Origin: Cyanidioschyzon merolae | Taxonomy: Eukaryota | Assembly: GCA_000091205.1 (NCBI GenBank) | Contig: AP006485.2 | DNA: 64,000 nucleotides | Reading direction: 5' to 3' (one strand) | In this document: one piece after another, positions 1-64,000 of the stretch | Numbering within the stretch: position 1 is the first letter of the stretch | Layout of the letters: each line of letters starts with the position of its first letter | Position numbers and translations under genes: made by a program | Notes under the pieces: generated by a model | What the model was told of the DNA's origin: nothing | What the model saw: only the letters and a program-made list of their open reading frames with translations | Databases searched by the model: none

Positions 1-1751
1 CCAGCGATGAGAGGTACACCGTCTCCGAGGTATCGCTTTGTGGGATATCCGCCCCCGCTGCGGCAACATCTGCACCTTGAATAGGGAGAAATAAGTGGTT
101 CGCCCGATCCATGTCAAAGGTCGAGAGCCGCAGACCAGTGAGCACCGGCAGTCACCTGGTGATGCAGCACAAGCACTGCTGCTGAACCTGGGAAGCACTC
201 TGTGGATGAGTTCTTCACGCGCGCACGCGCGCCCATAGTCTTTCAACTCAGTTGCATGATACCCGTAGGTGCGTAGAATAGAATGCTTTTTCGTGGTTTG
301 TAGCAGCTGCCTTCGAATGCGTTCAATTCCAAAAATAGAAAATAGAAGGAAAACGTATGAATTTGGGAGTTGGGCATCCTAGAGGGCCGTCGCGGCCAGG
401 TTCTACGAAGAAACGAAAGAATCCTCTTCTCACCGGCTATCGAGCGATGAGGACGAAGATAAAGAAGGCGGGAGATAGGAGTGAGAAAAGGAGTTTGCCC
501 GACGAGACGATGTGGAGACACTGGTGACTCTGAGGGCACGAGTTCTAGGAATCCTTGCTATGGTGCATTCAACCAGTATCAGTGCACGCATGGAGTTCGT
601 GAACCGAGACTTTAAAGCCGCCATCAATATCAGACGATATGTAGTGCTGTAGACGAGACCCGTGGAGCTGAAGCGATCCAACTTTGTGGGGAAGCCTCTC
701 CGGCTCGCAGTGCGCGCGGAAAAGCTGAAGCCGATAGCAGGCGGCAGGTCACAAAAGGCTGAGAGGCGTCTGTGGCTGGATGCATGTATATACATACGCT
801 ATATGGGCGCGGGGCGTTGATCATTTTAATGATCACTCAGGGATCTACACGCGTGTCAGGCGAGCATGGAACCGTGAACTGCTCGTTCTGTTCCTGCTCT
901 TACGAGTTGTTCAATCTTGTTCTGAACAGTTCAGCTGCGACATTCGAGGCGGAGCGATAGGGGCGTACCGATTCACTCGTGTCTCTAGGACGCTCGGTTG
1001 TTTATCCAGAATGGCTACTTCGACGCTTTCCCGTTGGAATTCGTGACGTCAATAGAATCGAGATGATCCGCGACGCCGTACAACAAGGCTTTTTTAACGT
1101 AACGGACACAAACTTTGAATTCATAGGCACTTGCATCCGCTTTTGTTCTTTTACCTATGCGTACCATGATCAAGGCAGAAATTCCTTGTGTCTTCTCTGT
1201 TAACCAACCACAAAAGCATGGCGGCGACGATTAGAGCTGCTCGACTGACACATGAAAAAATCTCGATGTCATTCCCTGAAGACTTGTTCACAAGCTCAAG
1301 CCGAGATTTTACTGAACTTGTCAGGCCAAATAATCGGTTCATTTCGAAAGAGAAATTGTGCTGTCTTTATAGTCATCGACGGAATGGGATTCCAAACCAG
1401 CTGGATGCCTCGGAAGCAATGTATCTTCAGCGACTGCCGTCTTCTCTGTCCGAATCGAAAACGGGTCTTGGACTCCGACATGAGCCATCGCAGCGATTGT
1501 TTTCCGGGAAGCGTGCGTCAGTGATTTGCACGAAGAGAGCGTAGACGGCTCCGCATTTTTGACTTGGTCTCCAGTCTGGATATTCCCTTCCAATACTTGC
1601 TGCATCATGGTCAACATCGCGATCAGCGTACCCGCTAGCTCATGGAACAGCGTAGACGTGCGCGTGCATCGAGCAGCGTCCTCGCCGAAGGCATCGCCAT
1701 CAGGGACCTCTTGGTCGTAGTGTAAGATGCCGGACTCGGAAAATCGGAGTA

Positions 1752-2066
1752 GTGTATCGAGGGTATGCATTTGTACCCGCCATGCGCATGTATCGCTCGA
1801 TGAAGCCAGCGCTCCAGCGCCACAGCACATCCGTCGCAGCAGAGGACAGTTTCGCGAAGCAAGAAGAAAACCCGGCCACACTCAAGTGTCACTGCTGTGA
1901 CAGATGCTCCAGCGCTGTTTGCCCAGAAGATGAAGATCTGAATCGATTCATAGATCGCAACGTTCGCCTATGCCAAGAAAGCATCGACAACAACGGAAAG
2001 CAGCGACATCGGGACTTGAACGCTACAATCAACATCCGTCCACTGCTGACAATGAAACTGGTGTAA
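1752..2066 (+). pseudogene. Diverged TnpB/Fanzor-like C-terminal remnant (zinc finger plus RuvC-III-like motif). The wider region ~780-2070 is broken across several frames.
   Basis: The ORF translates to ...LQRHSTSVAAEDSFAKQEENPATLKCHCCDRC...LCQESIDNNGKQRHRDLNATINIRPLL. This parallels ...RALVYAADSLFTDTIAQKELVIPRYCTECGH...CIKC..RNRDLSTTIRVL of the 41-kb element and the bacterial TnpB C-terminus (CxxC...CxxC...DRDVNAAxNI). Upstream + frames are fragmented (GIRDVNRI, VFIVIDGMGF, SFPEDLF motifs in different frames). Confidence 0.35.
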
Positions 2067-3290
2067 AAGAAGAAACCGCCGTATCCATAGCCGGAGGTTA
2101 GAGAGCTGTGAACGAAGCAAGCACAGAAATGCCCACGTATATGCCGCTGAACAAGAAAATGCATCGAAGACCAATCGTTTCAGTCTTCTCCGGACTTGGG
2201 CCTGCCCATATGTCCCTTTTGATGCTAACGTGCGCATCGTGTGCCGATACCCGTACAGAGCGCTTCACACGTCACAAATTCCGCACCTGCACGCTGCATA
2301 GAGCATCCTGGCGTGCTTCACTTGGACAGTACTTGTACGAATCTGGAGCAAACCAGTCATCTGTGGAGGTGCTGCCTACGCTTCAGAACACACACGCCAC
2401 AGCCTTGCACAAACGTTTCAGCACGGGCGTTTTGTCCAATCGATTTTTTTCGATGCGAAAACCTTTACGTTGACCATAGATTCCAGATTGCGTGATAGAT
2501 AATGGATTTCGGGAAAGCGTCCATATTGAAGCACCTACCTTCAGGTTCCGTTACCCATACTTCCTCTCGGATATACTGGTCGTCTCGCACGTTCTGTCGT
2601 GCGACGACTGCCTGCCGTGAGCACCCGCCGTTGCGCTTCTATACACCGCTGAAGCAGATGTTGCACGGATACAGAACGGCATTGCCATTCCACTGAGGGC
2701 GTCGGCTCGAGGCGTAATTCATCCGACACGACGTCGGAGTACAGAATTATTCTGGGAGCCTGCGACAGCGCAAACCGATCTACCAGGCGTCCACTGCAAC
2801 CAGGGCGACGCCAAGACGCAGCATACGCGCTCCTAGTCCCAGAATGAATTGCGTTGCAGACGATCCGCTCAGTTTTCAGTACAGCACCTGCCACTTGGGG
2901 GAGCAGGAAGCACTAGCCAGCCCCGCAGACTCGTCCGGCTCGCGGGACCTTCCGCCTAGAAGGTAAGCTTTCGAAAATACGGAAACTTTTCCCCTTTTCA
3001 ACGCTTCCTATCAAGGTCAAACAGCACTGTTATCGAGTTGCTAGTTAGTGGTCAGTTTCGGTTCTCTCAGTTCGGAGACTTGGTCGAATCGATGCACCGT
3101 CAGCGCGCGCCTTCGTCGAGGCGCCGATCGCGTGTACGCGGCAGCAGCGCAGGGGCCGGCACGCTGAAGGCACCTCCGCTGTGCTGGTGGCAACGCGCAG
3201 GCCTCGTGTGCGACACGAAAGCATACGCAGCCGAGTGGCACAAACTCGCCGTGCTGTCGTGTTTATCACCAGTTTGCACTCTGGTCGTGA

Positions 3291-4346
3291 ATGGCGTACC
3301 TCGTCTTTTTTCAAAAAGCACAGCGCGGGCTCGGTGGTAGGGTCTCGGGAGTGGCCGGCCCCAGGTGCGCAGGCGACTACCGCGGCCGTACGAGCCTGCT
3401 GGTGCCTCCGGGGATGCGGTCGCGTGCACGCCCGCATGCGCACTCGCTTCTAATGAAGGCGAGGCGTCGTAGTCTGGATGAAGTGGAAAGCACGCGAGAT
3501 AGCGTTGATGGGGCACGCGAAGAACGGTCGCACGGAGGTACTCGCGCTACGGGTGCGAACGACGGCTCCGGGCATACACGGACGGGCGAGTCGCCGTCGT
3601 TGCACGCTGCTTCGGGGCAGCCTGCCGATGGCGTGGCGTTAACGCACACCGCCAGTCAACCGGCTGCTGGCACGCACACCCAAGGGGTGACCGCAGACGT
3701 GAGCGCGCCGGAGCAACGGCAACCAGGTTTGAGTCTGTCGGAAGTGCAAGAGTTCCTGGAAGTCATGCGAGAAGTAACGCTGTATTGCAGCGATGCTCGG
3801 TTGCAGATCGGCAGCACTGTAATCGAGGTGAGCCGTCCAGATGGATTCGGATTTGATGAGCATGGCGAGTTGCGCACTGCCGAGCCACACCCGAGCACAC
3901 ACCCAGGCGACAGCAGTCCTGCGTCGGCATACAGTGCGCCCGCGATGCCCCCAGACGCTGAGTCGTCAGTACTGGGTAGCAGCGCTGCGCAGGCAACGGT
4001 CTCATCATCAACAGCATCGACGTCTGCGAGAGCTGCAATAGAGCAGCGGTCGGGGAAAACGCCCGAGCCGCGTCCTCGATATGACGATGTGTCGCAGATT
4101 CTTGACACCGACTTTAAAGTGATCAGCAATCGGGTTGGAATATTTCGAGCGGGGCCGCCCTCACGTCCGCCCTACGTCAAAGTGGGAGACCGGATCGAAG
4201 TCAAACGCCCCGTGTGCATCATTGAGCAGCTGGGGAACTACTTTGTCTACAATTCCGAGGTAAGTGGGACGGTCATCAAAGTTTGCGTCGAAGACGGGGC
4301 GCCCGTCGAATACGGCAAAGAACTTGTTATCATCCGACCGGAGTAA
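3291..4346 (+). CDS. Biotin carboxyl carrier protein (BCCP)-like protein lacking the biotinyl-lysine (BADC-like). The N-terminal start is uncertain.
   Basis: The C-terminus VISNRVGIFRAGPPSRPPYVKVGDRIEVKRPVCIIEQLGNYFVYNSEVSGTVIKVCVEDGAPVEYGKELVIIRPE aligns residue-for-residue with the E. coli BCCP biotinyl domain (...[46 protein letters not shown]). The conserved EAMKM is replaced by EQLGN. The upstream SEVQEFLEVMREVTLYCSDARLQIGSTVIEVSRP resembles the BCCP N-domain and is followed by a Pro/Ala/Ser linker. Confidence 0.55.
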   Translation: MAYLVFFQKAQRGLGGRVSGVAGPRCAGDYRGRTSLLVPPGMRSRARPHAHSLLMKARRRSLDEVESTRDSVDGAREERSHGGTRATGANDGSGHTRTGESPSLHAASGQPADGVALTHTASQPAAGTHTQGVTADVSAPEQRQPGLSLSEVQEFLEVMREVTLYCSDARLQIGSTVIEVSRPDGFGFDEHGELRTAEPHPSTHPGDSSPASAYSAPAMPPDAESSVLGSSAAQATVSSSTASTSARAAIEQRSGKTPEPRPRYDDVSQILDTDFKVISNRVGIFRAGPPSRPPYVKVGDRIEVKRPVCIIEQLGNYFVYNSEVSGTVIKVCVEDGAPVEYGKELVIIRPE

Positions 4347-5130
4347 ACTGAGAGATATCCTAGGAACCCGCGGTAGAGTCATTGTACAGTCACGAGACTG
4401 GGCGATCTTCACGGCACCAGGTATACGGGCACCGGCCATGCCCTGGGTGCGCTGCAGTGGCTCGCAAAGTGTGCCTTGCCTGCAGGGCGCCTGCGTTCCC
4501 CGCAGTCTTGCGGAAATCATCGGGCACGACGTACCGCAATGAACAATACGGAGGACTGCCCGTCGCCATTTTTTGATCGGCTCTGTGAGCGTTGATCTCG
4601 TCCCGTCGTGTTGCCGCGGAAACTCAACGACACCCAAGCGCACTCGGGCCTCCAACGGATACGGGACGGTCTCAGCTAGCTATGCATTTCGCGATAGACT
4701 CGTACGTTCAGCGGCACAACGGGGCGCTTGGAGCAGGCACTCGCACCAGCTGCACGTCCATGAACATCGCGCGACCGAATGTCGACTTGTACTGCCGACT
4801 CGACAACATCCACGGCATTGCACCCCATGATTCTAAATGAATCACCATAGACGTGCTCGGTGCAGATGCTGCATACCATCCCGCACGGGTTGCTCGCAAA
4901 GCGGGCCCTCTGGTTCACGTTGTCTCTGGCGATGCGGCTATCGACCGGGTGGCGGTGGCGAATAGCGCACGACCCTCGACGCCAACGCACGCCCGGGTTC
5001 GTTCGTTCGCAATGTGAACATTGCGTCGATGCATATGCGGATGCATATGTGTGTAAAGGTGTCGATGCTCGACGGGATCAAGCTATCCGCGACTGTTCAA
5101 TCCGGATCCTCTGCCGTCCGGGAGGGTCCT

Positions 5131-6486
5131 CTACGCTTCCCCAATCGCTGGCTGCACGTAGACAAACTCCTCGACATAAGGATGCGGCAAACTTTTGTCT
5201 TGCACATCGGGACAAATTTCCGAGCTCGACGGTACACAGTCTCGCGGGCAGGTCCAGATCGCAATCGTTCCGAAATCCAAAACAGCACGCGGGTCTTCGG
5301 AACGCACTCCACGTGTCGCCGGCGTCTGAGTAGGGCACTGTTCCGCAGGTTCCAGTTCGTTTTCCGACTCCCGGCAGAGATAATAAATTAACTGCGACAT
5401 GACCTGCACTTCGAAAACTCGTGGCATGCCGCAGAGGCCACAAGGAGGCACCTGTGCGGCTTCAAGCCTCGACTTGGATCCGAACCACAGGATCTGCTGA
5501 TTCGAAATCGTAGCTAGCTTTTGCGGGTTGTTCACAGCGATCATCGCAAGACGATCATGCAAGGGCAGGTATCGAATGACTTGGTTTCGATGGCTCCCAA
5601 GCGCCTGCTCGAATGCAAGTGCATCCGACAAATCAGAACAGCGTAAGTTTTGCTCTGTCTCGATTGTTTCTATGAATGATATCCATTCTGCTGCCGAGCA
5701 TGCATGCTCTTTTGTAGGTGCAGCATCCTCTGCGTCTACGTTCACCACACGGAGTTCCGATTCTTCAACTTGGTCGTCGATGACGCCGCTGTCGTGCTCG
5801 GAGTCGCTGTCCCAGTCGACGAGAATTTCGACCGCCGGGAAGCCGAGAGAGGGCTCCTCAGAGATGGTTGCGTCCGCCCCAGATTTGTCGTATGCTGCGT
5901 GTGCTCGCCGCGAACTTGTTCCGCCTACACGCGTCTGCTCTGCTGTTTGCTGCGGAGCCACTGCAGCGGCCGCTTGAAGCGCATCAAAACTGGCGGTGTC
6001 AGCGGCAGCACCCCGGTGTGGCGACGGAGGCGGATCAAGCCCCGACAACCCCGCCGACAAGTTCGCAGGGTACCGACGCAACGCTTCCAGGTCTTCGACT
6101 TGATCTGGGTACCAGCTATTGTGCTGTGGCAGCTGCACCCTGTATACTCGAGCAGCGCCTGAATTGTCGGCGGATCGACTAGCGCACCACGCACAGATGA
6201 ACAAGTACAACACGCGATGAAACGCCGCCGCATTGTGCCCCCGGGGCGCGTACACTTGCAAAAGGAAACGAAGTTGTCGTTTGCACGAGCCGCATCGTAA
6301 TCTTTTCGTGGCTAGGCCAGCGGGGAGCGGCACCAACCAGGCCGGTGTGCCGCCCGCTCGCGACTCGAACGGTGTCCACTGTTTCGACCTGAACAGCTCC
6401 CGTTCATACACACCGTCCTCGACGCAACCCAATATAATAGAAGATTTTGAGACTTCAACGTCCATGAAGGGTTCCAAGCAGTGCAT
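5131..6486 (-). CDS. PDCD2: PDCD2/Tsr4-like protein (PDCD2 N-domain, MYND-like zinc finger, PDCD2_C). The start is placed at an internal ATG; ATGs at 6465 or 6621 are alternatives.
   Basis: Motifs FESRAGGTPAWL...CGSCKRQLRFLLQVYAP (PDCD2 N-terminal signature) and PPCGLCGMPRVFEVQVMSQLIYYL (PDCD2_C). The ORF-track start at 6660 is GTG. Confidence 0.7.
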   Translation of the reverse strand: MHCLEPFMDVEVSKSSIILGCVEDGVYERELFRSKQWTPFESRAGGTPAWLVPLPAGLATKRLRCGSCKRQLRFLLQVYAPRGHNAAAFHRVLYLFICAWCASRSADNSGAARVYRVQLPQHNSWYPDQVEDLEALRRYPANLSAGLSGLDPPPSPHRGAAADTASFDALQAAAAVAPQQTAEQTRVGGTSSRRAHAAYDKSGADATISEEPSLGFPAVEILVDWDSDSEHDSGVIDDQVEESELRVVNVDAEDAAPTKEHACSAAEWISFIETIETEQNLRCSDLSDALAFEQALGSHRNQVIRYLPLHDRLAMIAVNNPQKLATISNQQILWFGSKSRLEAAQVPPCGLCGMPRVFEVQVMSQLIYYLCRESENELEPAEQCPTQTPATRGVRSEDPRAVLDFGTIAIWTCPRDCVPSSSEICPDVQDKSLPHPYVEEFVYVQPAIGEA

Positions 6487-6669
6487 AAAGATCTCAACGC
6501 TCACGTCTAGCGCTTCTGGTGTTTTGCATTCCCCAGAGGCTTTCGCATCGGGAGTGCCAAGTGCACCCGCCAGCACGTGTTGTGCCAGCACCGGGTCGCA
6601 CCGACAGGTCCGCAGGTACATGACGATTCTCGTGCGCAACCTCTGGTGCACGACCTGCACGCTTCAGGG

Positions 6670-9018
6670 ATGACTGCCTCTGAAGACGAACGAGCTCCGC
6701 TTGATTGGAGTCTGGACTATGTAAGGTACTTAGAAGCGAAGGAACGGATCGATGATCGAGCCATTCACTGCGAGCTCTGGGAGCGGTTTACGGGGTTCCT
6801 GCACAGCCAGCTGAGCCAAGGCCAAGCCGCAGCGACCCGACTGGAGCCGCTGCGCATCATTGACGTGGGTGCGGGTATCGGCTCGCTACTTTTTCGCTTA
6901 CTGGCAAGTTGGGAGCACGCGGAAGCGCTTGAACAAGTACGAACGTACCGTCGAGGGGTGGAATACTGGGCAGTCGACCTCAAGTCGCAGCTCCTGCGTG
7001 CACTGCTCCAGCGTCTGCAGAGCGTCGCAGCCAGCAATGAGAATCCCTGGCAATTGGAGCGCTATCATTTAGAAACGAACGTGGTGGACCACTCAAATGA
7101 CGACGAGTTGCACCAGTGCCTATCTGGTTTTGACCTCCACCGTGCCGCTGATCGCGATCAGCGACCGGCCTGCTCGCAAGCGATCCGAGCAGCTGCCACA
7201 GGTCAGGCGACTCGCGCAGAAAGCCCAGCGCCTGTAATGGACATGAAGACGCCCCTGGAACCAGGTCCAAAAACTCAACAAACAGTTGTTGTCGTTGGTG
7301 GTGGTGGTGGTGGTGGTGCTCAGAAAGCCACAGCTACTGCGGCCTCACTGGAGCATACGCGCCAGCATCGAGCCGGTGAAACTACTGGCGACGACACTAG
7401 GCACGTCGCCGAGCCACAAATCGGCCCTGGTGCGGCTTCAGTAGAAACAAGACGTTTTGAAGATAGCGACATGCCCGCCGGAACTCCAACAACGGATCCG
7501 CAAACGCATCATGCGTCGTGCCTGGGGTCAGCGAAGCTGGTACTGAAGGCATCATCGACTGGTTTCTACCTCAACGTACACTGCTATCAAGGCGATGCAG
7601 AAACTTTCTGTACGCAGCATCCCGGCACTGCAGAGGTGCTGTGGGCGTCATCTTTTTTCGATCTGCTGCTGAACGAGGCCGCCGCTGGGAGCGCATCGAA
7701 CCTGGCGTATGCGCGTTTGCGCGCCGCAATGCCCCGATTGCTGGCGACACTCAAACCCTATGGCGTATTTTATTTCCCTTTACATTACGACGGCATGACT
7801 TACTGGCTACCTAATTTTGATCCATCAAGCGCAGCGTATGAAGCAGAGCAGCAGGTGCTGGCAGCCTTTCATCGCTCGCTGAACCCCGATTGCACCGGCT
7901 TTTGTGGCCAAGCGCTCCTGGATGTTATACAAGACGCAGCGATACCTGCGCCTGCAGCATGTGATTGTACCTTTGGATACGTCACAGCGGGAGAAGTTTC
8001 TGCAGACGAACCGGCATTATCGAGTGCTGGCGTATCTCCCCAGCGTGTGCCACGAAGCACACAGCAAACCTTGGCGTCCGACTCGCTCTGCGCAATTCGT
8101 TCGGGGGCGTACGTACAGACGGCTGCTGGACAGCGCCTGGCCGGACCGCACGCGGCGATGCGACCCATGGTTACGGGCTTGGCACCCAGCACATGGTGTG
8201 TCCAGCCGTTTGCTGGGCTCGGCGTCTATTTGCCATCCACTGATGCCTATTTTCTCGAATGTATACTTAAGCTCATCGGTGGAGCTGCCTGGTCAAGCGC
8301 TTGCACCGCGTCAGAGAGGGCACGCATTGAGCGCTGGTACCAACAGCGACGCGAGCAGTTGCAGCAACGGCTGCTGACCTATGTTGCCCACAATATCGAT
8401 CTGCTAGGAATCGTCATTCCAGCGAGAATCCAGACTCGAGCGGTTGCCCGTGGCCCGGTCTTGCACTCGCCGACGGTTTGCGATTCGAGTATGGCGCCCG
8501 TACTGATGGGGATGACCGCGCGGGCCCGAGTGCCCGCCTTTGCCAAAAGTATAGAGCCAGTTGGCGTTTTCTCGTACGGAACGCTGCAATCGCCCCGCGT
8601 ACTACAAACCATTTTGGGACGCATTCCCCGATCGGTTGCCGCTGTGCTCAACGGGTATCGCGTCCACGGGGTGCGAGATGAATCATACCCAGCAGTGGCG
8701 AAATCAGCACCGGAAAATGCGCCGCACGAGGCCGTACCTGGCGTATTGCTTCTCGAGCTTACTGCAGCCGATCACGCGCTGCTGGACGCCTACGAAGGCC
8801 CACAGTACCAAAAACTGGTGGAAGAGGTCCAGATTCTGCCCCTGGGCATGAGACTCAGAGCTTTCGTGTACGTTTGGAAATCTTCCACTGATAATCTCGT
8901 TGCCTTACCGAACCAACACTGGGATTTGGATGCCTGGACGCGAACACATGAACAGAGTTTTTGCCAGGAATGCTCAGAATGGATCCGTACATTCAAGTCG
9001 GCAAATGCGGCTGAGTGA
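6670..9018 (+). CDS. Fusion protein: class-I SAM methyltransferase-like N-terminal domain (with a low-complexity insert) plus a C-terminal gamma-glutamylcyclotransferase/AIG2-like domain.
   Basis: Motif I LRIIDVGAGIGSLLFRLLA, later VLWASSFFDLLL and LKPYGVFYF (methyltransferase motifs II/III). C-terminal VFSYGTLQSPRVLQTILGRIP...GYRVHGV...YPAV...LDAYEGPQYQKLVEEVQ...AFVYVW matches the GGCT/AIG2 YGTL fold. The first in-frame ATG is at 6670 (the track start 6577 is GTG). Confidence 0.6.
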   Translation: MTASEDERAPLDWSLDYVRYLEAKERIDDRAIHCELWERFTGFLHSQLSQGQAAATRLEPLRIIDVGAGIGSLLFRLLASWEHAEALEQVRTYRRGVEYWAVDLKSQLLRALLQRLQSVAASNENPWQLERYHLETNVVDHSNDDELHQCLSGFDLHRAADRDQRPACSQAIRAAATGQATRAESPAPVMDMKTPLEPGPKTQQTVVVVGGGGGGGAQKATATAASLEHTRQHRAGETTGDDTRHVAEPQIGPGAASVETRRFEDSDMPAGTPTTDPQTHHASCLGSAKLVLKASSTGFYLNVHCYQGDAETFCTQHPGTAEVLWASSFFDLLLNEAAAGSASNLAYARLRAAMPRLLATLKPYGVFYFPLHYDGMTYWLPNFDPSSAAYEAEQQVLAAFHRSLNPDCTGFCGQALLDVIQDAAIPAPAACDCTFGYVTAGEVSADEPALSSAGVSPQRVPRSTQQTLASDSLCAIRSGAYVQTAAGQRLAGPHAAMRPMVTGLAPSTWCVQPFAGLGVYLPSTDAYFLECILKLIGGAAWSSACTASERARIERWYQQRREQLQQRLLTYVAHNIDLLGIVIPARIQTRAVARGPVLHSPTVCDSSMAPVLMGMTARARVPAFAKSIEPVGVFSYGTLQSPRVLQTILGRIPRSVAAVLNGYRVHGVRDESYPAVAKSAPENAPHEAVPGVLLLELTAADHALLDAYEGPQYQKLVEEVQILPLGMRLRAFVYVWKSSTDNLVALPNQHWDLDAWTRTHEQSFCQECSEWIRTFKSANAAE

Positions 9019-9387
9019 CGCACGCATCAACTGTGCACGCATCGCGGACACGTGTATCCCGGCGTCGAGATGCGTGCGCAGCTGATGCGTGCACTGCGTC
9101 GCACTTGCGCGGAAACCTTGCGCATTGGGGTAGCACATGTGCGACGTTTGCCGCCTCTCTCTTTCTTTCTACTTCTCTCTGTGTACGTATGTATGCGTCG
9201 GTGTGGGTACGTGTGTATGTTTGTGTGTGAATATATGAGAGGATCGCGCCCATGACGTGGCTATACGACAAAAGTCACTACTGCGACAGCTGAGGTGAGC
9301 ACACGTAGATGGCGGCGACAGTTACCTGCGCCTCAGCAGATGTGTGCGTGACTTTGCGAGGCTTGCATGTGTGCCGAGTAAGCAGTC

Positions 9388-9388
9388 T

Positions 9389-9420
<32 letters not shown>

Positions 9421-9421
9421 T
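9388..9421. repeat. (GTC)n microsatellite, ~11 units. A (CAG)n of ~7 units lies at 9781-9803.
   Basis: Direct reading: gtcgtcgtcgtcgtcgtcgtcgtcgtcgtcgt. Confidence 0.9.
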
Positions 9422-9831
9422 GCATTCTTGGTGCACCAAGCAGCTGCCAGCATGCATGCTCCTGCCATTCGACAACCAGGCGCGTCTTGCTGTTCGATTG
9501 CGCAGTGTTCTGGGACACGTCCGCCTTTACAAACGGTACTGCGCAAGAGGCCCGCATAGCGCGACAGCACTGCGCGCCGCTTCGTTGCTCCATCTGGTGA
9601 GCCACTGGACCAGGCACCGTTTCGATAGGGCGCGTCCAGCTAAACGGCACAACCTGCGTCCCGGCGAATACAGAGCAACCAAGACATTGGCAATCGGGCG
9701 GCATACCCAGGCCCGGCGCATGCCGCAAGACCCTGATCCCCGGCCGTGTGTTCTGGCGCGCTGAACGTACTGGACACGGGCAGCAGCAGCAGCAGCAGCA
9801 GCAACTGATCTGGTACCAGCCTCGCAAAACC

Positions 9832-10656
9832 TCAGTGACGATGCGTCAGGACGACACCGAGAACGATCGCTAGGATGATCAAGATCACTAAAACGATGAT
9901 ACAGCTCGCCGCGGCCACATTCTTTTGACACATGCGTTTCTTCAAGGTTCCCGACTGCCGCTGAAACGTACCCGCCGTATTCCGGAGCGCATCGGCCTGC
10001 TCCACGAGGTCATCCAAGCGTTCGCCACGCTCCAAGACGTCTTCGATGTTGCGCTGCATCACAGCGTGAATGTCACGAACCTCGCCCTGGAGCTGGGCGA
10101 TCTTGTCCTGCCTCGTTGTGTACGTCTGGGTCAGCGCTTTGAGCGTTGGGCGAAACGCAGCGTCCAGGGCGTCCGGTTTCGTCATTCTCCGCAGGTCAGC
10201 GGGCGCATATCGCGATTCAAACTGTTCACGTACTTGCTGTAGAAAATCAAAAGCCAGTTGTCTGGGGTACCCACGCAAACACACTGCCAAGTAGATGAGG
10301 TCCTGATGAACCTGAACGTGATACCCGACGTTTCCACTGTCGTACGAGGTGCGCACATCCGTCCCAGTCGGCGTTTTATTCAAAATTCGATCCGCAATTT
10401 CCTCGAACTTTGGGCGCTCTCCCGCACCGAGACCCTCCTGGATCGCTCGACGGTCCAGGTAGGTTACCAGACGCACGGAGCTATTCCCGACAGTGACGAA
10501 GAGGATGCGTCGCGGTGCGGGGGCTGGTCGCTCCGTCTGTCCAGCACTGTCGTCGCTGCTGCGTGCCTTGCTCAAGTTTGCGTCATCACTATTCGAAACG
10601 GAGAGAGCGTTCGTCCCTTTTGAAAGGGAGGTGTTTGCCGCAGTAGTGCGCTCCAT
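9832..10656 (-). CDS. Longin-domain R-SNARE (VAMP7/synaptobrevin-like) with a C-terminal transmembrane anchor.
   Basis: Longin domain RILFVTVGNSSVRLVTYLDRRAIQEGL...GYHVQVHQDLIYLAVCL. SNARE coiled coil RGERLDDLVEQADALRNTAGTFQRQSGTLKKRMCQKN followed by a hydrophobic CIIVLVILIILAIVLGVVL. The track start 10665 is GTG; the first ATG is at 10656. Confidence 0.7.
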   Translation of the reverse strand: MERTTAANTSLSKGTNALSVSNSDDANLSKARSSDDSAGQTERPAPAPRRILFVTVGNSSVRLVTYLDRRAIQEGLGAGERPKFEEIADRILNKTPTGTDVRTSYDSGNVGYHVQVHQDLIYLAVCLRGYPRQLAFDFLQQVREQFESRYAPADLRRMTKPDALDAAFRPTLKALTQTYTTRQDKIAQLQGEVRDIHAVMQRNIEDVLERGERLDDLVEQADALRNTAGTFQRQSGTLKKRMCQKNVAAASCIIVLVILIILAIVLGVVLTHRH

Positions 10657-10865
10657 GAACTGCACACCCGTAATCCACGTTCAGGGAGGAAAGCGGACAG
10701 GCGCGTTCTGCTGTCGTTGGCATCGATCGTTTCCCCGTCGACTAGGACACGTCAGAGGTGTCGTCTCGAGTGACGTTCCCTTCGCCGCGGTCTTCCGTTA
10801 TTCGGGCACTTCTACCGAGGACGTCTGTGTTTATTGAAGGTTATTATTCATAAAACGAAAACTTC

Positions 10866-13800
10866 ATGAGAGGTAATGGCTTGGCTTGGTCTAGGTTGCT
10901 CTGGGGGCTCGTTTGGCTTGGAGTCGTGGTGTTGGCGTTCGCGAACCGAGCCACGGGGCAGCGTTATCCCCAGAGCACGTGGATCCTTGAAGAGCGAAAT
11001 CTACTTACACTGCGTCAGACCACACCACTGGAGCCAGTGCTGGGAAACAGCACTGCTGTACCCAGTGCGCGTGCATCGGTGACGGCGAGCGCGTCGCTCA
11101 ACCCGAACGCAACGCTGCTCTCGGTGCGACCCAGCGTTTCGGAGACGGGAACGCCATCGCCGTCAACAACCACAGCGACTCCAACGAGTACGGTGCTGCC
11201 GTCACCGCTGCCGTCGCCTAGCACAACGGCGACGAGCTCGCCGAGCCCGACGCCCATGGCAAGCAGCGGGCCCGCTGCAACCCCGAGTTTCCCGAGCCCG
11301 TCACCAGATACCGGTGTGGTGAACCTGCTGGCGAACTCGGGCAACGTCAGTCTATCATTGTATGAGAACAGAACGTTTCAGGAGGCGTTCGCACAAACGC
11401 TCGTGTCCAACCTGCAGAGCCAGTGCGTGCGGTGTCAGAACGCTTCAGCTATTCAATTAACCATGTTCAGGTACACATCTGGTTACTTTCGCCTGAATCA
11501 CTCCAACAGCTCCCGAAACAACACCTCGGATACCAGTGGCAATGGAGGCAACGGGCCGGTAACGGCACCGGTGCTGACCAACCGTCGACGCCGCATGCTT
11601 CAAACCTGGCAATGGCTCACTGGGAAGCGCTCGACCTCGCCTCCCGTGCAGAACATCGCTGGGTCTGTCGTTGGACGTGCCAGCAGCACCGCTGGATCCG
11701 GCACAAGCGACGGAACCGATGTTGCAGTGGCGTTGCAGGTGGCGGCGGACCCAGCGGATATACCCACGGTTGAGAATCGAACCTCGTCGGGGCTCCTGAC
11801 GGCGGTGCTCGCTACCAGTTCGAATATCACCAATGCCTCGATGCAGGTCGTCGCTCGCACCGCAGCGTTCGGTGAGGGTGCCGAGGACCCGTTCAAGGGC
11901 TCCGGGCTCGGTAGCGTCCACAGCGGGGCGGTGTCCACAGGTGCCATTGTGGGTGCAGTGATCGGCTCTGTGGCTGGCGTCCTGCTGGCGATGATCTTCG
12001 CCTTCATGCTTTGGAGACGGTGCCGACGCCAAGCGGCGAAGCAAGAGGCACTCCGCACCAAGGAGGCTGCCGAGGCAGCTGCCCGCAAGTATCGCGAGCA
12101 ACAGTCCGCTATGGCTGCTGCTGCCGCCGCTGCACAGCGCCTCTCGAGCGGCTCTGGTCGACCGATTCCACCAACATTACCGCAAGACCAGTCCGCTGGT
12201 GGAGACGCCGCATCACGTGCTCGCTATGCTGGCGTTGTGACGCTGCGGGAGCTCGCTCGAACGCGTATTCTCCAAGGCATGATGCGCATCGTGCAAGCTG
12301 CCGAGGCGGAGTCGAACGCTGCGTCTGCCGCACTCATTCGTAGCGATAACCAACGCAAACTGGTATTTTTGATCGTTGCAGATCGACGTGCGCTAGCGGT
12401 ATTGTCGGCAGCGTGTCGCTTGACAGACCTCATCCAAGAGGGTGCCTTCGTGGTGGAGTCGCTCGAGAGTGAGCGTGAGCCATTGCCGCGCATGTCGGCG
12501 GTGTATTTTGTAGCGCCGGAGCTAGCTTCATTCGATCGCCTTGTTGCCGACTTCCCGGATACGCAAACCGCAGCACATCCATCAGACGGGGCCGGTCAGC
12601 GCCTCGCTGACGCTGGTCCAGGGACGAGCGTCAGCCGCACGGCGCCAAGGAGCGCTGGGTCCGGCCCCGAGAGCGGCGCTGCGGGGCGTCTGGCGGCGAG
12701 TCCCGCGAACGCGCGTACACCACGGGCTCGCTGGGGTTCGGGCGCTGCACCCGGGCCACCCGGCGCTACCACGACAGCTTCGGGGCCACGCTATCGAGCG
12801 GCACATGTGTTCACCACGGCTCGCGTGCCAGATGCGCTGTTGGACCTTCTGCGGCAGTCGTCGTGTCTGGTCCAGCGGCTCTTGACGTTTACGGAGCTCA
12901 ACCTGGACTTTATGGCTATCGAGGAGCGCATCTTCTCCCTGGACTATCCGAATGCACTGGAGATGCTATTCGCCCCGGGCAGTGCCGCAGGTCACGATGA
13001 TGATCATGATGGTGCTGCGCTTCCAGGCTGGGCATCTGCCTGGGATGCACGCCCAGCAGCGTTGCAGCCGCCCCCAGGCGCCTGTTCGGATATGGTCCAG
13101 CGTATTGCCCAGAACCTGCTGACGCTCTGCCACCTTCTGGGCGAGGTGCCAACGATTCGCTACCAACGAAGCGAAAGCGGCGTTGCGCAGAGCATCGCTG
13201 AGGCGCTCCTCGACGCCATCCGAGACTACGAGGCCAATGTACCCGGCGGGATGCGTGGTGCGCAGCTGGAAGCGGCTGCCGTCGAGCAGAACGCCAGCAC
13301 CGCAGCAGCTCCCAGCGAGGACAAGTCCTCTGCTGGTACCAGCACCAATACCATGCTGCTGATTCTGGACCGTTCTGTGGATATGGTGGCTCCCTTTCTC
13401 CACGAATATACGTACCAGGCGATGTGCAACGATCTGCTAGCAGCGGATGCGCTGGATAGCGGCACCACGCGCTATACCTACGTGGTGCGTGAAGGCGACT
13501 CCACCGCCAGCACCACCCGGGAAGCCTTTCTGGACGAGTACGCTGACCAGACCTGGGCCCGTCTTCGTCATCTGCATATCGCGGACGCTATCAGCGAGAT
13601 CAGCGAGGAGCTGCAGGGAACTACAGTGCGTTCATTGGGCGCCGCGCTGCAGGGCGCCTCCGCTGCTCGAAACGCGCCCCCGGAGAGCACTGCCATGCCC
13701 TATGAACAGATGCAGAAACTGAGCAAATACGCGGTGCACATGGATATCCTAGATTGTCTGATGCATCGTTTCAATGATCGGTATCTTCAGCGTACCTCGC

Positions 13801-14933
13801 TTTGTGAACAGGATCTCGCGTGTGGTCTAGTGGATTGTCACGGGAACCTGCTCTCGTCGACAGAGGCAGCACAGCGGATTTCGTTGATCCTCCAGGATGC
13901 GCATGTGCCGCTGGAGGACAAGGTGCGCTTGTTGGCAATCGTGCTGGTCACCATGGATATGAGTGCACGTGATGTCGACGATCTCCTGGAGACCATGGAG
14001 GATGTGGGTCTAGGGCGAGAACTCGTGTCGGCGTTGCTACGTGCACGCCTGGGTGTGCATCTCGCCAAGGAGCCTGGTGAGTGCCAAGCGCTTGCGGAGC
14101 GTGCGCTGCGCTACTTTCGCGCAAGTCGTGGCGAATCCTACGATCTATCTCGCTATGTTCCGTTCCTGCGGGAAATCCTTGAAGCTATTGCGCGTGATCG
14201 TCTCTCGCGGAGTCGGTTTCCGATCCTCTTCAGTGCAGAGCGGGAGTCGGCAGGTCGCCAGCCCCCAGACGACGCGTTGACGCGAGGCCGCTCACGCTCG
14301 CTCTCGCGGGAGCGAGACGTTGCCGGTCGGGTACCTACGCGGAACCGCGCAGCCTCGGTACGCAGACGACGCTCATCATCGGTCGTGCGTCGTCGCTCTG
14401 ACTCTGCCGATGACCTGGAGCGCGGTTCAGGGCGAGAGCTCTCCAGTGCCAGCGAAGACGAAGCCGCTACCCTGAATGGAACCGAGCGGATTAGTGATAG
14501 CAAACGACCTCGTCGACGGGTGGTCGTCTTTATTGCTGGTGGCATGTGCGCGTCTGAGATGCGAGTTAGCTACGAGGTATCGGCGGAGTTGCCGCTGAAT
14601 GTGTACCTTGGAGCGACGCATGTGTTGACGCCTACTCGGATGCTTGAGGCACTGCGAGGCCTGAATCGCACGCTGTACGCTGGCGAGATGCAACGAGAAC
14701 GTCGACCAGTGAGTGCTTCAGAGCAGCGTCGTGGTGCACGTTCGACACCTGCGGTATGGCCACCACCGGGCGAGCCGAGTACCAGCGGCAACCTGCGACT
14801 GGGTACCGGGCTTGCCTCTGAAGCTGCCACCGCGTTTGATAGTGCCGCAACTCCTTATCCCTCGAATGACGGCTTTGCACCGCGCAGGCGTCGTTCAAGT
14901 AGTCTTTCGCGCTTTTTCAGCCGTCGGTCATAG
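10866..14933 (+). CDS. Composite ORF. N-terminal ~410 aa has a signal peptide, Ser/Thr/Pro-rich mucin-like region, one TM helix and a short basic tail. It runs in frame into a Sec1/Munc18-family domain (~12240-14700). This is either a true fusion or two genes missing an intervening stop.
   Basis: Signal peptide MRGNGLAWSRLLWGLVWLGVVVLAFA. ATPTSTVLPSPLPSPSTTATSSPSPTP repeats with many N-x-S/T sites. TM helix GAIVGAVIGSVAGVLLAMIFAFMLW followed by RRCRR. Sec1/Munc18 signatures RKLVFLIVADRRALAVLSAACRLTDLIQEGAFVVESL, MSAVYFVAPE, LILDRSVDMVAPFLHEYTYQAMCNDLL, and C-terminal RRVVVFIAGGMCASEMRVSYEV...VYLGATHVLTPTRMLEAL. The start is ATG. Confidence 0.6.
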   Translation: MRGNGLAWSRLLWGLVWLGVVVLAFANRATGQRYPQSTWILEERNLLTLRQTTPLEPVLGNSTAVPSARASVTASASLNPNATLLSVRPSVSETGTPSPSTTTATPTSTVLPSPLPSPSTTATSSPSPTPMASSGPAATPSFPSPSPDTGVVNLLANSGNVSLSLYENRTFQEAFAQTLVSNLQSQCVRCQNASAIQLTMFRYTSGYFRLNHSNSSRNNTSDTSGNGGNGPVTAPVLTNRRRRMLQTWQWLTGKRSTSPPVQNIAGSVVGRASSTAGSGTSDGTDVAVALQVAADPADIPTVENRTSSGLLTAVLATSSNITNASMQVVARTAAFGEGAEDPFKGSGLGSVHSGAVSTGAIVGAVIGSVAGVLLAMIFAFMLWRRCRRQAAKQEALRTKEAAEAAARKYREQQSAMAAAAAAAQRLSSGSGRPIPPTLPQDQSAGGDAASRARYAGVVTLRELARTRILQGMMRIVQAAEAESNAASAALIRSDNQRKLVFLIVADRRALAVLSAACRLTDLIQEGAFVVESLESEREPLPRMSAVYFVAPELASFDRLVADFPDTQTAAHPSDGAGQRLADAGPGTSVSRTAPRSAGSGPESGAAGRLAASPANARTPRARWGSGAAPGPPGATTTASGPRYRAAHVFTTARVPDALLDLLRQSSCLVQRLLTFTELNLDFMAIEERIFSLDYPNALEMLFAPGSAAGHDDDHDGAALPGWASAWDARPAALQPPPGACSDMVQRIAQNLLTLCHLLGEVPTIRYQRSESGVAQSIAEALLDAIRDYEANVPGGMRGAQLEAAAVEQNASTAAAPSEDKSSAGTSTNTMLLILDRSVDMVAPFLHEYTYQAMCNDLLAADALDSGTTRYTYVVREGDSTASTTREAFLDEYADQTWARLRHLHIADAISEISEELQGTTVRSLGAALQGASAARNAPPESTAMPYEQMQKLSKYAVHMDILDCLMHRFNDRYLQRTSLCEQDLACGLVDCHGNLLSSTEAAQRISLILQDAHVPLEDKVRLLAIVLVTMDMSARDVDDLLETMEDVGLGRELVSALLRARLGVHLAKEPGECQALAERALRYFRASRGESYDLSRYVPFLREILEAIARDRLSRSRFPILFSAERESAGRQPPDDALTRGRSRSLSRERDVAGRVPTRNRAASVRRRRSSSVVRRRSDSADDLERGSGRELSSASEDEAATLNGTERISDSKRPRRRVVVFIAGGMCASEMRVSYEVSAELPLNVYLGATHVLTPTRMLEALRGLNRTLYAGEMQRERRPVSASEQRRGARSTPAVWPPPGEPSTSGNLRLGTGLASEAATAFDSAATPYPSNDGFAPRRRRSSSLSRFFSRRS

Positions 14934-15926
14934 AGCGATCCAGAACGCAGTGTGTGATAGGGAGCCGGGCGTTGCACCAGGTGTCGCTGACGTGGCATCG
15001 CAGCGTCTGGGACGCGCCTGGCGTGCGACTCAAGCATCGTCGCTGGGAAACGAGTCCTCAACGGGTTCTAGCAACGTTCACTGCTTTCTGCGGTCTCGAG
15101 CCGCCATGCAACGTCTCCTCAGCGCGATGCAATCCAAGCTGGTGCTGGTGCTGGTGCTGGTGTGTCGCGAGGTGCAGGCACCGCGCAGGCCGGTTGCCTT
15201 GGTAGTTGCCTGCCGCTCTTCAAGACGCAATCAGTTGCAAAAGGCGGAAGCGGGTATCAGATCTGGTGCAACCACTGGTTTTAAACGGGTAGGTTGTCGT
15301 TCGTGCACTCGTTGGCGGGTGCTGCATCCTCAGGTGTCTCGCCGATGGCGACGTGCAGCAATAGGATATACGATTTCGTTTCGGAAACAGCCATTTTGGA
15401 TATTGAGAACAGCGACGCGCGGTACCGACCAGAAAAATCGCGTTCTCGCACCGACCTGGTAAGGCGTTTCACTGGTCATCCGTAGAGCATCGTAAACGGT
15501 CTAGTGCGTCCGTCGGCAAGCGTACAAAAGCATCCATATGAATGGATGCAACCAGACATAGAGACGAGCACGTTTGATTACAAACGTAAGTATATCCATG
15601 AGTGCAGGCGCGCGTCTACTCCTGACGAGTCCAGCGCACTCTTGACCATCGTCGGTGCGAAAGCAGCCACCAAGCGCCTGGTACCGTTCAAACTAAGGCG
15701 TATTGCGAGCGCACGATGTTCGGCGACAAGCCTCCCAGCGAGCACTGGAACGCATTCAAAGACGTCTTGCATCGTCGCAGAATGTGTCGAATAATCACCC
15801 AGCAAAAGCGAAGCGACGAGGCGGTGACTTGGATCGGTAACGCAAGCTCGGACGTGCTCGCTATACAGAATCGCATGCTGAGCATCTCACTGGTACGCGA
15901 GACAAGTGCGCAAACCTCATGGAGCG

Positions 15927-17753
15927 CTACGACGACGCCGCATCCAGGTCGCTGACGTTCTGAACGACCTGGAGTCGGCGTTCCAGTATCCGCCGCATTG
16001 GGCTTTCGTGTAAACGATCATGTGGACACTGATCCGACATGCAACGAAAGGTTATTTCCGGTGAAACAAAGCGTAAATTGCTCACCCGACTAGTGTACAG
16101 GCAAGCGTATTGCTCGACCTGCTCTGCAAACCTACTATTCTGATACCCGGTTTTGAAGAGTTGCCCCCATACTGGATGAAATCGCCGGTGATAGCGTTCT
16201 GTCTCTGCTGCGAGCGCCGCCTTGACCTCTCGGAGTTCTGTCTCGGCGGTTTCCACGCTCTGTCGAAGCGCTTCAATTCGCTGCCTTCGGGATGGATCCG
16301 CGTGTGGGTCCGCTTCGTGCTCGGAGCGCTCGTACTCGCAGTGAAGTTCCCATTCGGCACGGTCAATCATCTCATCGAGTTCGTCACGAAGTAGACGCAT
16401 ATCCCGCAGACGTTGGCGGTCCACCTCCGAGCGCAGCATTTCGTTGATTTCATCTGTTAGTTCGGGAATAATGAGCATGGTGCGCCAGCCCAGCTGGCGC
16501 TTGGAGCGTAAAATATCACTGAACATGTGATCACCCACGTACAGAACCTCGCTTCCGGAGTTCAAAGAGAGTATTTCCTGGAGGTGTGTGTAATTCCCGC
16601 CCTGCAGCACCTTACCCTCACGGAGAAACGCCTCGGCGTTGCCATCAATAACACCTTCAGTGTTGCTCAGGTAGCCTTCCTTGGATCTGGGATCGACTCG
16701 GTACATCCAAAGCCTCGGGTCCGTAAGGAAGGCAGGTTTGTTCGCGCCCACAATGACGACATCGAACAAATCCAACCAGTCCAGCTCGAGCAAACCAGGA
16801 GGATTCCCCATGAGGAAGTTCATCACCACATTCGTGTATTCCCAGAGCGAGTTCGTTAGGAGAAAGGTTTTGCGTCCAGAGCGTTTCAGTCGCTTCAACG
16901 TCGGGATCAAATGCGGGTCGTACTCGATGTATTTGGCGGGCTCCTCAGCGACGCGTCGCTTTATGGTGCCGTCTCGATGACACAGGTCGACTGCCCGACG
17001 CACATCACGATAGATTTGTTCATATGGTTTCTCGATGAGGTTCGGATACTGATCCTTAAACTCCACGAGCTTGCTGAAGAGGAACGCATCTGGCAGCGAG
17101 AAGAGCGTATCGACGACAGCAAAGTCCGGTTCGTTGAAGGCAGCCCAGTTGACCGCCGCCGGGTTATAGAGCGCATCCCGCTCTTGTTTGGATAGACGCT
17201 GGAAACCGTGAAATGCCAATTTGACGTACTTGTGGCGATCCATCTTGAGAATGTTGCCACGCTTTTTGTCGATGACAAGCCCCCGGATGTATGCCTGGGG
17301 ATCGTATGGTCGCAACTCGTCCAGAATCTCCCTCGGGTAACCAGCGTGAACAAGGCGGCGCAGGGCTCCCTCATAGGCGAGCGTCTCGAAGGTGTCCGCT
17401 TTGTAGTGCGCGAGCGTGTAGTCCATGTCGAAGCCGATAGCCTTTATGGAGCGCATCTTCAGAGAACGGTTACAGAATATTTCTCCCAGATAGTGCTGCT
17501 CATTTAAATGGGGAACAGCACTCCCGTCAGAGCCGTCACTGACCCTGTCATTGGACGGGGAACTGCGTCGCTTCTTGCTGCGCGCGACGACGGGCCTGTT
17601 CTGGGCCAGGTACCAAGTGGGTACGGGTGACCGTGCGCGCGGCGGCCGCGCTCCCACGACGACTGCTCCATGCCAACGATGTGCCCAGGTCCGATAGCTC
17701 CACCCAAACCAAGCACTCCTATTGCAGGATGCCCACGCTGTCTCGAGCAACAT
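15927..17753 (-). CDS. Cytosolic purine 5'-nucleotidase (NT5C2-like, HAD superfamily).
   Basis: NRSLKMRSIKAIGFDMDYTLAHYK (HAD DxDx(T) motif and the NT5C2 N-terminal signature). The rest of the ORF matches the 5'-nucleotidase family (…FLLTNSLWEYTNVVMNFL…VLYVGDHMFSDIL…). The ~100-aa N-terminal extension may or may not be translated. Confidence 0.75.
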   Translation of the reverse strand: MLLETAWASCNRSAWFGWSYRTWAHRWHGAVVVGARPPRARSPVPTWYLAQNRPVVARSKKRRSSPSNDRVSDGSDGSAVPHLNEQHYLGEIFCNRSLKMRSIKAIGFDMDYTLAHYKADTFETLAYEGALRRLVHAGYPREILDELRPYDPQAYIRGLVIDKKRGNILKMDRHKYVKLAFHGFQRLSKQERDALYNPAAVNWAAFNEPDFAVVDTLFSLPDAFLFSKLVEFKDQYPNLIEKPYEQIYRDVRRAVDLCHRDGTIKRRVAEEPAKYIEYDPHLIPTLKRLKRSGRKTFLLTNSLWEYTNVVMNFLMGNPPGLLELDWLDLFDVVIVGANKPAFLTDPRLWMYRVDPRSKEGYLSNTEGVIDGNAEAFLREGKVLQGGNYTHLQEILSLNSGSEVLYVGDHMFSDILRSKRQLGWRTMLIIPELTDEINEMLRSEVDRQRLRDMRLLRDELDEMIDRAEWELHCEYERSEHEADPHADPSRRQRIEALRQSVETAETELREVKAALAAETERYHRRFHPVWGQLFKTGYQNSRFAEQVEQYACLYTSRVSNLRFVSPEITFRCMSDQCPHDRLHESPMRRILERRLQVVQNVSDLDAASS

Positions 17754-18846
17754 GGAGCGCGCAGAACCCTATCGGTCGCTGAAGCGTAGCGGTACGGGAG
17801 CAGCTCACGAAACGCGCGCCGCAGCTGAGGGCGCACATTCGATTCGAGATTCGGCAAATAAAACAGTATAAAATTGTCATTAATGGGATGAAAGGTGTCC
17901 ACTGCTGGGATGATAGCTGTGAGGCAGACAGTGAGCGCTGCTTTGTAGCACGATACCAGTGCAGCGATAGTGAAGTCGCTGAAGCGTCAAACCCGCCGCT
18001 AGACCGAGGATAACGCGGTCAAGACTCGCGAGTATTGGGAAGATCGGTTTTGTACGGGGCTCCTCGGGCGCGATGCGCTCGTTCCAGCATAGCGGCAATG
18101 GGTTACAGCCTGCGTGACGTGCGTGACATTCTGCTCCGGGCTACTCGGCAGTGCGTCCGTTGTGCGCACTGGTACCAGTATGAAAGCGGAGTCGCGGACT
18201 GCGACTGTTAAGCGTGGGTGCACGATACCATCATCGGTGTCGGAAAGCTAATGTGTCTTTGTCTGGTGTTCGCAACGTGGTGCATCTGTACGCAGCAATG
18301 TCGATGAATAGAATACCATGCTCGATCAGTATTTACTTGGGAACGTTGCCCCGGGGGTACATAGATCGCCGTGCAGCCTTTCTGGATTACTGAATGATAC
18401 CACGCGAGTGTCTGGCTCAACACGTAATTCGAGTGCCATTTATCCTGGACAGTGAATTTGTTTCTCCGCAAGTCTCGCGCGTTTCCGAGCGATACGCGGA
18501 GTGAATTACGAACATTGAACTCGAAGCATCGCTCGATACGAAGCCGCTGGACGCTCACCAGACCCGACACATTTTCGTATTCTGATTGATGCAGTCAGGT
18601 GTCGATGCGGAAAAGATTTGCGCGCATGGTTGCTGGCGGAATCACTCCAGGATCGGTTTCAGACCTGCGACTACCACGCCATCTCAGGTTCGAACAGCTT
18701 ACCGTATACCATATCCGTGTATGCGCCTCTGTTTCATGCGCTCCCCGACCGTTTTCAGCGCAACCCGTGCTTGTGATGCATGTATTTCGTCCTGAACGCA
18801 TCGATGGGAATCCAGCAACTTCGATCGCTCCACTTGCTGTACGCTA

Positions 18847-21018
18847 ATGTCGACGGGGCACGCGTGCAGCCGCTCCACCACCAATTTCACGAACGTAGTG
18901 TCACGCCGACGCCGCCGCCGACGCTGCTGCACAGCCGTAAACACCAGCCGCTGCGCGTGCCGATCGCATCCCAGGACGCCACCGTTATTCAGAACGTTTT
19001 CGCAACGTACAAACGCAACTTCCATGTACGAACTGTGTCAACCAACGGGGACTGCTGGATACCCTTATTTTCTCTTTGGATCGCAACAGGATCAGCGTCT
19101 CAACTACAGATCGGTTATTGTGCACCGCGCTGGACTAGCTCAAGAGACGGCTGGCGATGGCGGCGTCAGCACGAGCAGCAGCGCTGAAACCGGGAACAGC
19201 GTCAGCGCTTTGGCGTCAGCAGCCGCAGGGCGTCGTGTCAAGTTTCGGGAGCTGCGTCGAACGAAAATCGTATGTACTATAGGGCCTCCGACGGCCTCTT
19301 ATGAGATGATCAAGGCTCTTGCAGACGCTGGAATGGACGTTGCTCGCTTGAACTTCAGTCACGGGACGTACGAGTTCCACAAGAAAGTATCGGACGCCGT
19401 CGATCGCGTCAATGAGGAGCGTTTTGAGAAAGCTCGTCGAAGGTGGACGTCGCACGACGAGGCACGTGAGCAGTTGACAGACTCCGCCAAATCGGTGGCG
19501 GTGTCTGACGCCGGTCCCCTGCGTACCGAGAGCACGTCAAGCTCCACTGACTCGCTGAATAGTGTGTCGGGCCTCGAGTACAGAAATGACGCTAAGAGCG
19601 CTCTGTATGTGCGCATTGGGAAAATGATGGACTCAAAAGGTGCGGAAGTGCGCAGCGGGGAGATCAACCGAGCGGAGGAGATTGCGAAGCGAATGGTGGA
19701 GCACGGCTTGGTGACCTCCGATCAGGTAACAGAACTCGTGAGCCAAAACACCATGTTAATGCCGGCAGGAAGCTCGCTCGTTCTGCGTTGTACGCATGAG
19801 GCATTTGAGAAGCAGCCGGAACCTCTTGAGGGTGTCGCGGTGAAAGGCTCCGTTTTACCTTTTGCGCCAGTAGTCGGTGTCAGCTATGCGGGATTCTTCG
19901 AGGACACAGCCGAAGGCGATTGTATTCTTGTTGATGGCGGTCTCTTGGAGTTACAGCTGGAGCGCAAGGACGCTGACAAACGGGATCTCATCTGCCGCGT
20001 GTTGGACGGTGGCGAGCTCTCGCCCCGTCGCCATTTGAACATTCGCGGAAAGACGGCGTCGTTGCCCTCGGTTACCGAATCCGATTGGAAGGATATCGAG
20101 TTCGCTGTGAAGGAACTCAACGTGGACTTTATCGCCTTGTCGTTTGTGAATGACGCTGAAACCGTTCACATGGTGCGAGAATTTGTCACGAAACTTGGCT
20201 CGCGGGCGGCGATCATCAGCAAGATCGAGAGCATGAAGGGTGTGCTGAACCTCCCCGCAATCATCGAGGCAAGCGACGGGGTTATGGTGGCGCGTGGCGA
20301 CCTCGGTAGCGAGCTGCCCCTGGAAGAGGTGCCTATCGTCCAGTCCTTCATGGTGCGTCTTTGTCGAGCGGCAGGCAAAGTGGTCATTACGGCCACGGAG
20401 ATGCTCGAGTCCATGATCGAGAAGCCCATCCCGACGCGGGCGGAGGCCTCGGACGTGGCCCATGCCGTGGAGCAGGGCGCCGATGCACTGATGCTCAGCG
20501 GCGAGACCGCCAAGGGAAAGTATCCGATCAGAGCCTGTGCCACGATGCGCCATATTATCATGCGACAAAACGAGCAGCTCATTGCAGACGAACGTGCTCG
20601 TCAGGGGCTGGATCCGATTGCCGGCTTTGCCGAGTGTTGCCGCGACGTGGAGCGTGTATCCGATGCCATGGCCCGAGCAGCGGTCTCTCTGGCGGAATCG
20701 TTAGACGCGGCCGCGATCATCGTCTTCACACGAACGGGCAACATGCCCAAGCGCCTCTCGAAGCTGCGGTCACGAATACCGATCGTTGCTGCGACTGCAG
20801 TTTCCGATATCCAACCGAAACTCTCGCTCTTGTGGAACGTATTCTGTGTAACCATTGAAGTGCAGGATACGTTTGAAGCAACGTTCCAACGCTTCAAAGA
20901 GGAAGTTTTGGCGGAGAACTTTTTACGAAAAGGTGATACGGTTGTGGTGGTACAGAGTGGCATGCGTGGTATCTGGCGAGAACAGGGCCATCATCTGCTC
21001 CGCTATGTGGTAATGTAA
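18847..21018 (+). CDS. Pyruvate kinase with a ~140-aa N-terminal extension and an enlarged B-domain insert.
   Basis: KIVCTIGPPTASYEMIKALADAGMDVARLNFSHGTYEFH (pyruvate kinase N-terminal A-domain). MVARGDLGSELPLEEVP, ITATEMLESMI, ADALMLSGETAKGKYP and a C-terminal regulatory domain. The start is ATG. Confidence 0.8.
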   Translation: MSTGHACSRSTTNFTNVVSRRRRRRRCCTAVNTSRCACRSHPRTPPLFRTFSQRTNATSMYELCQPTGTAGYPYFLFGSQQDQRLNYRSVIVHRAGLAQETAGDGGVSTSSSAETGNSVSALASAAAGRRVKFRELRRTKIVCTIGPPTASYEMIKALADAGMDVARLNFSHGTYEFHKKVSDAVDRVNEERFEKARRRWTSHDEAREQLTDSAKSVAVSDAGPLRTESTSSSTDSLNSVSGLEYRNDAKSALYVRIGKMMDSKGAEVRSGEINRAEEIAKRMVEHGLVTSDQVTELVSQNTMLMPAGSSLVLRCTHEAFEKQPEPLEGVAVKGSVLPFAPVVGVSYAGFFEDTAEGDCILVDGGLLELQLERKDADKRDLICRVLDGGELSPRRHLNIRGKTASLPSVTESDWKDIEFAVKELNVDFIALSFVNDAETVHMVREFVTKLGSRAAIISKIESMKGVLNLPAIIEASDGVMVARGDLGSELPLEEVPIVQSFMVRLCRAAGKVVITATEMLESMIEKPIPTRAEASDVAHAVEQGADALMLSGETAKGKYPIRACATMRHIIMRQNEQLIADERARQGLDPIAGFAECCRDVERVSDAMARAAVSLAESLDAAAIIVFTRTGNMPKRLSKLRSRIPIVAATAVSDIQPKLSLLWNVFCVTIEVQDTFEATFQRFKEEVLAENFLRKGDTVVVVQSGMRGIWREQGHHLLRYVVM

Positions 21019-22778
21019 AGGGACAGAGCGCATGCTCCAGAGGCCCCGGATACCCGCTGACGATCATAGCCGGTGTAAAGAGTGGCGCGGGAATCTTGCG
21101 CTTCCACGGAGCATGATGTTGGCGCGTGCGCTCTCTCACTGAGTCTCTCAGTACCAGGAAGCCAAGCAAAGCGATATGCGCACGGTGCTCGCTTGGTACC
21201 TGGGTGCAGCGTGCGCACGGCAGCGCTGCTTCCCGCACCACTGCCGCCAAAAAACGGAACGGGTCGACGAGCGCGGTCGTACGCGATAACGTTTGGTTCG
21301 CTTATCACATCAATAACACAAGCTTTTCGGCGCTTTTTTCTCTGTGACTGCTTCATGGTATCGTCTCTTTTATTCGGCTTTATATTCGTTGGTCTTTCCT
21401 CTTCGGTAAGCTCCGTTGTCAGCAGTCGAAGGATGTTGATGGCAGCGTGCAACTCCTGATTTCGCTGTTTCCGACTGTATTCCATGCATTTCATGACCAA
21501 GCGGAAGCTTCGACCTACGCTTCTTCTGAAACGAACATCTTCTTCGTTCTATAAAGCATCGGCGTGCTCTTCGCAGCGGGCACACTTGGATCCTGTCAGG
21601 TATACTCATGTTTCGGCCAGAGCGTATTCTACGAGCGGTGTCCCACGGAGCACGAACGCGTGCTTCATCACTCGGAATACATCCCTAACTGGTACAGAAA
21701 AATCCAGTCAATGTCATTCTCCGTCTTCGCGCTCGCTGCCGCACCACAGGATCATGAGTTCTCCCATACTGTTCCTTTGGGCGAGTCCTATGTCTGCTGC
21801 AGACACAAGCGCAGGCTACACCATTCGATAGGTAATTTGTGGAGCTTGATGCTGTGTATCATGGGCAAGCATCGGAATGGCATTGAGTCTTGAGAACGAG
21901 TCCAGAAATACTGATTCGTGTACGCTACCTTCGAGCAAAGTGGTTATGCCCGCGCGACTGGTGCGGATCGTTGCAATGATTAACGTCCGAGTCGGATGTT
22001 ATTTGCGATGCCGAACGAAAACACGGGAGCATCTGGGAGCATATTCCATGACTGGTATCGAGTTCGTGTGGAGAGATATTTCGTCCATGTCGACAAAGAA
22101 GGAAGGGTTTCGTCTGCGAACGGACTCGTTTACTGGACGTGAGAATTTTAGTGAGTTTTCGGCATGAGGTCACGAAGGAGTCGTCAACGTACAAAGTCGA
22201 AACTTCGCTCGCCAATCCAGCGGCGCGAATCTCTTCCCCGTGTTTTTGCTTGAAACGTGGAGATCGTGATCTTGAAATATACGACATTTGAGCATACGAA
22301 ACGTAAATAAAGGAGAAGAATGGAGGCTTGGACCAATGAACAGGATCATGAGATAGGTACTTTTACCGGCCCCTGTTGGAGGATGTCACGAATCATGCCG
22401 ATTCTGGTAACGTAACGATTCCAAACTGCAAAGACTCGAAGAAACCACTGCAAAAGACAAAGAAAACAACGCATCAATCTGTAAACCCATTGTTGATGCA
22501 CATCGAATGCAGTGGCTGTACATCTAGATCAAGCTAGGAGAATATTTCGGAATCTAGGAACAGCGCCAGCAGTTCAGCGCTCCATTCGAACCCCACAAGA
22601 GTCTAGCGTTCAGAGCGGGCACTTTGTCAACGTTTCTACCAAGCCGGCTCCCCAGTTTGACGCGTCGTCAAGAAAGACACACACGCTGTCCAGGCATACA
22701 TTGCAGCAACCAAGCCGTGCGCGACATCCGAAGCGCAAGGCGTCGTAGAGCGCTTTTCCGCCTGGAGACGACGCCTCC

Positions 22779-22915
22779 GGTGGCACTGCGACAGCAACAC
22801 CAAGACGCATTCCAGGGCACGGTGAAGACGATGCCTTCTCTGGAGGCACTGCGACAGCAACACCAAGACGCATTCCAGGGCACGGTGAAGACGATGCCTT
22901 CTCTGGAGGCACATA
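22779..22915. repeat. 63-bp tandem repeat, ~2.2 copies, just downstream of the ERO1 3' end.
   Basis: The unit tggaggcactgcgacagcaacaccaagacgcattccagggcacggtgaagacgatgccttctc recurs back-to-back. Confidence 0.85.
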
Positions 22916-23034
22916 CAGGCTCCATCCAAAGCGGCGCACCAGGCGGGACGCGCACCCCTGCAAGCGGGTGCCGCGTGCAGCGCGTCTCCAGTGGCCGCGA
23001 ATCCAGAGTTGCAAGACGCTGAGCGTCCACATGT

Positions 23035-24864
23035 TCAGTTTCGTTTACGTCGCATAGCGCTGGCACTCCGATGCACCAGTCCACGATAAGCAAGGATCTC
23101 CCCAGCAAAGTGACGCAACAACATGGATCCCAGTCCGCAGAGAATCGCCGCAGCGAAGCACAACCATAAGCGTTGTTTCTTGGTCTCCTGGACGATCATC
23201 CACTCCATTTCATGGATACTTCGGATGGAAAGACAGAGATTTTTCAGCAAATTAACCAAGGCTACTACTTCGTTACGCGTGATGCGCATCTCCAAGCGAC
23301 GAGTCGACACACTGGATAAGGACTCAGCGAAGAGAATCTTGAAGGCCGTTCCGAGTCCGAGGAACTGAAGCTTCCCCCAGAGACGACATTTTTCACAGCC
23401 GACGCAGTCCATGATCTTGCTGATGTTCCGAAAGTGAGCGCGGAACTGTACGAGGCAGTCTGCACAACAGCCGCGAAACATCTCGTTTTCGGCAAAAGGC
23501 ACGGCGCAATCGGGAACCGTGCCACGAATGAGTGGATTCTCCAGAACTCGTTCCAAAAGCTCCTTGGTTTGCATGTCCTCGGTTTCATTGCCTGTCCAGT
23601 AATCTGAACGCTGCAAGAGCAGCGGTGCGGCTTGATTCATTGCCCGCAGAGCCAGCGCATACACAAAGTACAGGTTCTCAATGCGTTCCGGATAGTAGCG
23701 CAGCCGCTCCCGATACAGGCGTGTGTTGTAGCCCCAGCGATTCCGTCCGAACAGGTAGCGACGGGCAATGTGGGCATTAATCGAGGCGTGGATACCGCTG
23801 ATACAGCGGTAAAACACGCGTTCTTCTCGGCACCCGGCAGGACGCACTGGAGCCAGAGTAGAAACCGAGCCTTGGCGAAGCAGTTGTTCGGCGACGCTGC
23901 CGGCTGCGTCACCGCTCAGGCATGGAAGCGGCCGAAAACAGTTCTCTCGGTAAACCGCATCCCATATGTGCTGGCCCTGGTATCCTGTGAAGCCTTCAGG
24001 ATTCAGCGCCAGGTCTACGTATTCGGAGAGCTCATCGCTATCGGGCGCTGTCCACGCGGACTCGTCCTCCAGTGCATAGGGCGAGAAAAAAGGCGGCAAC
24101 GCCTGTGATCCCCTCGGGCGCTCTACACGCCCTAAGGTTGCTTCCTGCTCCCCACGCGGGTAGTCAGCGACGGGGAAGGTTCTCGTTTGCTCTGTTTGGA
24201 GTACCTGAGACTCGTCGCGGCGCCAGACGGCTGGGATCAGCTCCGGATCACAGACTAGAACCGAACAGTCCGGTTTGGTGCACGTTGCAGCTGTGCCGCC
24301 CCAAAAAGGACACGCCTTGGAAAGATCGACTTTGAAAATTCGAAAATAGAGGCTCGAAGTCAAGCACGTAAGGTCATGACACAGCGACTCGCGTTCAGGC
24401 AGGAAGCTGTACCGTGTCAACGAGTCGTACGTGCACTTGGTATCACTGGGCGAGGTCCCGAGTCCCAGTCGCTTCAAGGAGTACAAATAACGGTAAGTTG
24501 AGGCCGGATCATGTTCACTCCCTATAGCCTGAAAGCTTTCCGGTGAAATTATGACGCAGATGCAGAGCAAGCAGGCAAGCGTGCCCGTCAAACGCGTCGC
24601 GTGGAGCCGCATAGAGGAGCAGTGCGCTCGGTAACCGTACCAGAACGCTTCTATCACCCCAAGTCCAAGTATGTTGGTTAGAGTGATGGAAACAGACCAA
24701 TCTATAGATCGAAACCTGCGCCCTCTGATAATAATCACGAGCCAATGACCGTTCCTTTTACCGTGTGGCTCGTACTGCCAACTGGAACGAAAGCAGAAGC
24801 GCACGCGCCCGAGTGCATCCTGCCAAACATGCGCGCAGGGCGTGCAAGAGAACTGGCGAGTCAT
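23035..24864 (-). CDS. ERO1: Endoplasmic reticulum oxidoreductin ERO1.
   Basis: CVGCEKCRLWGKLQFLGLGTAFKILF (ERO1 CxxCxxC active site), ...FRGCCADCLVQFRAHF..., and an N-terminal hydrophobic/signal region. The start is ATG (MTRQFSC). Confidence 0.8.
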   Translation of the reverse strand: MTRQFSCTPCAHVWQDALGRVRFCFRSSWQYEPHGKRNGHWLVIIIRGRRFRSIDWSVSITLTNILGLGVIEAFWYGYRAHCSSMRLHATRLTGTLACLLCICVIISPESFQAIGSEHDPASTYRYLYSLKRLGLGTSPSDTKCTYDSLTRYSFLPERESLCHDLTCLTSSLYFRIFKVDLSKACPFWGGTAATCTKPDCSVLVCDPELIPAVWRRDESQVLQTEQTRTFPVADYPRGEQEATLGRVERPRGSQALPPFFSPYALEDESAWTAPDSDELSEYVDLALNPEGFTGYQGQHIWDAVYRENCFRPLPCLSGDAAGSVAEQLLRQGSVSTLAPVRPAGCREERVFYRCISGIHASINAHIARRYLFGRNRWGYNTRLYRERLRYYPERIENLYFVYALALRAMNQAAPLLLQRSDYWTGNETEDMQTKELLERVLENPLIRGTVPDCAVPFAENEMFRGCCADCLVQFRAHFRNISKIMDCVGCEKCRLWGKLQFLGLGTAFKILFAESLSSVSTRRLEMRITRNEVVALVNLLKNLCLSIRSIHEMEWMIVQETKKQRLWLCFAAAILCGLGSMLLRHFAGEILAYRGLVHRSASAMRRKRN

Positions 24865-25270
24865 TCCATGTTGACGGAATTTCGGAAAAGGTTTATATAG
24901 ATATAGAAGAGAAAGCTCACGAGAACTGGCGAGTCATTCTTTGTTGACGGAATGTCGAAAAGGTTTATATAGATATAGAAGAGAAAGCTCACGAGAACTG
25001 GCGAGTCATTCTTTGTTGACGGAATGTCGAAAAGGTTTCTATAGATATAGAAGAGAAAGCTCACGAGAACTGGCGAGTCATTCTTTGTTGACGGAATGTC
25101 GAAAAGGTTTATATAGATATAGAAGAGAAAGCTCACGAGCACTGGCGGGTCATCCTTCGTTGATGGAATGTCGAAAAGGTTTCTATAGATATAGAAGAGA
25201 AAGCTCACGAGAACTGGCGAGTCATTCTTTGTTGATGGAATGTCGAAAAGGTATACATAGATATGGAAGC
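24845..25270. repeat. 72-bp minisatellite, ~5.9 copies. It begins inside the ERO1 start-codon region and extends upstream of the gene.
   Basis: The unit atatagaagagaaagctcacgagaactggcgagtcattctttgttgacggaatgtcgaaaaggtttatatag repeats with few substitutions. The first partial copy encodes the ERO1 initiator (reverse complement atgactcgccagttctc = MTRQFS). Confidence 0.9.
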
Positions 25271-27090
25271 ATTCATTTACGAGCGCAGGTGCCTCGTTCT
25301 TTTGTTGATCAAAAGACTAGGGCGTGAGCCAGAGCTTCAAGAATACGCGGCTGCTACTGGCAACCACGAAAGAGAGCGCCGGTAAATGGCAGAAGTCTTT
25401 AGAGCGCACAGGGCCCCACACCAGTTTCCCTGTTCGCATACAGCGTTGATCGCTCTAGCAGCATTTGATCGCTGGGTTTCGAGCGTCATAGAAGCGCTCC
25501 CAGCAACACTGGATACATCGGCACCACCGAGAACGCTATCCGAATATAGAAAAACTTTGCAGTGTCTGTGCAGGCATCGACTCGAAGGCGTGTCGCGGTG
25601 TATTTGTGCAGGTCTGCGGCCTCCTCGGTGGCGAATGCTGCCTCTCACTACTGCCGCCAGAATCAATGTTCGGTACGGATGCGCATGCCTCGGCGACTCG
25701 GAACGTTCCTAGTCTAGCACAGGGATTGCCAGCCATGCTCCTTGCTTAGCGGCAATGCCGAAAGCGAGTCGTTGACCAACATGAGCGCCAGCGCCAGAAA
25801 CGCGTCCGCTTATCCGTCAGCCAGTTCGTCCGTCCGTTCGTCCCAATAGCGACCGCCGAGGTGCGCAGGCGCGCTCTTCTCGGAACGGAGACACCCTGTG
25901 CGATTCATTGTATGTCAGATCCGGAAGATTCGCTGTTCGAAAATTGCATGCATGTCTCGTGCGACCATGCAAAATATTTTGTGGTATGCAGAGCGCTCAG
26001 TACGCTGAAGGTTTAGCGTCACATTCGATGAGGTGCATCAAATGATGCAAGCAGCGTTCGTTCGCGTCGAGCGTCACGAAGAAGTATGAGCGTCGTTTCC
26101 CATGAAAATCGATCAGTGAAAGCGTTTTCATGGAAAAGGCTCGGAGCGCACAGGCGGCATCATCAGTCGCAGCATCCCTGACACCGTATCCCTCGCAACG
26201 ACGGATTATATGCTACCAACGTTTTCGACGCGCTCGGTGCGGGTGAAATGTGGTCTGCGATGGAATCAGATGCATACCGGATACGATCTGAACGCAGGAC
26301 ATATACAAGATGAAGCAAGAATAGAGCGGTATTCGTGCTCGCTGTCCAGTTGATGCCGCGTTTGATGCGCTTCTGTCCATATTCGAAGAGCACCCACTTG
26401 CAGGTGACGAATGTAGTGCAGCACTTCGCGAAAGAGGTCCAGAGCACCGTCTAGGTAAAAAACGGAAGACCGTAGACGTTCACGACCTCACCAAACGATG
26501 CAGTGAGGGTTCTGCTCTAGCCTTGGGGCAGCTCCTCGGCCGTAGAAAGCTCAGTGCGTCGTTCGGGCGGTTAGCGACGATACCCAAGGTACCCGCTCTT
26601 CAGCGATCACGTCGATGGACGCTCGCTCCGCTGGGTCATCATCGTCGGTTGCTCGTATGCGTCGAGATGTGGCGCAAACGCTGGCATGCTTGCAACGCAC
26701 ATCTCGGAGCAAGGCTCTCCTTTGAAACGCTTCTAGTGCTCCGAATAGCAAGAGCCTCCAGGGTACGCGTGCCCGACAAAGCCAACGTGAAGCGCAAGAA
26801 ACCACGGAATGGAGCAGCTAGAGATCGATCACAGCGGCAGGTCCGGTTTCGGAGCAACGAGCAAGTCGGAAACGAACCAGAACGGATAGCGCCAAGCGCG
26901 GTGAGAGGCTTTCGCTGCCACCTACACGAAGCTGCGTACGTAAAGCGTGCATTGCACGCCCAGACACTTTTGCTTCCTGGGCTGCGACCGGCGCGTTTTC
27001 TTTCGTGTGTCCAGCCTTCACGCGTATACCCTGTCACGCACGTGCGCTTGAGTGCTGGTAGCCGAAGCGAAGGCTTAGGCGCCCAAGATC

Positions 27091-28746
27091 ATGAAGAGGC
27101 TCGCCTCCCACTGGAGCCAGGCTCCGAGGTATCCAACACTTTGGATACAAGCCGCGCAGTGCTCAAGAAGCGCCGCCGTGTGGGTGCGTGTGGGTCCCGT
27201 GTCGCGCACTGCAAACGACCCGGAGGTCATGAAGGGTCACCGAGTTCCGCTGAAGGCCTTCCGGGCCCTGGTGCAACGCACTGCACGCCCGGGCGACGCA
27301 GTGCTCGGTCACTTGCCAGCGCGCTCGTGTATGCAGGCGAGGCGCTGGTACCCTGGCCCAAGCAAACCACACTGGGCCACCGATACTCCGCTAGCGGCAG
27401 GGACGGGCTTCAGCTGGCCGATGCGGGAGCGACGATCACAAAAACGTCGCCAGCGGGCCTGTAGGTACAGTACTGTGCTTCGAAACTGTGACGAGCGCCA
27501 AGCAATACCATCCTCCTCCGCAAAGGCCGCAGAAAACTTCTTCCGAGGCTCAGCGGAGACCAGCGCCGACACCGACCCGGACGAAGGCGGCGTTCCAGAG
27601 TCAAGCTTCACTGTGGATGCGTTTATGGCACCAAAACCTACGCGAATCGATCGAGTGCTCACGGATCGCTTCAGTGAGCCGTCGCGCACGTACTTTCAGT
27701 ACCTCATTACGCAGCGAGCAATTCAAGTGAATGGTCGCGTGGTCCACCGCAAGTCGGAGCTCGTAACGCAGGATGATGTCGTGCATGTTCGCTTCCTGCT
27801 TCCGGAAAACAGCGCTGCACAGGACCTAGTGCCAGAGCATCTGCCGATTGATGTGTTGTACGAAGATGGGGATATTTTGGTCGTGAACAAAGCCGCGGAT
27901 ATGGTGATCCATCCGGCCCCGGGGAACTGGCGCGGTACGCTAGCAAACGCCTTGGCATATCGTTTCGGGAAAGGGGCTGCAGAGGCATCGGCCGCCACTG
28001 TCGAGCCGTCCACCAAACCAGACAGCATCGGAGCAACCGTCGATGCCGACAACGACACAGTGCATGGTGATGAAATGGTCTCCCGAGATTGCGCCTTACG
28101 ACCGGGCATCGTCCATCGCCTGGATAAGGGCACCTCCGGGGTGCTCGTTGTCGCGAAACACAATTTCGCAGAACGCCGCCTCCAGCGCGCTTTCGCACAA
28201 CGCCAAGTGTACAAAGAGTACCTCGCCGTCCTGGCGGGCACACCTCGTTGCCTACAAAATGGACCTTCTCTGGTCGAGCTTCCCATTGGACGCAGCACCC
28301 ATCGATGGATCGAGCAACGCGTCCAAAGCGTCGCGCAAGGCGGCCGCGCTGCGCGCAGTCGCTTCGAAGCGCTGGCGATGCGCCCGTCGATAGCGCCGCT
28401 GACGCTGACACGTGTGCTCATTGAAACCGGGCGCACGCATCAGATTCGCGTGCATGCGCGCTACGGCCTGCAAGCGCCCGTGCTGGGCGATGATCTGTAT
28501 GGATTTCCGGCCTGGAATCAGCGCTATCGGATGCGTGCGCGGCGTCCGCTGCTGCATGCGTGGCGTCTCGGCTTTCGACATCCATGCACCGGCAAGTGGT
28601 GCGTGTTCGAGGCACCGCTTCCAGAAGATTTCAGATATTTCGAGAAACTATTGCAGGTGCGCTGGGCAGAGGTGCCGTCGACTGAGGAGCTTCGAGCACG
28701 CTCAGAAGCAGGTGCAGATAACAGTGCACCGCGCGATCGAATCTAG
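27091..28746 (+). CDS. RluA-family pseudouridine synthase with an S4 RNA-binding domain. It has a long N-terminal extension, so the true start is uncertain.
   Basis: S4-like IDRVLTDRFSEPSRTYFQYLITQRAIQVNGRVV. Catalytic HRLDKGTSGVLVVAKH. HQIRVH near the C-terminus. Confidence 0.7.
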   Translation: MKRLASHWSQAPRYPTLWIQAAQCSRSAAVWVRVGPVSRTANDPEVMKGHRVPLKAFRALVQRTARPGDAVLGHLPARSCMQARRWYPGPSKPHWATDTPLAAGTGFSWPMRERRSQKRRQRACRYSTVLRNCDERQAIPSSSAKAAENFFRGSAETSADTDPDEGGVPESSFTVDAFMAPKPTRIDRVLTDRFSEPSRTYFQYLITQRAIQVNGRVVHRKSELVTQDDVVHVRFLLPENSAAQDLVPEHLPIDVLYEDGDILVVNKAADMVIHPAPGNWRGTLANALAYRFGKGAAEASAATVEPSTKPDSIGATVDADNDTVHGDEMVSRDCALRPGIVHRLDKGTSGVLVVAKHNFAERRLQRAFAQRQVYKEYLAVLAGTPRCLQNGPSLVELPIGRSTHRWIEQRVQSVAQGGRAARSRFEALAMRPSIAPLTLTRVLIETGRTHQIRVHARYGLQAPVLGDDLYGFPAWNQRYRMRARRPLLHAWRLGFRHPCTGKWCVFEAPLPEDFRYFEKLLQVRWAEVPSTEELRARSEAGADNSAPRDRI

Positions 28747-30394
28747 CCCAGGCAAAGTTCTCATCTGGTCCGTGATTGCGATCGGAGGGCAGCGCAAACG
28801 CGAGCACGCCGATAGGAATCGCTGTGGATCGGTTCGTGACGCGAGCGACATAACGTTTCCCGTGGGTCTGCAACAAGCTCAACGCTGGAATGCTGGCTCC
28901 TGAGTACACTGGGACCACGCTGGAGCCGTACGCTGCGAGCAGCGTTGCTCGCACCAGGGATACCAGCGCGCTCTCCGGATCCGATACAAATGGTTCAGCA
29001 AAGAAGGAGAGGTTCTGGCACCTGCATCGCAAGCCGCGATCTTCGAGATGCTGCTGCGCGTAGCGCTGGACGTGATCGCAGAGCGCGATGGCGATGCCTC
29101 GGGCATCCTGTCCCGGCACCAGACGCATGAGGATTTTGGCTGTCGCTCGTGCGGGGATCGCGCCACGAATCCCTTCGCCAACGTAGCCGCCGCCAATACC
29201 GACGATTTCCAGCGTTGGACGGAACCATAGGCGCGCGAGATAACTTGGAAAGAGCGCGTGCTCGCCGCCGCCCAGCGTCGAGAGACCCAGAGATTGCGCA
29301 GCAGCTTTTTCTGATGGTAGCTTGCGTTTTGCCCCCTGCAGAGCTGCTGCGTAGATCGGCGGCAGGCTGGACATGTTCGAATACGGAATGCCGTTGTAGA
29401 AACCAGCGATCCGCGCCGCTCCGGTTTCGGAATCGTGCAGTGATGCCACGAGCCCTGCGATACCCTGCAGCGGGTTTGCGACAGCGCCACCCCACTGGCC
29501 AGAGTGTACGTCGTTTTGCGGCCCGTGGACATCGATCTGAAACGCCGCAGCACCTCGCATACCGAGAAGCAACGCACCGGTGCGTTCATCGACCTGGCCT
29601 CCGTCCACGGACACGATGAAGTCCAGCACCTTGCCAGGGCAAGCATCAGCTGATTGGTTGCCGCATGGCATGCCAAAGAGGAAATCTGCATGATCTTCGA
29701 GGAGGCGTTCAAAGCCCGGGCTGCCGGTCTCCTCCTCGCCTTCGAACAACAACTTGACAACGAGAGGAGGTGCTTCATCTTCACCTGATAGATGCCGGCG
29801 CAGTATCGTAAGTGCTGTTAGAAGCGTCACCACACCCGCCTTGTCGTCGCTCGCACCACGCGCATAGATGCGTCCGTCTAACTCCGCGGGCTGGAAAGCG
29901 TCTGCAGTCGTCGTCCAGCCGTCCTCACGGGCGTCGGCCGGTTGCACATCGTAGTGACCGTAAAAGAGGACACCTCGTGCTGGCAGCGCTCCAGAGCTCC
30001 GCGACTGCAGCACTTCGTGAAGCGCGTGCTCGCGTCCAAAGGTGCACTGGGCAAGCAACGCAGGACGCCGTCCGTGCCGCTCGACCACGTGGACCACTTC
30101 ACAGCCTACGTCGTTCTGAGCGATGCCTCGTAGGCGTTCGACACAAGCCCGAAACTCAGCTTCGTTCCCCAGCTGACTCGACACGGTTCGGTAGCGCACG
30201 AGTTCGCGTAACCAGTCACGAAAACGCTCCCGATCGGCGTTGTAGTCGAGCACTGCCTGCCGAAGAGCACGCACGGCATGAACCGACAGAGTCTCCCCGA
30301 CCCGCACCCGCCCCAGGTGTACGACATAATACCAGGCACTGAGCCCTGATAAAACGCTCAGGCTTATCAGGAATAAAAGTCTCCACTGGTTCAT
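28631..30394 (-). CDS. M20-family metallopeptidase (CNDP-type Xaa-His dipeptidase-like) with an N-terminal signal anchor. It overlaps the RluA gene's 3' end by ~116 bp.
   Basis: ARGASDDKAGV, FEGEEETGSPGF, HSGQWGGAVANPLQ. The start is moved to an internal ATG (MNQWRLLFLISLSVLSGLSAWYYV). The ORF-track start upstream adds 81 residues with no family similarity. Confidence 0.72.
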   Translation of the reverse strand: MNQWRLLFLISLSVLSGLSAWYYVVHLGRVRVGETLSVHAVRALRQAVLDYNADRERFRDWLRELVRYRTVSSQLGNEAEFRACVERLRGIAQNDVGCEVVHVVERHGRRPALLAQCTFGREHALHEVLQSRSSGALPARGVLFYGHYDVQPADAREDGWTTTADAFQPAELDGRIYARGASDDKAGVVTLLTALTILRRHLSGEDEAPPLVVKLLFEGEEETGSPGFERLLEDHADFLFGMPCGNQSADACPGKVLDFIVSVDGGQVDERTGALLLGMRGAAAFQIDVHGPQNDVHSGQWGGAVANPLQGIAGLVASLHDSETGAARIAGFYNGIPYSNMSSLPPIYAAALQGAKRKLPSEKAAAQSLGLSTLGGGEHALFPSYLARLWFRPTLEIVGIGGGYVGEGIRGAIPARATAKILMRLVPGQDARGIAIALCDHVQRYAQQHLEDRGLRCRCQNLSFFAEPFVSDPESALVSLVRATLLAAYGSSVVPVYSGASIPALSLLQTHGKRYVARVTNRSTAIPIGVLAFALPSDRNHGPDENFAWARFDRAVHCYLHLLLSVLEAPQSTAPLPSAPAIVSRNI

Positions 30395-30640
30395 GTGCGG
30401 CGTCCTGTGCTTTACAAAAGCGCATAGAGTCAGGCGCGTACACAGCATCGTAATTGTGCTATGGAGACGGACTAGGATGATGGAAAGAACGTCTATAGTT
30501 ATATAGGTTTTTACAGATCGATGCGACGACCTGGGGATTCCCCGAATTTCTCCCGGTCTTGGATTGTCGGTATGGACCAGTGGATGCCCGACTACCAGCG
30601 ACACCCTGATGAGTGCGCGTCCCTGATCGAGCCGCATGCT

Positions 30641-30945
30641 AGACGGGCACAGAAGCTTATGCTCGATTCCTGGGTATGTTTTTGCAACTGGTGCCGGTCC
30701 GTAAGATCATCGGTTTCTGCTGGGCGATCCCGAAGCCGAGTACGCTGTCTGCGACACACGCAAGTGCACGCTGTTGCATTTGGTAGAGGACTCGTTGAAA
30801 GTGATATTTCCGTGACGAAACAAGTACAAGAAGCAAACTCGAACCTGGAGAACACGTCGAAAAACTTCCACACGACAACGCTCTCTTTATGCGACCCGAT
30901 GACGCACGCTTCGATGGATGTGATCGCTGTGATGATTCGAGTCCA
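30641..30945 (-). mobile_element. 305-bp fragment of the TnpB/Fanzor-like repeat family (copy C).
   Basis: Near-identical to 33876-34181. The minus-strand translation ...SSLLLVLVSSRKYHFQRVLYQMQQRALACVADSVLGFGIAQQKPMILRTGTSC parallels ...SLLHHDRYRVPELVYRMEQRALVYAADSLFTDTIAQKELVIPRYCTECGH of the 41-kb element. Both copies end at the same point (gacgggcacagaagc). Confidence 0.6.
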
Positions 30946-31662
30946 AGATCGTTTTCCATGCAAAAAGCAGAGACGAGAACCTCTGGGAATATATCCCAGT
31001 AGAGGTATCGTGTTGCTGCGGAATGCTGCTTCTTCATTCGGTACAAAGTGCGGAAAATTTGCGTCTCGATCCAAATGAATGATTTCGCATGACGAATTCA
31101 GTGGTCTGTCGTCATGGGCGTATGAACAAGTCTTCGAAGGATGAATTCGAAGTCTCTATTCGTCAATACAGCGGCACGAGCTGCTGTGCAAGTGAGCTGC
31201 ATTGAAACTGAGCGAGCGAAAACATGAAGGATGCGTCACTTGTGCTTCCTACTTATAAGGAAATGCACAGAGAGAAGACCTGCATGCATGAACTGGATAA
31301 TGCTTCATGTTATTGTAGAGACGCCTGCTCGATGACGCCGCGAATCACCCTGACTACGATCACGTATCGAATTCCAGCGGCATAGCGCCAAACGATCCAT
31401 TCTGAGAAGACGACCACGAGTCCTAGAGTTACACATAAATCCATCATCACTTGTTGCAGCACTTTGAGCAGCGATCCTGTACATTTAAAATTGAACGTAA
31501 AAAGCGATAGGTAGGAAGATAGCTAGCGTTTCCGTGTTGATCACACACGGTTTTGGTGAAGCGCCCAGGCTCGCCGTCCAGCGCCGACGCCGACCCGCCA
31601 CGTGCGCACGCGAAGCCAACATGACATCGTTTTGAACGACGAAAACGTGTCGGAGAGTGCAG

Positions 31663-31698
31663 GTGAGTGAGTGAGTGAGTGTGTGTGTGTGTGTGTGT
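31663..31698. repeat. (GTGA)n(GT)n compound microsatellite, ~100 bp upstream of the DHODH gene.
   Basis: gtgagtgagtgagtgagtgagtgtgtgtgtgtgtgtgtg. Confidence 0.9.
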
Positions 31699-31800
31699 GG
31701 TTTCCTGAGCACCTCGTTGTCTGTTGTTGTGGGAAAACGTCGATCAGTTCAAGATAAGCGACACATGTTGCGTTGACGTGGACAGAAGTCGTGAACGCCA

Positions 31801-33090
31801 ATGTCATGGAGCAGGGTGGGTCGCGTGGTGCTGGGCTTTGCGCTTGGTGGCGCGCTGGCCACGGCCTGGGGCAGCACCAGCTCCTCTGTTGACGCGTACA
31901 AGCGCACACTCCGTCCGCTGCTGTTTCGACTCGAGCCAGAACACGCTCACGATCTGGCGCTTTGGGCGCTATCACACGGTCTAGTGGCCTGGTGGTGCCG
32001 AGCGAGCTCCCAACTCGAACGAAGTGCACACGCTGCCACCTGTGCGGAGCAAGAGGTTCGGCGCGCGCTTCAGAGTACTTGTTGGGGGAAAACGTTCGCA
32101 TCGCCATTTGGTCTCGCTGCCGGTTTCGATAAGGATGGTGTTGCAGTCGACGCGCTGTTTGATTTGGGGTTTGGCTTCGTAGAGGTGGGCAGCGTCACGC
32201 CGCGACCCCAGAGCGGAAACCCCAGACCACGCCTGTTTCGGCTCGAGCCTGACGAAGCGATCATCAATCGAATGGGATTCAACTCAGCAGGATGCGAGGC
32301 TGTGCGAGCGCACCTCAAGCGGCTCAGGGATCGCTCGCACGAGGCTGGACAAGTTGCCACGGCCCGGAATTCTGTTGCGAATACAACGCCAACGCAAACA
32401 ATGCCGGGTAAGAAGCATCTGGGCATCAATATTGGGAAGAATCGCGAAACGAGCGAGGATGACGCCCTCTCCGACTATATTCAGGTGCTCCGAACTCTTG
32501 GAGCTTTTGCGGACTACCTGGTAGTGAACGTCAGCTCACCGAACACGCCTGGTTTACGACTGCTGCAGCGAAAAGAGCGGCTGCGAGACCTCATCCGGCA
32601 GCTGAAGCGCGAACGAGACGATCGTGGCCCGCAGTGGCAGCGGCTGCCGCTCTTGGTCAAGGTTGCTCCAGATCTCAGCGATGAGGAAATCCGAGATATT
32701 GCGGAGATCGTGGTGAGCGAAGGTGTAGATGGTATTGTGGTCACCAATACAACGGTGCAACGACCAGTAACACTCCAGTCTCCCGTGAATCTCGTGCAGC
32801 AGGAGGGCGGCCTGAGCGGCACTCCACTGCGGGACCTAAGCACATACGTCCTTGGTCGTTTCTATCGATACACGCTCGGCAAGGTGCCTCTGATCGGTGT
32901 GGGCGGCATCTTCTCCGGCGCTGACGCGTACGCCAAAATCCGGGCTGGAGCATCACTCGTTCAGCTCTATACGGCGTTGATGTACGAGGGACCCTGCCTT
33001 GTTCCACGTCTTGAGCGGGAACTCGTGCAGTGTCTCCAGCGCGACGGTTACCGGAATATCGTCGAGGCGATCGGTGCAGATCATCGATAG
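31801..33090 (+). CDS. DHODH: Dihydroorotate dehydrogenase (quinone), class 2, with an N-terminal targeting/membrane segment.
   Basis: GFGFVEVGSVTPRPQSGNPRPRLFRL, NRMGFNSAGCEAV, GINIGKN, LVVNVSSPNTPGLR, PLLVKVAPDL, VVTNTT, GVGGIFSGADAYAKIRAGASLVQLYTALMYEGP. The start is ATG. Confidence 0.85.
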   Translation: MSWSRVGRVVLGFALGGALATAWGSTSSSVDAYKRTLRPLLFRLEPEHAHDLALWALSHGLVAWWCRASSQLERSAHAATCAEQEVRRALQSTCWGKTFASPFGLAAGFDKDGVAVDALFDLGFGFVEVGSVTPRPQSGNPRPRLFRLEPDEAIINRMGFNSAGCEAVRAHLKRLRDRSHEAGQVATARNSVANTTPTQTMPGKKHLGINIGKNRETSEDDALSDYIQVLRTLGAFADYLVVNVSSPNTPGLRLLQRKERLRDLIRQLKRERDDRGPQWQRLPLLVKVAPDLSDEEIRDIAEIVVSEGVDGIVVTNTTVQRPVTLQSPVNLVQQEGGLSGTPLRDLSTYVLGRFYRYTLGKVPLIGVGGIFSGADAYAKIRAGASLVQLYTALMYEGPCLVPRLERELVQCLQRDGYRNIVEAIGADHR

Positions 33091-33184
33091 GACGCATTCG
33101 ACGATGAGGGTCACGAGACTGCAGCGTTTTATGTCATGCACTGAGCACTTTATATAGTTCAGGGATACATCAGATCCGATACTC

Positions 33185-33186
<2 letters not shown>

Positions 33187-33220
<34 letters not shown>
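33187..33220. repeat. (GCT)n microsatellite, ~11 units. Another (GCT)7 lies at 36961-36982.
   Basis: gctgctgctgctgctgctgctgctgctgctgctg. Confidence 0.9.
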
Positions 33221-33222
<2 letters not shown>

Positions 33223-33875
33223 TCGCGACACACGATAAAGCGCGTTGTGGATACGTTGTTGACCTCGGGTGTGTTCGAATCGTTAGGATCTCACACATGC
33301 GCAGGGCGTGATCTAAAGTCCATCGATTTCATTAGCGAATACATATTCATTTGAAAAATCCGATCCAAGTCGACGCATGTTCATCAAACGCGAGGTACCA
33401 GCATCCCTGCACGGTGACTACATTCCATCCATATTAGAATGACATGGAGCTAGTCCACTGATCCAATTCGAGCGAACGAGCCAGAGTTTGGGTCTCTCCC
33501 AACTGTGAAGAATACCAGCCAGCCATGACTGGCTTGTAATGAGACTGCTTCCTTTTCCTGTCTCTGATCTCCGGATTTTGAATACGGAGGTCCCTTTTTA
33601 CCCCTATATCCGTCGTCAGCTGTCGAGGATTGCTGCGTGCAGCGCTCAAGTTCCGACTTTGCTGCTTCCGACTCTTCGCAATCTATTTCATGCGTTGACG
33701 ACAGTTTGGATCCACGCTTCGTTTGCCATGTTCATCCTCTTTGCGTACAGCTTCAATGCGCCAGTCCGTGCATCGAAAATCGGCTGCGATCAGGTATGCC
33801 CATAAGTCCATGAGACCACCTTCGAATGCCGCTCTGTGGTGCATGAGCGCTTTCTTCATCGCTCGGGCGATACCC

Positions 33876-34181
33876 TCGACGGGCACAGAAGCTTATGCTC
33901 GATTCCTGGGTATGTTTTTGCAACTGGTGCCGGTCCGTAAGATCATCGGTTACAGCTGGGCGATCCCGAAGCCGAGTACGCTGTCTGCGACACACGCAAG
34001 TGCACGCTGTTGCATTTGGTAGAGGACTCGTTGAAAGTGATATTTTCCGTGACGAAACAAGTACAAGAAGCAAAATCCAACCTGGAGAACACGTCGAAAA
34101 ACTTCCACACGACAACGCTCTCTTTATGCGACCCGATGACGCACGCTTCGATGGATGTGATCGCTGTGCTTTCCAAGCGGA
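33876..34181 (-). mobile_element. 305-bp fragment of the TnpB/Fanzor-like repeat family (copy D). It is a direct repeat of copy C on the other side of DHODH.
   Basis: Nucleotide identity to 30641-30945 with one 2-bp difference and a few substitutions. It carries the same reading frames (…SHPSKRASSGRIKRALSCGSFSTCSPG…). Confidence 0.6.
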
Positions 34182-35742
34182 GCGCAGCGAATCCTCCTGG
34201 TCCCCGTGACGTAACAAATTCCATCGACAAAGCGTCGAAGGAGCCATTCCGAGAACGCGACCGAGAATCCTAAAAGCACATATGAATCTGAAACCTGATA
34301 TGAACGTTTTCAGAATATGGCGGCTGAACATGCAAAACAAGTATCGATAAAAAAACCGATACCCTGGAACAGACCGACCAGTGCATATTTCCATTTGAAT
34401 CGTACAAGGGTGCAGGCTCGACAACGTCAAAGCGGGATCGATCAGAACACTGGAGCGTCGGGAACTACAGTTGAGAGCGCGATGATGCTGGTCGATAGCC
34501 GCTGGGACCTCGAGGTGTCTGCACAGGCGTAGAGGTCTCTTCCGTAGCCGCTGGAAGCACGCGCGTTTCACTGGGCAGTGCGGATGCATCCGCCCTACCG
34601 AGTGCAGAAAAAAGCCATAGGCAACAAGCACGTCTCTTTCCAAAGCAGCGACGCAGTTGCATATTCCGCTAGGCAGGGTGCCTGTTCCGTTCCAGCGAAT
34701 CAGTGGCTGTAGAGCAGCTGCATGGACTCTGGGCTCATAGGCAGCGGTCGTTCGATACCACCAATGCTCGATTGTCGTGCCGCTCGCCTCCGGTGCGTAG
34801 CGGGACAACAACGACAACGACGACCATAGCAACTGCAATGACGGTATGGTATAGAATAAACCGTCTGCTCTCGCTGGAGCAGGGCATCGTCGACATCGCG
34901 AAGCTCGCCTGACAGAGGAGTGCCCCCGAAGCGGAACGCGTCTGCGTCATGCATTCCTCGTGCAGAGGCTACCACCCTGGAGGCAGTTTCCGCATATCGC
35001 GGGCTCTAGCAGCGAGCCCGCCTTCGAAGCAAGTTCGATACGAACGCATATCGTCCGAGTCGAAGGGCCCAATTTAGTTGAAGACTTCTGCTTGCGGTTC
35101 GCGAGAGGAAAGCGAATACACCATGTGACGATGCATGCGTCGCTGATACGATGGATTCCACGCTGCCGTCTCGAAGCGTTGCGTCAAAAACGCTTGAGAA
35201 GCCTCTAGACACAATCACACATGAAGCCGCTGACTGGTACGTTTTCATCGGCCGTTCGCGCTGCTCCACAGACAATCCGGCATGTCCTCAACGGTCTCGT
35301 TTGCGAGCTGTGGTACAGCCTCGCCTGCAACCAGCGCACGCTTAGGACGGTACCCTGATGCCTTTTTCTCGAATACCATGATGCTGGATACGGTATCAAG
35401 CTGCAGACCGGTATCTGGTGGAGTCGCCTTCAAGTCCGAGGCCGACGCGACGAAGTGTCCCTCTGGGGGTATCCCGTGCAACGCTGGCATCGCCACAAGC
35501 GACCTGAACGAGCTTCGCTGACGCAGGGAACTTTCGTCGCTTGTAAACCGGGAATCGATGCAGTCTCGTGGCGTGCGTCGCCTTTGGTCTTTCGTTTACG
35601 AGAGATGAGCACGCGCTAACGCATTGTGCGCGCGTTATCTTCAGCATGACACTCGACAGCGAGATCGTCTTGCGTATGCATATGCTCCGCGTTTCTCGAT
35701 ACAAGCTGGGCGCAGTAGACGAGCCCCCGCCGAATGGCCTCA

Positions 35743-36834
35743 TCAGTTCACGGCATTGGTGCGGGTGCAGTTCGTTCTACGTGTTTGCAACCTCGCTGGC
35801 CGCTGCATGAGTTGTACTCGGTTGAACATTTTCACGTCTTCCGGATCCGCGAATAGTTTCTCCGCAACTCGGCGATATTGTGAGCCGAATGGCGTGAAAT
35901 AAAAAAGAGCCTGCGATGGTTTCACCTCGTGGTACAAAGGCGCGGATCCATCTGCGCTCAGGGTAGAGTGCTCGAGTAGTCGCAGCATGTCGTTGGCACC
36001 TCGTGGACGTCCGTCGGCGTCACTGAGCTCCAGGACGTAGCAGGCGAGCGCGCCTTGCATCTCTGCATAACGCGGCTGATAGATGGGCAGTGTCACCGAT
36101 ACCATGCGCGTTTTCTCGTCGAACTGGTAGTCTCCTACAGCTGGTACGACCTGGTCGGTACCAGCTCCGGCTCCGGCGTTGTTTTCGTGGTGCCAGCTCT
36201 GGTGCGACGCCTCCCAGCGCGTCGACTGCAGCCGGGCCCGGCTTACAAGCGGGTCCTCGGGGGTCGTCATGCCCACAACTTTTCCACCAGGAAAGAAACG
36301 CAGGTACCGGTAGAACGATATGAAGAATACTCTCCGCGAGCCAGTGCCGTCATCACCGCCAATTCGGAGGTACTGCTGTTTCTGAATATATAGGCCGTGG
36401 AACTGCAGGTGCGCTCGACTGCGGAGCATACGACGCCAGCCACCGTAACCGCAGGCAGCTGCTGTGAGTCTCGTCAGAGACTCTCTGTCACCCCAGGCTT
36501 CAAGACAGTGCCTTCGCCACAGCGCAGGATCAAAAGCGATCGATAAGAACGTACGGCAGACGCGACTCACTGAAGCTAAGTCAGCGGGACTGAGAAGTTC
36601 GAAGACGCTGCGCAAGACGTCCCCAGGAAGTTGTTCCACTGGGGACAGGTTTGTCTTCGCTGGACCCGGTTGTTCGACACGAGCAGTGCTGAGTTTGTTA
36701 TCAGCAGCGTCAGTCGTGCTTTCGCAGTCTTCGCAGTGACGCTCACGGGGAACACGCTGGTGGTACAGTGCGAACCACGGTCGCACCAGTGTTTCACTTA
36801 ATAACCGACCAGCCTCACCCGTATACGACACCAT
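35743..36834 (-). CDS. FBXO9: F-box protein of the FBXO9/Hrt3 family.
   Basis: F-box LPGDVLRSVFELLSPADLASVSRVCRTFLSIAFDPALWRRHC. FBXO9/Hrt3 C-domain WRRMLRSRAHLQFHGLYIQKQQYLRIG...FYRYLRFFPGGKVVGMTTPEDP (compare human FBXO9 [21 protein letters not shown]). The start is ATG. Confidence 0.7.
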   Translation of the reverse strand: MVSYTGEAGRLLSETLVRPWFALYHQRVPRERHCEDCESTTDAADNKLSTARVEQPGPAKTNLSPVEQLPGDVLRSVFELLSPADLASVSRVCRTFLSIAFDPALWRRHCLEAWGDRESLTRLTAAACGYGGWRRMLRSRAHLQFHGLYIQKQQYLRIGGDDGTGSRRVFFISFYRYLRFFPGGKVVGMTTPEDPLVSRARLQSTRWEASHQSWHHENNAGAGAGTDQVVPAVGDYQFDEKTRMVSVTLPIYQPRYAEMQGALACYVLELSDADGRPRGANDMLRLLEHSTLSADGSAPLYHEVKPSQALFYFTPFGSQYRRVAEKLFADPEDVKMFNRVQLMQRPARLQTRRTNCTRTNAVN

Positions 36835-38594
36835 CGCACCTCTACGAACACAACATTTCGTCTGAGTCGTTTCACGTCAGAATCTGGTCTCTTTCGTAGC
36901 CGTTGTGTGCAGCTGCGTTCACCGAGTCGAGTACCGTTGCCCAGTCAACGAACGATATCGGCTGCTGCTGCTGCTGCTGCTGATGTTGCGCCCTCTGGCG
37001 TTGTGCAGAACGTGCGAGTCAACTTCCTTCTGCTGGACTCGCTCAGGCGATCCATGGACTTGGGGTGTTCTCTATTGAGAGGAAATCACCTGAACAACGT
37101 GTTCTTCTCCAGATGATGGAAAAGCTGCGGTTTTCCTGTGCATGAAGCCCCGAACATGCCATTGATAAGTTTTTAGGAATGCATCGCGCGATATGTTATG
37201 CTGGAGGATTCATTAAGCGAATCAGAATTCCCCGATGTACGATAGCTGTCGGCATCAAGGGGTGAAAGTCTCGCTGTTTGCGGGAGGTATCTAGAGTCCT
37301 GCAACAGTTTTAGACTCATTTGGAGGTCCAGGGTCGGCGTTTGTTCTATCCAGCAACACTGGTACGCCGGGTGCCCGCACTTCTTGTACCGGATGGACCA
37401 ACCCGATCCTCTACAGAAGCAAAACGTCTTGACAGTCGTTATCAAAGCCCCGAATGCATACCGAATGACGGGATGGATTTCTCTGCAGCATGGACGCTTG
37501 GCATCGATCGACCGCAGGTTGCAACGCTTCCAGCGGGAAAGCGTCTGCACGAGATATCGGCTCCTGGGCGACGTAGGCATTGTGGACGACATGGAATCCA
37601 CGACGCTGACCATGCGGACAGAGAGCGCACATAACAGACGCAGTTCAGGCTCAAGCACGCTTCCGGTTTTTTACACGGCAACCGTGGAATGCATCGCACT
37701 AGTGTCATTGTCTCACGCGAAATGCGAGTCCATGTCATGGTAGGCAGTCGTCGCCAGTTCTCTGCCGCACACTGCATACCTAGCGGGCAGCGTTCGATGC
37801 CTGGTAGATGCAGGAGGCACATCCGTACGAAGAAAATCGCTCCCAATGAACGTTCCATCATGCAACGCGTCTGTACCTGTGAAGTGTCCATGCCTCGAGC
37901 CCTGGAGACGTGCACGCAATGAGCCTGCGGAGCGAGGAATGCTCATCCCCGTGGTATCGTGCCGCGTTTCACAGGGTGGAAGGCCCAGACACGTGATCGC
38001 ATGCCCATGCGCATCTAACATGACAACACGTCCAGGGGTTCAACATCTGCGGCACGGCTGGCTCGGCGGGCACCACAGGTCGCCACCGGCTCTGGGTGTC
38101 CATCGAGCCGCGCGGCGGTCGGTAATGGGACTCGGGCTGCATCTCGCGTGCCGTTGGATAGAGCTGTCCATTTAGATTCCTTATTATACCATTTATGACT
38201 ATGATGTCCGGTTCGTGTGTAAACAAGGGATGCAAACCTGATCATCGGATCGGCGCTGCTATCCTAGAAATCGTTTACCTCGAGTCTTCGCAAAACAGAG
38301 TGTGCGTACTGTATTTGTTCGGTGACGAGGTCGACTTGACGTATACGAATCCGTGGACCGCGAGTTAACCATAATAAGTGCATCCAGATTGCGAGCTATT
38401 CGCAGCTAGTTTATAGACGCACCTGAACCGTAACGTCCGCAGTCACTGCTTGGCCGTGCGAGCTGGCGACGAACGTCTACAACGAGGAACTGCGCACGAA
38501 CGCCAGCACCGCGCGTGTGCCAGGAACAGCAGGGCACACTTCTCTAGAGGACGTTGGGAGCGAACCCCCGTTTATCTTGGAAGATGGTCAGAAA

Positions 38595-40322
38595 ATGAAA
38601 GCGCACGACTCATTGTGGCCTCTGAGCGAGCAAGGCCCATCGAGTTGTCGTCAACCAGGAGAGCGTGTTCGCCGGCAGCTACCCCAAAGCATGACTTTAG
38701 GCAGAGCCACGGGTATGAAGCGCAAACCCAATGACTCTGGAACGCAAAAGATAGCACCAGGTGCAGCACAAGATTCCAATGAACTGGACACGTTGGAAGC
38801 GGCCTCGCCGTTCACCAGGGCGGGACAGCCCCTGAAACCGACTGTCACTGCGGAGACCGTCGCCTCCGGTGCCACCTGCTCGCAACAGGCAAGTCCTGAC
38901 CCTGAATATTACGGAGAATCGTCACGAGACCGATGGTCGCAAGCGCTGGATGATGCCGTGCGATGGACCAGCAGCGATGCAGCTTGGGGCTCAGAGGCGA
39001 CGCCTGCGCTTCCAGGAGCCAGCTGCGTATCGGATCAATCCGCGCAGACAAAGGAACCGCTACTGCCGTCCGAACGACATCCGTTGTCCTCGCGAGACGT
39101 TTCACCGTCGTCGCTTCTGGAGACCACGGGTAGCGTGTCCGGTGCCGCGCCTCAGCACGATATGGAGCCAGTCACCGTGTACGCTCTCGCAGGTCAGCGA
39201 CTCGATGCAGGTATGGCGGCAGGCACGTCTCTGAGCCACAGCACGGACAGCTCAGCGGGAACAAGCAGCCAATCGTCCGGTAATGCGGCAACAGTGGTGA
39301 CTGGCGTGAAGCTCCAACTCACTTCAAATCAAGCATCCTGGCGAGAATCTGCCGCGGAATCGGCAGAGCTCATCGTATATCCGAGTCAAAATGACGATAC
39401 TCGGCAGCATGCCTCTAGTCGCGGACGCACACTCCAAGAAGAGTCAATGGAGAACAGGGATTCCTGGCCAATTCTCCAGCTGCTCTCGGAGGCTGGCTTT
39501 GGCGCTCGTCTGGATTCGAATACGGAAAACCCGGCAGGGCTGCGCGCTTTTCGGCAGTCACCATTCAACTTCTACGATAGCCCGCTTCGGCAGCACGTTT
39601 TTGTCGAGTGGAACACTGGTCATACTGGATTTACTCCTGAACCTTGCAACGCTTGGCAGCCAATGGTTTCAGATGCAGAAGCGTTTCGAGATTCATCACC
39701 AGCGTCTCGAGTGTTCTCCCCGGGTCTCACGGTCTGGGCCACAGACGGATCTCCAGCCAGTGGTGCAGAGCTCTCCGGACGTGACGTTTTCGAGGCCCCA
39801 GCAGAATCACCGCAACCTCTCACGCGTGCCTACTCTTCGACTGACGCCGAGCCTTCTGTGAAGTCTGCTGAGGCGCTTCGGGGCCCTGATGTCAAGAATG
39901 GCGGCGCTGGCGAATCCATCGGCGAAAGAGAGCTTCGGATTGCTGCGGAAAGAGCGCAGATACCGGTTTCACTCCGCGAGCGCACTTCGGAGAAGGCTCT
40001 GCAAGCAGCCGCAGATGCCACGTCCGATATGGAAGCGCTCGTAGCGGACTTGCGGCAGCGATTGCAGGAACTGCATCCGAGTGACCATTGGACAATATGG
40101 AGTTGTATGCAGGCGCTTGCCGCTGGAGAGTGCAGCGCTTCGACTTGCGCGCCGTGCTCAGCTGCTTCCTCGAAGCGACGAGACGACGCGGACACAAGCA
40201 CGACAGTCCGCAATGCAGCTGAAACGCTAGCCATTCAGTTGCTTTCACGTCGCGATACCGTAGGGCATCGAGACGCGAGCACGCCTCCGGTGTTTGATCC
40301 GCAGGGCTCGACGCTTTTTTAA
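38595..40322 (+). CDS. Hypothetical acidic Ser/Ala/Thr/Pro-rich low-complexity protein.
   Basis: A continuous 576-aa ORF from the first ATG. Compositionally biased, with no recognisable domain. Its coding status rests on ORF length only. Confidence 0.3.
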   Translation: MKAHDSLWPLSEQGPSSCRQPGERVRRQLPQSMTLGRATGMKRKPNDSGTQKIAPGAAQDSNELDTLEAASPFTRAGQPLKPTVTAETVASGATCSQQASPDPEYYGESSRDRWSQALDDAVRWTSSDAAWGSEATPALPGASCVSDQSAQTKEPLLPSERHPLSSRDVSPSSLLETTGSVSGAAPQHDMEPVTVYALAGQRLDAGMAAGTSLSHSTDSSAGTSSQSSGNAATVVTGVKLQLTSNQASWRESAAESAELIVYPSQNDDTRQHASSRGRTLQEESMENRDSWPILQLLSEAGFGARLDSNTENPAGLRAFRQSPFNFYDSPLRQHVFVEWNTGHTGFTPEPCNAWQPMVSDAEAFRDSSPASRVFSPGLTVWATDGSPASGAELSGRDVFEAPAESPQPLTRAYSSTDAEPSVKSAEALRGPDVKNGGAGESIGERELRIAAERAQIPVSLRERTSEKALQAAADATSDMEALVADLRQRLQELHPSDHWTIWSCMQALAAGECSASTCAPCSAASSKRRDDADTSTTVRNAAETLAIQLLSRRDTVGHRDASTPPVFDPQGSTLF

Positions 40323-40892
40323 GTCTCTGTTCGAAAGACGTTTCCACTTGCGGTACGTTCTTCTCGGCATTTGAGGAGGTACCGATGCACGGTACAACGT
40401 TGACGCTTTCTAAAGTTTCCATTTGAAAATATTTGGACATTTGATGCATCTTTCGCGCTATTCGAAGCGGTGTGAATGCGGCGAGCGCATGAACACGCCT
40501 GCTCAGATCCACGCACTGGTACTGGTACACTGGTACACTTTCCTGCGCCGATGTGAGCGCATGTTGCAGCTGTAGACAGCCGTCGCTTTCTACGCAACCA
40601 TTCTGGGCATGGGAGGTATGGCGTGGACAGCTGCGTGCAACCGTTGTCGTTGCGTGAATGTACAGGCAGCGTCGCACGGGCGTCATTACCACGGCATGAG
40701 GTTCTCCGAGCGTCCATTTGGAGGCAGCGTTGCCGTGAGATGCTCGCAACGCTATTTCGGAGCTTATCAGTCTAACGATGGTTAGCATCCACGATAGGCG
40801 CGATAGCTCAAGAAGGTCGCTCGATAGAGTATGAGGATCATGCATGGGGTAATCTCTGGCGGGTGCTCGTTGGACCTACTGCCATGTCGGAT

Positions 40893-42262
40893 TCAAAGCG
40901 AACGCTGAACAGCTCGTTCCGCTCCTGCTTTGTGATTCTTTTCTGAACGTTTTTATTTGACGCCAACGCTAGCCATTCGAAAAGCATAAACAGGTGTTCG
41001 TGGACTCGTGTATAGTTTTGGGATTCCTGTGAGCGTGCCTCCATCGACGCTTTGCAGATGGGATGCGTTCTCCTCATCGGCATCAGGATGACGCTCGATT
41101 CTGTCCAATATGCTTACCTACATGCATCCCCGCTACTCCTTTCCGTAAACGTACAAGAATCAACAAGTTCGCTCTTCGAGGTCTCCAGCTTACCGTGTTC
41201 ACGGCAACGCGTAGGTACGGCAACTCACGTCGCTGGAGACGCTGGAAAGAGAGCACAACGTCGTCCCTGACCGACTTGCTCGCTAGCTTGTAGTGAGCGC
41301 CCACTGCGCTCGTCACCTCAAAGGTAACCCATGTCGTCCGAAAGCCGTACCCTACGCTCTTCGTTGCCACCGACGAAGAGACACTCGACGAGACCGGCCT
41401 GCTGCCTCTCACGGCATACGCGCACAGGCGCCCCGGGTATCCTCTGTTTGCACTGATAACGGTCTGCGACTCAGACTCGAGTCATCGCAGCAGTCGCTTC
41501 GCGTAGCGCGTACGTCACCGCGTCGGACAGCGTTGCGCGTTGACGGACCAGGATCAACCCCGGAGTGCTTCCCCAGCCTGGAGGCTCTCTCGCTCTCTCC
41601 GGTCCCTGCTTCACCACGATCGGTATCGCGTTCCGGAACTCGTCTATAGAATGGAACAGCGAGCGCTTGTGTATGCAGCAGATAGCCTATTCACCGACAC
41701 GATCGCTCAGAAGGAGCTCGTGATCCCACGGTACTGCACCGAGTGCGGACACCAGGCATGGCAACCCGGAGAGCCCGCTGTACCTTCAAGCGGCGTCTAC
41801 GGACTGACGGAGCAAGCGATCATACGTCACTGCAGACAAGTACGCGGTAACGCATGCGCTGTGGCAGACGTACGTGTATGCGTATCGAACGAGAAGCGAT
41901 TGTGAGTGTATCGACGGGCGACCCGCGGTTGTATCCAAGGACGATCATGGAAATGGGAAGCGCAGTCTAGATGCCAAGCTCCGCCTGTGCATAAAATGCG
42001 TCGATGAGCGTCGGAAATCGCGGAATCGGGACTTGAGCACGACCATCAGAGTGTTGCAACGATCGACACTGGAAGAAGAGGGACCCTGCGGATGTATGTG
42101 GTGACAGTCGGATATCTGATCGAGGAAAAGGAACCCGTCGCATACAAGACCCGCAAATGCTCGTCTTTACGCCAACTGAAACACAAATCCAATATTCATC
42201 CTGAATCTCCGAGTCCTGCAAGTTGACCATTCCACTTTATACGCTGACACGAACGCTAAACG
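40893..42262 (+). mobile_element. ~1.37-kb TnpB/Fanzor-like element, copy A. It carries a TnpB-type ORF broken across three + frames (IS1341/IS607-like tnpB-only architecture).
   Basis: Frame 41293: ...GIRAQAPRVSSVCTDNGLRLRLESSQQSLRVARTSPRRTAL (RuvC-I-like GIDLG...SDG region). Frame 41540: RYRVPELVYRMEQRALVYAADSLFTDTIAQKELVIPRYCTECGH (zinc finger CxxC). Frame 41874: LCIKCVDERRKSRNRDLSTTIRVL (second CxxC plus RuvC-III-like RDxNAAxNI). It is near-identical to 48628-49997 with a constant 7,735-bp offset. Confidence 0.6.
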
Positions 42263-42382
42263 CTCAAGTTCGCTGGAGCGCTACCCTGAGGGCAGCTCGC
42301 GCGCCGCCGATGGCACGAATCCCTCTGAACATGCCGTGGACCTGCTGGATACCGGTATCGTGAACGCTGACATTGTGAACCC

Positions 42383-42841
42383 ATGTTTCGCCTGGGGTTT
42401 TCCATCCAGCGTCATGCTCCAAAGTGCCCGTTTTTGCATATAGAACTGCCAACGCGACAAAGGCGCACAGCGGTGTGCCCAGCGGCGAAAACCGCGGTCA
42501 CTGCCTCTCGTCGCCCGAGGCTTGCTATGGTGATCCCCGGTGACTCGCAAGCAGAGTTTGTTTTTCTCAGCGGAACCGTAACGTTCTTGAACGTCTACCA
42601 AAACCTCTTATTTGCTCGCATTATTTTGAGCTGGTTTCCGGCTGCGAGCCAGTTGAGTCTATTACAGCCGCTGTACGTGGTATGTGACCCGTTCTTGCGC
42701 TTTTTTCAGGGCATCTTACCACCAGTGGCGGGTATCGACTTTTCGCCGATCTTAGGGTTTACACTTTTACAGCTAGGTGCGAGGCTAACGGCGGCGCTCG
42801 GTCAGGAGTGCCCCAGCCGCGACGTTGCCAAGGCACCCTAA
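42383..42841 (+). CDS. YGGT-family membrane protein (Ycf19/YlmG-like, plastid/cyanobacterial type) with an N-terminal presequence.
   Basis: FLNVYQNLLFARIILSWFPAASQLSLLQPLYVVCDPFLRFFQGILPPVAGIDFSPILGFTLLQLGARLTAAL matches the YGGT signature (…WFP…CDP.L..FRGIIPP.GG.D.SPI…). The start is ATG. Confidence 0.7.
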   Translation: MFRLGFSIQRHAPKCPFLHIELPTRQRRTAVCPAAKTAVTASRRPRLAMVIPGDSQAEFVFLSGTVTFLNVYQNLLFARIILSWFPAASQLSLLQPLYVVCDPFLRFFQGILPPVAGIDFSPILGFTLLQLGARLTAALGQECPSRDVAKAP

Positions 42842-43783
42842 GCGCCTAGTGTGTTTGTGGTGTGACGTTATTCGCGCGCCAGTCTCGCCCAGCGGTTGTC
42901 GGTTCGTGCCTAGCAGCGCATCGTATCCAAAGTTGATCGTTCCCTGCTACGAATACGACGGGAGACACTGTTGCGTGTTTTCGCTGGAACGACGGATATC
43001 GGCTGGCTTGGAACGTTGGCGTCGTCGGGGAATCCACCTAGGCTAGCGTGTTATCGAAGAATCGGAACTGAGTACGATGAGTCTTGGCTAATATAGCGAT
43101 CGTGGTAATGCGCTACGGCTTTGGTGAGCAGGTTCCTCGGGAGCGTCGTGCTTGACGTCAGACGTAGCTGCTTGACAGGGAGAGAGCGAACGCGAGTTCG
43201 TGGGAATGTTATCCGATCTGCATTGGAGGCAGCTTTATCGCCCCTGAGCCTCGTCTCTGCAACACTTGTGACGTCGCTGATCCTTGCGGTTGTCTTTGAT
43301 GAATGAATTGCAGCTGGTTATGGTATGAGGCAGTGCTCCGTCGTGCATGCAGTGTGCCTTTCGATGGTCCGAATCGTTCGGTGTCGAGCGCACTTCTCAG
43401 GGTCACGGCGTTGCGCGTGGCCTAATGTCTGCGCTAGCGACGGTAGCGCGGTGATGAAGATGTCGCATCCTGGACCCGCATGACAGCTGCAAATCAAACG
43501 AAGACTCTACGGGAACACAGACTTATATCGTTTCGTAGCCAGCCAAGAAAAAATGTTTGCGGAGAAGGTGCGCTCTAGAGCGACCCTTTGCGTGGAAGCG
43601 ATAGTTGATGTGTTCCGGGCATTTGTCAGGCACCCTGCTACTTGCTTCCTCGCTGATACCACAGCGTATAAAATCCATCATATTCGGGCGGGAATCGCTC
43701 TCGGCTGGAGTCAGGGCACCGAAAGCTGTCCCAGCAACCGCGTACCTACAGATAGCTGGATATGCCGGCACCAGCGACACGAC

Positions 43784-44353
43784 TCAGGTTTCTGCAAATG
43801 CGCTTGCACGTCGTTTGCGGTACCAGTCAAACCAGAAAAAGAAAGCACTCTGGCGGAACTGGTCTGGAAGCTTCCAGGGATCGTCGCCGCGCTGGCTGCC
43901 GCCTTTGCCGGAGCCTTCCCTGCCAGCGCTGGCAGAAGCATCGACGCCAGATGGATTAATGTAACCCGTGCCGTTGCAACGACCACAAGTCACACGCCCG
44001 GTAGCACTGCAACGCAAACAGGCGTGAGGCACGCGTTCGCCTTCTACTTGGAAAAAGGTTTTCCCCTGGCACTGGAAGCACTTGACACGTCCCTCGCCTC
44101 GGCAGTCAGGGCACCGCCGTGGGCCACTTTTTTCAGTCTGTCTCCGTGCCTGAACTATCCGGTAAGCACCAACCGTGATAAACGCTGCTCCAACCGCAAT
44201 GGCAGCCTCCTTCTTCCAGAGTAGAAGCGGCACGGGCGGAGCGAAGTGGAGCACCCCGCTTCCGGCCTTAGGTACTGCCGCAGGACAGTTTTGCAACGCC
44301 AACCGACGACAACAGTGCTGAACACCCGTCACAAGATCAGGCGAAAAGTTCAT
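43784..44353 (-). CDS. DnaJ-like CR-type zinc-finger membrane protein (CxxCxGxG x4; BSD2/LQY1/PSA2-like).
   Basis: TM helix AIAVGAAFITVGAYRIV followed by RRCPDCRGEGRVKCFQCQGKT...CLRCSATGRVTCGRCNGTG (four CxxCxGxG units). The track start 44395 is TTG; the first ATG is at 44353. Confidence 0.6.
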   Translation of the reverse strand: MNFSPDLVTGVQHCCRRLALQNCPAAVPKAGSGVLHFAPPVPLLLWKKEAAIAVGAAFITVGAYRIVQARRQTEKSGPRRCPDCRGEGRVKCFQCQGKTFFQVEGERVPHACLRCSATGRVTCGRCNGTGYINPSGVDASASAGREGSGKGGSQRGDDPWKLPDQFRQSAFFFWFDWYRKRRASAFAET

Positions 44354-44705
44354 TTGCGTAGTCGTATATGCGATAGAACCCCGTTCGGAAAGCAACTCGC
44401 GATCGACGCTACCAAGTGCAGCGAAACGCGATACGGTGGTGGAAGCGAAACAAACGCTGGCTTCGACGACGCCAGCGATCCCCCGGGGGATGACGCTTCA
44501 CGAACCATTCGCTCCTGTTGCTGCGTTTGGAGGTGTATTCGGGGTTCCTCGGGTTTATCCAATCGACTAGACACAGCAATTCTGCAACAGAGAAGTAGCT
44601 GGGGCCTGTAGAGTACGGAGTCTGGATAGTCCGGACGTTCGGTGCTGACACGCTGGTCTGAGCTGGTGCATACGAAGCGCTGGAAACTCGAGTCGCTCAG
44701 CGGAC

Positions 44706-46694
44706 ATGTTTGCAGTACCGACACTGCAGAGCAGTCGGAAAGGACGCTTTTGGGGAACCACACCCGCTTTCCCAGGGAGACCGCCTGTAGCGCACCTACC
44801 GCTGCCTGTGTGCTGCTGCAGCACAAGGACTGGAACTGGTGACCCCGCGGACCCCCTCGAGTCATTCCTGGGTCGAGTGCAAGCAGCGCCCGCCCTGCGC
44901 GGACTCCAAGCGGCCGATGCGTCCTGGAAACGCCTCCAACAAACCGGGTCGGCCGCAGTCGGTCCACCAGAAGAGGTCGTAACTTGTTGTCGACAACCGG
45001 AGGCGCGACATACGAAGCCGAGTGATTTCGATGTCGTTGTGCTTGGCGGAACGCTCGGCATCCTAATCGGGACGGCTTTACTGCGACGCAACTCGCGTTT
45101 GCGCGTCGTCGTTGTCGAGCGTGGGGCACTCCGCGGCCGCGACCAAGAGTGGAACACCAGTCGGCGAGAGCTGGAAGTGCTCGTTGCAACCGGCGTGCTC
45201 TCGCATGAGACGCTTGAAAAGGTTATCCGTTCGGAGTGGAGGTCCATGCGTGTGGGTGTCGAAGCGGCTGCTTCGAGGAGCTTACCCGACCTTTCCACAT
45301 TCATGGTGCAAGACATTTTGAATATCGGCGTATCACCGCGCGCCCTCATCGACGAAGCGCTTGCACAGTTCACGGAGCTAGGTGGTCAAGTTTGGGAATG
45401 GTGTCAGTTTCAGGGCGCGGAGACCAATGGCAGAAACGTACTTGTGCGTCTCGAGTGCGTTCCGGGTACCGTGCAGCGTCCTGCAGTGGCCCTCGGAGCC
45501 GGTGGCGATCAGGCTATCCTGGCGACTCCACTGTTTCGGACGTCGATGACGGCTGAAAGTCGATCAAGGGAGCGCTCCTCAGAACCGATTCGTAAGCAAA
45601 TCCGGGCATCCTTGGTACTGGATTGCATGGGTAATGCCTCACCGATCGTGCGGCAACAGCGCGAGCTCGTGTATGGTCAGAAACGGCCAGACGCAGTGTG
45701 TATGGTGGTCGGCTCGTGCTGCAGAGCGCATCCCGGGCACGATCCCTTTCCTGATAACACCTCTGGTGACCTGATCTATTCCTTCACAACGGCCTTATCC
45801 TCGAACCGTCTCCAGTATCTGTGGGAGGCGTTCCCGTCGGACGCGGGGAGCAATCGCACAACCTATTTGTTCACGTACTTGGACGCAGATGCACGACGAG
45901 CGATCACTTTGACGGATCTCTATCGAGACTACTTGGGCTTGTTGCCGGTTTATCAAGGAGGGCATGCGTTTCATCGTGGTGATCGCGCTTTCCTAGACCG
46001 CTTGCAGCCACAACGAGCCCTGTTCGGTTTCTTCCCGGCCTACGAGAGGTATGCGCCACTGCCGACTGCATTGGATAACGTCCTTCCAATCGGTGATGCA
46101 AGTGGTGTTCAATCACCGTTGTCTTTCGGGGGTTTTGGTGCAATGCTTCGCCACTTACCGCGTCTGGTCGACGCCATTTGTGAAGCGCTTGCTGCTGAGG
46201 CACTCAGTGCCGAGGATTTGCGTTGCATCCAGCCGTATTTGCCATCTCTGTCGGTGACGTGGTTGTTTCAACGAGCGCTTTCGTATCGAGTTCCTTCACG
46301 AGCTTCACAGACGCTAGACGAACGAGTTGTGAACGAGATTCTGGGATGGAGCCTCCTTACCATGCAGGATGACGAGAGCGCATTGCGGCCGTTTCTCCAG
46401 GATGTCATCCAGTTTCCGGGACTGGTGCGCACGCTAGCTCGAACTACCGTGCGCGTGCCTGCTCTCGTGCCGCGGATCCTGGGTCATATTGGTGGACCCG
46501 TGCCACTCCTCGGCTGGCTGCGGCATTTGATGGCACTTGGTGTCTATGATCAAGCAAGTCGCCTCTTCCATTCGGAAAGCGCGCTGTCTTCTTTCATCGA
46601 TGCTCGTCTGAAGGACCCGAAAAAGCGATTCCGATGGCATCGACAGCTCGAGGCGTGGCGTTACGGAAGCGGCCGTGATCTGCACATCGACTAG
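44706..46694 (+). CDS. FAD-dependent oxidoreductase of the lycopene-cyclase-like family, with an N-terminal presequence.
   Basis: N-terminal dinucleotide-binding fold DVVVLGGTLGILIGTALLRRNSRLRVVVVERG. Downstream IGDASGVQSPLSFGGFGAMLRHLP resembles the conserved GDAAG..P.tG segment of lycopene cyclase/geranylgeranyl-reductase-type flavoproteins. The exact family is not resolved. Confidence 0.5.
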   Translation: MFAVPTLQSSRKGRFWGTTPAFPGRPPVAHLPLPVCCCSTRTGTGDPADPLESFLGRVQAAPALRGLQAADASWKRLQQTGSAAVGPPEEVVTCCRQPEARHTKPSDFDVVVLGGTLGILIGTALLRRNSRLRVVVVERGALRGRDQEWNTSRRELEVLVATGVLSHETLEKVIRSEWRSMRVGVEAAASRSLPDLSTFMVQDILNIGVSPRALIDEALAQFTELGGQVWEWCQFQGAETNGRNVLVRLECVPGTVQRPAVALGAGGDQAILATPLFRTSMTAESRSRERSSEPIRKQIRASLVLDCMGNASPIVRQQRELVYGQKRPDAVCMVVGSCCRAHPGHDPFPDNTSGDLIYSFTTALSSNRLQYLWEAFPSDAGSNRTTYLFTYLDADARRAITLTDLYRDYLGLLPVYQGGHAFHRGDRAFLDRLQPQRALFGFFPAYERYAPLPTALDNVLPIGDASGVQSPLSFGGFGAMLRHLPRLVDAICEALAAEALSAEDLRCIQPYLPSLSVTWLFQRALSYRVPSRASQTLDERVVNEILGWSLLTMQDDESALRPFLQDVIQFPGLVRTLARTTVRVPALVPRILGHIGGPVPLLGWLRHLMALGVYDQASRLFHSESALSSFIDARLKDPKKRFRWHRQLEAWRYGSGRDLHID

Positions 46695-47085
46695 GTGACT
46701 CGGGTGGATGCAGCCCCCGGAAGAACTGTTGTATGCAGCAATCACGTGGCAAGCACATTGTGAGGATTCGGCACGACGCTTTCAGCGATATAGCGAAAGC
46801 GGTTCGTTTGAAGGCTTCAGACGAGCCAGCACTTGGATTCGATGTGTGCACGGTAACGCACTGACCCAGTCGTTGGCCAATGGCCGACTGCAAGCGCACG
46901 ATAGTCCGAGGGCATGCGACACCTTCACCCGCTGTGCAGCGTGTTACTCATGAAGCATTGGTATAGGAATATACGAATATGCGGATCCACGCCTAGGACT
47001 GCATCCGTAGATGACTGGAGGCTGGTGGCTCGCCGGCCGGTCCGCCAGCCCATGTTCGAGGTGCAATGATTGCTCTCGGGTGATG

Positions 47086-47283
47086 GTGCAGGTTCACGTG
47101 GAAGCGACCTTGCACTGCAACCACGTATGGTGCCTGATACATATTCCAATGCTGCAGGTTCACGTGGAAGCGACCTTGCACTGCAACCACGTATGGTGCC
47201 TGATACGTATTCCAAGGCTGCAGGTTCACGTGGAAGCGACCTTGCACTGCAACCACGTATGATGCCTGATACGTATTCCAAGG
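47086..47283. repeat. 66-bp tandem repeat, 3 copies, in the convergent intergenic region.
   Basis: The unit gcaggttcacgtggaagcgaccttgcactgcaaccacgtatggtgcctgatacatattccaatgct occurs three times with a few substitutions. Confidence 0.85.
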
Positions 47284-47704
47284 AAGCGTGACGCGCGCGT
47301 GCAGCCCAGAAATAACACGGTGCACCTGAAGCTGTCGCAGTCGTATTTCGAGTGGCAGAACAAGGCACGAATGACCTGAACTCGACAGCATTAGGTGCAG
47401 TCGCCGTGAATATGCTTGTACAGGGCGCCGCGCCCGCGTCTAAAGAGCGCTCCATCCTGTGCAGACGCTAGCGTCCAGCTGTTGTGTCTGTGCGTATCAA
47501 GCTGGTGACGTCTCCGATTATGAACCAAGCGTTCCGAGCGATACCTTATCAATATCGCACGCCTGCTGCTACTCATCAGCGACATCGTAGGTGCAACGGT
47601 ACACGCAACCAAGTGCCGATATAGGCACGTCTCAGGCAGGTACCGAGGATTCCCAGGCACAGCAGCAGGGGCGCGAGTTTCGAAGCCAGTTCCGCGATGC
47701 TGTC

Positions 47705-48427
47705 TCATTCGCGGTACCGGGTACGCTCGTCGCCCTCGATCTGGATGGCTTTATAAACGCCGAGCAGTGAAGAGAATCCCAAAAAAGTCAGCATAAGCGG
47801 TGTGAACGCAGGCTCTACGCGCTCCCGCAAAAAGGCTGCCACTGCGGCTGGCAGCGCGGTGCGTCCAGAGGCTGCACTAGCTTCGAATACAACGCCGATT
47901 CCAGCACAGAGTACCAAGGCGAGCATGCTGAGAACGAGACGCTGTAGCCACTGTTCAGCAGAGTCAAGAGCTTCGTAGTTTCCCCCGAATAGAGCTCGCA
48001 GGCCGCGAAACAGCCTTACCGCCAGGCGTTCACCCTCCTCCTTTGACACAGCAGCGGCTTGGTCCAAGTCACGCCCCGCTCGTTCGCGCTGCAAACCAAA
48101 AGCGTCCAGAATTTGTTCCGTGCGATCTTGTTGTCTTTGAGGACCAAATCCACGACCTGCTCGCATATCATCACTGCTGCCACCAGCACGAGCGCCACGA
48201 CGACTGGCTTCGGGATCAGCGGACGCTCTCGAGCGTTGCGTTCGAGAGCTTGTTCGTGAACGACCCTGCTCAGCACGCTTCGCAGTGTCAGGCGAGTCAT
48301 CGCTTGCTAGCGGTTCACATGTTCTGAGATGAAAGACGCCCGGCTTACGACGTTTCAGCGGGTCGACAAACGCTTTCGTGGACGCTGACTTGGGTCGCAA
48401 GCGCCGTCTTATAACCGCGACAAACAT
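47705..48427 (-). CDS. Hypothetical membrane protein (basic N-terminal half, two C-terminal hydrophobic segments).
   Basis: ATG-initiated 240-aa ORF. Hydrophobic VLSMLALVLCAGIGVVF and PLMLTFLGFSSLLGVY. No family recognised. Confidence 0.35.
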   Translation of the reverse strand: MFVAVIRRRLRPKSASTKAFVDPLKRRKPGVFHLRTCEPLASDDSPDTAKRAEQGRSRTSSRTQRSRASADPEASRRGARAGGSSDDMRAGRGFGPQRQQDRTEQILDAFGLQRERAGRDLDQAAAVSKEEGERLAVRLFRGLRALFGGNYEALDSAEQWLQRLVLSMLALVLCAGIGVVFEASAASGRTALPAAVAAFLRERVEPAFTPLMLTFLGFSSLLGVYKAIQIEGDERTRYRE

Positions 48428-48627
48428 AACCTTGCAGGTTGAAGTTGAACGAGGTACTTCTTCTGCAAAGCAAGTTTACCAGTGCAACGGCCCTTTTCGC
48501 AAGCCTTGCACGAGTAACCAGCAAGAAAAAGGCTGGCGCAAGCGTCCACTATGGAAACAAAGTGAATGCTAGCTGGTTATCAGCAATGGAGGTGCGGATG
48601 CTGTCTGCTCAGAACAGCGTACTGGAC

Positions 48628-49997
48628 TCAAAGCGAACGCTGAACAGCTCGTTCCGCTCCTGCTTTGTGATTCTTTTCTGAACGTTTTTATTTGACGCCA
48701 ACGCTAGCCATTCGAAAAGCATAAACAGGTGTTCGTGGACTCGTGTATAGTTTTGGGATTCATGTGAGCGTGCCTCCATCGACGCTTTGCAGATGGGATG
48801 CGTTCTCCTCATCGGCATCAGGATGACGCTCGATGCTGTCCAATATGCTTACCTACATGCATCCCCGCTACTCCTTTCCGTAAACGTACAAGAATCAACA
48901 AGTTCGCTCTTCGAGGTCTCCAGCTTACCGTGTTCACGGCAACGCGTAGGTACGGCAACTCACGTCGCTGGAGACGCTGGAAAGAGAGCACAACGTCGTC
49001 CCTGACCGACTTGCTCGCTAGCTTGTAGTGAGCGCCCACTGCGCTCGTCACGTCAAAGGTAACCCATGTCGTCCGAAAGCCGTACCCTACGCTCTTCGTT
49101 GCCACCGACGAAGAGACACTCGACGAGACCGGCCTGCTGCCTCTCACGGCATACGCGCACAGGCGCCCCGGGTATCCTCTGTTTGCACTGATAACGGTCT
49201 GCGACTCAGACTCGAGTCATCGCAGCAGTCGCTTCGCGTAGCGCGTACGTCACCGCGTCGGACAGCGTTGCGCGTTGACGGACCAGGATCAACCCCGGAG
49301 TGCTTCCCCAGCCTGGAGGCTCTCTCGCTCTCTCCGGTCCCTGCTTCACCACGATCGATATCGCGTTCCGGAACTCGTCTATAGAATGGAACAGCGAGCG
49401 CTTGTGTATGCAGCAGACAGCCTATTCACCGACACGATCGCTCAGAGGGAGCTCGTGATCCCACGGTACTGCACCGAGTGCGGACACCAGGCATGGCAAC
49501 CCGGAGAGCCCGCTGTACCTTCAAGCGGCGTCTACGGACTGACGGAGCAAGCGATCACACGTCACTGCAGACAAGTACGCGGTAACGCATGCGCTGTGGC
49601 AGACGTACGTGTATGCGTATCGAACGAGAAGCGATTGTGAGTGTATCGACGGGCGACCCGCGGTTGTATCCAAGGACGATCATGGAAATGGGAAGCGCAG
49701 TCTAGATGCCAAGCTCCGCCTGTGCATAAAATGCGTCGATGAGCGTCGGAAATCGCGGAATCGGGACTTGAGCACGACCATCAGAGTGTTGCAACGATCG
49801 ACACTGGAAGAAGAGGGACCCTGCGGATGTATGTGGTGACAGTCGGATATCTGATCGAGGAAAAGGAACCCGTCGCATACAAGACCCGCAAATGCTCGTC
49901 TTTACGCCAGCTGAAACACAAATCCAATATTCATCCTGAATCTCCGAGTCCTGCAAGTCGACCATTCCACTTTATACGCTGACACGAGCGTAGCAGC
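48628..49997 (+). mobile_element. ~1.37-kb TnpB/Fanzor-like element, copy B (direct repeat of copy A).
   Basis: Same ORF series as copy A shifted by exactly 7,735 bp (e.g. 49275..49640 MTDQDQ...YCTECGH..., 49609..49839 ...CIKCVDERRKSRNRDLSTTIRVL). Only a handful of substitutions (S>T, I>T, Q>H). Confidence 0.6.
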
Positions 49998-50205
49998 GTC
50001 GCAGCAAGCAGATACCTCGGGACGCTCTTTCCGCTCGTTCGGCATACGCGGCCTCCACAGACCTGTATCTCGAACAGACGCATCCGAGTGTCTGAACTCG
50101 GCTTTTCATTGCTCGTCGAAAGGAGACCGGGTCTGGAGCTTTCGTAACTGCGTTGCGTTTTTATTTGGGGTATTGTACAGATAACTGGAATAGAAGTTGT
50201 GAAGT

Positions 50206-51597
50206 ATGGAGAAGCGCGGTACGTTTAAGGCGTCGGCGGCAGCGCTGCGAACACGGAACCCGATCCGCGAACTCATCGAAGGCCTGGACTTGCGCTCCCA
50301 TCCAAACAAGCAGGTGATTCCTCTATCCATCGGAGACCCGACCATCTTCGGAAACCTTCGAGCAGCTGACGTTGTCAATGAAGCAGTGGTAGACGCTGTT
50401 CGTTCGGGTCGGGCGAACGGCTACCCGCCGGCTGTCGGCACGGAAGTTGCCCGGGAGGCCGTTGCCAAGGCTGCCAATACCGCCATAGAGGAAGCAGCAC
50501 GTGTGGCTCGTCGCTTGAGTTCGCGTCATACCAGTGGCGGGCCTACTCCTGATAAACCCCGAAATGGTACCCACCGCGACTGGGCGCAGACAGCGTTCAC
50601 ATCAGCAGCGCACTACGAGAAGCGCGACGTGATCCTGGCTAGCGGTGCAAGTCATGCGCTGGACCTGTGCTTCTCTGCGCTTTTGGACCCCGAGGACAAT
50701 GTACTGCTTCCGAGTCTCAGCTTTCCGCTCTATGAGACGATATGTGCGTACTTGGGCGCGGAGGTTCGGCGTTACCCGCTGGATCCAGAGCGGGGCTGGC
50801 AGGCGACGGGACTCGAGCCCGGCGGAGCCACCGACCGACTCGTCGACGAGCGTACCGTCTGTATTGTTGTGAATAATCCCATGAATCCAACAGGAAGCGT
50901 CTACGAGCGAAAACATCTGCAAGATATTGTCGAATTCGCTGAGCGGCATCGCCTGGTTATTCTCGCGGACGAGATATACGGCGGCATGGTCTTCCATCGT
51001 CGGCATGCGGACGGGAGTGGCCCAGTGGGGCCACTTGATGCACCACCCATCGGGTGCCTTGCGAGGAATGTTCCGGTCCTCACGGTTGATGGCCTAGCGA
51101 AGCGCTTTCTCGTGCCGGGATGGCGAATGGGGTGGATTCTCATCCATGACCCTACGCCGGATCAACAGTTCTCTGTCATTCGGCGGGCGCTCGAGGGCCT
51201 GTCGATGAAGATTTTGGGGCCGAACTCCCTTGTACAGGCTGCTCTACCGGTTATTTTGTCCAAGACGAGTCGCGAATGGTATGAACACGTGCGGACAACG
51301 CTCGCTCGACAAGCGCAATTTGCCTATGAGAAGCTGTCAAGTATTCGCGGCCTGCACGTACCGTCGCCACCGCACGGAGCCATGTATGTGTTGGTTTGTC
51401 TGCGAAACAACCATATGAGTGGATTGGAATTTGTCCAGCGCCTCATGGCCGAGGAGAGTGTTCTGGTGCTTCCCGGTGAGTGCTTCGGTGCACCACCGGG
51501 CTACTTTCGTGTGACATTCTGTGCACCGATCGACAAGCTATCGGAAGCGTTCAGTCGCATTGCGAACTTTTGCGACCGACATCTGCGTGCCGCCTAG
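50206..51597 (+). CDS. TAT: Tyrosine aminotransferase-family (class I/II PLP-dependent) aminotransferase.
   Basis: NNPMNPTGSVYERKHLQDIVEFAERHRLVILADEIYGGMVF. DGLAKRFLVPGWRMGWILIHDP (TAT-family SK(R/K)…PGWR(L/M)GW motif including the PLP lysine). The start is ATG. Confidence 0.8.
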   Translation: MEKRGTFKASAAALRTRNPIRELIEGLDLRSHPNKQVIPLSIGDPTIFGNLRAADVVNEAVVDAVRSGRANGYPPAVGTEVAREAVAKAANTAIEEAARVARRLSSRHTSGGPTPDKPRNGTHRDWAQTAFTSAAHYEKRDVILASGASHALDLCFSALLDPEDNVLLPSLSFPLYETICAYLGAEVRRYPLDPERGWQATGLEPGGATDRLVDERTVCIVVNNPMNPTGSVYERKHLQDIVEFAERHRLVILADEIYGGMVFHRRHADGSGPVGPLDAPPIGCLARNVPVLTVDGLAKRFLVPGWRMGWILIHDPTPDQQFSVIRRALEGLSMKILGPNSLVQAALPVILSKTSREWYEHVRTTLARQAQFAYEKLSSIRGLHVPSPPHGAMYVLVCLRNNHMSGLEFVQRLMAEESVLVLPGECFGAPPGYFRVTFCAPIDKLSEAFSRIANFCDRHLRAA

Positions 51598-52197
51598 GTA
51601 TCGGCAGCGATAGCATACAAGGGATGGGAATCGACATGAAGCTCGGATGACACCAAGGTTCATGGATTGGATCACGAGAATTCCGGATGCAGGCCTGCGA
51701 ACGATATGGCCTGAAGGCGCGTGGTCGTGGCAATGGCAGCGTAGCGAGCGCGCTGCCTCTTCTGCGGAAGACAAGATGTCCCTGCAAAGAAGACGACCAT
51801 CAGCATCGTATTAGAATCCGGTGTTGCGTTCTACGTTGCAGGTGGCACGTGTTTCCTGGTTCCCGGATACGCTGTTTGTAGCAGAGATGACGACTCCGGA
51901 ACGCGGTGATCATGAAGCCGGACGCGATCACTTGGATGCCCATAGAGACGCTGGTGATCAGTGCACCACCGACGACTAGAATCGAAGCGCAGCACCAACG
52001 CCATGCACAGTACAACAGCGTCTGTCATGCCGTGTGTTGAGCCTCGTACAGCGCATTCGATAACAGATGAAGTGCATCTGCGATACTTGATGAGACCGGC
52101 GTTGTAGCGTGCGGAAAACTGCTGACAATGCGTACCGGGATCGTCATGTGCGCACCCGTAAACGGAGTCGTTCTCGTTGGTGTTCTTGTGCTCTGTG

Positions 52198-52908
52198 ATG
52201 CTGCGTCTCTTTAGCCCGCTGTCTGCTGACGAGGCCGCTACTTTCGCTTGCCGGGCTCTTGAACGGTTGGAAAACGACCGAACGCGGAATCAAGGGCGTC
52301 GAGAGCCGTATCCGATAGGGTGCACACTCGGGACGACCAACTGGACGGACGTGCAACGCCGTTGCCAGCCGCGGTCGCCAGCGTACAAGATCCAACTCCG
52401 CAGAACGGAACTCTCAGCGTCTGTTTCTGAGCTTCTCGTTTGTCGCGACATACGAGACGCGAGGACTTTGCAGGCACCCCGGTGGGTGTTTACGTACGCG
52501 TTTCGAAAAGTTAAGAGCGACAGGGGTGTTACGCTTGTCAGCGCCGACAAGCGCGAACCTACGGTATTAGTGGTGAGTGCGCGTCACCTGGGCGGGCTCC
52601 TCTGGACGCACATGGTACTTGAGCGAGCGCGCTGCAGTGGACACAGCATTACCTGGCGAACAGTTCGAGGTTTCCATTTTCTGGATGGCGAGGAGAGTTT
52701 CTCTGTAATGCGGGATAAGCATACCAAGCGCCTGGTGTACTGCATATGCTCCGTATCGGCAGCGTCGCATTGGCTCGCTCGTCTGGCTAGCCCGTACGTG
52801 CGTTTATGCCAGGATCGCTTTCAGGTTGAGTCGGTGCGATTTCTGCAGCAGCGCTGGGAGGATCCTCCGGATACGCGCAAACATCGACGCCAGCACCGCG
52901 GGCCCTGA
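52198..52908 (+). CDS. Hypothetical protein (ORF only).
   Basis: 237-aa ORF from the first ATG (the track start 52177 is TTG). No recognisable domain. Confidence 0.2.
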   Translation: MLRLFSPLSADEAATFACRALERLENDRTRNQGRREPYPIGCTLGTTNWTDVQRRCQPRSPAYKIQLRRTELSASVSELLVCRDIRDARTLQAPRWVFTYAFRKVKSDRGVTLVSADKREPTVLVVSARHLGGLLWTHMVLERARCSGHSITWRTVRGFHFLDGEESFSVMRDKHTKRLVYCICSVSAASHWLARLASPYVRLCQDRFQVESVRFLQQRWEDPPDTRKHRRQHRGP

Positions 52909-54335
52909 TGTTGCAGTTTATCGTGGCGCTGCTCGCTGAGGCGTTGCGAGTCGCTGGTACCCTGCAGTTCCTTGTCCTGCCTTGGATTACCCGTGCGGTG
53001 CAGTCGATAGCACTTGGTTGAATGCTGGAGCGCAGATCAACCTGCATCGGCGGATCGGCATCTGCTACAGCGGATGCAGAAGCGTGAAACCAGGGAAAGG
53101 ATGCCCCATTGAAGTGCTGGGTCACCAATCGTCGCGTCGGGGTGCCAGTATTCGTTGCTCTATGGAATATGCCGGGCGCCACGCTGCGTGACGAAAATGA
53201 ACCGGGCGTATACAAGGGTTGCGAGCAACTGCTTCCACAGACACTGAGAGAAGCTTCACTGCGGTAAGCGTTCGAATGGAACCGACAAGTCTCGCCGTCC
53301 TGGGATATGTCAACAATGACACAGATAGATAGCGCTCTCTGGTCGTGATTTGCTCCCGAAAAGAGACCGCTTCACGCACGAAACACCGGTCGAAAGCACC
53401 TCCTGTGCAATGGTATGAAGATTCGCCTGTTTCACCATGCGTTGGCTTGTTCAGGTCGCAGCGCGCGTTCCAAACTGAAAAAGCAGGCGAGTGCAGGTCG
53501 CGCCAGGCGCGCGCGCGCACACACACACACACACATCGATGCCATCAAGCAAGGCCCATGTCAGAGACACGTTTCCGCAAAACGCTCTACTGGATGAACA
53601 CCAACGTTGATGACGCTCTTTGGACGCAGCTGCATCGACCGTCAGGCGTTGCGAAACAGCGACGAATCGAAACCTTCGCACTGCAAAGTCGCCCGCTTAC
53701 GCACCAGACTCGCACGACTGCGACACAGATTACGTGCACCTGCTAACGGATCCGCACCGCTGCCAAACTTTCCCCAGCCCACGTACGACATGTGTAACGT
53801 TATTCAACCCAGTCTCTACCTGCGAGACGCCAACGCAAACCGAGTGCATCGTGGCGACGCCTCAGAGCCGGCGCAACAACGGATCACACAAGACCGATGG
53901 TTCACACCTGGCTGCACCCTGGAACACATGCGCAGCGCCCTACGCTCGCTCACTCGCTGGATAGAATGCAGCACTGGCAGGCGTGATCGCACCATTGCAG
54001 CAGGAAATCAAAACGAACACCTGCAGCAACTGCCTTGATGCGATCCACAGCGCTGACGTGAGGCGCTTGCATTCGAGCTGTGCTTTCTGTCGACGTTTTC
54101 GCGCCAAAAGTCCAACCTCACGGGCAGATGCGTGCACAGTCGCTACCGCTCACGATTGCCATCGCGCGATAAACGCGCACGCACCGCACACGCGCACGCA
54201 CTGATCAACGTGATGCGTGTTCTGGTGGCGGCAGATTGTCACGCACTGGCACCCAGTGTGCCACCTGATGCCGTGACGTGCGCCCGCGTCACACACACAC
54301 ACACACAAAAGCTGGGGCTTGCTTCTTTGTGGAGC

Positions 54336-55979
54336 CTATCGGGTATGGCTCAATTTGGTGATGATTTTGGAAGCTGTACGTGGGCGGGCCAATTTCGGGG
54401 GATTTCCCAAGTCACTGAGCTCGGCTTGGGTGATAGTTCCACGTTCGAGCAATTCCAGGCGAGCTATTCGACGCGCTTTCAGAACGGGTGCGAGGATGCG
54501 CATCACTCGATTATCGGATGTGGCCTCACCGGGGCCATCCCATGCTGCGAGACGGATACCACAGGTTGCCTCGATCGCTTGCACAAGTGCAATATCGTAC
54601 TGCGTGACCATGCTTAGCGCTTTACCGGGTCGGCCGGCTCGCGCTGTTCGCCCGACTCGATGTACGTAAACGCTGACATCCCGCGGCACATCGAAATTGA
54701 GCACGAGATGAACTTTGGGAATGTCGAGGCCGCGTGCGGCGAGATCCGTGCAAACAAGGATGCGGTGTCTGCCTGATTTGAAACCCTGCAGGGCCGCTAT
54801 CCTTTCAGGCTGTGATAGTCTACCATGGAGGGCGCCAACCGGCAGCCCGAGTCGATCCAAAATGCTCGCAAAAATCGCACACTGGGCACAAGACGCGGTG
54901 AACACCATGGCAAGCACCATCGAGGCGCTACTCGACTCGATCGTCGGTGATGATCGCGACTCAGACCCGTCGGTTTCGCCATTCGGGAACCTGGTATGCG
55001 CTCCAAGTGCCGTGGCTTCCATTGATCCGTTCGTTTCGTCGCGTCCGACGTGGTCATTGTCAGCGTCGTCGTTGTCTTCGTCAGCGGTGCGGGCCTCGCG
55101 CTGGCGCCGACGGCGTCGCAGCATCTTGAGGACGGCGTCCTCTCCTGAACCGACAACGTGCAGCAAGACGTATGCGGCATATACATCTCGGATCGCGGCC
55201 GGAACGAGAAGGTAGTAATGCTTCAGCGACGCCACTGTCGCGTAGATCCCCTGGTCAGTGAGTCCTCGATTCGCGTCAAATGCAAATACCTGGGATCCGT
55301 CGGTTTCCGCCACGACCAGTTGCTGAATGCGCTCCATCTGTCGCGACATTGTAGCAGAAAATAGGAGCGTACGACGCGTTACGGGTAACGCACCCAACAG
55401 TGTCGCCAGGTCTGCCGCAAAACCCTCTTCCAGGAGACGATCTGCCTCGTCAAGCACCAGGAACCGCAATCTGCAAAAGTAGCGACAGCGCTGACTCCCT
55501 TCTGGCCGTCTACGCGGGAGCAAAGTCTGATCAGCTGCTTGCTGCTGCCGAATAAACGCTGCAAGACGCCCAGGCGTTGCCACGAGAATGTGTGGGCGTT
55601 CTCTTTCCAGTACAGTGGTCTGGTGCACCGCATCGAGGCCGCCTACAACCGTCTCAACTCTGACGCCTACTCGCGACCCCAGTGCGAGGGTTTGTTCCGC
55701 AATCTGCGCTGCTAGCTCCCGCGTTGGCGTCAGAATCACCGCAAATGGCCCGCAGGGATCACGAACCAACAACTGAAGAATTGGCAACACGAAAGCGGCA
55801 GTTTTCCCAGAGCCTGTTTCAGCGGCTCCAATGACAACGCGGTATCGCTCGTTGAGTACTGCTGGAATGCACGCCTGCTGGATAGGGGTAGGTCGTTGCA
55901 ACCGAAGCGCTTGACACGCCTCACACAAGGACGGCAACAGACCCAAACCAGCGAAAGTCTGCGTTTGATCTAGAGCCAT
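54336..55979 (-). CDS. DEAD-box ATP-dependent RNA helicase, with an acidic/basic insert between the helicase lobes.
   Basis: Q-motif region FAGLGLLPSLCEACQALRLQRPTPIQ. AETGSGKT, PTRELA, VLDEADRLL (DEAD), SAT, HRVGRTARAGRPG. The track start 56012 is TTG; the start is moved to ATG 55979 (MALDQTQTFAGLGL). Confidence 0.8.
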   Translation of the reverse strand: MALDQTQTFAGLGLLPSLCEACQALRLQRPTPIQQACIPAVLNERYRVVIGAAETGSGKTAAFVLPILQLLVRDPCGPFAVILTPTRELAAQIAEQTLALGSRVGVRVETVVGGLDAVHQTTVLERERPHILVATPGRLAAFIRQQQAADQTLLPRRRPEGSQRCRYFCRLRFLVLDEADRLLEEGFAADLATLLGALPVTRRTLLFSATMSRQMERIQQLVVAETDGSQVFAFDANRGLTDQGIYATVASLKHYYLLVPAAIRDVYAAYVLLHVVGSGEDAVLKMLRRRRRQREARTADEDNDDADNDHVGRDETNGSMEATALGAHTRFPNGETDGSESRSSPTIESSSASMVLAMVFTASCAQCAIFASILDRLGLPVGALHGRLSQPERIAALQGFKSGRHRILVCTDLAARGLDIPKVHLVLNFDVPRDVSVYVHRVGRTARAGRPGKALSMVTQYDIALVQAIEATCGIRLAAWDGPGEATSDNRVMRILAPVLKARRIARLELLERGTITQAELSDLGNPPKLARPRTASKIITKLSHTR

Positions 55980-56149
55980 CTGAACTGGCAACGCCCGCTG
56001 TTTGGTGCACAAACCTTAGACTCGTACCAACCAGTTGCTGTCAGTTGGAGAACTCCACCGCTGAACCTCATATCCGAGAGCGGCACGAATCGCACGCTGC
56101 GCCCCGCTGAACTGGACGCGAAAACAGAGGTGCAGGAGGCGGCATCGTC

Positions 56150-56580
56150 CGATGACGCTGCCCGATGGCGATGCCATGTCATCGAGCGTCATCATCGTCA
56201 TCGAGCAGCAGCAGAAGCATCATCATCGTCATCATCGTCATCGAGCAGCAGCAGAAGCATCATCATCATCATCATCGTCATCGAGCAGAAGCATCATCAT
56301 CATCATCGTCATCATCGAGCAGCAGCAGAAGCATCATCATCGTCGTCGTCATCATCGAGCAGCAGCAGAAGCATCGTAATCATCGTAATCATCATCATCA
56401 TCATCATCGAGCAGCAGCAGAAGCATCATCATCATCATCATCATCGAGCAGCAGCAGAAGCATCATCATCGTCGTCGTCATCATCGAGCAGCAGCAGAAG
56501 CATCATCATCATCATCATCATCGAGCAGCATCATCATCGTAATCATCGTCATCATCATCATCGAGCAGCAGCAGAAGCAG
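56150..56580. repeat. Compound trinucleotide minisatellite [(CAT/CGT)n-CGAGCAGCAGCAGAAG]n, ~11 irregular units, in the helicase/GlyRS divergent intergenic region.
   Basis: Blocks of catcatcatcgtcatc alternate with gagcagcagcagaag. The poly-Ser/His/Ile ORFs overlapping it are repeat artefacts. Confidence 0.85.
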
Positions 56581-56883
56581 CGGTGCGATCAGCGCAGCCG
56601 CCGGGACACAGTACCGGTCAACGCATGCGATACGTCGCCTTTCCTAGTACGCGACTCGTGAAGAGCGTTCCGTGTGTCTCTGTTCAGCAAAGCGGTGTGT
56701 GCGTTTGTGCTCGCTAGGCGTCCTGGTAGACCGTTATAGCTTTATTGAGCCAGTTGCTGACGTGGGCGGCATTAAGTGACAAACGGAGCATTCTGCCCTA
56801 GATCGCGTCCAGCGGCGACAAAGCAACGCACACGAGACGTTCCGGCTTACCTCCTGAGTCCATAAACAGCGCGTGGACTTGCG

Positions 56884-58830
56884 ATGCAGCGCCGCTTCGA
56901 TCGTAAGTCTTTTGATAGGGACGCTTTTGAGACGGTGCTGCGACGCCGGTTTTTTCTTGCGCCCGCGTTTGAAATCTATGGCGGTGTTGCGGGTTTGTTT
57001 GACTACGGGCCCCCGGGGTGCGCCATGAAGAACCATCTCATCCAGTTATGGCGGGATCATTTTGTTGTGGAGGAGGGCATGCTGGAGATCGACGGACCGA
57101 CGCTGACACCTGATCCGGTTTTGCGAGCCTCTGGTCACGTTGATCGTTTCCAGGACTACATGGTTCGCGATCTCGACACGGGCGCCTGTTACCGAGCTGA
57201 CCACCTGCTGCGGGAGACCCTGGAGAACCGCATAGCCGCGATGGATCGGAAGCGCACCGATGTACAGGAAGACAGGCTGCGATCAGCAATGGAGACCTGC
57301 TTGCAGAGGATAGACGAAATGAATCAGGAGCAAATCGCTGCTGCATACCAGCAGTTCGATATCCGTGCACCAGAGTCAGATGCACCACTTTCTGCTCCAT
57401 ATCCATTTAATCTCATGTTTCAAACACAGATAGGACCGACGGGAACGATACCAGCATATTTACGGCCAGAAACAGCCCAAGGCATCTTTGTGAACTTTCG
57501 TCGCCTCCTGGACTACAACAACGGACGCATGCCGTTCGCGTGTGCGCAGATCGGTCTCTCCTTCCGGAACGAGATATCTCCGCGAGCAGGTATTCTGCGC
57601 GTGCGAGAGTTCGCTCAGGCTGAAATCGAACATTTCGTTCATCCGGATCGGAAGGACCATCCAAAGTTCAACCTTATCGCTGACCTGGAGCTGATTCTGC
57701 TCCCACGGAAGGAGCAGCACGCCGCTCGCTCTCGAGAACAGATGACAACCGTGCTTCTTCGTGCGGCGGAAGCAGTTCGCCAAGGCATTGTCGACAACGA
57801 GACGCTGGCCTACTTCATCGCGCGAACGCAACAATATGCCCAAATGATTGGGATTCTGCCCAATCATATGCGTTTTCGACAACATCTGGAGAGTGAAATG
57901 GCCCACTATGCCCGGGATTGCTGGGATCTCGAAGTGGAGACCTCGTACGGCTGGGTGGAGTGCGTTGGCCTCGCGGATCGTGCCTGCTATGACCTGCAGG
58001 CGCATTCCGCGGCTTCCAAGGTGGATCTGGTCGCCTATGAAAAGTTCGACGAGCCACGTGACGAGACGTTCCTCCAAATCACACCGCTCAAACGGGTTAT
58101 TGGAACGAAGTTTCGCGGTGAAACACCGCAGGTTTTGGAAGCCATCGAGAAACTGGGCGAAACCGAGCGTGCACAGCTTCAGCAACAGCTCACTGACCAG
58201 GACCAAGTTCAGCTGGGACCCTACGTCATCACACGGGAAATGGTGACGATCGAACGGGTGAATCGCAAGATTCACGGCCGCAGTTACTGTCCCAGCGTCA
58301 TTGAGCCCTCGTTCGGCATCGGGCGACTGTTGTACTGTGTTCTGGAGCATGCGTTCTACAATCGAACCGGTGGCGATGAATTGCGCACCGTGTTAGCCTT
58401 GAAACCGGCAATTGCACCGGTGAAATCCGTCGTCCTGCCGTTGAGCAAAAATGAGGTATTCGAACCCGTGATACAGGCCGTCTTGCATGCGCTCGCAAAA
58501 TGCCGTCTGACGGTGCGCCTCGACGAAAGCAACGTGTCCATCGGGAGGCGATACGCACGCGCCGATGAAATCGGGGTGCCCTTCTGCGTCACCATCGATT
58601 TTGATTCGCTGGTGGATCACAGCGTCACGCTGCGTGAACGGGATTCCATGGAGCAGGTACGCGGCTCCGTTGGGGATGTGGTGCGCGTGCTTGTCGAGCT
58701 GGTCACTGGAGAGCGGAGCTGGACGGAGCTGGTCTCCACGGATCCGAGCCTGAAACCGTTCACCGGTCAACAGAGTACGAGTGCTGTCGAGGATGGCACG
58801 GTTTGCGAGAAACCTACGCAATCGGCTTGA
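56884..58830 (+). CDS. GARS: Glycyl-tRNA synthetase (eukaryotic/archaeal dimeric class II type).
   Basis: RRFFLAPAFEIYGGVAGLFDYGPPGCAMKNHLIQLWRDHF, TLTPDPVLRASGHVDRFQDYMVRD, FRNEISPRAGILRVREFAQAEIEHF, SYCPSVIEPSFGIGR and an anticodon-binding C-terminus. The start is ATG. Confidence 0.85.
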   Translation: MQRRFDRKSFDRDAFETVLRRRFFLAPAFEIYGGVAGLFDYGPPGCAMKNHLIQLWRDHFVVEEGMLEIDGPTLTPDPVLRASGHVDRFQDYMVRDLDTGACYRADHLLRETLENRIAAMDRKRTDVQEDRLRSAMETCLQRIDEMNQEQIAAAYQQFDIRAPESDAPLSAPYPFNLMFQTQIGPTGTIPAYLRPETAQGIFVNFRRLLDYNNGRMPFACAQIGLSFRNEISPRAGILRVREFAQAEIEHFVHPDRKDHPKFNLIADLELILLPRKEQHAARSREQMTTVLLRAAEAVRQGIVDNETLAYFIARTQQYAQMIGILPNHMRFRQHLESEMAHYARDCWDLEVETSYGWVECVGLADRACYDLQAHSAASKVDLVAYEKFDEPRDETFLQITPLKRVIGTKFRGETPQVLEAIEKLGETERAQLQQQLTDQDQVQLGPYVITREMVTIERVNRKIHGRSYCPSVIEPSFGIGRLLYCVLEHAFYNRTGGDELRTVLALKPAIAPVKSVVLPLSKNEVFEPVIQAVLHALAKCRLTVRLDESNVSIGRRYARADEIGVPFCVTIDFDSLVDHSVTLRERDSMEQVRGSVGDVVRVLVELVTGERSWTELVSTDPSLKPFTGQQSTSAVEDGTVCEKPTQSA

Positions 58831-59715
58831 GTCTTTCGCTTTCCGAGTGTGCTCTGGGCTAGCATCGAAGCGTCGCAGGAGCGAATCGTTGCTGCTGCGT
58901 AGGCGCCGACGCTCATCGCTCGGGAGGTCTGGGATGAGGCGCGCAACCAGGCAGCGATGCCCGGGGTAAGCGCACGGCCCGGAGGCGTGGCGGTCACGGC
59001 TTGCACGCCACTGGGTCAGCTGGCGGCTTCTGTGCGGAGCGTGCGCCTACCACAGGCCACGGTGAGCGCTCATGGAAGCTTTTACGGTGCCGAGGGGATA
59101 GCGAACGGGTCGGTGACCTTGAATCGGGTGCGCGTCCGTCGTTTGGATGACCATTTTTTTGAATCCTGTTAAAAGCAGCAGCGTAGATCGGAGTTTGACC
59201 TGCTTCCGTTCCATGCCATGCCAGAGAAAGAGGCCGCAACAAGCGCGAATGATGCGATTGCTAGGCGTCGGCAAGCACCGTACAGCCGAAAAGCACCAAA
59301 TATTGGTTCGGTCGGACGCTGCGGGTGTCTCGACGACGCATGTCAGGCGTTGCACGCGCGTTACACGTCCCTGCGGAAGCTCGCTTCACCAGCAGCTGCA
59401 TCCGCTGGAGGTGGCAGCCACTGCACCCAGGTTCGATTCACACGGCACGCTGTCCTGCTCTCGCTGTTCCTACCTTGCTATCTTTCTCCGCGCACGTTTT
59501 CTTAGATGCACGGGGTCGACGTTCGAAGTGCAGCAGTAACGGCGTATGCATTCATGCGAAGTTTGAGGATTCATATCGGTCTTGACGGGGTAGCGTCTTC
59601 CACGCTTGCGACTGGTATGCTTTCCGCCTCGGAAATCAAGATGATTGGCGACAACCTCAAGCGAGGGTTTGTAAAATACCCAATGTCATGATCGAACACA
59701 AGCGCACCAGCCTTC

Positions 59716-60658
59716 ATGCTTCTGCATCCCGTACGTACATCTGGGTTGACGAGGGAAAACCTCGACCAGATCTCTTTACGATTCCACGCTCATGCAGAAC
59801 GTTCACTCGACACGTCAAGCCAGATAATCGAATCTGCGCGAAAGGCAAACGCTCCTCTCTGGGTCGCCAACGGCACAACGACATTCGACAGTGACACGAA
59901 GCCTTTCGGGGGATGCGCTGCCAACGGCTTCCGTCGCTTTTGTTTGCGTGGAATAGAGTCTTGGACTCAGGGCTTGATTCATCGCAACGATCGCTTCCAG
60001 TGCGCATTGCCTGACCGCTACACAGGAAAGGGGCAACTCGGATTGACGTTTGTCGATTTTCTCTCAAGCCTGGAATCTCATTTCGGTACTTTTTTCATCA
60101 CGGGTAATATCGTGTCCCACAAAACCCCTCTCCGATGGAAGAGCGAGCTCTTGCGCATGCAGCAGACAGCGTGCTCGCTGAGCGGATCACCAGAAAGATG
60201 CTCGTGATCGTTGGGCTCGGTACCGGGCGTCGAAACCGACGCGGACATCGAAGAGAGCCCTCTATACCCGTCAAGGGCATATGCCAAGCGATATACGAAG
60301 CACAAAGCGTCCATGGATGACCCTCGCAGAAGGAGTAGGTTTCGTTACGATGCATACTCGCAAACACCTGACCACCTCCATGTGCCACTCTTACGAAGGG
60401 CGCACTGACCCTGTATACAAAGCAGATGAAAAGGCAAAAGAGGGGCGGATCACGACTTGCCTGCTAAGCATCAAACGGTACAATACTAGCCAGAAGCTGC
60501 GAAATAGGGACGTGAACGCTGCCGTCAACCTCGCCTGCTGGTTCAAACGGAGCTCGAGGTACATGTGCAACCGGTGTCTTGAAAACGGGAGACACGAGAG
60601 AGGAAACAAAACCTGCCCTAGACAAGCCCTGAATGGCTTGCATTGGCGGCCGAGATAA
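59716..60658 (+). pseudogene. Diverged TnpB/Fanzor-like remnant (copy E) split over three overlapping + frames.
   Basis: 60135..60320 begins MEERALAHAADSVLAERITRKMLVIV. Its nucleotide sequence atggaagagcgagctcttgcgcatgcagcagacagc aligns with copy A atggaacagcgagcgcttgtgtatgcagcagatagc. 60281..60658 ends ...RITTCLLSIKRYNTSQKLRNRDVNAAVNLACWF, a textbook RuvC-III motif (compare ISDra2 TnpB HDRDVNAAKNIL). The zinc-finger cysteines are partly lost. Confidence 0.55.
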
Positions 60659-62089
60659 CCAGCCCTAGTTGTGTTGGGTGAACACCCAAAATAGGTGCGT
60701 GTGCCTCGTCCATGACATGCCGACATGAGTGCAGCGACGTGCATGCGAGCGTCCGTTTCGCCACCTCCTGTCTGTGTCACGCACGAATCGCACCGCGTTC
60801 GTTCCTATCATGAACGACGTTCGATACCACATGTGTACAGCCTATTCATGAATGCTCTTCGACTGAGCGCAGCTCACTTGAACCTTGCAGCGTAGCGAGG
60901 TATACGCGTTAGACGAGGCGTTTCGGAACGAAACGAATCCGAGGCGTCGCGCTGCACGACACGTGCCGTCGTGCACGTGTCCTTGAATCGGAACCTCCCT
61001 CGTGCAGATATTCTCGATGGCGATCACAAGTTGTTGGTATGGAAAATCGCTTGACGAGAATGCTCTCCTTATTTTTTTTGCCAGAGACGCTGACCAGAAA
61101 TGGCGAGGCCTCCGACTACGACGATGCTGCGACAGTAAAACGCAGCCACTAGTCTCGGTTACTTGTTTTGTATTGCGAGACACCCGGGATTCGCGCGACA
61201 CCTGCACGGGTGTCGAGGCAAAGAACGTGTTTCGGTTAGAGGGTCGCAATTCTTGGCGCTCCGTCGACATGTTGTGGATCATCACAGGGCCCGGACAACG
61301 CTGATGCGCACCATGCACGCTGCCAGAACGCTACCCTCATCGCTCAGGGCGGCACGCGGTTTTGCCGTCGGGGTATGACGTATCCGCTGAGCGGTTCCTG
61401 CTGACGTAGTTCAGAGTGTTGCAAAGAGGACCCTCAATGTTACGGAAAATCCAGGTGCGCCCCAAGCCAAGCGGTAAGCTACCTGCTGTTGCCATGCCGG
61501 TCCCAAGAACCAGGTGTTTCATTCGATGACATGGGAGAACCCCATGGAAGCCTCGATGCAACCCAGGGTCTCGTTCGTGCGCGTCTACGATAAGCGATTC
61601 AGCTCGAGCGGTGGATAACAGGCCGCCTGGACGTATGGCAGACTGAGAACGACAAGGAGTTCCGCTCCTTTTTTTTGCTACGGGCGAAGCGCACACCATC
61701 CCTATCACGAACAGAGAAGTCGTTTTCCAGAGTCCCCCAGACGCCCCAGTGCTGTCACCAGCAGAGGAAGCGACCTCAGCGCATCAGTAGCTGATTGCGC
61801 ACGCCACCAGGCATAGCCCACAGCTCCGAAACGAGAAAGCGGTATGGCGAAATACTGGATTCTGGAAGCACTCGATCTTCATTTGATCATGGATAAATAG
61901 CGAGTCAAGTTAGCGTCTCCAATGAACACGAACAGTTCCAGTAACAACGAGAGAAATCTCAACGCGTCGGCAGATACTTGCATATGCCACCGAGTCGATT
62001 CGTCAAGTCTCCCTCACAGCACCGCCTAGAGACTCGCGCGGAAACAATGTTCCGCGTTCCGCGCATCCCGCCAGCCTATGCCTCTGGAC

Positions 62090-62480
62090 AGTAGCCAGCG
62101 TATCCGGCGGGTATCACTATACAAATTCCTAGTGACAAAATGCTAACAGTAGCCAGCGTATCCGGCAGTCGTTATCATACAATATCCTAATGACAAAATG
62201 CTAACAGTAGCCAGCGTATCCGGCAGGTACCACCATACAATATCCTAATGACAAAATGCTAACAGTAGCCAGCGTATCCGGCAGTCGTTATCATACAATA
62301 TCCTAATTACAAAATGCTAACAGTAGCCAGCGTATCCCGCAGTCGTTATCATACAGTATCCTCATGACAAAATGCTAACAGTAGCCAGCGTATCCCGCAG
62401 TCGTTATCATACAGTATCCTCATGACAAAATGCTAACAGTAGCCAGCGTATCCGGCAGGTACCACCATACCAATGAGGAC
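62090..62480. repeat. 58-bp minisatellite, ~6.7 copies, immediately upstream of and running into the 5' end of the peroxiredoxin ORF.
   Basis: The unit agtagccagcgtatccggcagtcgttatcatacaatatcctaatgacaaaatgctaac has a variable 12-bp core (gtcgttatcata / gtaccaccatac / ggtatcactata). Each unit contains atgacaaaatgctaa and aatgctaacagtagcc ATGs. Confidence 0.9.
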
Positions 62481-62600
62481 GCTGCCCATTCGCACTGCGA
62501 TGACGCAGCGCCTCGATACAGGGCAGCGCTGCATCTCCAGCTTTTGGGCGCTTCGCTGTTGCTCTGCGCTTCGCGAAACGCCTTCGTACCCACGGAGCAA

Positions 62601-63269
62601 ATGTCGCGTGCTCTCTTAATCAACGATGTTGCACCCGACTTTGAGGCAGAAACTCAGCTTGGGCCGATAAAGTTCAGCGAATACGCCAAAGATAGCTGGG
62701 TGATCCTCTTCTCACACCCGCGCGACTTTACACCGGTGTGCACGACGGAGCTGGCGCGCGCTGCGCAGCTCCAGGAAGAGTTTGCGCGTCGCGGTGTGAA
62801 AATGCTAGCGCTTAGCTGTGATGATGTCGAGTCTCACAACTCCTGGGTGCAAGATGTTGGTGCATATGGGAAAACTGAGGTTAAGTACCCGATCATTGCA
62901 GACCCAGAGCGCAAAATCGCCAAACTCTACAACATGTTACCGGCAGCGGATCCGGGTCGCGACAACATGCCGTTTACCGTTCGTTCGGTGTTCATCATTG
63001 ACAGTTCGAGGCGCATACGGGCTATGGTGACGTATCCAGCGCCGATCGGCCGCAACTTTGATGAGCTTTTGCGCGTCGTGGACGCACTGCAGACCAGCGA
63101 TCGTTTGCACTGTGCGACGCCCGTGGACTGGAAGCCCGGGTCTAGGGTTATAGTTCCATCAAACGTTCCCGATGCGCTGGTGCAGAAGCACTTTGCCGAT
63201 GGACTTGAAGTTGTAGATCTGCCATCGAAAAAGTCGTACCTGCGGTACGGCTCTACGAGTCCATCGTAA
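62601..63269 (+). CDS. 1-Cys peroxiredoxin (Prx6-type).
   Basis: VAPDFEAETQLGPIKFSEY...WVILFSHPRDFTPVCTTELARAAQLQEEFARRGVKMLALSCDDVESHNSWVQD (peroxidatic Cys in PVCTTE, no resolving Cys) and a typical Prx6 C-terminal domain. The start is taken at ATG 62601. The ORF is open upstream to the ATG at 62430 inside the last repeat unit. Confidence 0.8.
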   Translation: MSRALLINDVAPDFEAETQLGPIKFSEYAKDSWVILFSHPRDFTPVCTTELARAAQLQEEFARRGVKMLALSCDDVESHNSWVQDVGAYGKTEVKYPIIADPERKIAKLYNMLPAADPGRDNMPFTVRSVFIIDSSRRIRAMVTYPAPIGRNFDELLRVVDALQTSDRLHCATPVDWKPGSRVIVPSNVPDALVQKHFADGLEVVDLPSKKSYLRYGSTSPS

Positions 63270-64000
63270 CGCGTCGGGCATCCAATGCATCGATACGGAC
63301 GATACGTCAAGGGATATGATAGAATCCGACGATGGCGACCAGTGCGCCTCTATTCAGACCAAGACAGGTACCGATGTTCGGCGACAGCTGATGGCTCTGT
63401 GCTTGCAGGAACGTTTATGCATGGCGGGTTGCAGGAATTCCAGTTTTCTAGGGCGTGTGCGTCGGCGCCTGTGGACGTATTGCATCGGGATTCGCTACGC
63501 TTCGGAAAGCGCACCATTGTGACCTTCCGCCGTTCCCGGGGAACCTAAAAGGAAAGCACCGTCCCTGTGACGTTGCATGGCGATGCCCGACCACTCAGTT
63601 GCCACGTTCTTGGTGGCATCCACAGCCAAACGCACGCGGGTGATCGCCGTTCGCGAGTCGATGAGCGCGGCGTGAACGCGACAGATGCTTGTTTCTGCGC
63701 CCGATCGTCGCGCAACTTGATGGACACCAAAGTGCAGTCATCAGCGATCAGTGTGCCGGCTTGTCTATCTAATTTCTCTGACGTGGAGGTCCCGGCAGCG
63801 GCGTCGGTCGAAACCCGAATAGCGCGAACGGAGCGAGTGACTCGGTGGGGTTCTGGTGAGGCTCACGTCCGATCGCAGCGTGCCCTGTGCTGCTGCTATC
63901 CGCTTGGGAAGACAGCGCATTGAGGCGGTCGCGCTTTGCAGCATCACCAGCGCTAGCACCATCATCAGCAGCGGCAGTTGAAGCACCATTTGCGCTGTCG

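Follow-up and report, generated by a model that had tools for sequence, protein, structure and literature searches.

Dead copies of a short repeat joining DDE transposase and Fanzor1 remnants in a 64-kb stretch of Cyanidioschyzon merolae DNA

Near the start of the window (the whole stretch of 64,000 nucleotides analysed here), positions 848-2236 (+) hold one copy, here copy A, of a repeat about 1.38 kb long that is dispersed through the window. A search using nhmmer and a DNA HMM of the family placed it at 840-2235 (model positions 7-1399 of 1401), and its ends were refined by alignment of the termini. The left terminal inverted repeat (TIR), CACGCGTGTCAGGCGAGCATGGAAC..., covers 848-873 (+), as defined by the consensus ends in inverted orientation, and is abutted by TA at 846-847, a putative target-site duplication located by the same termini alignment. 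The right TIR, ...GATGCTAACGTGCGCA, covers 2208-2236 (+) and is followed at 2237-2238 by TC, a degenerate TA. Just upstream of copy A lies a remnant of a CMe-1-type Fanzor1 element (~284-846, including a remnant at 533-772), and a TE-N2_CMe-like piece is found at 2451-3065. The earlier note had drawn a single TnpB/Fanzor-like remnant over 780-2070: an element is indeed present, but it spans 848-2236, and 780-846 is the tail of the CMe-1-type copy.

Inside copy A, two homologies follow one another on the + strand. At 1011-1043, an HTH-like stretch (MATSTLSRWNS; consensus GVAPSTLCRW) weakly resembles the N-terminal DNA-binding domain of IS630/Tc1 transposases. The core of a DDE_3 transposase, from the first (D1) to the second (D2) catalytic residue, occupies 1255-1627 and contains one frameshift, tblastn of consensus frame 1 matching 1255-1449 and 1460-1711. 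D1 lies in FIVIDGMGF (1366-1392; consensus VAIDETAF) and D2 in IMVNIAIS (1604-1627; consensus IMDNIAFHKS), where the Asp is mutated to Val. Directly 3' of D2, at 1627-1640, the transposase part meets the Fanzor1 part with a frame offset of -1. The latter begins with the helix and strand LMEQRRRARASSSVLAEGIAIRDLLVVV (1639-1722; consensus MEQRALACAADSVLAEGIAQKKLVIVGYG), which match the Fanzor1 KQRxL...VVxYG, and continues into ORF 1752-2066, corresponding to the Fanzor1 C-terminus, with its stop codon at 2064-2066. Within this ORF are VPAMRMYRSMK (1773-1805), which aligns to the PVKG motif; the RuvC-II Glu position in KQEENPATLKC (1857-1889), aligned to the consensus DIREHLTTAKC; the first zinc-ribbon CxxC, in CHCCDRC (1887-1907); the second, degenerate CxxC, in RLCQES (1965-1982); and RuvC-III, HRDLNATINI (2007-2036). 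The right inverted repeat ends 170 nt beyond the stop codon. Thus, the zinc finger and RuvC-III that had been read in this ORF are there, its translation had been quoted exactly, and GIRDVNRI (1036-1059), SFPEDLF (1269-1289) and (F)IVIDGMGF were found where they had been reported. Decay of copy A is evident from the frameshift, stops in both parts, the Asp to Val change at D2 and the degenerate second zinc-finger pair. Because copy A alone gives a weak profile signal (for ORF 1752-2066, PF07282 E=0.073 and 10.2 bits against a Fanzor1 HMM), we identified it through the family consensus.

Self blastn/tblastx together with the DNA HMM revealed seven copies of this family in the window. Besides A, they are copies B (21235-22612, -), C (30501-31561, -; truncated 3' at family position ~1094), D (33426-34574, -; its 5' part poorly related) and G (59416-60732, +); copies E and F lie at 40870-42256 (+) and 48623-49991 (+) by the repeat searches, and at 40879-42256 and 48622-49990 when read between their TA flanks. 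A 36-nt degenerate pattern of the family has 6 sites in the window, with 0.00 expected from shuffles. The six family members counted in the earlier note are too few, since there are seven copies of this family plus two CMe-1-type Fanzor1 remnants, the one at 533-772 and another at 18548-18871; the parallels it had cited from other copies are RNRDLSTTIRVL at 42027 and 49762 and RNRDVNAAVNLA at 60506. Copies C and D have 294 bp in common at 98% identity. The youngest pair is E and F, 99.2% identical across 1367 bp with different flanks; most of their defects are common to both, and F has an 8-nt deletion inside its left inverted repeat. Stops and frameshifts occur in both parts of all seven copies, and the relatives examined are also broken. 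The longest open stretch of the transposase part in copy G is ORF 59716-60207, and the Fanzor part of copy B (21336-21869) is in a single frame with 5 stops, scoring 23 bits against the Fanzor1 HMM. In other metagenomes, related organisms carry the same structure, 1.3-1.45 kb in length, at unrelated loci (L026, L027, L029).

To separate the two parts, we built a consensus from 11 copies; in it they prove to be unrelated and lie in two different frames. Scores for both parts grew as the consensus improved, from 24.4 to 25.9 to 41.4 bits for DDE_3 and from 18.3 to 20.4 to 31.0 bits for PF07282. Building a consensus had been proposed as a way of finding an intact copy, and none emerged. Codon-position analysis gave no consistent period-3 signal that would confirm the frames independently. 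Every copy is dead and none is autonomous, the transposase gene being truncated after D2 and all copies decayed.

The 5' two thirds of the element (about 900-1630 in copy A) correspond by homology to a DDE transposase of the IS630/Tc1/mariner type, of which they cover the N-terminal two thirds. Consensus frame 1 matches Pfam DDE_3 (PF13358) with 41.4 bits (cutoff 28.6; E=1.7e-10) and NCBIfam IS630 (NF033545) with E=6.9e-9. The HTH-like region is matched weakly by Pfam HTH_Tnp_4 (E=0.024) and is visually similar to the corresponding regions of PUl-1/PUl-2 (ICARTVQRW) and of the protein P0132 (GVSPSTICRW). A profile made of stop-free window translations only (A6) was searched against 1.84 billion proteins and retrieved 180 of them at E<=1e-3. 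Among these are intact proteins of 286-342 aa (P0073, P0132, P0134 and P0148), whose own DDE_3 matches have E=6e-23 to 3e-29, and some of the intact transposases carry HTH domains. These alignments are colinear and run from D1 to D2 only; in the first pseudo-consensus, D1 'DE..F' and D2 'DN...H' are separated by 77 residues. The upstream frames, suggested in the earlier note to be the RuvC-I/II region of a larger ORF, thus correspond to a DDE_3 transposase instead, and IVIDGMGF to its D1. The third catalytic residue (E/D), expected ~34 residues after D2, is absent because the junction directly follows D2, and the profile's alignments with intact relatives stop at D2.

The remaining 3' third corresponds by homology to the last ~150 aa of Fanzor1, an RNA-guided RuvC nuclease and the eukaryotic counterpart of TnpB. 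Against a Fanzor1 HMM of 306 positions made from 8 published sequences, consensus frame 0 scores 59.5 bits over model positions 156-289, with ~150 aa colinear, and hhalign of the consensus with Fanzor1 gives a probability of 98.4% (P=6e-15). Pfam PF07282 matches the consensus with 31.0 bits, above its curated cutoff of 26.3, and the match to the NCBIfam TnpB model (NF040570; E=8.4e-5) covers only 330-388 of 389. The Fanzor/TnpB likeness that had been read at the 3' end is thus borne out, and the similarity is not confined to RDLNATINI, since the alignment with Fanzor1 extends over ~150 aa. The consensus reads MEQRAL...LVIVGYG...PVKG...DIREHLTTAKC, i.e. the KQRxL helix, the VVxYG strand and the RuvC-II Glu in a DE(Y/F)xTS-like motif, an arrangement specific to Fanzor1; 25 residues separate QRAL from the Tyr of GYG, as in CMe-1. 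Further 3', the zinc ribbon and RuvC-III read LTTAKCHCCEG...RLCMKC...RNRDLNAAINIL, with RuvC-III as NRDLNAAINI followed by an RP tail (in copy A, TLKCHCCDRC...RLCQES...RHRDLNATINI). The consensus also contains the published Fanzor1 C-terminal motif, [TS]-[TS]-x-x-[C4 zinc finger]-x(5,50)-RD (Bao & Jurka 2013, PMC3627910), and the RuvC-III RD.NAA.NI. In a scan of all 1,600 ORF pieces of the window with the Fanzor1 HMM, the family copies come right next to the bona fide CMe-1 remnant in the ranking.

No match was obtained over Fanzor1 HMM positions 1-155, and nothing was seen at RuvC-I, WED or REC. In Fanzor1 and TnpB proteins, the RuvC-I Asp (GxDPG) lies 125-275 residues upstream of the zinc finger, and WED and REC are N-terminal. 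An intact Fanzor1/TnpB ORF is absent from all 7 window copies and from the relatives examined.

The Fanzor part is offset by -1 from the transposase part, identically in copies A, D and G. With its two parts in different frames, the element would never have held a single large TnpB-like ORF. In the consensus, the Fanzor1 HMM alignment begins at frame-0 residue 42, about nt 795, with the end of the D2 motif at about nt 801. Just 3' of D2, frame 1 contains a weak YSP-like stretch that adds about 5.5 bits to the DDE_3 match (41.4 vs 35.9), and here the relative L020 reads SSPDGDPGE, resembling SPDLNPIE. The position given for the junction may thus be somewhat too far 5'. One junction is common to all copies, which argues for a single event, either by deletion or by nesting.

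The element is bounded by 29-nt TIRs. The consensus ends are identical at 24 of 29 positions in inverted orientation, a score reached by 0 of 5000 shuffles, and in left-versus-right alignments across copies 18 to 77 of 2000 shuffles reach the observed score. Within single decayed copies such alignments are not significant, so that only the consensus and the cross-copy comparisons are. TA is clean on both sides for E (40877-40878 and 42257-42258) and F (48620-48621 and 49991-49992) only, and is found at the left end of A, B, E and F; the flanks are degenerate for G (CA and CG), at the right end of A and at the readable ends of B, C and D. TA is a putative target-site duplication, read from occupied sites.

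This organisation is of a kind already described, and copy A is an ordinary inactive relic of it. PUl-1, PUl-2, PUl-4, PGv-1 and MDe-7 are mariner elements in which a DDE transposase precedes Fanzor1 and which have TIRs of 24-33 bp and TA duplications; PUl-1, from Pythium ultimum, is 3620 bp long and PGv-1 is an element of Phaeocystis globosa virus (Bao & Jurka 2013, PMC3627910). In PUl-1/PUl-2 and PGv-1, an IS630-like DDE_3 transposase lies 5' and Fanzor1 3' on the same strand, an order matched by the family. The PUl-1 and PUl-2 transposases align colinearly with it, and their motifs ALDEAAF and LLDNxxTH have counterparts in the family consensus, as do the PUl-1 Fanzor motifs CIAYGDW, GPVKGF, MDEYRTSITC and NRDVNAARNM. 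In contrast to PUl-type elements, the window family is only ~1.38 kb long and without an intact copy, its transposase ends after D2, its Fanzor1 begins ~150 aa before the C-terminus and in another frame, and its TIR sequence is unrelated to that of PUl-1. With IS630/Tc1/mariner elements in general, it shares the HTH-like N-terminus, D1 and D2, the TIRs and the TA target, but out-of-frame Fanzor1 sequence takes the place of the third catalytic residue and of the ~90 C-terminal aa of a transposase, and the element is non-autonomous. The zinc-ribbon/TNB domain and RuvC-III are common to the family, the TnpB proteins of IS200/IS605 and IS607, and Cas12f; unlike bacterial TnpB, the family is without RuvC-I, WED and REC, and its elements end in TIRs and TA rather than in IS605-type hairpins.

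CMe-1/CMe-1A, the Fanzor1 family of Cyanidioschyzon merolae, comprises ~150 copies of a 3169-bp element encoding 734 aa and has no TIRs (Bao & Jurka 2013, PMC3627910). It shares the host lineage and the Fanzor1 C-terminal architecture with the window family (compare NRDFNAAINIRR with NRDLNAAINILR). The two differ in Fanzor1 lineage, having no DNA similarity and a blastp match of 25 residues around RuvC-III at 52% identity, and CMe-1A, unlike the window family, has no TIRs, defined target duplication or transposase part.

Taken together, window 848-2236 is probably a dead copy of a non-autonomous IS630/Tc1/mariner cut-and-paste transposon with a Fanzor1 relic, an internal-deletion derivative of a mariner-Fanzor1 composite. 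The best explanation of the copies is an ancestor laid out as a 29-nt TIR, the 5' DDE_3 part, the -1 junction, the last ~150 Fanzor1 codons, an untranslated tail of ~80-170 nt and the other TIR. We infer the steps before and after it, the deletion from the architecture and from precedent. The parent would have been a ~3.5-kb composite with two complete genes in the same orientation, one for a mariner-type transposase and, 3' of it, one for Fanzor1. One internal deletion would have reached from the end of the transposase gene, where the third catalytic residue is encoded, across the spacer and through the first ~75% of Fanzor1, so that RuvC-I was lost as well. The derivative, encoding neither enzyme, would have spread only via a related transposase acting in trans, recognising the TIRs and inserting at TA, and its copies have since decayed.

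A hybrid formed by nesting or recombination of a Fanzor1 fragment with a mariner-type element (or the reverse), which then spread, would equally account for the single junction, and we consider it unlikely. CMe-1-type Fanzor1 tails do abut the family at two different junctions, at ~846 in the window and at family position ~430 in L022, and the window, the metagenome loci and the relatives' contigs yielded no full-length parent with intact transposase and intact Fanzor1 between these TIRs. Against this, the Fanzor tail of the family belongs to another lineage than CMe-1, and the order of transposase 5' and Fanzor 3' on the same strand is exactly that of PUl-1/PUl-2.

Readings that recognise one homology only fare worse against the same data. 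One of them takes the entire element for a decayed TnpB/Fanzor gene, with RuvC-I/II upstream and the DDE_3 match a spurious cross-match between RNase-H-like folds; it is very improbable and already contradicted by the two frames. Although the element has room for a ~420-aa TnpB-sized protein, its C-terminal Fanzor1 homology is strong and 'hhVAIDE' is superficially like the Fanzor1 'VVGxDPG', the Fanzor1 and NCBIfam TnpB models match the C-terminal part only, with nothing at RuvC-I, while the upstream part exceeds the Pfam DDE_3 cutoff and the window-only profile retrieves intact, colinear DDE_3 transposases. Conversely, there is hardly any likelihood of a plain Tc1/mariner/IS630 transposon whose CxxC...CxxC...RDLNAAINI tail is a chance likeness in the transposase C-terminus. 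The TIRs, TA flanks, 1.38-kb size and DDE_3 core would suit it, and 'DLN' is common to the Tc1 transposase SPDLNPIE and to NRDLNAAINI, but it is contradicted by the hhalign P value and the 59.5 bits over 134 Fanzor1 HMM positions, by the PF07282 score, by KQRxL, VVxYG, PVKG, E-x-x-T-T-x-x-C, two CxxC pairs, NRD.NAA.NI and the Fanzor1-specific RP tail at matching spacing, and by the intact relatives P0132, P0134 and P0148, which have no such zinc-ribbon/RD tail. A functional or domesticated gene, now or recently, as a DDE-Fanzor fusion or a short Fanzor-tail protein, is scarcely conceivable. Some copies hold open pieces of 139-163 aa, as in G, and orthologous ORFs are 98-99% conserved between metagenome strains, but this conservation (98-99.6%) is equal over flanks and non-coding parts, both parts of every copy are broken, E and F have most defects in common, the ancestor already had the two parts in different frames, and both the third DDE residue and RuvC-I are missing. 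Since the element can give rise to neither enzyme, we expect it to have no functional consequence.

A further reading is that the short hybrids might supply guide RNAs to a Fanzor1 made elsewhere (e.g. by CMe-1), which would cleave TA-flanked empty sites. The hybrids keep the 3' end of Fanzor1 together with the tail and the right TIR, the region in which guide RNAs of Fanzor and TnpB are usually encoded. Such a role could explain the tight clustering (7 copies in 64 kb) and the repeated abutment with CMe-1 tails, yet nothing supports it and we regard it as highly unlikely. The 3' tail is the least conserved portion of the family, and the predicted fold of window 2040-2240 is no stronger than that of shuffles (z=+0.85). 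The tail showed neither an omega-RNA-like structure nor an Rfam match, and window 1-3200 had no Rfam match either, the Rfam result being weak evidence because Fanzor guide RNAs are poorly represented there.

For annotation, the RD.NAA.NI matches in the window should be read as copies of one dead hybrid transposon plus two CMe-1 remnants, not as six independent TnpB/Fanzor genes. From Cyanidioschyzon-like red algae, the TIR-less CMe-1 was the one Fanzor family reported so far; the mariner-associated Fanzor1 lineage would be the second, and thereby supports the earlier observation that Fanzor1 rides Tc1/mariner elements in distant eukaryotes. Among the short catalytic motifs of RNase-H-fold enzymes, DE..F is easily confused by eye with G.DPG and SPDLNPIE with RDLNAAINI; in decayed repeats, overlapping frames can mimic two families at once, and here it took a multi-copy consensus to separate them.

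The dispersed repeat of about 1.38 kb to which copy A (848-2236, +) belongs is a chimera, in which a transposase gene cut just past its second catalytic motif (D2) is followed, out of frame, by the 3'-terminal ~150 codons of a Fanzor1 gene. DNA-level relatives of 1-2600 were found in the window at 65-80% identity by self blastn and tblastx, and a DNA HMM of the family placed seven copies: A at 840-2235 (+), B at 21235-22612 (-), C at 30501-31561 (-), D at 33426-34574 (-), E at 40870-42256 (+), F at 48623-49991 (+) and G at 59416-60732 (+). In pairwise comparison, E and F have 99.2% identity across 1367 bp, and all copies carry stops and frameshifts. A degenerate 36-nt pattern, drawn from the best conserved block of the family, matches six of the seven (chance expectation 0.00). 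A scan with this pattern yielded 17 metagenome loci, all but one of which are the window's own loci in strains 98-99.6% identical; the sole new locus, L020, is an eighth copy. Since the metagenome matches other than L020 correspond to window copies, at least seven of this organism's ~8 pattern-detectable copies lie inside 64 kb, and the family is strongly clustered in the window. The copies are surrounded by long open reading frames of ordinary appearance, one of which, a 648-aa ORF (56884-58830), has a sequence that reads like a glycyl-tRNA synthetase.

The ends of the family consensus form a 29-nt inverted repeat with 24 of 29 positions identical (CTACACCCGTGTCAGATTCAAATGGAACA versus CTGCACCCATGTCAGCATAAAATGGAACA), a score reached by none of 5000 shuffles; its consensus is CTRCACCCRTGTCAG...AAATGGAACA. 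Left-versus-right comparisons within single copies are not significant alone. Both E (40879-42256 between its TA flanks) and F (48622-49990) have TA at either side, in flanks that are unrelated, and a left-end TA is present in A, B, E and F; older ends are degenerate. Terminal inverted repeats and TA flanks are features of IS630/Tc1/mariner elements.

All Pfam matches to the raw ORFs, and to A, B and E translated in three frames, were below threshold. An initial six-copy majority consensus matched DDE_3 (PF13358) at E=2.9e-5 and the TnpB zinc-ribbon domain (PF07282) at E of about 0.001-0.003, both sub-threshold and seemingly in one frame, as well as the NCBIfam IS630 model (NF033545) at E=8.6e-4; no HTH domain was detected in it by Pfam. 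Both the DDE_3 and PF07282 signals were higher with an algorithmically refined consensus. PDB sequence searches with a pseudo-protein and with profile A3 returned nothing relevant, a word-indexed search of proteins, run with the family alignment, recovered nothing beyond metagenome versions of the window's own ORFs, and codon-position variability was without a consistent frame signal. Another profile, A6, was made from stop-free translations of window DNA only, and of the DDE-like region only. Against 1.84 billion representative proteins, it obtained 180 matches at E<=1e-3, mostly short decayed ORFs of copy A's family from related organisms. The intact proteins among them (P0073, P0132, P0134 and P0148; 286-342 aa) match Pfam DDE_3 at E=6e-23 to 3e-29, some with HTH domains, and share with the family the motifs IDETGF...GY.P.GSRL...SW.R.S..AA...F..FL..L..P....L.MDN.AFHK. 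The contigs bearing these intact relatives span only 1-1.4 kb. The alignment of A6 to the intact transposases stops at D2.

Copies from loci L020, L022, L026, L027 and L029 of related organisms were then added, resulting in an 11-copy consensus of 1400 nt. Frame 1 of this consensus (...LFVAIDETAFHSSMIPLTGYAPRGSRLFCLHGKGSWTRT.VIAAIASSEACV...FLDLFSSLDFPSGTCFIMDNIAFHKSS) scores 41.4 bits against DDE_3 (cutoff 28.6) and matches the IS630 model at E=6.9e-9. Frame 0 stays open through 215 codons up to a stop (...LYRMEQRALACAADSVLAEGIAQKKLVIVGYGTGCGNGEGHRGEPSVPVKGMYRAMKQAL...VVDIREHLTTAKCHCCEGRTEAVYKEDENGKRSVDRNFRLCMKCIDNSRKQRNRDLNAAINILRLLTTELEGQERPAYS...). Against a Fanzor1 HMM made of eight sequences published in the Bao & Jurka supplement (CMe-1, CRe-1 to CRe-5, CVu-1 and VCa-1), it scores 59.5 bits over model positions 156-289 of 306; hhalign to Fanzor1 gives a probability of 98.4% (P=6e-15), and PF07282 is matched at 31.0 bits (cutoff 26.3). 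All Fanzor1 landmarks are found in this frame with matching spacing, i.e. a KQRxL helix, VVxYG 25 residues on, PVKG, the Glu of DE(F/Y)xTS, two CxxC pairs, NRD.NAA.NI and an RP tail. On the consensus, the Fanzor1 alignment sets in near nt 795 and D2 stops near nt 801, with the two parts offset by -1, as they also are in A, D and G. It is because the transposase and Fanzor1 homologies adjoin at one junction with this offset that the family is a chimera. A corollary of a transposase gene ending just past D2 is that the third catalytic residue is absent; similarly, with only the last ~150 Fanzor1 codons present, RuvC-I is absent.

These results bear on an earlier note, which had proposed a TnpB/Fanzor remnant starting at 780, with what could be the RuvC-I/II region of a larger decayed ORF lying upstream of ORF 1752-2066 (+). 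The observation is real: the sequence of this ORF is exactly as quoted there, the upstream motifs GIRDVNRI (1036-1059), SFPEDLF (1269-1289) and FIVIDGMGF (1366-1392) are present, and a six-frame regex located related RD motifs at 42027, 49762 and 60506. Its interpretation is half right. Taken alone the ORF resembles TnpB only weakly (PF07282 E=0.073, under the cutoff), but the consensus identifies it as a Fanzor tail. The upstream region is DDE transposase, and a larger decayed TnpB ORF is ruled out because RuvC-I is missing. Nucleotides 780-846 lie in a different element, in the tail of a CMe-1 copy that has an internal deletion. The frame-0 Fanzor1 alignment rules out a plain mariner in which the motif arose by chance. 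We had also considered that the DDE frame reads on to a third catalytic motif, 'YSP...E', with the junction near an in-frame stop, a reading dropped after the 11-copy consensus: 'YSP...E' in frame 1 is most likely a frame artefact, Fanzor1 sequence in the wrong frame, which adds ~5 bits to the DDE_3 score. The chimeric family is not a working gene.

In copy A, the left TA (846-847) is followed by the left inverted repeat from 848, an HTH-like MATSTLSRW (1011-1043), the first catalytic motif D1 (FIVIDGMGF, 1366-1392) and D2 (IMVNIAIS, 1604-1627), the Asp of which is mutated to Val. The transposase/Fanzor junction falls at about 1627-1640, the Fanzor stretch LMEQRRRA...LLVVV occupies 1639-1722 and, after a frameshift, ORF 1752-2066 (+) contains a PVKG-like stretch, the RuvC-II Glu position, CHCCDRC, a degenerate RLCQES and HRDLNATINI; the right inverted repeat ends at 2236. 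Single copies score 10 (A), 23 (B) and 13 (G) bits with the Fanzor1 HMM.

A DDE transposase gene with Fanzor1 behind it (PUl-1, 3620 bp; PUl-2; PGv-1), or Fanzor1 alone (PUl-4, MDe-7), has been described in mariner-type elements that have TA duplications and TIRs 24-33 bp long (Bao & Jurka 2013, PMC3627910). In the PUl-1 sequence, which we examined, the order and strand of transposase and Fanzor1 are exactly as in the composite description; its transposase is colinear with the family in alignment, and the PVKG motif is common to PUl-1 and the family consensus. The simplest origin of the short element would be one internal deletion in a mariner-Fanzor1 composite, after which it may have spread by transposase supplied in trans, the copies decaying thereafter. 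The putative parent element was not found in the window, at the metagenome loci or on contigs of relatives. The same 1.3-1.45-kb chimeric form occurs at unrelated loci in other metagenome organisms, so the deletion would be older than the spread to those loci. No Rfam family matched in window 1-3200, shuffled sequences fold as well as the 3' tail does (z=+0.85), and no part of the family is less conserved than this tail; thus, nothing points to a retained guide RNA. Composite transposons of this kind are documented, and copy A's element is an ordinary, dead one; what is new is only the family itself and its occurrence in the Cyanidioschyzon-like host group.

Copy A adjoins remnants of CMe-1, a different Fanzor1 family of C. 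merolae. On its left, 533-772 encodes a CMe-1-type Fanzor1 C-terminus (RMEFVNRDFKAAINIRR...), 59% identical to CMe-1 in amino acids (E=2e-21), and 284-352 matches the CMe-1A 5'UTR and start codon. The stretch 284-846 is an internally deleted CMe-1 copy, in which 533-772 follows directly on 284-352 and an N-terminal ORF (357-527); it adjoins the left end of copy A, and nowhere else in the first 3 kb is there a bona fide RuvC-III of CMe-1 type. On the right, the initial 634 nt of CMe-1A, the Fanzor1 transposon of this red alga, match 2451-3065 at 79% identity. Those 634 nt also constitute a separate C. merolae element, TE-N2_CMe (~635 bp, ~70 copies). Copy A therefore lies between a CMe-1 tail and a CMe-1 head or TE-N2. 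From these CMe-1 matches, the source of the window is probably a Cyanidioschyzon-like alga. In a related organism, at a locus unrelated to this one (L022, 4016-5411; ENA ERZ27249350, contig k141_200915), a CMe-1 Fanzor1 tail likewise adjoins copy A's family, with the junction at family position ~430, not at the left inverted repeat, and a called protein (P0031) reads through both. CMe-1 and copy A's family nest repeatedly. A second CMe-1-like Fanzor1 remnant, far more decayed and with stops, lies at 18548-18871 (-; 32% identity to CMe-1 residues 579-689, tblastn E=4e-9).

Copies C and D, otherwise ~70% alike, share a 294-bp block that is 98% identical (30719-31011, -, and 33875-34168, -), which suggests gene conversion or partial duplication between copies 3 kb apart. 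A 361-aa ORF (33753-34838, -) crosses copy D in a frame matching neither the DDE nor the Fanzor reading and contains APSTLCRW from the family's HTH-like stretch; most likely this frame is open by chance and is no gene. Compared with window 40131-50135, metagenome locus L005 (contig Ga0080006_1145043) has a single element with the left flank of E and the right flank of F, the 6.4 kb between E and F and one copy being missing. Contigs of L015, L016 and L018 are colinear with the window. The L005 arrangement reflects either recombination between the 99%-identical direct repeats E and F or assembly collapse.

What the first reader, a model, noticed from the sequence alone, without database searches (positions are those of the whole stretch)
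3291..4346. BCCP homologue with the biotinylation lysine replaced (EAMKM changed to EQLGN): a BADC-like regulator?
The C-terminal 75 residues align position-for-position with the biotinyl domain of acetyl-CoA carboxylase BCCP, and a BCCP-type N-domain plus Pro/Ala linker precede it. The invariant AMKM hairpin is EQLGN, so the protein cannot be biotinylated. In land plants, biotin-attachment-domain-containing (BADC) proteins with this property act as negative regulators of heteromeric plastid ACCase. An alga-encoded homologue would bear on the origin of that regulatory system. It is also unusual if the organism's genuine accB is plastid-encoded.
Basis: partly seen in the sequence, partly recalled or inferred. 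Interest (0 to 1): 0.6.

Follow-up and report, generated by a model that had tools for sequence, protein, structure and literature searches.

The report
Red-algal BADC-type, lysine-less BCCP paralogue
This is nuclear gene CMC015C of the red alga Cyanidioschyzon merolae: a plastid-targeted copy of the biotin carrier subunit of acetyl-CoA carboxylase that has lost the biotin-accepting lysine and carries the same EQLG hairpin as plant and green-algal BADC proteins, so it is a real but largely expected member of a known family.

Summary
ORF 3291..4346 (+) encodes 351 aa with a BCCP N-domain, a disordered Pro/Ala/Ser linker and a confident biotinyl-domain fold. In that fold E. coli EAMKM aligns with EQLGN, putting Gly315 at the biotinyl-lysine position. 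The sequence is identical to C. merolae 10D XP_005535248 (CMC015C), annotated "similar to BCCP". Published work localises it to the plastid. The genuine accB is plastid-encoded there.

EQLG is the hairpin of a large lysine-less family found in green algae, land plants and many red algae (Galdieria, Hildenbrandia, Pyropia, Cyanidiococcus). The domain is 89-91% identical between cyanidiophyte genera that share only 32-39% identity elsewhere, so this is not an error or a pseudogene.

The BADC-like reading is supported at the sequence level. A regulatory or scaffold role on biotin carboxylase is inferred, not shown. Common descent with green BADCs rests on the motif, three further shared derived columns and a moderately supported NJ split. 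With the motif removed, the red proteins score higher against a bacterial BCCP profile.

The two papers on BADC evolution were not readable here, so prior description of red-algal members could not be checked. Interest is modest: a new member of a known kind.

The parts
3291..4346 (+). Complete intronless CDS of CMC015C (351 aa plus stop), a BADC-type lysine-less BCCP paralogue.
   Evidence: ORF list. The protein is an exact match to BAM78962.1/XP_005535248.1/M1VA64 of C. merolae 10D. The cloning primer atggcgtacctcgtcttttt for CMC015C in Mori et al. 2016 equals window 3291-3310. Orthologues of 352-353 aa are colinear and start MAFLLFLQ.
3291..3725 (+). N-terminal extension, residues 1-145: plastid transit peptide followed by a poorly conserved, disordered region. 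Aromatic residues lie near the N-terminus (MAYLVFFQ).
   Evidence: Residues 1-155 fused to GFP localised to the plastid (Mori et al. 2016 supplement). pLDDT is below 50 over most of residues 15-131. Identity to the other cyanidiophyte orthologues is only 32-34%. That a Phe-rich N-terminus is typical of rhodophyte transit peptides comes from my own knowledge.
3726..3836 (+). BCCP-type N-terminal domain, residues 146-182 (GLSLSEVQEFLEVMREVTLYCSDARLQIGSTVIEVSR). This is the presumed docking and oligomerisation module for biotin carboxylase.
   Evidence: hhalign of the red-algal N-domain alignment against bacterial BCCP N-termini gives probability 96.4%, E=1.1e-9. AlphaFold2 predicts a helix at 149-162 and strands at 168-173 and 176-181. 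Identity to the cyanidiophyte orthologues is 62-65%. The docking role is inferred from E. coli BCCP (own knowledge).
3837..3866 (+). Red-alga-specific conserved motif PDGFGFDEHG, residues 183-192 (consensus PGGRGFDxDG). Function unknown.
   Evidence: The motif is conserved in Cyanidiococcus-type, Hildenbrandia, Pyropia and unnamed red-type sequences. It is absent from the Galdieria orthologues and from the green-algal sequences aligned.
3867..4070 (+). Flexible linker rich in Pro, Ala, Ser and Thr, residues 193-260.
   Evidence: Composition is read from the translation. pLDDT is about 43-53. Identity to orthologues is 39% over residues 186-270.
4101..4343 (+). Biotinyl-domain fold without a biotin acceptor, residues 271-351. 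The thumb loop (residues 287-294) has normal BCCP length.
   Evidence: Pfam PF00364. PDB alignments to E. coli BCCP. pLDDT is about 97. Foldseek match to 1bdo at rmsd 0.7 A. Identity to orthologues is 89-91%, and there are no amino-acid variants among 13 full-length metagenome alleles.
4224..4238 (+). Hairpin tip E312-Q313-L314-G315-N316, which replaces the E-A-M-K-M of BCCP. Gly315 occupies the biotinyl-lysine position.
   Evidence: Alignment. Strands 307-313 and 316-321 flank the tip. EQLG is found in red, green and land-plant homologues, against EAMK in all the BCCPs examined.

Best explanation
CMC015C is a nuclear-encoded, plastid-imported, non-catalytic paralogue of the biotin carboxyl carrier protein, of the BADC type. 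It keeps the BCCP N-domain, the flexible linker and an intact biotinyl-domain fold. The hairpin tip reads EQLG instead of EAMK, so holocarboxylase synthetase has no lysine to biotinylate. The most likely mechanism is that it occupies BCCP-binding sites on plastid biotin carboxylase (AccC, CMS299C) and/or pairs with the plastid-encoded AccB (CMV134C). It would thereby set how much catalytically competent BC-BCCP complex forms in the heteromeric plastid acetyl-CoA carboxylase. The following are shown: domain architecture, absence of the lysine, purifying selection, the family-wide EQLG motif across red algae, green algae and land plants, and (from the literature) plastid localisation and plastid-encoded accB. 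The following are inferred: binding to BC and BCCP, lack of biotinylation in vivo, and the sign of the effect on ACCase activity.
For: Architecture and missing lysine are established. Identity and localisation: the protein is an exact match to C. merolae 10D XP_005535248. CMC015C is listed as plastid-localised by GFP fusion, accB/accA/accD are plastid-encoded, and accC is nuclear and plastid-targeted. Selection: the domain is 89-91% identical to orthologues that share 32-39% identity in the N-extension and linker, and all 7 variable positions among 13 environmental alleles lie outside the domain. Family: EQLG, or a one-residue variant of it, occurs in about 85 green-algal clusters. It also occurs in land-plant proteins from Salix, Populus, Sesamum, Riccia, Adiantum and Selaginella, and in red algae including Galdieria sulphuraria and G. 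phlegrea, Hildenbrandia, Pyropia and Cyanidiococcus. The Chlamydomonas member of the green-algal group, Cre01.g037850 (BCC2), is described as the alga's BADC-like inactive BCCP (name link). That protein itself was not retrieved here. An Auxenochlorella protein named BCC2 (P0081) carries EQLG. Shared derived states beyond the motif: R/K at residue 281 (BCCP has M/I/L), a hydrophobic residue at 284 (BCCP has T), and G at 288 (BCCP has S/A). An NJ split separates all EQLG proteins from 41 bacterial BCCPs in 269/300 bootstraps, and in 180/300 with the motif columns masked. The plant mechanism literature is summarised.
Against: No experiment on this protein beyond localisation was found, and no held paper mentions CMC015C in its main text. 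With the Q-L-G columns removed, the red proteins score higher against a bacterial BCCP HMM than against a green-plus-land BADC HMM. For the window protein the scores are 75.5 against 52.5 bits, and the mean difference over 24 red sequences is -11.2 bits. Masked pairwise identities are about equal: 0.31-0.37 to BADCs and 0.39 to BCCPs. The red proteins also lack two features seen in the aligned green-algal and land-plant sequences. One is the 6-7-residue thumb insertion (RRGRYxKGKxVGKG). The other is the C-terminal extension, PFFGGHIIGD in green algae and PSFPG... in land plants. The tree contained no plastid-encoded, cyanobacterial or plant nuclear BCCPs.
Confidence: 0.7

Rival explanations
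1. The molecule is the same, but its role is opposite in sign. It would be an obligatory assembly or scaffold subunit that promotes formation of the BC-BCCP subcomplex, rather than a competitive inhibitor.
For: Plant work cited in reviews reports that BADCs facilitate the BC/BCCP/BADC subcomplex and that the badc2 badc3 double mutant is embryo-lethal. Very strong conservation of the domain across Rhodophyta fits a core structural role. In Chlamydomonas the BADC-like protein is stoichiometric with the CT subunits.
Against: BADCs reduce ACCase activity in vitro, and badc double mutants have more seed oil. Nothing here distinguishes the two roles for the red-algal protein.
Confidence: 0.3
2. Independent origin. 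Red algae lost the lysine in their own nuclear copy of accB and converged on EQLG, so the protein is BADC-like in function but not an orthologue of Viridiplantae BADC.
For: Outside the motif the red proteins are more BCCP-like than BADC-like by HMM score and equidistant by identity. They lack the thumb insertion and the C-terminal tail of the green type. With the motif masked, bootstrap support for a joint clade is only 180/300.
Against: Three identical replacements at consecutive positions (A to Q, M to L, K to G) need about five nucleotide changes in all. Three further shared derived columns add to this. The NJ best tree joins the groups with and without the motif. The BCCP-like scores can be explained by faster divergence of the green lineage.
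Confidence: 0.15
3. Artefact or decaying gene: a sequencing error, a frameshift or a pseudogenised BCCP copy.
For: None beyond the loss of the catalytic lysine.
Against: The ORF is intact and colinear with orthologues. EQLG is identical in the reference genome and in the 14 other members of the 90% cluster that were listed, 13 of them full length, from independent metagenomes and assemblies. The domain is 89-91% conserved between genera and has no population variants. The motif is conserved across three major lineages.
Confidence: 0.02
4. The protein works outside ACCase, for example as a decoy or sink for PII or for holocarboxylase synthetase, or as a partner of another plastid ATP-grasp enzyme.
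For: In Arabidopsis PII binds BADCs as well as BCCPs. C. merolae holocarboxylase synthetase is dually plastid/cytosol-localised.
Against: The retained BCCP N-domain and the reported co-occurrence of the family with heteromeric ACCase point to ACCase. There is no evidence for other partners.
Confidence: 0.05

Closest known systems
Land-plant BADC proteins (Arabidopsis BADC1-3; from my own knowledge AT3G56130, AT1G52670 and AT3G15690)
   Same: BCCP-like layout of N-domain, linker and biotinyl fold. Plastid location. No biotinyl lysine. The hairpin reads EQLG (CYIEQLGG/T in the Salix, Populus, Sesamum, Riccia and Adiantum sequences). Shared R/K281, hydrophobic 284 and G288. Placed in the same Gclust homology cluster as CMC015C by Mori et al. 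2016.
   Different: The plant proteins carry a 6-7-residue insertion in the thumb loop and a C-terminal PSFPG... tail, both absent here. They coexist with nuclear BCCP1/2, whereas in C. merolae the only true BCCP is plastid-encoded. Function has been tested in plants only.
Green-algal BADC-like proteins (Chlamydomonas BCC2/Cre01.g037850 and homologues in Chlorella, Coccomyxa, Volvox and Auxenochlorella)
   Same: EQLG(T) hairpin, BCCP N-domain and Ala/Pro linker. The Chlamydomonas protein is described as the single algal BADC-like inactive BCCP.
   Different: Thumb insertion RRGRYxKGKxVGKG and the tail PFFGGHIIGDSKYA. Identity to the window protein over the domain is only about 31%.
Genuine BCCP/AccB (E. 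coli AccB, PDB 1bdo and 4hr7; C. merolae plastid CMV134C)
   Same: Same fold (rmsd 0.7 A), same N-domain, same thumb length and about 35-39% identity. With the motif removed, the window protein scores higher against a BCCP HMM than against a green BADC HMM.
   Different: EAMK with the biotinyl lysine is invariant in BCCPs (K in 100% of 41 sequences). Here the position is Gly. The TIGR00531 score is 59.7 against a cutoff of 115.2.
Red-algal orthologues (Galdieria sulphuraria XP_005708748, G. phlegrea, Hildenbrandia rubra, Pyropia vietnamensis, Cyanidiococcus yangmingshanensis F1559_002879)
   Same: Same architecture. CIIEQLG hairpin, SNRVG strand, IRPD/E C-terminus and no tail. The red clade is recovered in 270-275 of 300 bootstraps.
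   Different: The N-extension varies in length. Pyropia has EQLS and one unnamed red-type sequence (P0160) has DQLG. Galdieria lacks the PGGRGFD motif.

Membership tests
BADC (biotin attachment domain-containing, lysine-less BCCP paralogues of plastid heteromeric ACCase) | BCCP-like protein with a biotinyl/lipoyl attachment domain fold | tested here: met
   PF00364 at E=2.4e-8. pLDDT about 97. Foldseek match to 1bdo with TM-target 0.90 and rmsd 0.7 A. N-domain hhalign probability 96.4%.
BADC (biotin attachment domain-containing, lysine-less BCCP paralogues of plastid heteromeric ACCase) | The canonical biotinylation motif (E/C)AMK is absent, with no lysine at the hairpin tip | tested here: met
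   EQLGN aligns with EAMKM, with Gly315 at the lysine position. The hairpin tip is at residues 314-315 in the model.
BADC (biotin attachment domain-containing, lysine-less BCCP paralogues of plastid heteromeric ACCase) | The family-typical replacement hairpin EQLG seen in green-algal and land-plant members | tested here: met
   Q313, L314 and G315 are identical to 87-100% of green and land sequences.
BADC (biotin attachment domain-containing, lysine-less BCCP paralogues of plastid heteromeric ACCase) | Phylogenetic grouping with BADCs to the exclusion of BCCPs | tested here: inconclusive
   The NJ split is recovered in 269/300 bootstraps, and in 180/300 with the motif masked, but only against bacterial BCCPs. 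HMM scores with the motif removed favour BCCP. No plastid, cyanobacterial or plant BCCPs were available.
BADC (biotin attachment domain-containing, lysine-less BCCP paralogues of plastid heteromeric ACCase) | Thumb-loop insertion and C-terminal extension. These are features I observed in the aligned green-algal and land-plant members. They are not part of any published definition that I could read. | tested here: not met
   The thumb has normal BCCP length and the protein ends ...IIRPE.
BADC (biotin attachment domain-containing, lysine-less BCCP paralogues of plastid heteromeric ACCase) | Plastid localisation and co-occurrence with a heteromeric ACCase | not testable with these tools
   From the literature only. 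CMC015C N-terminal 155 aa fused to GFP localises to the plastid. AccA, AccB and AccD are plastid-encoded and AccC is plastid-targeted (Mori et al. 2016, PMC4928187).
BADC (biotin attachment domain-containing, lysine-less BCCP paralogues of plastid heteromeric ACCase) | Binds BC and/or BCCP, is not biotinylated in vivo, and changes ACCase activity | not testable with these tools
   Known for the Arabidopsis proteins. No data exist for the red-algal protein.
Functional BCCP (AccB, TIGR00531 equivalog) | Score above the curated equivalog cutoff | tested here: not met
   59.7 bits against a cutoff of 115.2.
Functional BCCP (AccB, TIGR00531 equivalog) | Biotinyl lysine within E-A/S/V-M-K at the hairpin tip | tested here: not met
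   Gly315 occupies that position.

The most novel reading that the evidence does not exclude
The lysine-less EQLG paralogue arose once, in the common ancestor of red algae and Viridiplantae, while the functional accB was still plastid-encoded. On this reading, the first BCCP-family gene to settle in the nucleus was the non-catalytic one, and it is an ancient core subunit of plastid ACCase rather than a plant-specific brake. Red algae would preserve the ancestral form, with a normal thumb and no C-terminal tail. C. merolae, with one plastid accB, one nuclear accC, one BADC-type gene and workable gene targeting, would be the simplest system in which to settle whether BADCs inhibit or assemble ACCase.
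Probability: 0.5. Interest if true: 0.45.

Novelty: new member of a known kind. Interest (0 to 1): 0.3.

Why it matters
BADC proteins are engineering targets for raising plant oil content, and their role as inhibitor or assembly factor is still debated. A red-algal member that keeps the ancestral BCCP shape, and that sits beside a plastid-encoded accB, suggests the family predates the red/green split. It also offers a single-copy, genetically tractable system for testing the mechanism. A practical point follows for annotation. CMC015C and its Galdieria orthologue are labelled 'BCCP' or 'acetyl-CoA carboxylase biotin carboxyl carrier protein' in databases and metabolic maps. Since they cannot carry biotin, they should not be counted as catalytic subunits.

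Tried and rejected
(1) Four papers could not be read because they are not held: Salie et al. 2016 (PMC5059801), Conrado et al. 2024 on BADC/CTI evolution (PMC11449227, doi 10.1098/rstb.2023.0353), Shivaiah et al. 2020 (PMC6997691) and Ye et al. 2020 JBC (PMC7380191). I therefore could not check whether red-algal BADCs, or CMC015C itself, are already described. My unverified recollection is that those papers trace BADCs into algae, possibly including red algae. Full-text searches for BADC together with red-algal terms found nothing relevant, and no held main text mentions CMC015C.

(2) To obtain real land-plant BADCs I queried the protein index with an Arabidopsis BADC3 C-terminus recalled from memory. 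It returned only 23 candidates, mostly fragments, but these are genuine database proteins at 66-84% identity carrying CYIEQLGG. The recalled sequence itself is not used as evidence.

(3) A sequence search of PDB for Arabidopsis BCCP1 (9a87) failed because that chain is not in the sequence copy. No plant BCCP therefore entered the tree.

(4) The first bootstrap script timed out. It was rewritten with numpy.

(5) HMM log-odds classification with the motif removed did not support BADC membership. This is reported as evidence against.

(6) Sequencing error, frameshift and pseudogene were rejected on conservation grounds.

(7) A hidden intron was rejected. The ORF is continuous and colinear with its orthologues.

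(8) Neighbouring genes are unrelated housekeeping genes (PDCD2_C, GGACT, longin-SNARE, Sec1) and the window has no tRNAs, so context adds nothing.
Full report
**What is there.** Window 3291..4346 (+) is a single uninterrupted ORF of 351 codons starting at ATG. Its product is identical, residue for residue, to Cyanidioschyzon merolae 10D BAM78962.1/XP_005535248.1 (UniProt M1VA64), annotated 'similar to biotin carboxyl carrier protein of acetyl-CoA carboxylase', on a 481,791-bp contig. The cloning primer published for locus CMC015C (atggcgtacctcgtcttttt) equals window 3291-3310. The window is about 56% G+C. Its neighbours are ordinary eukaryotic genes: PDCD2_C, GGACT, a longin-SNARE and Sec1. 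There are no tRNAs. This is a nuclear gene of a red alga.

**Checking the observation.** Pfam Biotin_lipoyl matches residues 293-348 (E=2.4e-8, above the gathering score). The BCCP equivalog model TIGR00531 matches residues 232-349, but at 59.7 bits against a cutoff of 115.2. phmmer against PDB aligns residues 279-348 with the E. coli BCCP biotinyl domain. The hairpin region aligns without gaps and puts E312-Q313-L314-G315-N316 opposite E-A-M-K-M, so a glycine sits where the biotinyl lysine should be.

An AlphaFold2 model built on a 40-sequence alignment gives residues 272-351 a pLDDT of about 97. Strands 307-313 and 316-321 place L314-G315 at the hairpin tip. Foldseek's best PDB matches are 1bdo (rmsd 0.7 A, TM-target 0.90) and Arabidopsis BCCP1 9a87.

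The upstream 'BCCP-type N-domain' is also real. The red-algal alignment of residues 148-185 matches bacterial BCCP N-termini at hhalign probability 96.4%, E=1.1e-9. The model shows a helix followed by a beta-hairpin there. The segment between the domains is rich in Pro, Ala, Ser and Thr and is disordered.

**Not an error or a pseudogene.** The same EQLG hairpin is present in the 14 other listed members of the 90%-identity cluster, from independent hot-spring metagenomes and assemblies. Among the 13 full-length variant alleles there are 7 variable positions, and none falls in residues 271-351. Cyanidiococcus yangmingshanensis and a third cyanidiophyte have colinear orthologues of 352-353 aa. 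These are 89-91% identical in the biotinyl-like domain and 62-65% in the N-domain, but only 32-39% in the N-extension and linker. The lysine-less domain is therefore under strong purifying selection.

**What family it belongs to.** A profile search of the 5.8-billion-protein index, followed by an exhaustive HMMER search of 1.84 billion representatives, shows that EQLG is not a private oddity. It is the hallmark of a large family.

- About 85 of the 120 best hits in the first search are green-algal proteins of 170-300 aa with ...Y/F-I/V-EQLGT... They are named in Micractinium, Chlorella, Coccomyxa, Dunaliella, Volvox, Trebouxia and Polytomella, and include an Auxenochlorella protein named 'BCC2'.
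- Land-plant members carry CY(I/L)EQLG(G/T). They come from Salix, Populus, Kingdonia, Hibiscus, Colocasia, Sesamum, Riccia and Adiantum. Selaginella has EQFG.
- A distinct, tighter group with QPVCIIEQLGQQYVY is red-algal. Named members are Galdieria sulphuraria (XP_005708748, annotated as BCCP), G. phlegrea, Hildenbrandia rubra and Pyropia vietnamensis (EQLS). About twenty more clusters are unnamed.
- All the proteins examined that retain a lysine read E(A/S/V)MK.

The literature links the green group to BADC. [quoted passage not shown] That Chlamydomonas protein was not itself retrieved here. Mori et al.'s Gclust cluster for accB already groups CMC015C with AT1G52670, AT3G15690 and AT3G56130, which from my own knowledge are the three Arabidopsis BADC genes.

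**How strong is common descent with BADC?** I aligned 24 red, 30 green and 15 land-plant EQLG proteins with 41 bacterial BCCPs over 83 domain columns.

- NJ recovers the split 'all EQLG versus BCCP' in the best tree, in 269/300 bootstraps.
- With the five motif columns masked, the split is still in the best tree, but at 180/300.
- The red clade is recovered in 270-275 of 300.
- Besides Q-L-G, three columns carry states shared by all three EQLG groups and different in BCCPs. These are R/K at residue 281 (BCCP has M/I/L), a hydrophobic residue at 284 (Thr in 98% of BCCPs), and Gly at 288 (BCCP has S/A).

Against this, once Q-L-G is removed, all 24 red proteins score higher against a bacterial BCCP HMM than against a green-plus-land BADC HMM. 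The window protein scores 75.5 against 52.5 bits. Masked identities are about equal. The red proteins also lack the thumb-loop insertion and the C-terminal tail seen in the aligned green-algal and land-plant members.

I read this as follows. The red form is a slowly evolving, ancestral-looking BADC, and the green form is more derived. Three identical consecutive replacements plus three further shared states are hard to obtain twice. The tree lacked plastid-encoded, cyanobacterial and plant nuclear BCCPs, however, so independent origin is not excluded. I give it about 0.15.

**Biological context from the literature.** In C. merolae the heteromeric ACCase is a plastid enzyme. AccA (CMV056C), AccB (CMV134C) and AccD (CMV207C) are plastid-encoded. 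AccC (CMS299C) is nuclear and plastid-targeted. CMC015C is listed separately as 'BCCP'. Its first 155 residues fused to GFP go to the plastid, and the authors make no comment on the missing lysine. Holocarboxylase synthetase is dually plastid/cytosolic. According to the Gclust cluster in Mori et al.'s table, the only BCCP-family gene listed for the C. merolae nucleus is the non-biotinylatable one.

**Mechanism.** The following steps are shown:

- a BCCP N-domain, a linker and a biotinyl fold;
- no acceptor lysine;
- import into the plastid;
- strong constraint on the domain.

The rest is inferred by analogy with Arabidopsis BADCs, which bind BC and BCCP, are not biotinylated and lower ACCase activity in vitro, but are also reported to promote BC/BCCP subcomplex assembly and to be pH- and PII-responsive. 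By that analogy, the protein docks on biotin carboxylase and/or pairs with AccB. It cannot shuttle carboxybiotin, so it tunes or organises the active complex. I put 0.7 on 'non-catalytic BC/BCCP-binding subunit of plastid ACCase'. Within that, the choice between inhibitor and scaffold is open.

**Novelty and interest.** The gene is annotated and localised, the BADC family is well known, and green-algal members are recognised. What I could not find in any readable paper is an explicit statement that CMC015C, or red algae generally, carry a BADC-type protein. The two papers most likely to say so (Salie et al. 2016; Conrado et al. 2024) are not held, and my recollection is that they do trace BADCs into algae. 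I therefore class this as a new member of a known kind, of modest interest (0.3). The most interesting residue is evolutionary: the family probably predates the red/green split and predates the transfer of accB to the nucleus. C. merolae would also be a minimal system for resolving what BADCs actually do.

Noticed in passing
window 3837-3866 (residues 183-192, PDGFGFDEHG): A short motif directly after the N-domain, consensus PGGRGFDxDG. It is conserved from Cyanidioschyzon to Hildenbrandia, Pyropia and unnamed red-type sequences. It is absent from the Galdieria orthologues and from the green-algal sequences aligned. Function unknown.
   Followed up: no
window 4071-4115 (residues 261-275, RPRYDDVSQILDTDF): The segment just upstream of the biotinyl-like fold is conserved within red algae (D274 in 96% and F275 in 92% of 24 sequences). 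It has no counterpart in green BADCs. It may extend the domain or form a red-specific interface.
   Followed up: no
window 4161-4655, minus strand: A 164-aa antisense ORF overlaps the 3' end of the gene. Prokaryotic gene callers annotated it as a 160-aa gene on the JGI metagenome contigs. It has no Pfam match, so it is most likely spurious.
   Followed up: partly
P0073 (database protein, 172 aa), named 'MAG: biotin/lipoyl-containing protein [bacterium]': This protein carries the green-algal BADC hallmarks, YIEQLGTFWPVESP and the tail PFFGGHIIGDSKHM. It is probably a picoeukaryote contig mis-binned into a bacterial MAG, not a bacterial BADC.
   Followed up: no
homologues P0167 (Pyropia), P0160, P0228 (Selaginella), P0212 (Botryococcus), P0032/P0034/P0048: The EQLG hairpin tolerates single changes: EQLS, DQLG, EQFG, EQVG and EQMG. 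None of the variants restores a lysine.
   Followed up: partly
loci L001-L004 (JGI hot-spring metagenomes 3300050360, 3300050370, 3300050387, 3300053663): Environmental Cyanidioschyzon contigs carry this gene with the same neighbour (PDCD2_C) and at least 13 protein alleles. The variable positions are 68, 95, 123, 134, 141, 173 and 227. This is a ready-made population sample for this chromosome region.
   Followed up: partly
window 5131-6660 (-) and 6577-9018 (+): The mechanical ORFs for the PDCD2_C protein and the GGACT-domain protein overlap head-to-head by 84 bp. This is probably because both listed ORFs begin at upstream GTG codons rather than at the true ATG starts. On the metagenome contig the two called genes are shorter and do not overlap.
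   Followed up: no

What the first reader, a model, noticed from the sequence alone, without database searches (positions are those of the whole stretch)
10866..14933. Mucin-like type-I membrane glycoprotein region in frame with a Sec1/Munc18 protein
A 1355-codon ATG-initiated ORF begins with a signal peptide, a ~300-aa Ser/Thr/Pro-rich N-glycosylation-rich ectodomain, a single TM helix and a basic stop-transfer. It then runs without a stop into a complete Sec1/Munc18-family protein, which is normally a soluble cytosolic SNARE chaperone. It is either a genuinely membrane-tethered Sec1/Munc18 protein, which would be unusual, or two adjacent genes whose intervening stop is missing. An internal start at MAAAAAAAQRL (~12112) would give a normal Sec1/Munc18 protein.
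Basis: seen in the sequence. Interest (0 to 1): 0.55.

Follow-up and report, generated by a model that had tools for sequence, protein, structure and literature searches.

The report
Membrane-anchored Sec1/Munc18 protein of red algae
The long ORF is one real, already annotated gene (CMC019C of the red alga Cyanidioschyzon merolae) whose product is a normally soluble vesicle-fusion chaperone joined to a signal peptide, a mucin-like outer domain and a membrane anchor; this design is conserved across its whole algal class and, as far as I could find, has not been discussed in print.

Summary
Window 10866..14933 (+) is one uninterrupted 1355-codon ORF. It runs: signal peptide, S/T/P-rich stretch, folded juxtamembrane ectodomain, one TM helix, basic stop-transfer, a 72-aa linker, then a full-length Sec1/Munc18-subfamily domain.

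The window is C. merolae 10D chromosome 3 (NC_010129.1:32001-96000). The ORF is the annotated gene CMC019C, "vesicle transport protein Rop".

The two-genes or lost-stop reading is rejected:
- The same fused ORF occurs in five independent assemblies of Cyanidioschyzon, Cyanidiococcus and Cyanidium, and in Galdieria, which has two paralogs.
- The TM-to-SM linker is under purifying selection as strong as the SM core, while synonymous sites are saturated.
- No internal Met is conserved.

Among 148 Sec1-family proteins checked (mostly 50%-identity cluster representatives), only Cyanidiophyceae proteins carry such an anchor.

The gene sits next to a VAMP7-type R-SNARE gene in every lineage examined. 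Published RNA-seq shows both genes are specific to the walled diploid phase.

Best reading: a type-I membrane-anchored exocytic SM protein serving diploid-phase secretion. Topology, location and partners are inferred, not shown.

The gene is known. The architecture is flagged only in a supplementary table and is not discussed. I class it as a new variant of a known kind, of moderate-to-high interest.

The parts
9832..10656 (-). CMC018C, a longin + synaptobrevin (VAMP7-type) R-SNARE gene, divergently transcribed from the SM gene
   Evidence: Pfam Longin and Synaptobrevin. GFF coordinates 41832..42656 in NC_010129.1. Diploid-specific, logFC 7.6.
10657..10865 (.). 209-bp shared divergent intergenic region (candidate bidirectional promoter). 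A block of about 60 nt at ~10704-10763 is conserved in Cyanidiococcus and in metagenomic locus L004.
   Evidence: DNA alignment A5. Both flanking genes are diploid-enriched. Promoter function is inferred.
10866..14933 (+). [quoted passage not shown]
   Evidence: The GFF gives CMC019C CDS 42866..46933, which is the window coordinate plus 32000.
10866..10958 (+). Signal peptide, aa 1-31 (MRGNGLAWSRLLWGLVWLGVVVLAFANRATG)
   Evidence: Hydrophobicity. A hydrophobic N-terminus follows the chosen start codon in all five orthologous ORFs. SignalP 'SP(Sec/SPI)' for CMC019C in PMC13353863 Data Set 8.
10959..11315 (+). S/T/P-rich mucin-like stretch, aa 32-150
   Evidence: S 19%, T 18%, P 18%. Variable in length and sequence between species but always present.
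11316..11939 (+). Juxtamembrane ectodomain, aa 151-358. Beta-alpha-beta (150-205), disordered N-glycosylation-rich insert (210-282), beta-alpha-alpha-beta (286-335). Invariant CxxC at C187/C190.
11940..12014 (+). Single transmembrane helix, aa 359-383 (GAIVGAVIGSVAGVLLAMIFAFMLW)
   Evidence: KD19 maximum 2.53. The G-x-I-x-G-x-V-x-G motif is shared with the Galdieria proteins. Phobius gives 1 TM segment for CMC019C.
12015..12230 (+). Cytosolic linker, aa 384-455. Basic stop-transfer RRCRRQ, a helix to about aa 427, then a Gly/Pro-rich flexible part. Contains Met416 (ATG at 12111-12113).
   Evidence: 86-92% amino-acid identity among the three Cyanidioschyzon/Cyanidiococcus-type lineages compared (49% to Cyanidium), pN 0.05-0.11 vs pS 0.67-0.80. 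Helix in the AF2 model. Met416 is not conserved.
12231..14660 (+). Complete Sec1/Munc18-subfamily SM domain, aa 456-1265. Two lineage-specific low-complexity inserts: aa 571-640 (12576-12785) and the Arg/Ser-rich loop aa 1126-1215 (14241-14510).
   Evidence: Pfam Sec1 3-574/575. PDB sequence hits STXBP1/2/3, squid Sec1 and Unc18 at E 1e-55 to 6e-40, against Sly1 4e-12 and Vps45 4e-8. The hits are colinear over Munc18-1 residues 28-581.
14661..14933 (+). C-terminal tail, aa 1266-1355, ending in the conserved motif RRRRSSSLSRFFSRR(S), plus stop
   Evidence: Alignment A1.

Best explanation
CMC019C is one gene encoding a single-pass type-I membrane protein. Its cytosolic part is a complete exocytic (Sec1/Munc18-subfamily) SM protein.

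**Proposed mechanism**
- The signal peptide directs the N-terminus into the ER.
- The mucin-like stretch and the ferredoxin-like ectodomain stay luminal or extracellular and are probably glycosylated.
- The TM helix followed by RRCRR stops transfer. The SM domain therefore stays in the cytosol, held to the membrane by a linker of about 70 residues.
- Anchored in this way, the SM domain would be constitutively concentrated at the plasma membrane or secretory-vesicle membrane, rather than cycling on and off through syntaxin binding.
- There it would template assembly of a SYP1-type Qa-SNARE with a VAMP7-type R-SNARE. The most likely R-SNARE partner is the product of its neighbour gene CMC018C.
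- This would serve a secretory route used mainly by the cell-walled diploid phase.

**Shown**
- One ORF.
- Class-wide conservation of the architecture.
- Purifying selection across the junction.
- SM subfamily assignment.
- Predicted signal peptide and TM helix.
- Gene adjacency to VAMP7.
- Diploid-phase co-expression (published RNA-seq).

**Inferred**
- Topology, glycosylation, location, SNARE partners and physiological role.
For: **1. One ORF in every lineage.** An uninterrupted ORF of about 1350 codons, with a hydrophobic N-terminus after the chosen start, occurs in all five loci: the window, L003, Cyanidiococcus L002, metagenome L004 and Cyanidium L001.

**2. Selection across the junction.** Synonymous sites between these species are saturated (pS 0.67-0.80). 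The linker aa 384-455 has pN 0.05-0.11 in the three comparisons among C. merolae, Cyanidiococcus and L004, equal to the SM core.

**3. Same architecture in Galdieria.**
- G. sulphuraria GJD10261.1 / XP_005708010.1 (P0009, P0155) has signal peptide, S/T/P-rich stretch, ectodomain, TM, linker, SM domain and RS loop.
- A second paralog (P0156-like) has TM, linker and SM domain.
- TM plus linker align between C. merolae and Galdieria at E 7e-8.

**4. Restricted to this class.** Of 148 Sec1-family proteins with a detectable domain 1, 13 have a strongly hydrophobic segment 50-75 aa upstream of the SM start. These are the window's orthologs, two Galdieria sulphuraria proteins and unnamed metagenome proteins of the same type. 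A further 133 start within 30 aa of their N-terminus. The next-best hits are ordinary 595-653 aa proteins, for example from Rhodelphis.

**5. Exocytic subfamily, full length.**. The domain-3a hairpin motif MP..LSKY..H aligns to Munc18-1.

**6. Positive-inside rule and extracytosolic signs.** There is 1 Lys in the 17 aa before the TM helix, against 7 Arg/Lys in the 17 aa after it. The ectodomain has 12 sequons against 3 elsewhere, plus an invariant CxxC.

**7. Published annotation and expression.** The GFF has CMC019C as one CDS. PMC13353863 Data Set 8 lists it as SP(Sec/SPI), 1 TM segment, category SEC. TPM is about 80 in diploid cells against 3-4 and 14-17 in the two haploid strains. Neighbour CMC018C (VAMP71) has logFC 7.6.

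**8. Conserved adjacency.** The SM gene lies next to the VAMP7 gene in Cyanidium, Cyanidiococcus, L003, L004 and Galdieria.
Against: - There is no direct protein-level or transcript-end evidence. The RNA-seq values are per gene and cannot separate isoforms.
- The stored copy of the Cyanidiococcus proteome table was cut before the row I expected for the ortholog (my guesses at its id found nothing).
- The AF2 model of the cytosolic part was too poor to verify the SM fold or any docking of the linker (mean pLDDT 44.6).
- The ectodomain model is only moderate (mean pLDDT 53).
- The SNARE partners are inferred from gene adjacency and co-expression only.
- In G. partita the adjacent VAMP71 gene is barely diploid-biased (logFC 0.5).
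- Post-translational cleavage that frees a soluble SM protein is not excluded.
Confidence: 0.72

Rival explanations
1. Two functional units share one ORF. The full-length membrane protein is made, but the working SM protein is a soluble form. This form would come either from an internal transcription or translation start (Met416 or nearby), or from proteolytic cleavage in the linker or ectodomain, as in SEA-type autoproteolysis or regulated release of membrane-tethered factors.
For: - Met416 lies 40 aa before the SM domain and would give a normal-sized SM protein.
- The linker has a flexible Gly/Pro-rich part at aa 428-451.
- The ectodomain has a ferredoxin-like fold, the fold class of SEA domains.
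Against: - Met416 is Lys in both Cyanidium sequences.
- Met positions between the TM helix and the SM domain differ in every lineage. P0156 has none before the first SM helix.
- The linker is as constrained as the SM core. That is not expected of a mere leader or spacer that is discarded.
- No SEA family match and no GSVVV-like cleavage motif were seen.
Confidence: 0.18
2. Two separate adjacent genes, a mucin-like membrane glycoprotein and a soluble Sec1, merged by a lost stop codon, a sequencing or assembly error, or annotation read-through.
For: The only support is the prior expectation that SM proteins are soluble.
Against: - The same fusion occurs without a stop in five independent assemblies, from separate isolate genomes and metagenomes.
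- It also occurs in intron-containing Galdieria gene models from two annotations.
- The would-be intergenic stretch is 86-92% identical in protein in the three comparisons among C. merolae, Cyanidiococcus and L004, while synonymous sites are saturated.
- The chance of 455 stop-free codons is about 2e-7 per lineage.
Confidence: 0.03
3. The SM-like domain has lost SNARE-chaperone function. The protein would then be a surface glycoprotein or receptor that uses the SM fold as a cytosolic scaffold or signalling domain.
For: - Cyanidiales genomes hold 10 SM genes, far more than the 4 canonical families, so some paralogs could be neofunctionalised.
- The protein has large lineage-specific Arg/Ser-rich inserts.
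Against: - The SM core has dN/dS of about 0.07-0.09.
- Pfam coverage is full length.
- Similarity to Munc18-1 is colinear and includes the domain-3a hairpin motif.
- Linkage and co-expression with an R-SNARE gene point to SNARE-related work.
Confidence: 0.07

Closest known systems
Munc18-1/STXBP1, squid and yeast Sec1, Drosophila Rop, Arabidopsis KEULE/SEC11 (exocytic Sec1/Munc18 subfamily)
   Same: - Full-length Sec1 domain.
- Best sequence matches among solved structures are STXBP1/2/3, s-Sec1 and Unc18 (E 1e-55 to 6e-40).
- The conserved domain-3a hairpin motif is present.
- The current annotation already names the gene 'Rop'.
   Different: - All of these are soluble or peripheral proteins whose SM domain starts within about 30 aa of the N-terminus (133 of the 148 proteins).
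- They reach membranes by binding syntaxins or partners. The Vps45 paper title (PMC2199362) says it cycles on and off membranes. KEULE is called 'membrane-associated' in PMC13353863.
- CMC019C instead has a 455-aa N-terminal extension with signal peptide, ectodomain and TM helix. It also has two Arg/Ser- or Gly/Ala-rich inserts and a basic Ser-rich tail.
Recruitment of Munc18-1 by the syntaxin N-peptide
   Same: [quoted passage not shown] From my own knowledge, not checked here: the N-peptide is thought to act mainly by recruiting the SM protein to the SNAREs. A covalent membrane anchor would achieve that proximity permanently.
   Different: The tether here is natural, covalent and placed at the N-terminus of the SM protein itself. 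Whether the cyanidiophycean SYP1 syntaxins retain an N-peptide was not tested.
Type-I mucin-like membrane proteins with a juxtamembrane ferredoxin-like or SEA-type domain (MUC1, MUC16; protocadherin-15 MAD12), and yeast Wsc1/Mid2 wall sensors
   Same: - The ectodomain follows the same plan: signal peptide, S/T/P-rich stretch, small alpha/beta domain next to the membrane, single TM helix, basic stop-transfer.
- The Wsc1/Mid2 comparison comes from my own knowledge.
   Different: - No sequence-family match.
- The fold match is generic; polymerase palm, RAMP and RNase P proteins score equally.
- None of these proteins carries an SM domain in its cytosolic tail.
Other SM genes of Cyanidiophyceae listed in PMC13353863 (CMI070C; Cd. 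caldarium g153 and g912; G. partita g1423 and g1424)
   Same: All are tabulated as category 'SEC' with 1-2 predicted TM segments, most with a signal peptide, and mostly diploid-enriched. G. partita g1423 and g1424 lie next to a VAMP71 gene, as CMC019C does.
   Different: - CMI070C and the Cyanidium genes are separate paralogs whose sequences I could not obtain. Whether their N-terminal parts are related to that of CMC019C is untested.
- CMD164C and CMA010C are listed with 0 TM segments.

Membership tests
Sec1/Munc18 (SM) protein family, Pfam PF00995 | Full-length Sec1 domain scoring above the curated threshold | tested here: met
   277.7 bits against a cut-off of 30.7, profile positions 3-574 of 575. 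The orthologs and the Galdieria proteins also match.
Sec1/Munc18 (SM) protein family, Pfam PF00995 | Arch-shaped three-domain fold with a central cavity | tested here: inconclusive
   The AF2 model of aa 384-1290 from an 11-sequence alignment had mean pLDDT 44.6 and pTM 0.37, too poor to compare. Sequence colinearity with Munc18-1 residues 28-581 supports the fold only indirectly.
Exocytic Sec1/Munc18 subfamily (as opposed to Sly1, Vps45, Vps33) | Closest to Sec1/Munc18/Unc18 rather than to the other three SM subfamilies | tested here: met
   STXBP1/2/3, s-Sec1 and Unc18 at E 1e-55 to 6e-40. Sly1 at 4e-12, Vps45 at 4e-8, and no Vps33 hit at E <= 0.001. No phylogeny was made. Koumandou et al. 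2007 placed a C. merolae sequence in the Sec1p clade but did not say which gene.
Exocytic Sec1/Munc18 subfamily | Binds a Qa-SNARE (syntaxin/SYP1) and templates SNARE assembly | not testable with these tools
   Only indirect evidence: a conserved domain-3a motif, and adjacency to and co-expression with a VAMP7-type R-SNARE gene.
Canonical SM proteins as soluble or peripheral cytosolic proteins (a general property, not a formal criterion) | No signal peptide and no TM segment; the SM domain starts at the N-terminus | tested here: not met
   A signal peptide plus one TM helix lie 455 aa before the SM domain. 133 of 148 family proteins start within 30 aa of the N-terminus.
Type-I single-pass membrane glycoprotein | Cleavable N-terminal signal peptide, one TM helix, positive charges on the cytosolic side | tested here: met
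   Hydrophobicity and charge distribution. Published SignalP and Phobius calls for CMC019C. These are predictions only; cleavage and topology have not been tested experimentally.
Type-I single-pass membrane glycoprotein | Actual N- or O-glycosylation of the ectodomain | not testable with these tools
   12 sequons in the 355 aa before the TM helix, and 55% S/T/P in aa 32-150.
SEA domain (PF01390) of membrane mucins | Sequence match to the family; G/SVVV-type autoproteolysis site | tested here: not met
   No Pfam hit for the N-terminal 455 aa even at E <= 1. No such motif appears in alignment A1.
SEA domain (PF01390) of membrane mucins | Beta-alpha-beta-beta-alpha-beta ferredoxin-like sandwich next to the membrane | tested here: inconclusive

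The most novel reading that the evidence does not exclude
Cyanidiophyceae may have evolved, and kept through at least one duplication, a class of integral-membrane SM proteins. In these, a wall-facing glycosylated mucin or SEA-like ectodomain would be mechanically or chemically coupled to the exocytic SNARE-assembly chaperone on the other side of the same membrane. The state of the extracellular matrix or cell wall could then directly mark or gate the sites where secretory vesicles fuse. This would be outside-in control of exocytosis without a signalling cascade, used for wall building in the diploid phase.
Probability: 0.15. Interest if true: 0.85.

Novelty: new variant of a known kind. Interest (0 to 1): 0.6.

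Why it matters
SM proteins are described as soluble factors. How and why they are recruited to SNAREs (N-peptide, Habc domain, tethering complexes) is still debated.

A natural SM protein that is permanently anchored by a transmembrane helix, and that has been conserved and duplicated across a whole algal class, is a ready-made experiment. It asks whether membrane proximity alone can replace regulated recruitment, and what an SM protein gains from an extracellular domain.

C. merolae is genetically tractable, has very few trafficking genes, and now has an accessible diploid phase in which this gene and its neighbouring R-SNARE gene are switched on (PMC13353863). Anchor-deletion and tagging experiments are therefore feasible.

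The finding also flags that the 10 SM genes per Cyanidiales genome include several with predicted membrane anchors. That point sits in a supplementary table and is not discussed.

Tried and rejected
- **Source organism.** My first guess from intronless ORFs and GC content was a kinetoplastid. I dropped it because genes alternate strands and homologs are from Cyanidiales.
- **Exact-sequence look-up of the 1355-aa product.** Not on record. The gene was identified instead through the GFF in the supplement of PMC13353863.
- **Homolog search with the N-terminal module, aa 151-455.** No hits, because low-complexity words filled the candidate list. A profile search with TM + linker + SM, low-complexity parts removed, returned only 6 proteins. 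The paralogs CMI070C and CMD164C therefore could not be retrieved or examined directly.
- **Pfam on the N-terminal 455 aa.** Only sub-threshold TM/juxtamembrane look-alikes: ErbB1 TM, EphA2 TM, Giardia VSP tail.
- **AF2 of the cytosolic linker + SM part.** Confidence was too low to use. No fold search was run on it.
- **Linker as a built-in syntaxin N-peptide mimic** (LRTKEAA compared with DRTQEL). Rejected, because the motif is absent in Cyanidium (LLTKAAA) and in Galdieria.
- **Conserved internal start codon.** Rejected.
- **Proteome evidence for the Cyanidiococcus ortholog.** The stored supplement is truncated before the row I expected for it; searches for guessed ortholog ids found nothing.
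- **Literature.** Searches for a described natural TM-anchored SM protein, or for the gene IDs, found nothing beyond the supplementary table. The library is incomplete, so absence is not proof.

Full report
**1. Observation**

The ORF exists exactly as described: window 10866..14933, + strand, ATG start, 1355 codons. The other two forward frames carry 10 and 8 stops in the first 455 codons. At this GC content the chance of 455 stop-free codons is about 2e-7.

- A hydrophobic N-terminus (aa 5-29).
- A stretch of 55% Ser+Thr+Pro (aa 32-150).
- 12 N-X-S/T sequons before the membrane segment, against 3 in the 1000 residues after it.
- One strongly hydrophobic helix (aa ~359-383) followed by WRRCRRQ.
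- A Pfam Sec1 match covering profile positions 3-574 of 575 (E 4e-82).

One correction is needed. Only about 120 residues are mucin-like. Residues 151-358 form a partly ordered domain (section 5).

**2. Where the window comes from**

Large intronless ORFs alternate between strands at about 57% GC. The best homologs come from Cyanidiococcus yangmingshanensis and Cyanidium caldarium.

The GFF deposited as a supplement to PMC13353863 lists three genes on NC_010129.1, C. merolae 10D chromosome 3:
- CMC018C at 41832..42656 (-)
- CMC019C at 42866..46933 (+)
- CMC020C at 47927..49753 (-)

These are the window coordinates of the three ORFs plus 32000. Pfam on the neighbouring ORFs reproduces the annotated gene order: BCCP, PDCD2, AIG2, VAMP7, Sec1, 5'-nucleotidase, pyruvate kinase, ERO1.

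[quoted passage not shown] The annotated CDS already includes the N-terminal extension.

**3. One gene or two?**

I fetched the orthologous loci:
- Cyanidium caldarium (L001)
- Cyanidiococcus (L002)
- a near-identical C. merolae-type metagenome contig (L003)
- a further metagenomic species (L004)

In each locus the reading frame is open for about 1350 codons. Taking the first in-frame ATG (for Cyanidium, the annotated ATG), each ORF begins with a hydrophobic signal-like N-terminus. This includes the two metagenome contigs, where a prokaryotic gene caller had started the gene at an internal GTG.

The protein alignment shows the whole series conserved: signal peptide, S/T/P stretch, ectodomain, TM helix, linker, SM domain.

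Synonymous sites between these species are saturated (pS 0.67-0.80). In the three comparisons among C. merolae, Cyanidiococcus and L004, the 72-residue stretch between the TM helix and the SM domain has pN of only 0.05-0.11 and 86-92% amino-acid identity, as constrained as the SM core. The Cyanidium comparison is much more diverged throughout: 49% identity in the linker and 57-65% in the SM core. If this stretch were the gap between two genes, that constraint would not be expected.

The internal Met416 is Lys in both Cyanidium sequences. Met positions between the TM helix and the SM domain differ in every lineage. One Galdieria-type paralog (P0156) has none before the first SM helix.

A lost stop, a sequencing error and a merged annotation can therefore be set aside. 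An additional soluble isoform cannot be excluded from sequence alone.

**4. How widespread the architecture is**

I searched the SM part against 1.84 billion representative proteins and got 1815 hits.
- 13 of 148 proteins have a strong hydrophobic segment (KD19 2.3-2.9) 50-75 residues before the SM start. These are the window's orthologs, two Galdieria sulphuraria proteins and unnamed metagenome or sequencing-run proteins of the same type.
- 133 proteins start their SM domain within 30 residues of the N-terminus.
- One long outlier (P0112) has no hydrophobic segment.

Galdieria sulphuraria GJD10261.1 / XP_005708010.1 (1207 and 1219 aa) shows the same order of parts, including an Arg/Ser-rich loop. 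Its TM helix and linker align colinearly with those of C. merolae (E 7e-8).

A second Galdieria paralog lies head-to-head with the first.

The next-best hits are ordinary proteins of 595-653 aa, for example from Rhodelphis.

The supplement of PMC13353863 independently lists further 'SEC' genes with predicted signal peptide and/or TM segments: CMI070C, two Cyanidium genes, and G. partita g1423 and g1424. It also states that each Cyanidiales genome has 10 SM genes. The main text does not comment on the anchors.

**5. The parts**

*SM domain.* By sequence the SM part belongs to the exocytic Sec1/Munc18 subfamily. STXBP1/2/3, squid Sec1 and Unc18 match at E 1e-55 to 6e-40, against Sly1 at 4e-12 and Vps45 at 4e-8. 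The five aligned segments are colinear with Munc18-1 residues 28-581 and include the domain-3a hairpin motif.

Two lineage-specific inserts interrupt the domain: aa 571-640 and the Arg/Ser-rich loop aa 1126-1215. The protein ends in a conserved RRRRSSSLSRFFSRR tail.

*Ectodomain.* An AF2 model of aa 141-475 has mean pLDDT 53. The ordered elements reach 74-82:
- beta-alpha-beta (aa 150-205)
- a disordered insert (aa 210-282)
- beta-alpha-alpha-beta (aa 286-335)
- one long helix through the membrane and on to about aa 427

*Cytosolic part.* The AF2 model of this part failed (pLDDT 44.6).

**6. Context**

The SM gene is next to a longin/synaptobrevin (VAMP7-type) R-SNARE gene in every locus examined. 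In Cyanidiales the two are head-to-head, 209-328 bp apart. In G. sulphuraria they are tail-to-head.

The C. merolae intergenic region holds a block of about 60 nt that is conserved in Cyanidiococcus and L004.

In the published RNA-seq:
- CMC019C has about 80 TPM in diploid cells, against 3-4 and 14-17 TPM in the two haploid strains.
- CMC018C is essentially diploid-only (logFC 7.6).

The authors suggest that diploid-enriched SM proteins and a diploid-specific SYP1 act in wall construction.

**7. Mechanism proposed**

The protein is a type-I membrane protein. The ectodomain is outside or luminal, and the SM domain is held at the cytosolic face by a linker of about 70 residues. It would act as a permanently membrane-resident exocytic SNARE chaperone for diploid-phase secretion, probably together with the neighbouring VAMP7-type R-SNARE and a SYP1 syntaxin.

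For Munc18-1, the syntaxin N-peptide plus the SNARE bundle suffice for activation (PMC2911676). A covalent anchor would supply proximity without an N-peptide.

Topology, glycosylation, location and partners are inferences. The main rival is a soluble working form made by an internal start or by cleavage.

**8. Novelty**

The gene and its Sec1 identity are known. Its predicted signal peptide and TM segment appear in a 2026 supplementary table. I found no paper that describes or discusses a naturally transmembrane-anchored SM protein, though the searchable library is incomplete.

I class it as a new variant of a known kind. A SNARE/SM specialist would probably find it surprising, and it is directly testable in a tractable organism.

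Noticed in passing
window 10657-10865, conserved block at ~10704-10763: The divergent intergenic region between the R-SNARE gene CMC018C and the SM gene CMC019C contains a block of about 60 nt (GTTCTGCTGTCG..ATCGATCGTTTCCCCGTCGACTAGGACACGTC). It has the palindromes CGATCG and GTCGAC and an ACGT core. The block is conserved in Cyanidiococcus and in metagenomic L004 even though synonymous sites are saturated. It is a candidate shared element for diploid-phase expression of both genes.
   Followed up: partly
L008 4327-14881 (Galdieria sulphuraria BPMW01000056.1); L005-L007: Galdieria has two TM-anchored Sec1 paralogs arranged head-to-head. The P0156-like copy lies at 7030..4342 (-), inside a gene model of 1621 aa. 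P0009 lies at 10001..13999 (+) and is followed directly by a longin/synaptobrevin gene (14037..14881, +). SM and R-SNARE adjacency is therefore conserved across the class, but the orientation is not.
   Followed up: partly
window 14241-14510 and 14886-14930 (aa 1126-1215 and 1341-1355): There is an Arg/Ser-rich loop inside the SM domain (RSRSLSRERD...SVRRRRSSSVVRRRSDS..DLERGSGRE) and a C-terminal RRRRSSSLSRFFSRR tail. Both are nearly invariant in Cyanidiales, and the loop has a counterpart in Galdieria. They look like clustered sites for basophilic kinases. Their function is unknown.
   Followed up: no
PMC13353863 supplementary Data Sets (not in the window): Each Cyanidiales genome is reported to hold 10 SM genes, in genomes of about 4,800 genes or more (the reported range for the class is 4,800-7,800), against 4 canonical SM families. 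Several of them (CMI070C; Cd. caldarium g153 and g912; G. partita g1423 and g1424) are tabulated with a signal peptide and/or TM segments. The paper's text does not remark on this.
   Followed up: partly
L003 7700-8029 (-) and 8001 (+); L004 1391-1741 (-) and 1761 (+): In the two JGI metagenome contigs a prokaryotic gene caller truncated this eukaryotic gene at an internal GTG and called a spurious antisense ORF over the S/T/P-rich region. This is why database entries P0001 and P0003 lack the signal peptide.
   Followed up: yes
window 6577-9018 (+): CMC017C ('similar to AIG2') is an 813-aa ORF as listed from a GTG start, with a C-terminal GGACT/AIG2-like gamma-glutamyl cyclotransferase domain. 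It also has weak, sub-threshold N-terminal matches to SAM methyltransferase families. The listed ORF overlaps the start of the oppositely oriented ORF 5131-6660; the annotated ATG start is further downstream.
   Followed up: no

Follow-up and report, generated by a model that had tools for sequence, protein, structure and literature searches.

A hypervariable non-coding minisatellite upstream of ERO1 in Cyanidioschyzon merolae

The stretch of Cyanidioschyzon merolae DNA analysed here (64,000 nucleotides, hereafter the window) contains a tandem array upstream of the gene for ERO1, and each unit of the array carries an ATG in the orientation of that gene. A first-pass annotation of the window placed the ERO1 initiator in the unit closest to the gene, which would make the other units a series of upstream ORFs (uORFs) in the 5' leader, with copy number tuning translation. 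The locus therefore raises the question of whether the array belongs to the ERO1 mRNA or to the DNA in front of it, and the answer depends on where the coding sequence and the transcript begin.

The array and the ERO1 start codon

The annotated repeat of about six head-to-tail copies of a 72-bp unit is confirmed. Tandem Repeats Finder (TRF) recovered one array with a period of 72, 5.8 copies, 94% matches and no indels (score 737), and a 43-nt unit probe gave four matches at no more than one mismatch, with an expectation of zero from 100 shuffles. The head-to-tail arrangement and the unit length, within roughly 10-100 bp, are those of a minisatellite or VNTR. The array lies in the intergenic DNA between two divergent genes, ERO1 on the minus strand and a pseudouridine-synthase gene on the plus strand, and its G+C content is 41%, versus about 55% in the surroundings.

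Read in the sense direction of ERO1 (minus strand), the unit is GTGAGCTTTCTCTTCTATATCTATA[T/G]AAACCTTTTCGACATTCC[G/A]TCAACAAAGA-ATGACTCGCCAGTTCTC. The minus-strand motif ATGAC[T/C]CGCCAGT[T/G]CTC is found at 25225, 25153, 25081, 25009, 24937 and 24864, giving spacings of 72, 72, 72, 72 and 73 along the array. Units of the window were cut in the minus-strand register GTGAGC...GTTCTC and are listed with the other features in Table 1. The copy next to the gene, previously described as partial, proved to be a complete unit of 73 bp, and it is the distal edge unit that is degenerate.

Table 1. Features of the ERO1 locus and further minisatellites in the window (positions are those of the window).
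Feature	Position	Strand	Basis or remark
ERO1 coding sequence, 525 aa plus stop, as in the C. merolae 10D reference	23035..24612	-	protein identity, Pfam
84-codon upstream ORF extension	24613..24864	-	open; codon usage non-coding-like, no Pfam match, no hydrophobic N-terminus
ATG-free 203 nt immediately upstream of the Met85 codon; predicted 5' leader within	24613..24815	-	ATG scan
Proximal-unit ATG, first ATG of the 609-aa longest ORF, in ERO1 frame	24862..24864	-	probably not initiator
Minisatellite, 72-bp, 5.8 units	24848..25269	-	TRF, unit dissection
Unit e, 73 bp, proximal	24848-24920	-	unit dissection
Unit c	24921-24992	-	unit dissection
Unit d	24993-25064	-	unit dissection
Unit c, second occurrence	25065-25136	-	unit dissection
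Unit b	25137-25208	-	unit dissection
Unit a, diverged distal edge unit	25209 to about 25281	-	unit dissection
TATA-like TATATAAA, proximal unit	24892..24899	-	consensus resemblance only; 35 nt upstream of unit ATG, 287 nt upstream of Met85 ATG
6-codon frame ATG ACT CGC CAG TTC TCG TGA, first upstream copy	24917..24937	-	sequence; uORF only if DNA transcribed
6-codon frame ATG ACT CGC CAG TTC TCG TGA, second upstream copy	24989..25009	-	sequence
6-codon frame ATG ACT CGC CAG TTC TCG TGA, third upstream copy	25061..25081	-	sequence
Variant frame ATG ACC CGC CAG TGC TCG TGA, fourth upstream copy	25133..25153	-	sequence
6-codon frame ATG ACT CGC CAG TTC TCG TGA, fifth upstream copy, distal edge unit	25205..25225	-	sequence
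Minisatellite, 63 bp	22775-22912		ERO1 3' flank; single-copy in other strains
Minisatellite, 66 bp	47087-47283		
Minisatellite, 58 bp	62088-62458		before 1-Cys peroxiredoxin gene

The six-codon ATG...TGA frame expected in every upstream copy is present in all five, that at 25153 being a sequence variant, and the G TGA that ends each frame comes from the next unit. In these five units the ATG and its in-frame stop are separate from the main ORF. The proximal unit has TCT TGC instead of TCG TGA, and its frame continues through TTGCACG, so that its ATG is open into ERO1 and begins a 609-aa ORF (23035-24864). At position -3 the unit ATGs have A or G, a good context, and the ATG of codon 85 of the long ORF (Met85) has T.

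Two other ORFs span the array (128 aa on the plus strand, 115 aa on the minus strand), and both owe their existence solely to the fact that 72 is divisible by 3. As units of 72 and 73 bp are mixed among alleles, no frame through the array is conserved; the dismissal of the 128-aa ORF as a repeat artefact was thus borne out by the 73-bp units that break its frame elsewhere. A Pfam search of both ORFs gave nothing above threshold. The one sub-threshold match, to Kazal_3 (23.7 bits against a cut-off of 26.2 bits), is treated as noise of the repeated Cys/Arg pattern, and we rejected these ORFs as genes. Searches for RNA genes with Rfam (permissive mode) and a tRNA scan gave no matches in 24400-27200 or 21000-27200.

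In order to place the start of ERO1, several lines of evidence can be compared. The ERO1 domain (PF04137, E = 8.7e-100) covers model positions 4-354 of 354 and residues 163-550 of the 609-aa ORF. The C. merolae 10D protein (XP_005535255.1/BAM78969.1, 525 aa, encoded on a chromosome of 481,791 bp), which was found in the 90%-identity cluster of the 609-aa ORF, is identical to ORF residues 85-609 at 525 of 525 positions, so that the window comes from 10D or from a strain nearly identical to it. Met1 of the closest distinct orthologue (P0002, 525 aa, 69% identity) aligns to Met85, and at the orthologous locus (L001) a TGA lies two codons 5' of the ATG. ERO1 is an enzyme of the ER lumen and requires an N-terminal signal peptide. 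The N-terminal hydrophobic segment falls at the position of Met85 in eight of eight aligned ERO1 proteins, and a signal-peptide-like hydrophobic core is found after Met85 only, the highest Kyte-Doolittle mean of any 12 consecutive residues among the first 40 being 3.14 from Met85 (MRLHATRLTGTLACLLCICVIISPESFQA) versus 0.27 from Met1.

The 84 codons upstream of Met85 score as non-coding DNA does. With log-odds trained on twelve long ORFs of the window, their codon usage amounts to -0.107 per codon, while every in-frame 84-codon window of the coding sequence reaches at least 0.025; intergenic windows have a median of -0.156, and 39% of them equal or exceed the score of the extension. Stop-free windows of 84 codons are found at 10% of intergenic positions and frames. 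The reference protein, the orthologue alignment, the hydrophobic segment, the codon usage and the commonness of open stretches of this length together indicate that ERO1 very probably starts at Met85 (window position 24612, minus strand) and not at the proximal-unit ATG. With this start the array ends 235 nt upstream of the ERO1 ATG and does not reiterate the start-codon region, as had been proposed, and the presumed initiator MTRQFS marks merely the first ATG of the longest ORF.

It is very improbable that the 609-aa ORF is nevertheless the real product, that is, a lineage-specific ERO1 with an 84-residue N-terminal extension starting in the repeat. No close strain has a stop in the frame, and automated gene calls give 609 aa (620 aa in the single-copy allele), but these strains are too close (about 99%) for a kept frame to be meaningful. 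The extension is missing from the curated reference and from all homologues, its codon usage and length are what non-coding DNA commonly offers, and no signal peptide is present at the Met1 N-terminus. All three of its variable sites among close strains (G19K, S57P and I60T) are non-synonymous, although three changes are too few to carry weight.

Three further minisatellites are located within the same 64 kb (Table 1). The array before the 1-Cys peroxiredoxin gene has the same geometry as the ERO1 array: the first ATG of the longest ORF of the gene lies in the last repeat unit, and the AhpC/TSA domain begins at residue 64. Given these additional arrays and the peroxiredoxin parallel, intergenic minisatellites and ORFs running into them look general for this genome rather than special to ERO1.

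Copy number among populations

Copy-number variation had been predicted for this array, and array length in other populations bears the prediction out. The comparison set consisted of 20 or so metagenome contigs from C. merolae-like populations with flanks about 99% identical to the window, gathered by exact-protein look-ups and one pattern scan of metagenome contigs. Unit counts were limited to contigs holding both unique flanks, and all non-reference copy numbers are those of short-read assemblies. We found one unit in L008, two in L023-L025 (three samples), three in L004-L007 (four samples), four in L018 and L020, six in the window, seven in L022 and eight in L019 and L021 (two samples), so that copy number differs between populations, as in a VNTR. 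The pattern scan of the metagenome collection did not find the unit pattern outside the ERO1 locus.

The order of units differs as well. With one letter for each distinct unit variant, the window reads a b c d c e, L022 f g h c i j k, L019 l m b n h o e e, L018 f g o e, L004 l q n, L023 f r and L008 s. Eight unit maps built from 22 unit variants differ from one another, showing the variant interspersion that is characteristic of VNTRs, and several alleles were recovered again from independent samples. Since both the order and the sequence of units differ, these alleles represent distinct haplotypes and not collapsed forms of one another. The range of 1-8 units, the different maps and the mixture of 72- and 73-bp units identify the locus as a hypervariable non-coding VNTR.

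That the array length in the window, or the differences between contigs, are an artefact of collapse or expansion during assembly is scarcely credible: several contigs do break inside the array (L002, L003, L009, L010, L012 and L016), as is expected for short reads, and every non-reference allele comes from such an assembly, but the 10D genome is a finished one, 100% complete and based on BAC and Sanger data (PMC1955436), the same allele recurs in independent samples, f g o e is no sub-path of l m b n h o e e, and the single-copy junction of L008 shares about 12 nt with any internal join, which is too short for k-mer collapse. Simple assembly collapse as the cause of the copy-number differences was rejected on the strength of the differing unit maps.

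At the orthologous locus of the 69% relative (L001) no tandem repeat was found, and local alignments of that locus for similarity to the unit or the leader scored at shuffle level. We therefore regard the array as restricted to the C. merolae lineage. Its presumed source is the sequence that L008 carries once, although L008 may alternatively be a secondary contraction. If a single-copy ancestral sequence of this kind expanded to an array, unequal exchange or replication slippage would have changed the array length thereafter, and alleles of 1-8 units with differing variant interspersion would be the outcome.

Transcription start and possible functions of the array

From the proximal-unit ATG to Met85, ATGs occur at 24864, 24830 and 24818 only, and the last 203 nt before the start codon contain none. 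An ATG-free stretch of this length is found in 3% of shuffles and in 8% of equal-length intergenic windows (P about 0.03-0.08). The orthologue at L001 likewise has 192 ATG-free nt before its start, with neither a repeat nor a uORF there. 5' leaders are typically depleted of ATGs. Published maps of transcription starts, TATA boxes or 5' UTRs were sought for C. merolae, and the literature gave only one putative transcription start, about 165 bp upstream of the ATG of a single gene (PMC12989068); TATA boxes and start sites were still unknown for any endogenous C. merolae promoter in late 2025 (PMC12770821). An exact-protein look-up of the 525-aa reference for transcript-derived contigs returned no record. 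Together, the ATG-free 203 nt and the precedent of a leader of about 165 nt suggest that ERO1 transcription starts downstream of 24815, outside the array. Three short contigs (L009, L010 and L012; 2.3-2.7 kb, ERO1 only) begin inside the array, and the array would be transcribed if their samples are metatranscriptomes.

We consider it probable that the array is a hypervariable, non-coding, promoter-proximal minisatellite with incidental ATGs, most likely situated upstream of the ERO1 transcription start. The main ERO1 transcript would begin within the ATG-free 203 nt, downstream of the array, and the array would be promoter or upstream DNA. The ATG of every unit would be there incidentally, and that of the proximal unit would share the ERO1 frame by chance over 84 stop-free codons, which misleads longest-ORF logic. 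Any effect of the array on ERO1 would be transcriptional, through the number or spacing of TATA-like and other sites, and not translational.

A refinement of this explanation, rather than an alternative to it, is that core-promoter or transcription-factor sites (TATATAAA; TGACG-like GTCAAC/TTGACGG) increase in number with the units and that copy number thereby sets ERO1 transcription, a possibility that we regard as rather doubtful. At 235 nt from the Met85 ATG, the array end is within promoter distance of the gene, and the array is strongly polymorphic in an otherwise 99%-identical background. TATA-like motifs occur among the units in the forms TATATAAA, TATAGAAA, TATGTATA and TATGTAAA, units other than the proximal one having TATATAAA or TATAGAAA and other alleles TATGTA[T/A]A. 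A comparison of 18 distinct internal unit variants shows that 15 columns out of 73 are variable and that the first 24 nt are invariant. However, the TATA-like (TATAGAAA, TATGTATA) and the TGACG-like (CCATCAAC) motifs both vary between units, and invariance within an array is explicable by homogenisation alone. Because the exchanges that change copy number also homogenise the units, the pattern of unit conservation decides neither way on function. In addition, the window has four minisatellites in its 64 kb, two of which are located in 3' regions, and this points to a general mutational phenomenon. Copy number might have a modest effect on transcription here, as in the promoter repeats of yeast and the VNTRs of human, but this is conjecture.

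The serial-uORF mechanism of the first-pass annotation, in which part or all of the array lies in the ERO1 5' leader and 0-5 identical six-codon uORFs (1-7 in other alleles) allow copy number to tune translation, requires transcription to start within the array or farther upstream, and appears unlikely. Several features speak for it: all internal units of all alleles seen have both the ATG and the TGA with an intact frame between them, the unit ATGs have a favourable -3 context, and natural variation in copy number exists. The TATA-like motif of each unit could also start transcripts in the next downstream unit, and some short contigs begin inside the array. If the spacing of TATA-like TATATAAA to the start is the classical 25-35 nt, a transcript would begin at or just before the proximal-unit ATG, which speaks against a start downstream of the array. 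Nevertheless, the proposal rests on a mis-assigned initiator, and the ATG-free stretch starts only at 24815. A transcript that includes the proximal unit would carry the open in-frame AUG at 24864, giving ERO1 without its N-terminal signal peptide, and the AUGs at 24830 and 24818 as well, with a roughly 32-codon uORF from 24830; signal-less ERO1 or strong repression would be expected, which looks deleterious for a protein of the secretory pathway. The uORF part of the unit is no better conserved than the rest, as three of the 21 positions of the ATG...TGA frame vary among the 18 internal variants (ATG and TGA always being kept) whereas the 24 positions that make up its first third are all invariant, and unit-to-unit variation gave no signal of selection on the uORF. 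Finally, the orthologous locus has nothing comparable.

The two mechanisms could also be combined in stacked modules. Each module would join a six-codon uORF to a TATA-like box and a start about 30 nt downstream of that box, so that every added unit would supply a further upstream promoter and one more uORF. We judge this combination improbable.

Comparison with known repeats and implications

The ERO1 array resembles classical hypervariable minisatellites in its head-to-tail unit of 72-73 bp, its 1-8 copies among populations and its non-coding nature; moreover, unit variants are arranged differently from allele to allele, and divergence is greater in the edge unit than in internal units. It differs from them in its setting, a very compact, repeat-poor algal genome of 16.5 Mb, and in base composition. 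Human hypervariable loci are G+C-rich, whereas the ERO1 array is AT-richer than its surroundings.

Polymorphic repeats in promoters provide a second comparison. The INS VNTR and the MAOA-uVNTR are human promoter VNTRs, and unstable tandem repeats are reportedly found in yeast promoters (Vinces et al. 2009). MNS16A is a further human promoter VNTR (PMC5438627). Like these, the ERO1 array is a polymorphic repeat a few hundred bases before a start codon, with potential factor-binding or TATA-like sites; in contrast to them, copy-number-dependent expression is only conjectural for ERO1.

Leaders with several uORFs, as in GCN4 and ATF4, and the 28-bp VNTR in the 5' UTR of human TYMS offer a third. 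On paper, the ERO1 locus is similar to the former in having several short upstream ORFs before the main ORF, and to the latter in that output could depend on the number of repeat units close to the 5' end of the gene. In contrast to those systems, the frames in the ERO1 array are identical repeat copies and not conserved distinct elements, their membership of the mRNA is only putative, and the orthologue has no comparable feature. Furthermore, GCN4, ATF4 and TYMS avoid a last copy that is in frame with and open into the main ORF, which the ERO1 array has.

These observations serve as a warning that longest-ORF calls in the C. merolae genome extend into minisatellites located upstream: a length of 609 or 620 aa is given for the 525-aa ERO1 by JGI and other automated callers, and the peroxiredoxin gene at 62430 is affected likewise. 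The array is also a hypervariable marker (1-8 units in a 99%-identical background) for typing hot-spring populations of Cyanidioschyzon. Should the stacked modules be real, the 1-8 units would set the output of ERO1, and with it of oxidative protein folding, as a dial that is both transcriptional and translational, and the 1-Cys peroxiredoxin array would hint at recurrent tuning of redox genes in hot-spring algae. If copy number does alter ERO1 expression, the locus would be an easily testable case of repeat-driven variation, in an organism with homologous recombination, a finished genome and published ribosome profiling; RNA-seq and ribosome footprints of C. merolae 10D are public (GEO GSE273424, cited in PMC12989068).

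Minisatellites in the window and the array next to the peroxiredoxin gene

The window contains four minisatellites, although the genome is described as repeat-poor. One of them lies directly upstream of the gene for a 1-Cys peroxiredoxin in a geometry identical to that of the 72-bp array upstream of ERO1 (24848-25269), and both arrays adjoin redox genes. The last 58-bp unit holds the first ATG of the longest peroxiredoxin reading frame (MLTVASVSG...), but the true start is likely the methionine at about 62601 (MSRALLINDVAPDFEA), approximately 140 nt 3' of the array. The long triplet-rich repeat also has an alternative score at period 40.

Repeats and the peroxiredoxin reading frame (window positions)
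Feature	Position	Strand	Period and copies	Matches	Remarks
Tandem duplication	22775-22912		63 bp x 2.2		120-260 nt past ERO1 stop codon
Minisatellite	47087-47283		66 bp x 3.0	97%	about 400 nt 3' of ORF 44706-46694 (+)
Imperfect CAT/CATCGT-type repeat	56179-56579		period 3, about 112 copies	79%	flanked by ORFs 54336-56012 (-) and 56884-58830 (+)
Minisatellite	62088-62458		58 bp x 6.4	91%	immediately 5' of peroxiredoxin gene
1-Cys peroxiredoxin ORF	62430-63269	+			AhpC-TSA domain from residue 64; 1-cysPrx_C

Further variation at the ERO1 locus

The 63-bp duplication in the 3' flank is a second length polymorphism of the ERO1 locus beside the upstream array. In the metagenome strains (e.g. L004 and L022, contigs with three and seven array units) this sequence is single-copy, since the overlap between the BLAST pieces is 86 nt on the query as opposed to 26 nt on the window; TRF likewise identified no repeat there in those strains. 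At the other end of the gene, the array unit nearest ERO1 carries the variant CAACATGGAATGACT, which creates an additional two-codon frame, ATG GAA TGA, overlapping the ATG of the unit (window 24818-24864; 4001-4051 in L008, the single-unit allele). In L008 the in-frame ERO1 ORF extends to a more distal ATG on its 5' side, and its length according to the gene caller is 620 aa.

Short ERO1 contigs from JGI samples

Contig L011 (JGI 3300050388, Ga0506598_005096; 2.4 kb), which carries ERO1, has a 5' end unrelated to the window. Its nucleotides 1-128 code for MSKRGRGGAAGTKFRCTLGLPVG, which we take to be similar to the N-terminus of ribosomal protein uL14/RPL23, and they meet the ERO1 leader at window position 24787 via an 11-nt common string, TTCCAGTTGGC. 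This contig may be an assembly chimera, or it may have arisen by template switching during cDNA synthesis. The latter origin would make the sample a metatranscriptome and would extend ERO1 RNA to 175 nt or more upstream of Met85, the favored ERO1 start. Three other contigs of 2.3-2.7 kb (L009, L010 and L012; JGI 3300050376, 3300057248 and 3300050390) have ERO1 as their sole gene; the contigs start about 2.4-2.5 units into the array and end 380-740 nt 3' of the stop codon. The ERO1 array would be transcribed if the samples behind these three contigs are metatranscriptomes.
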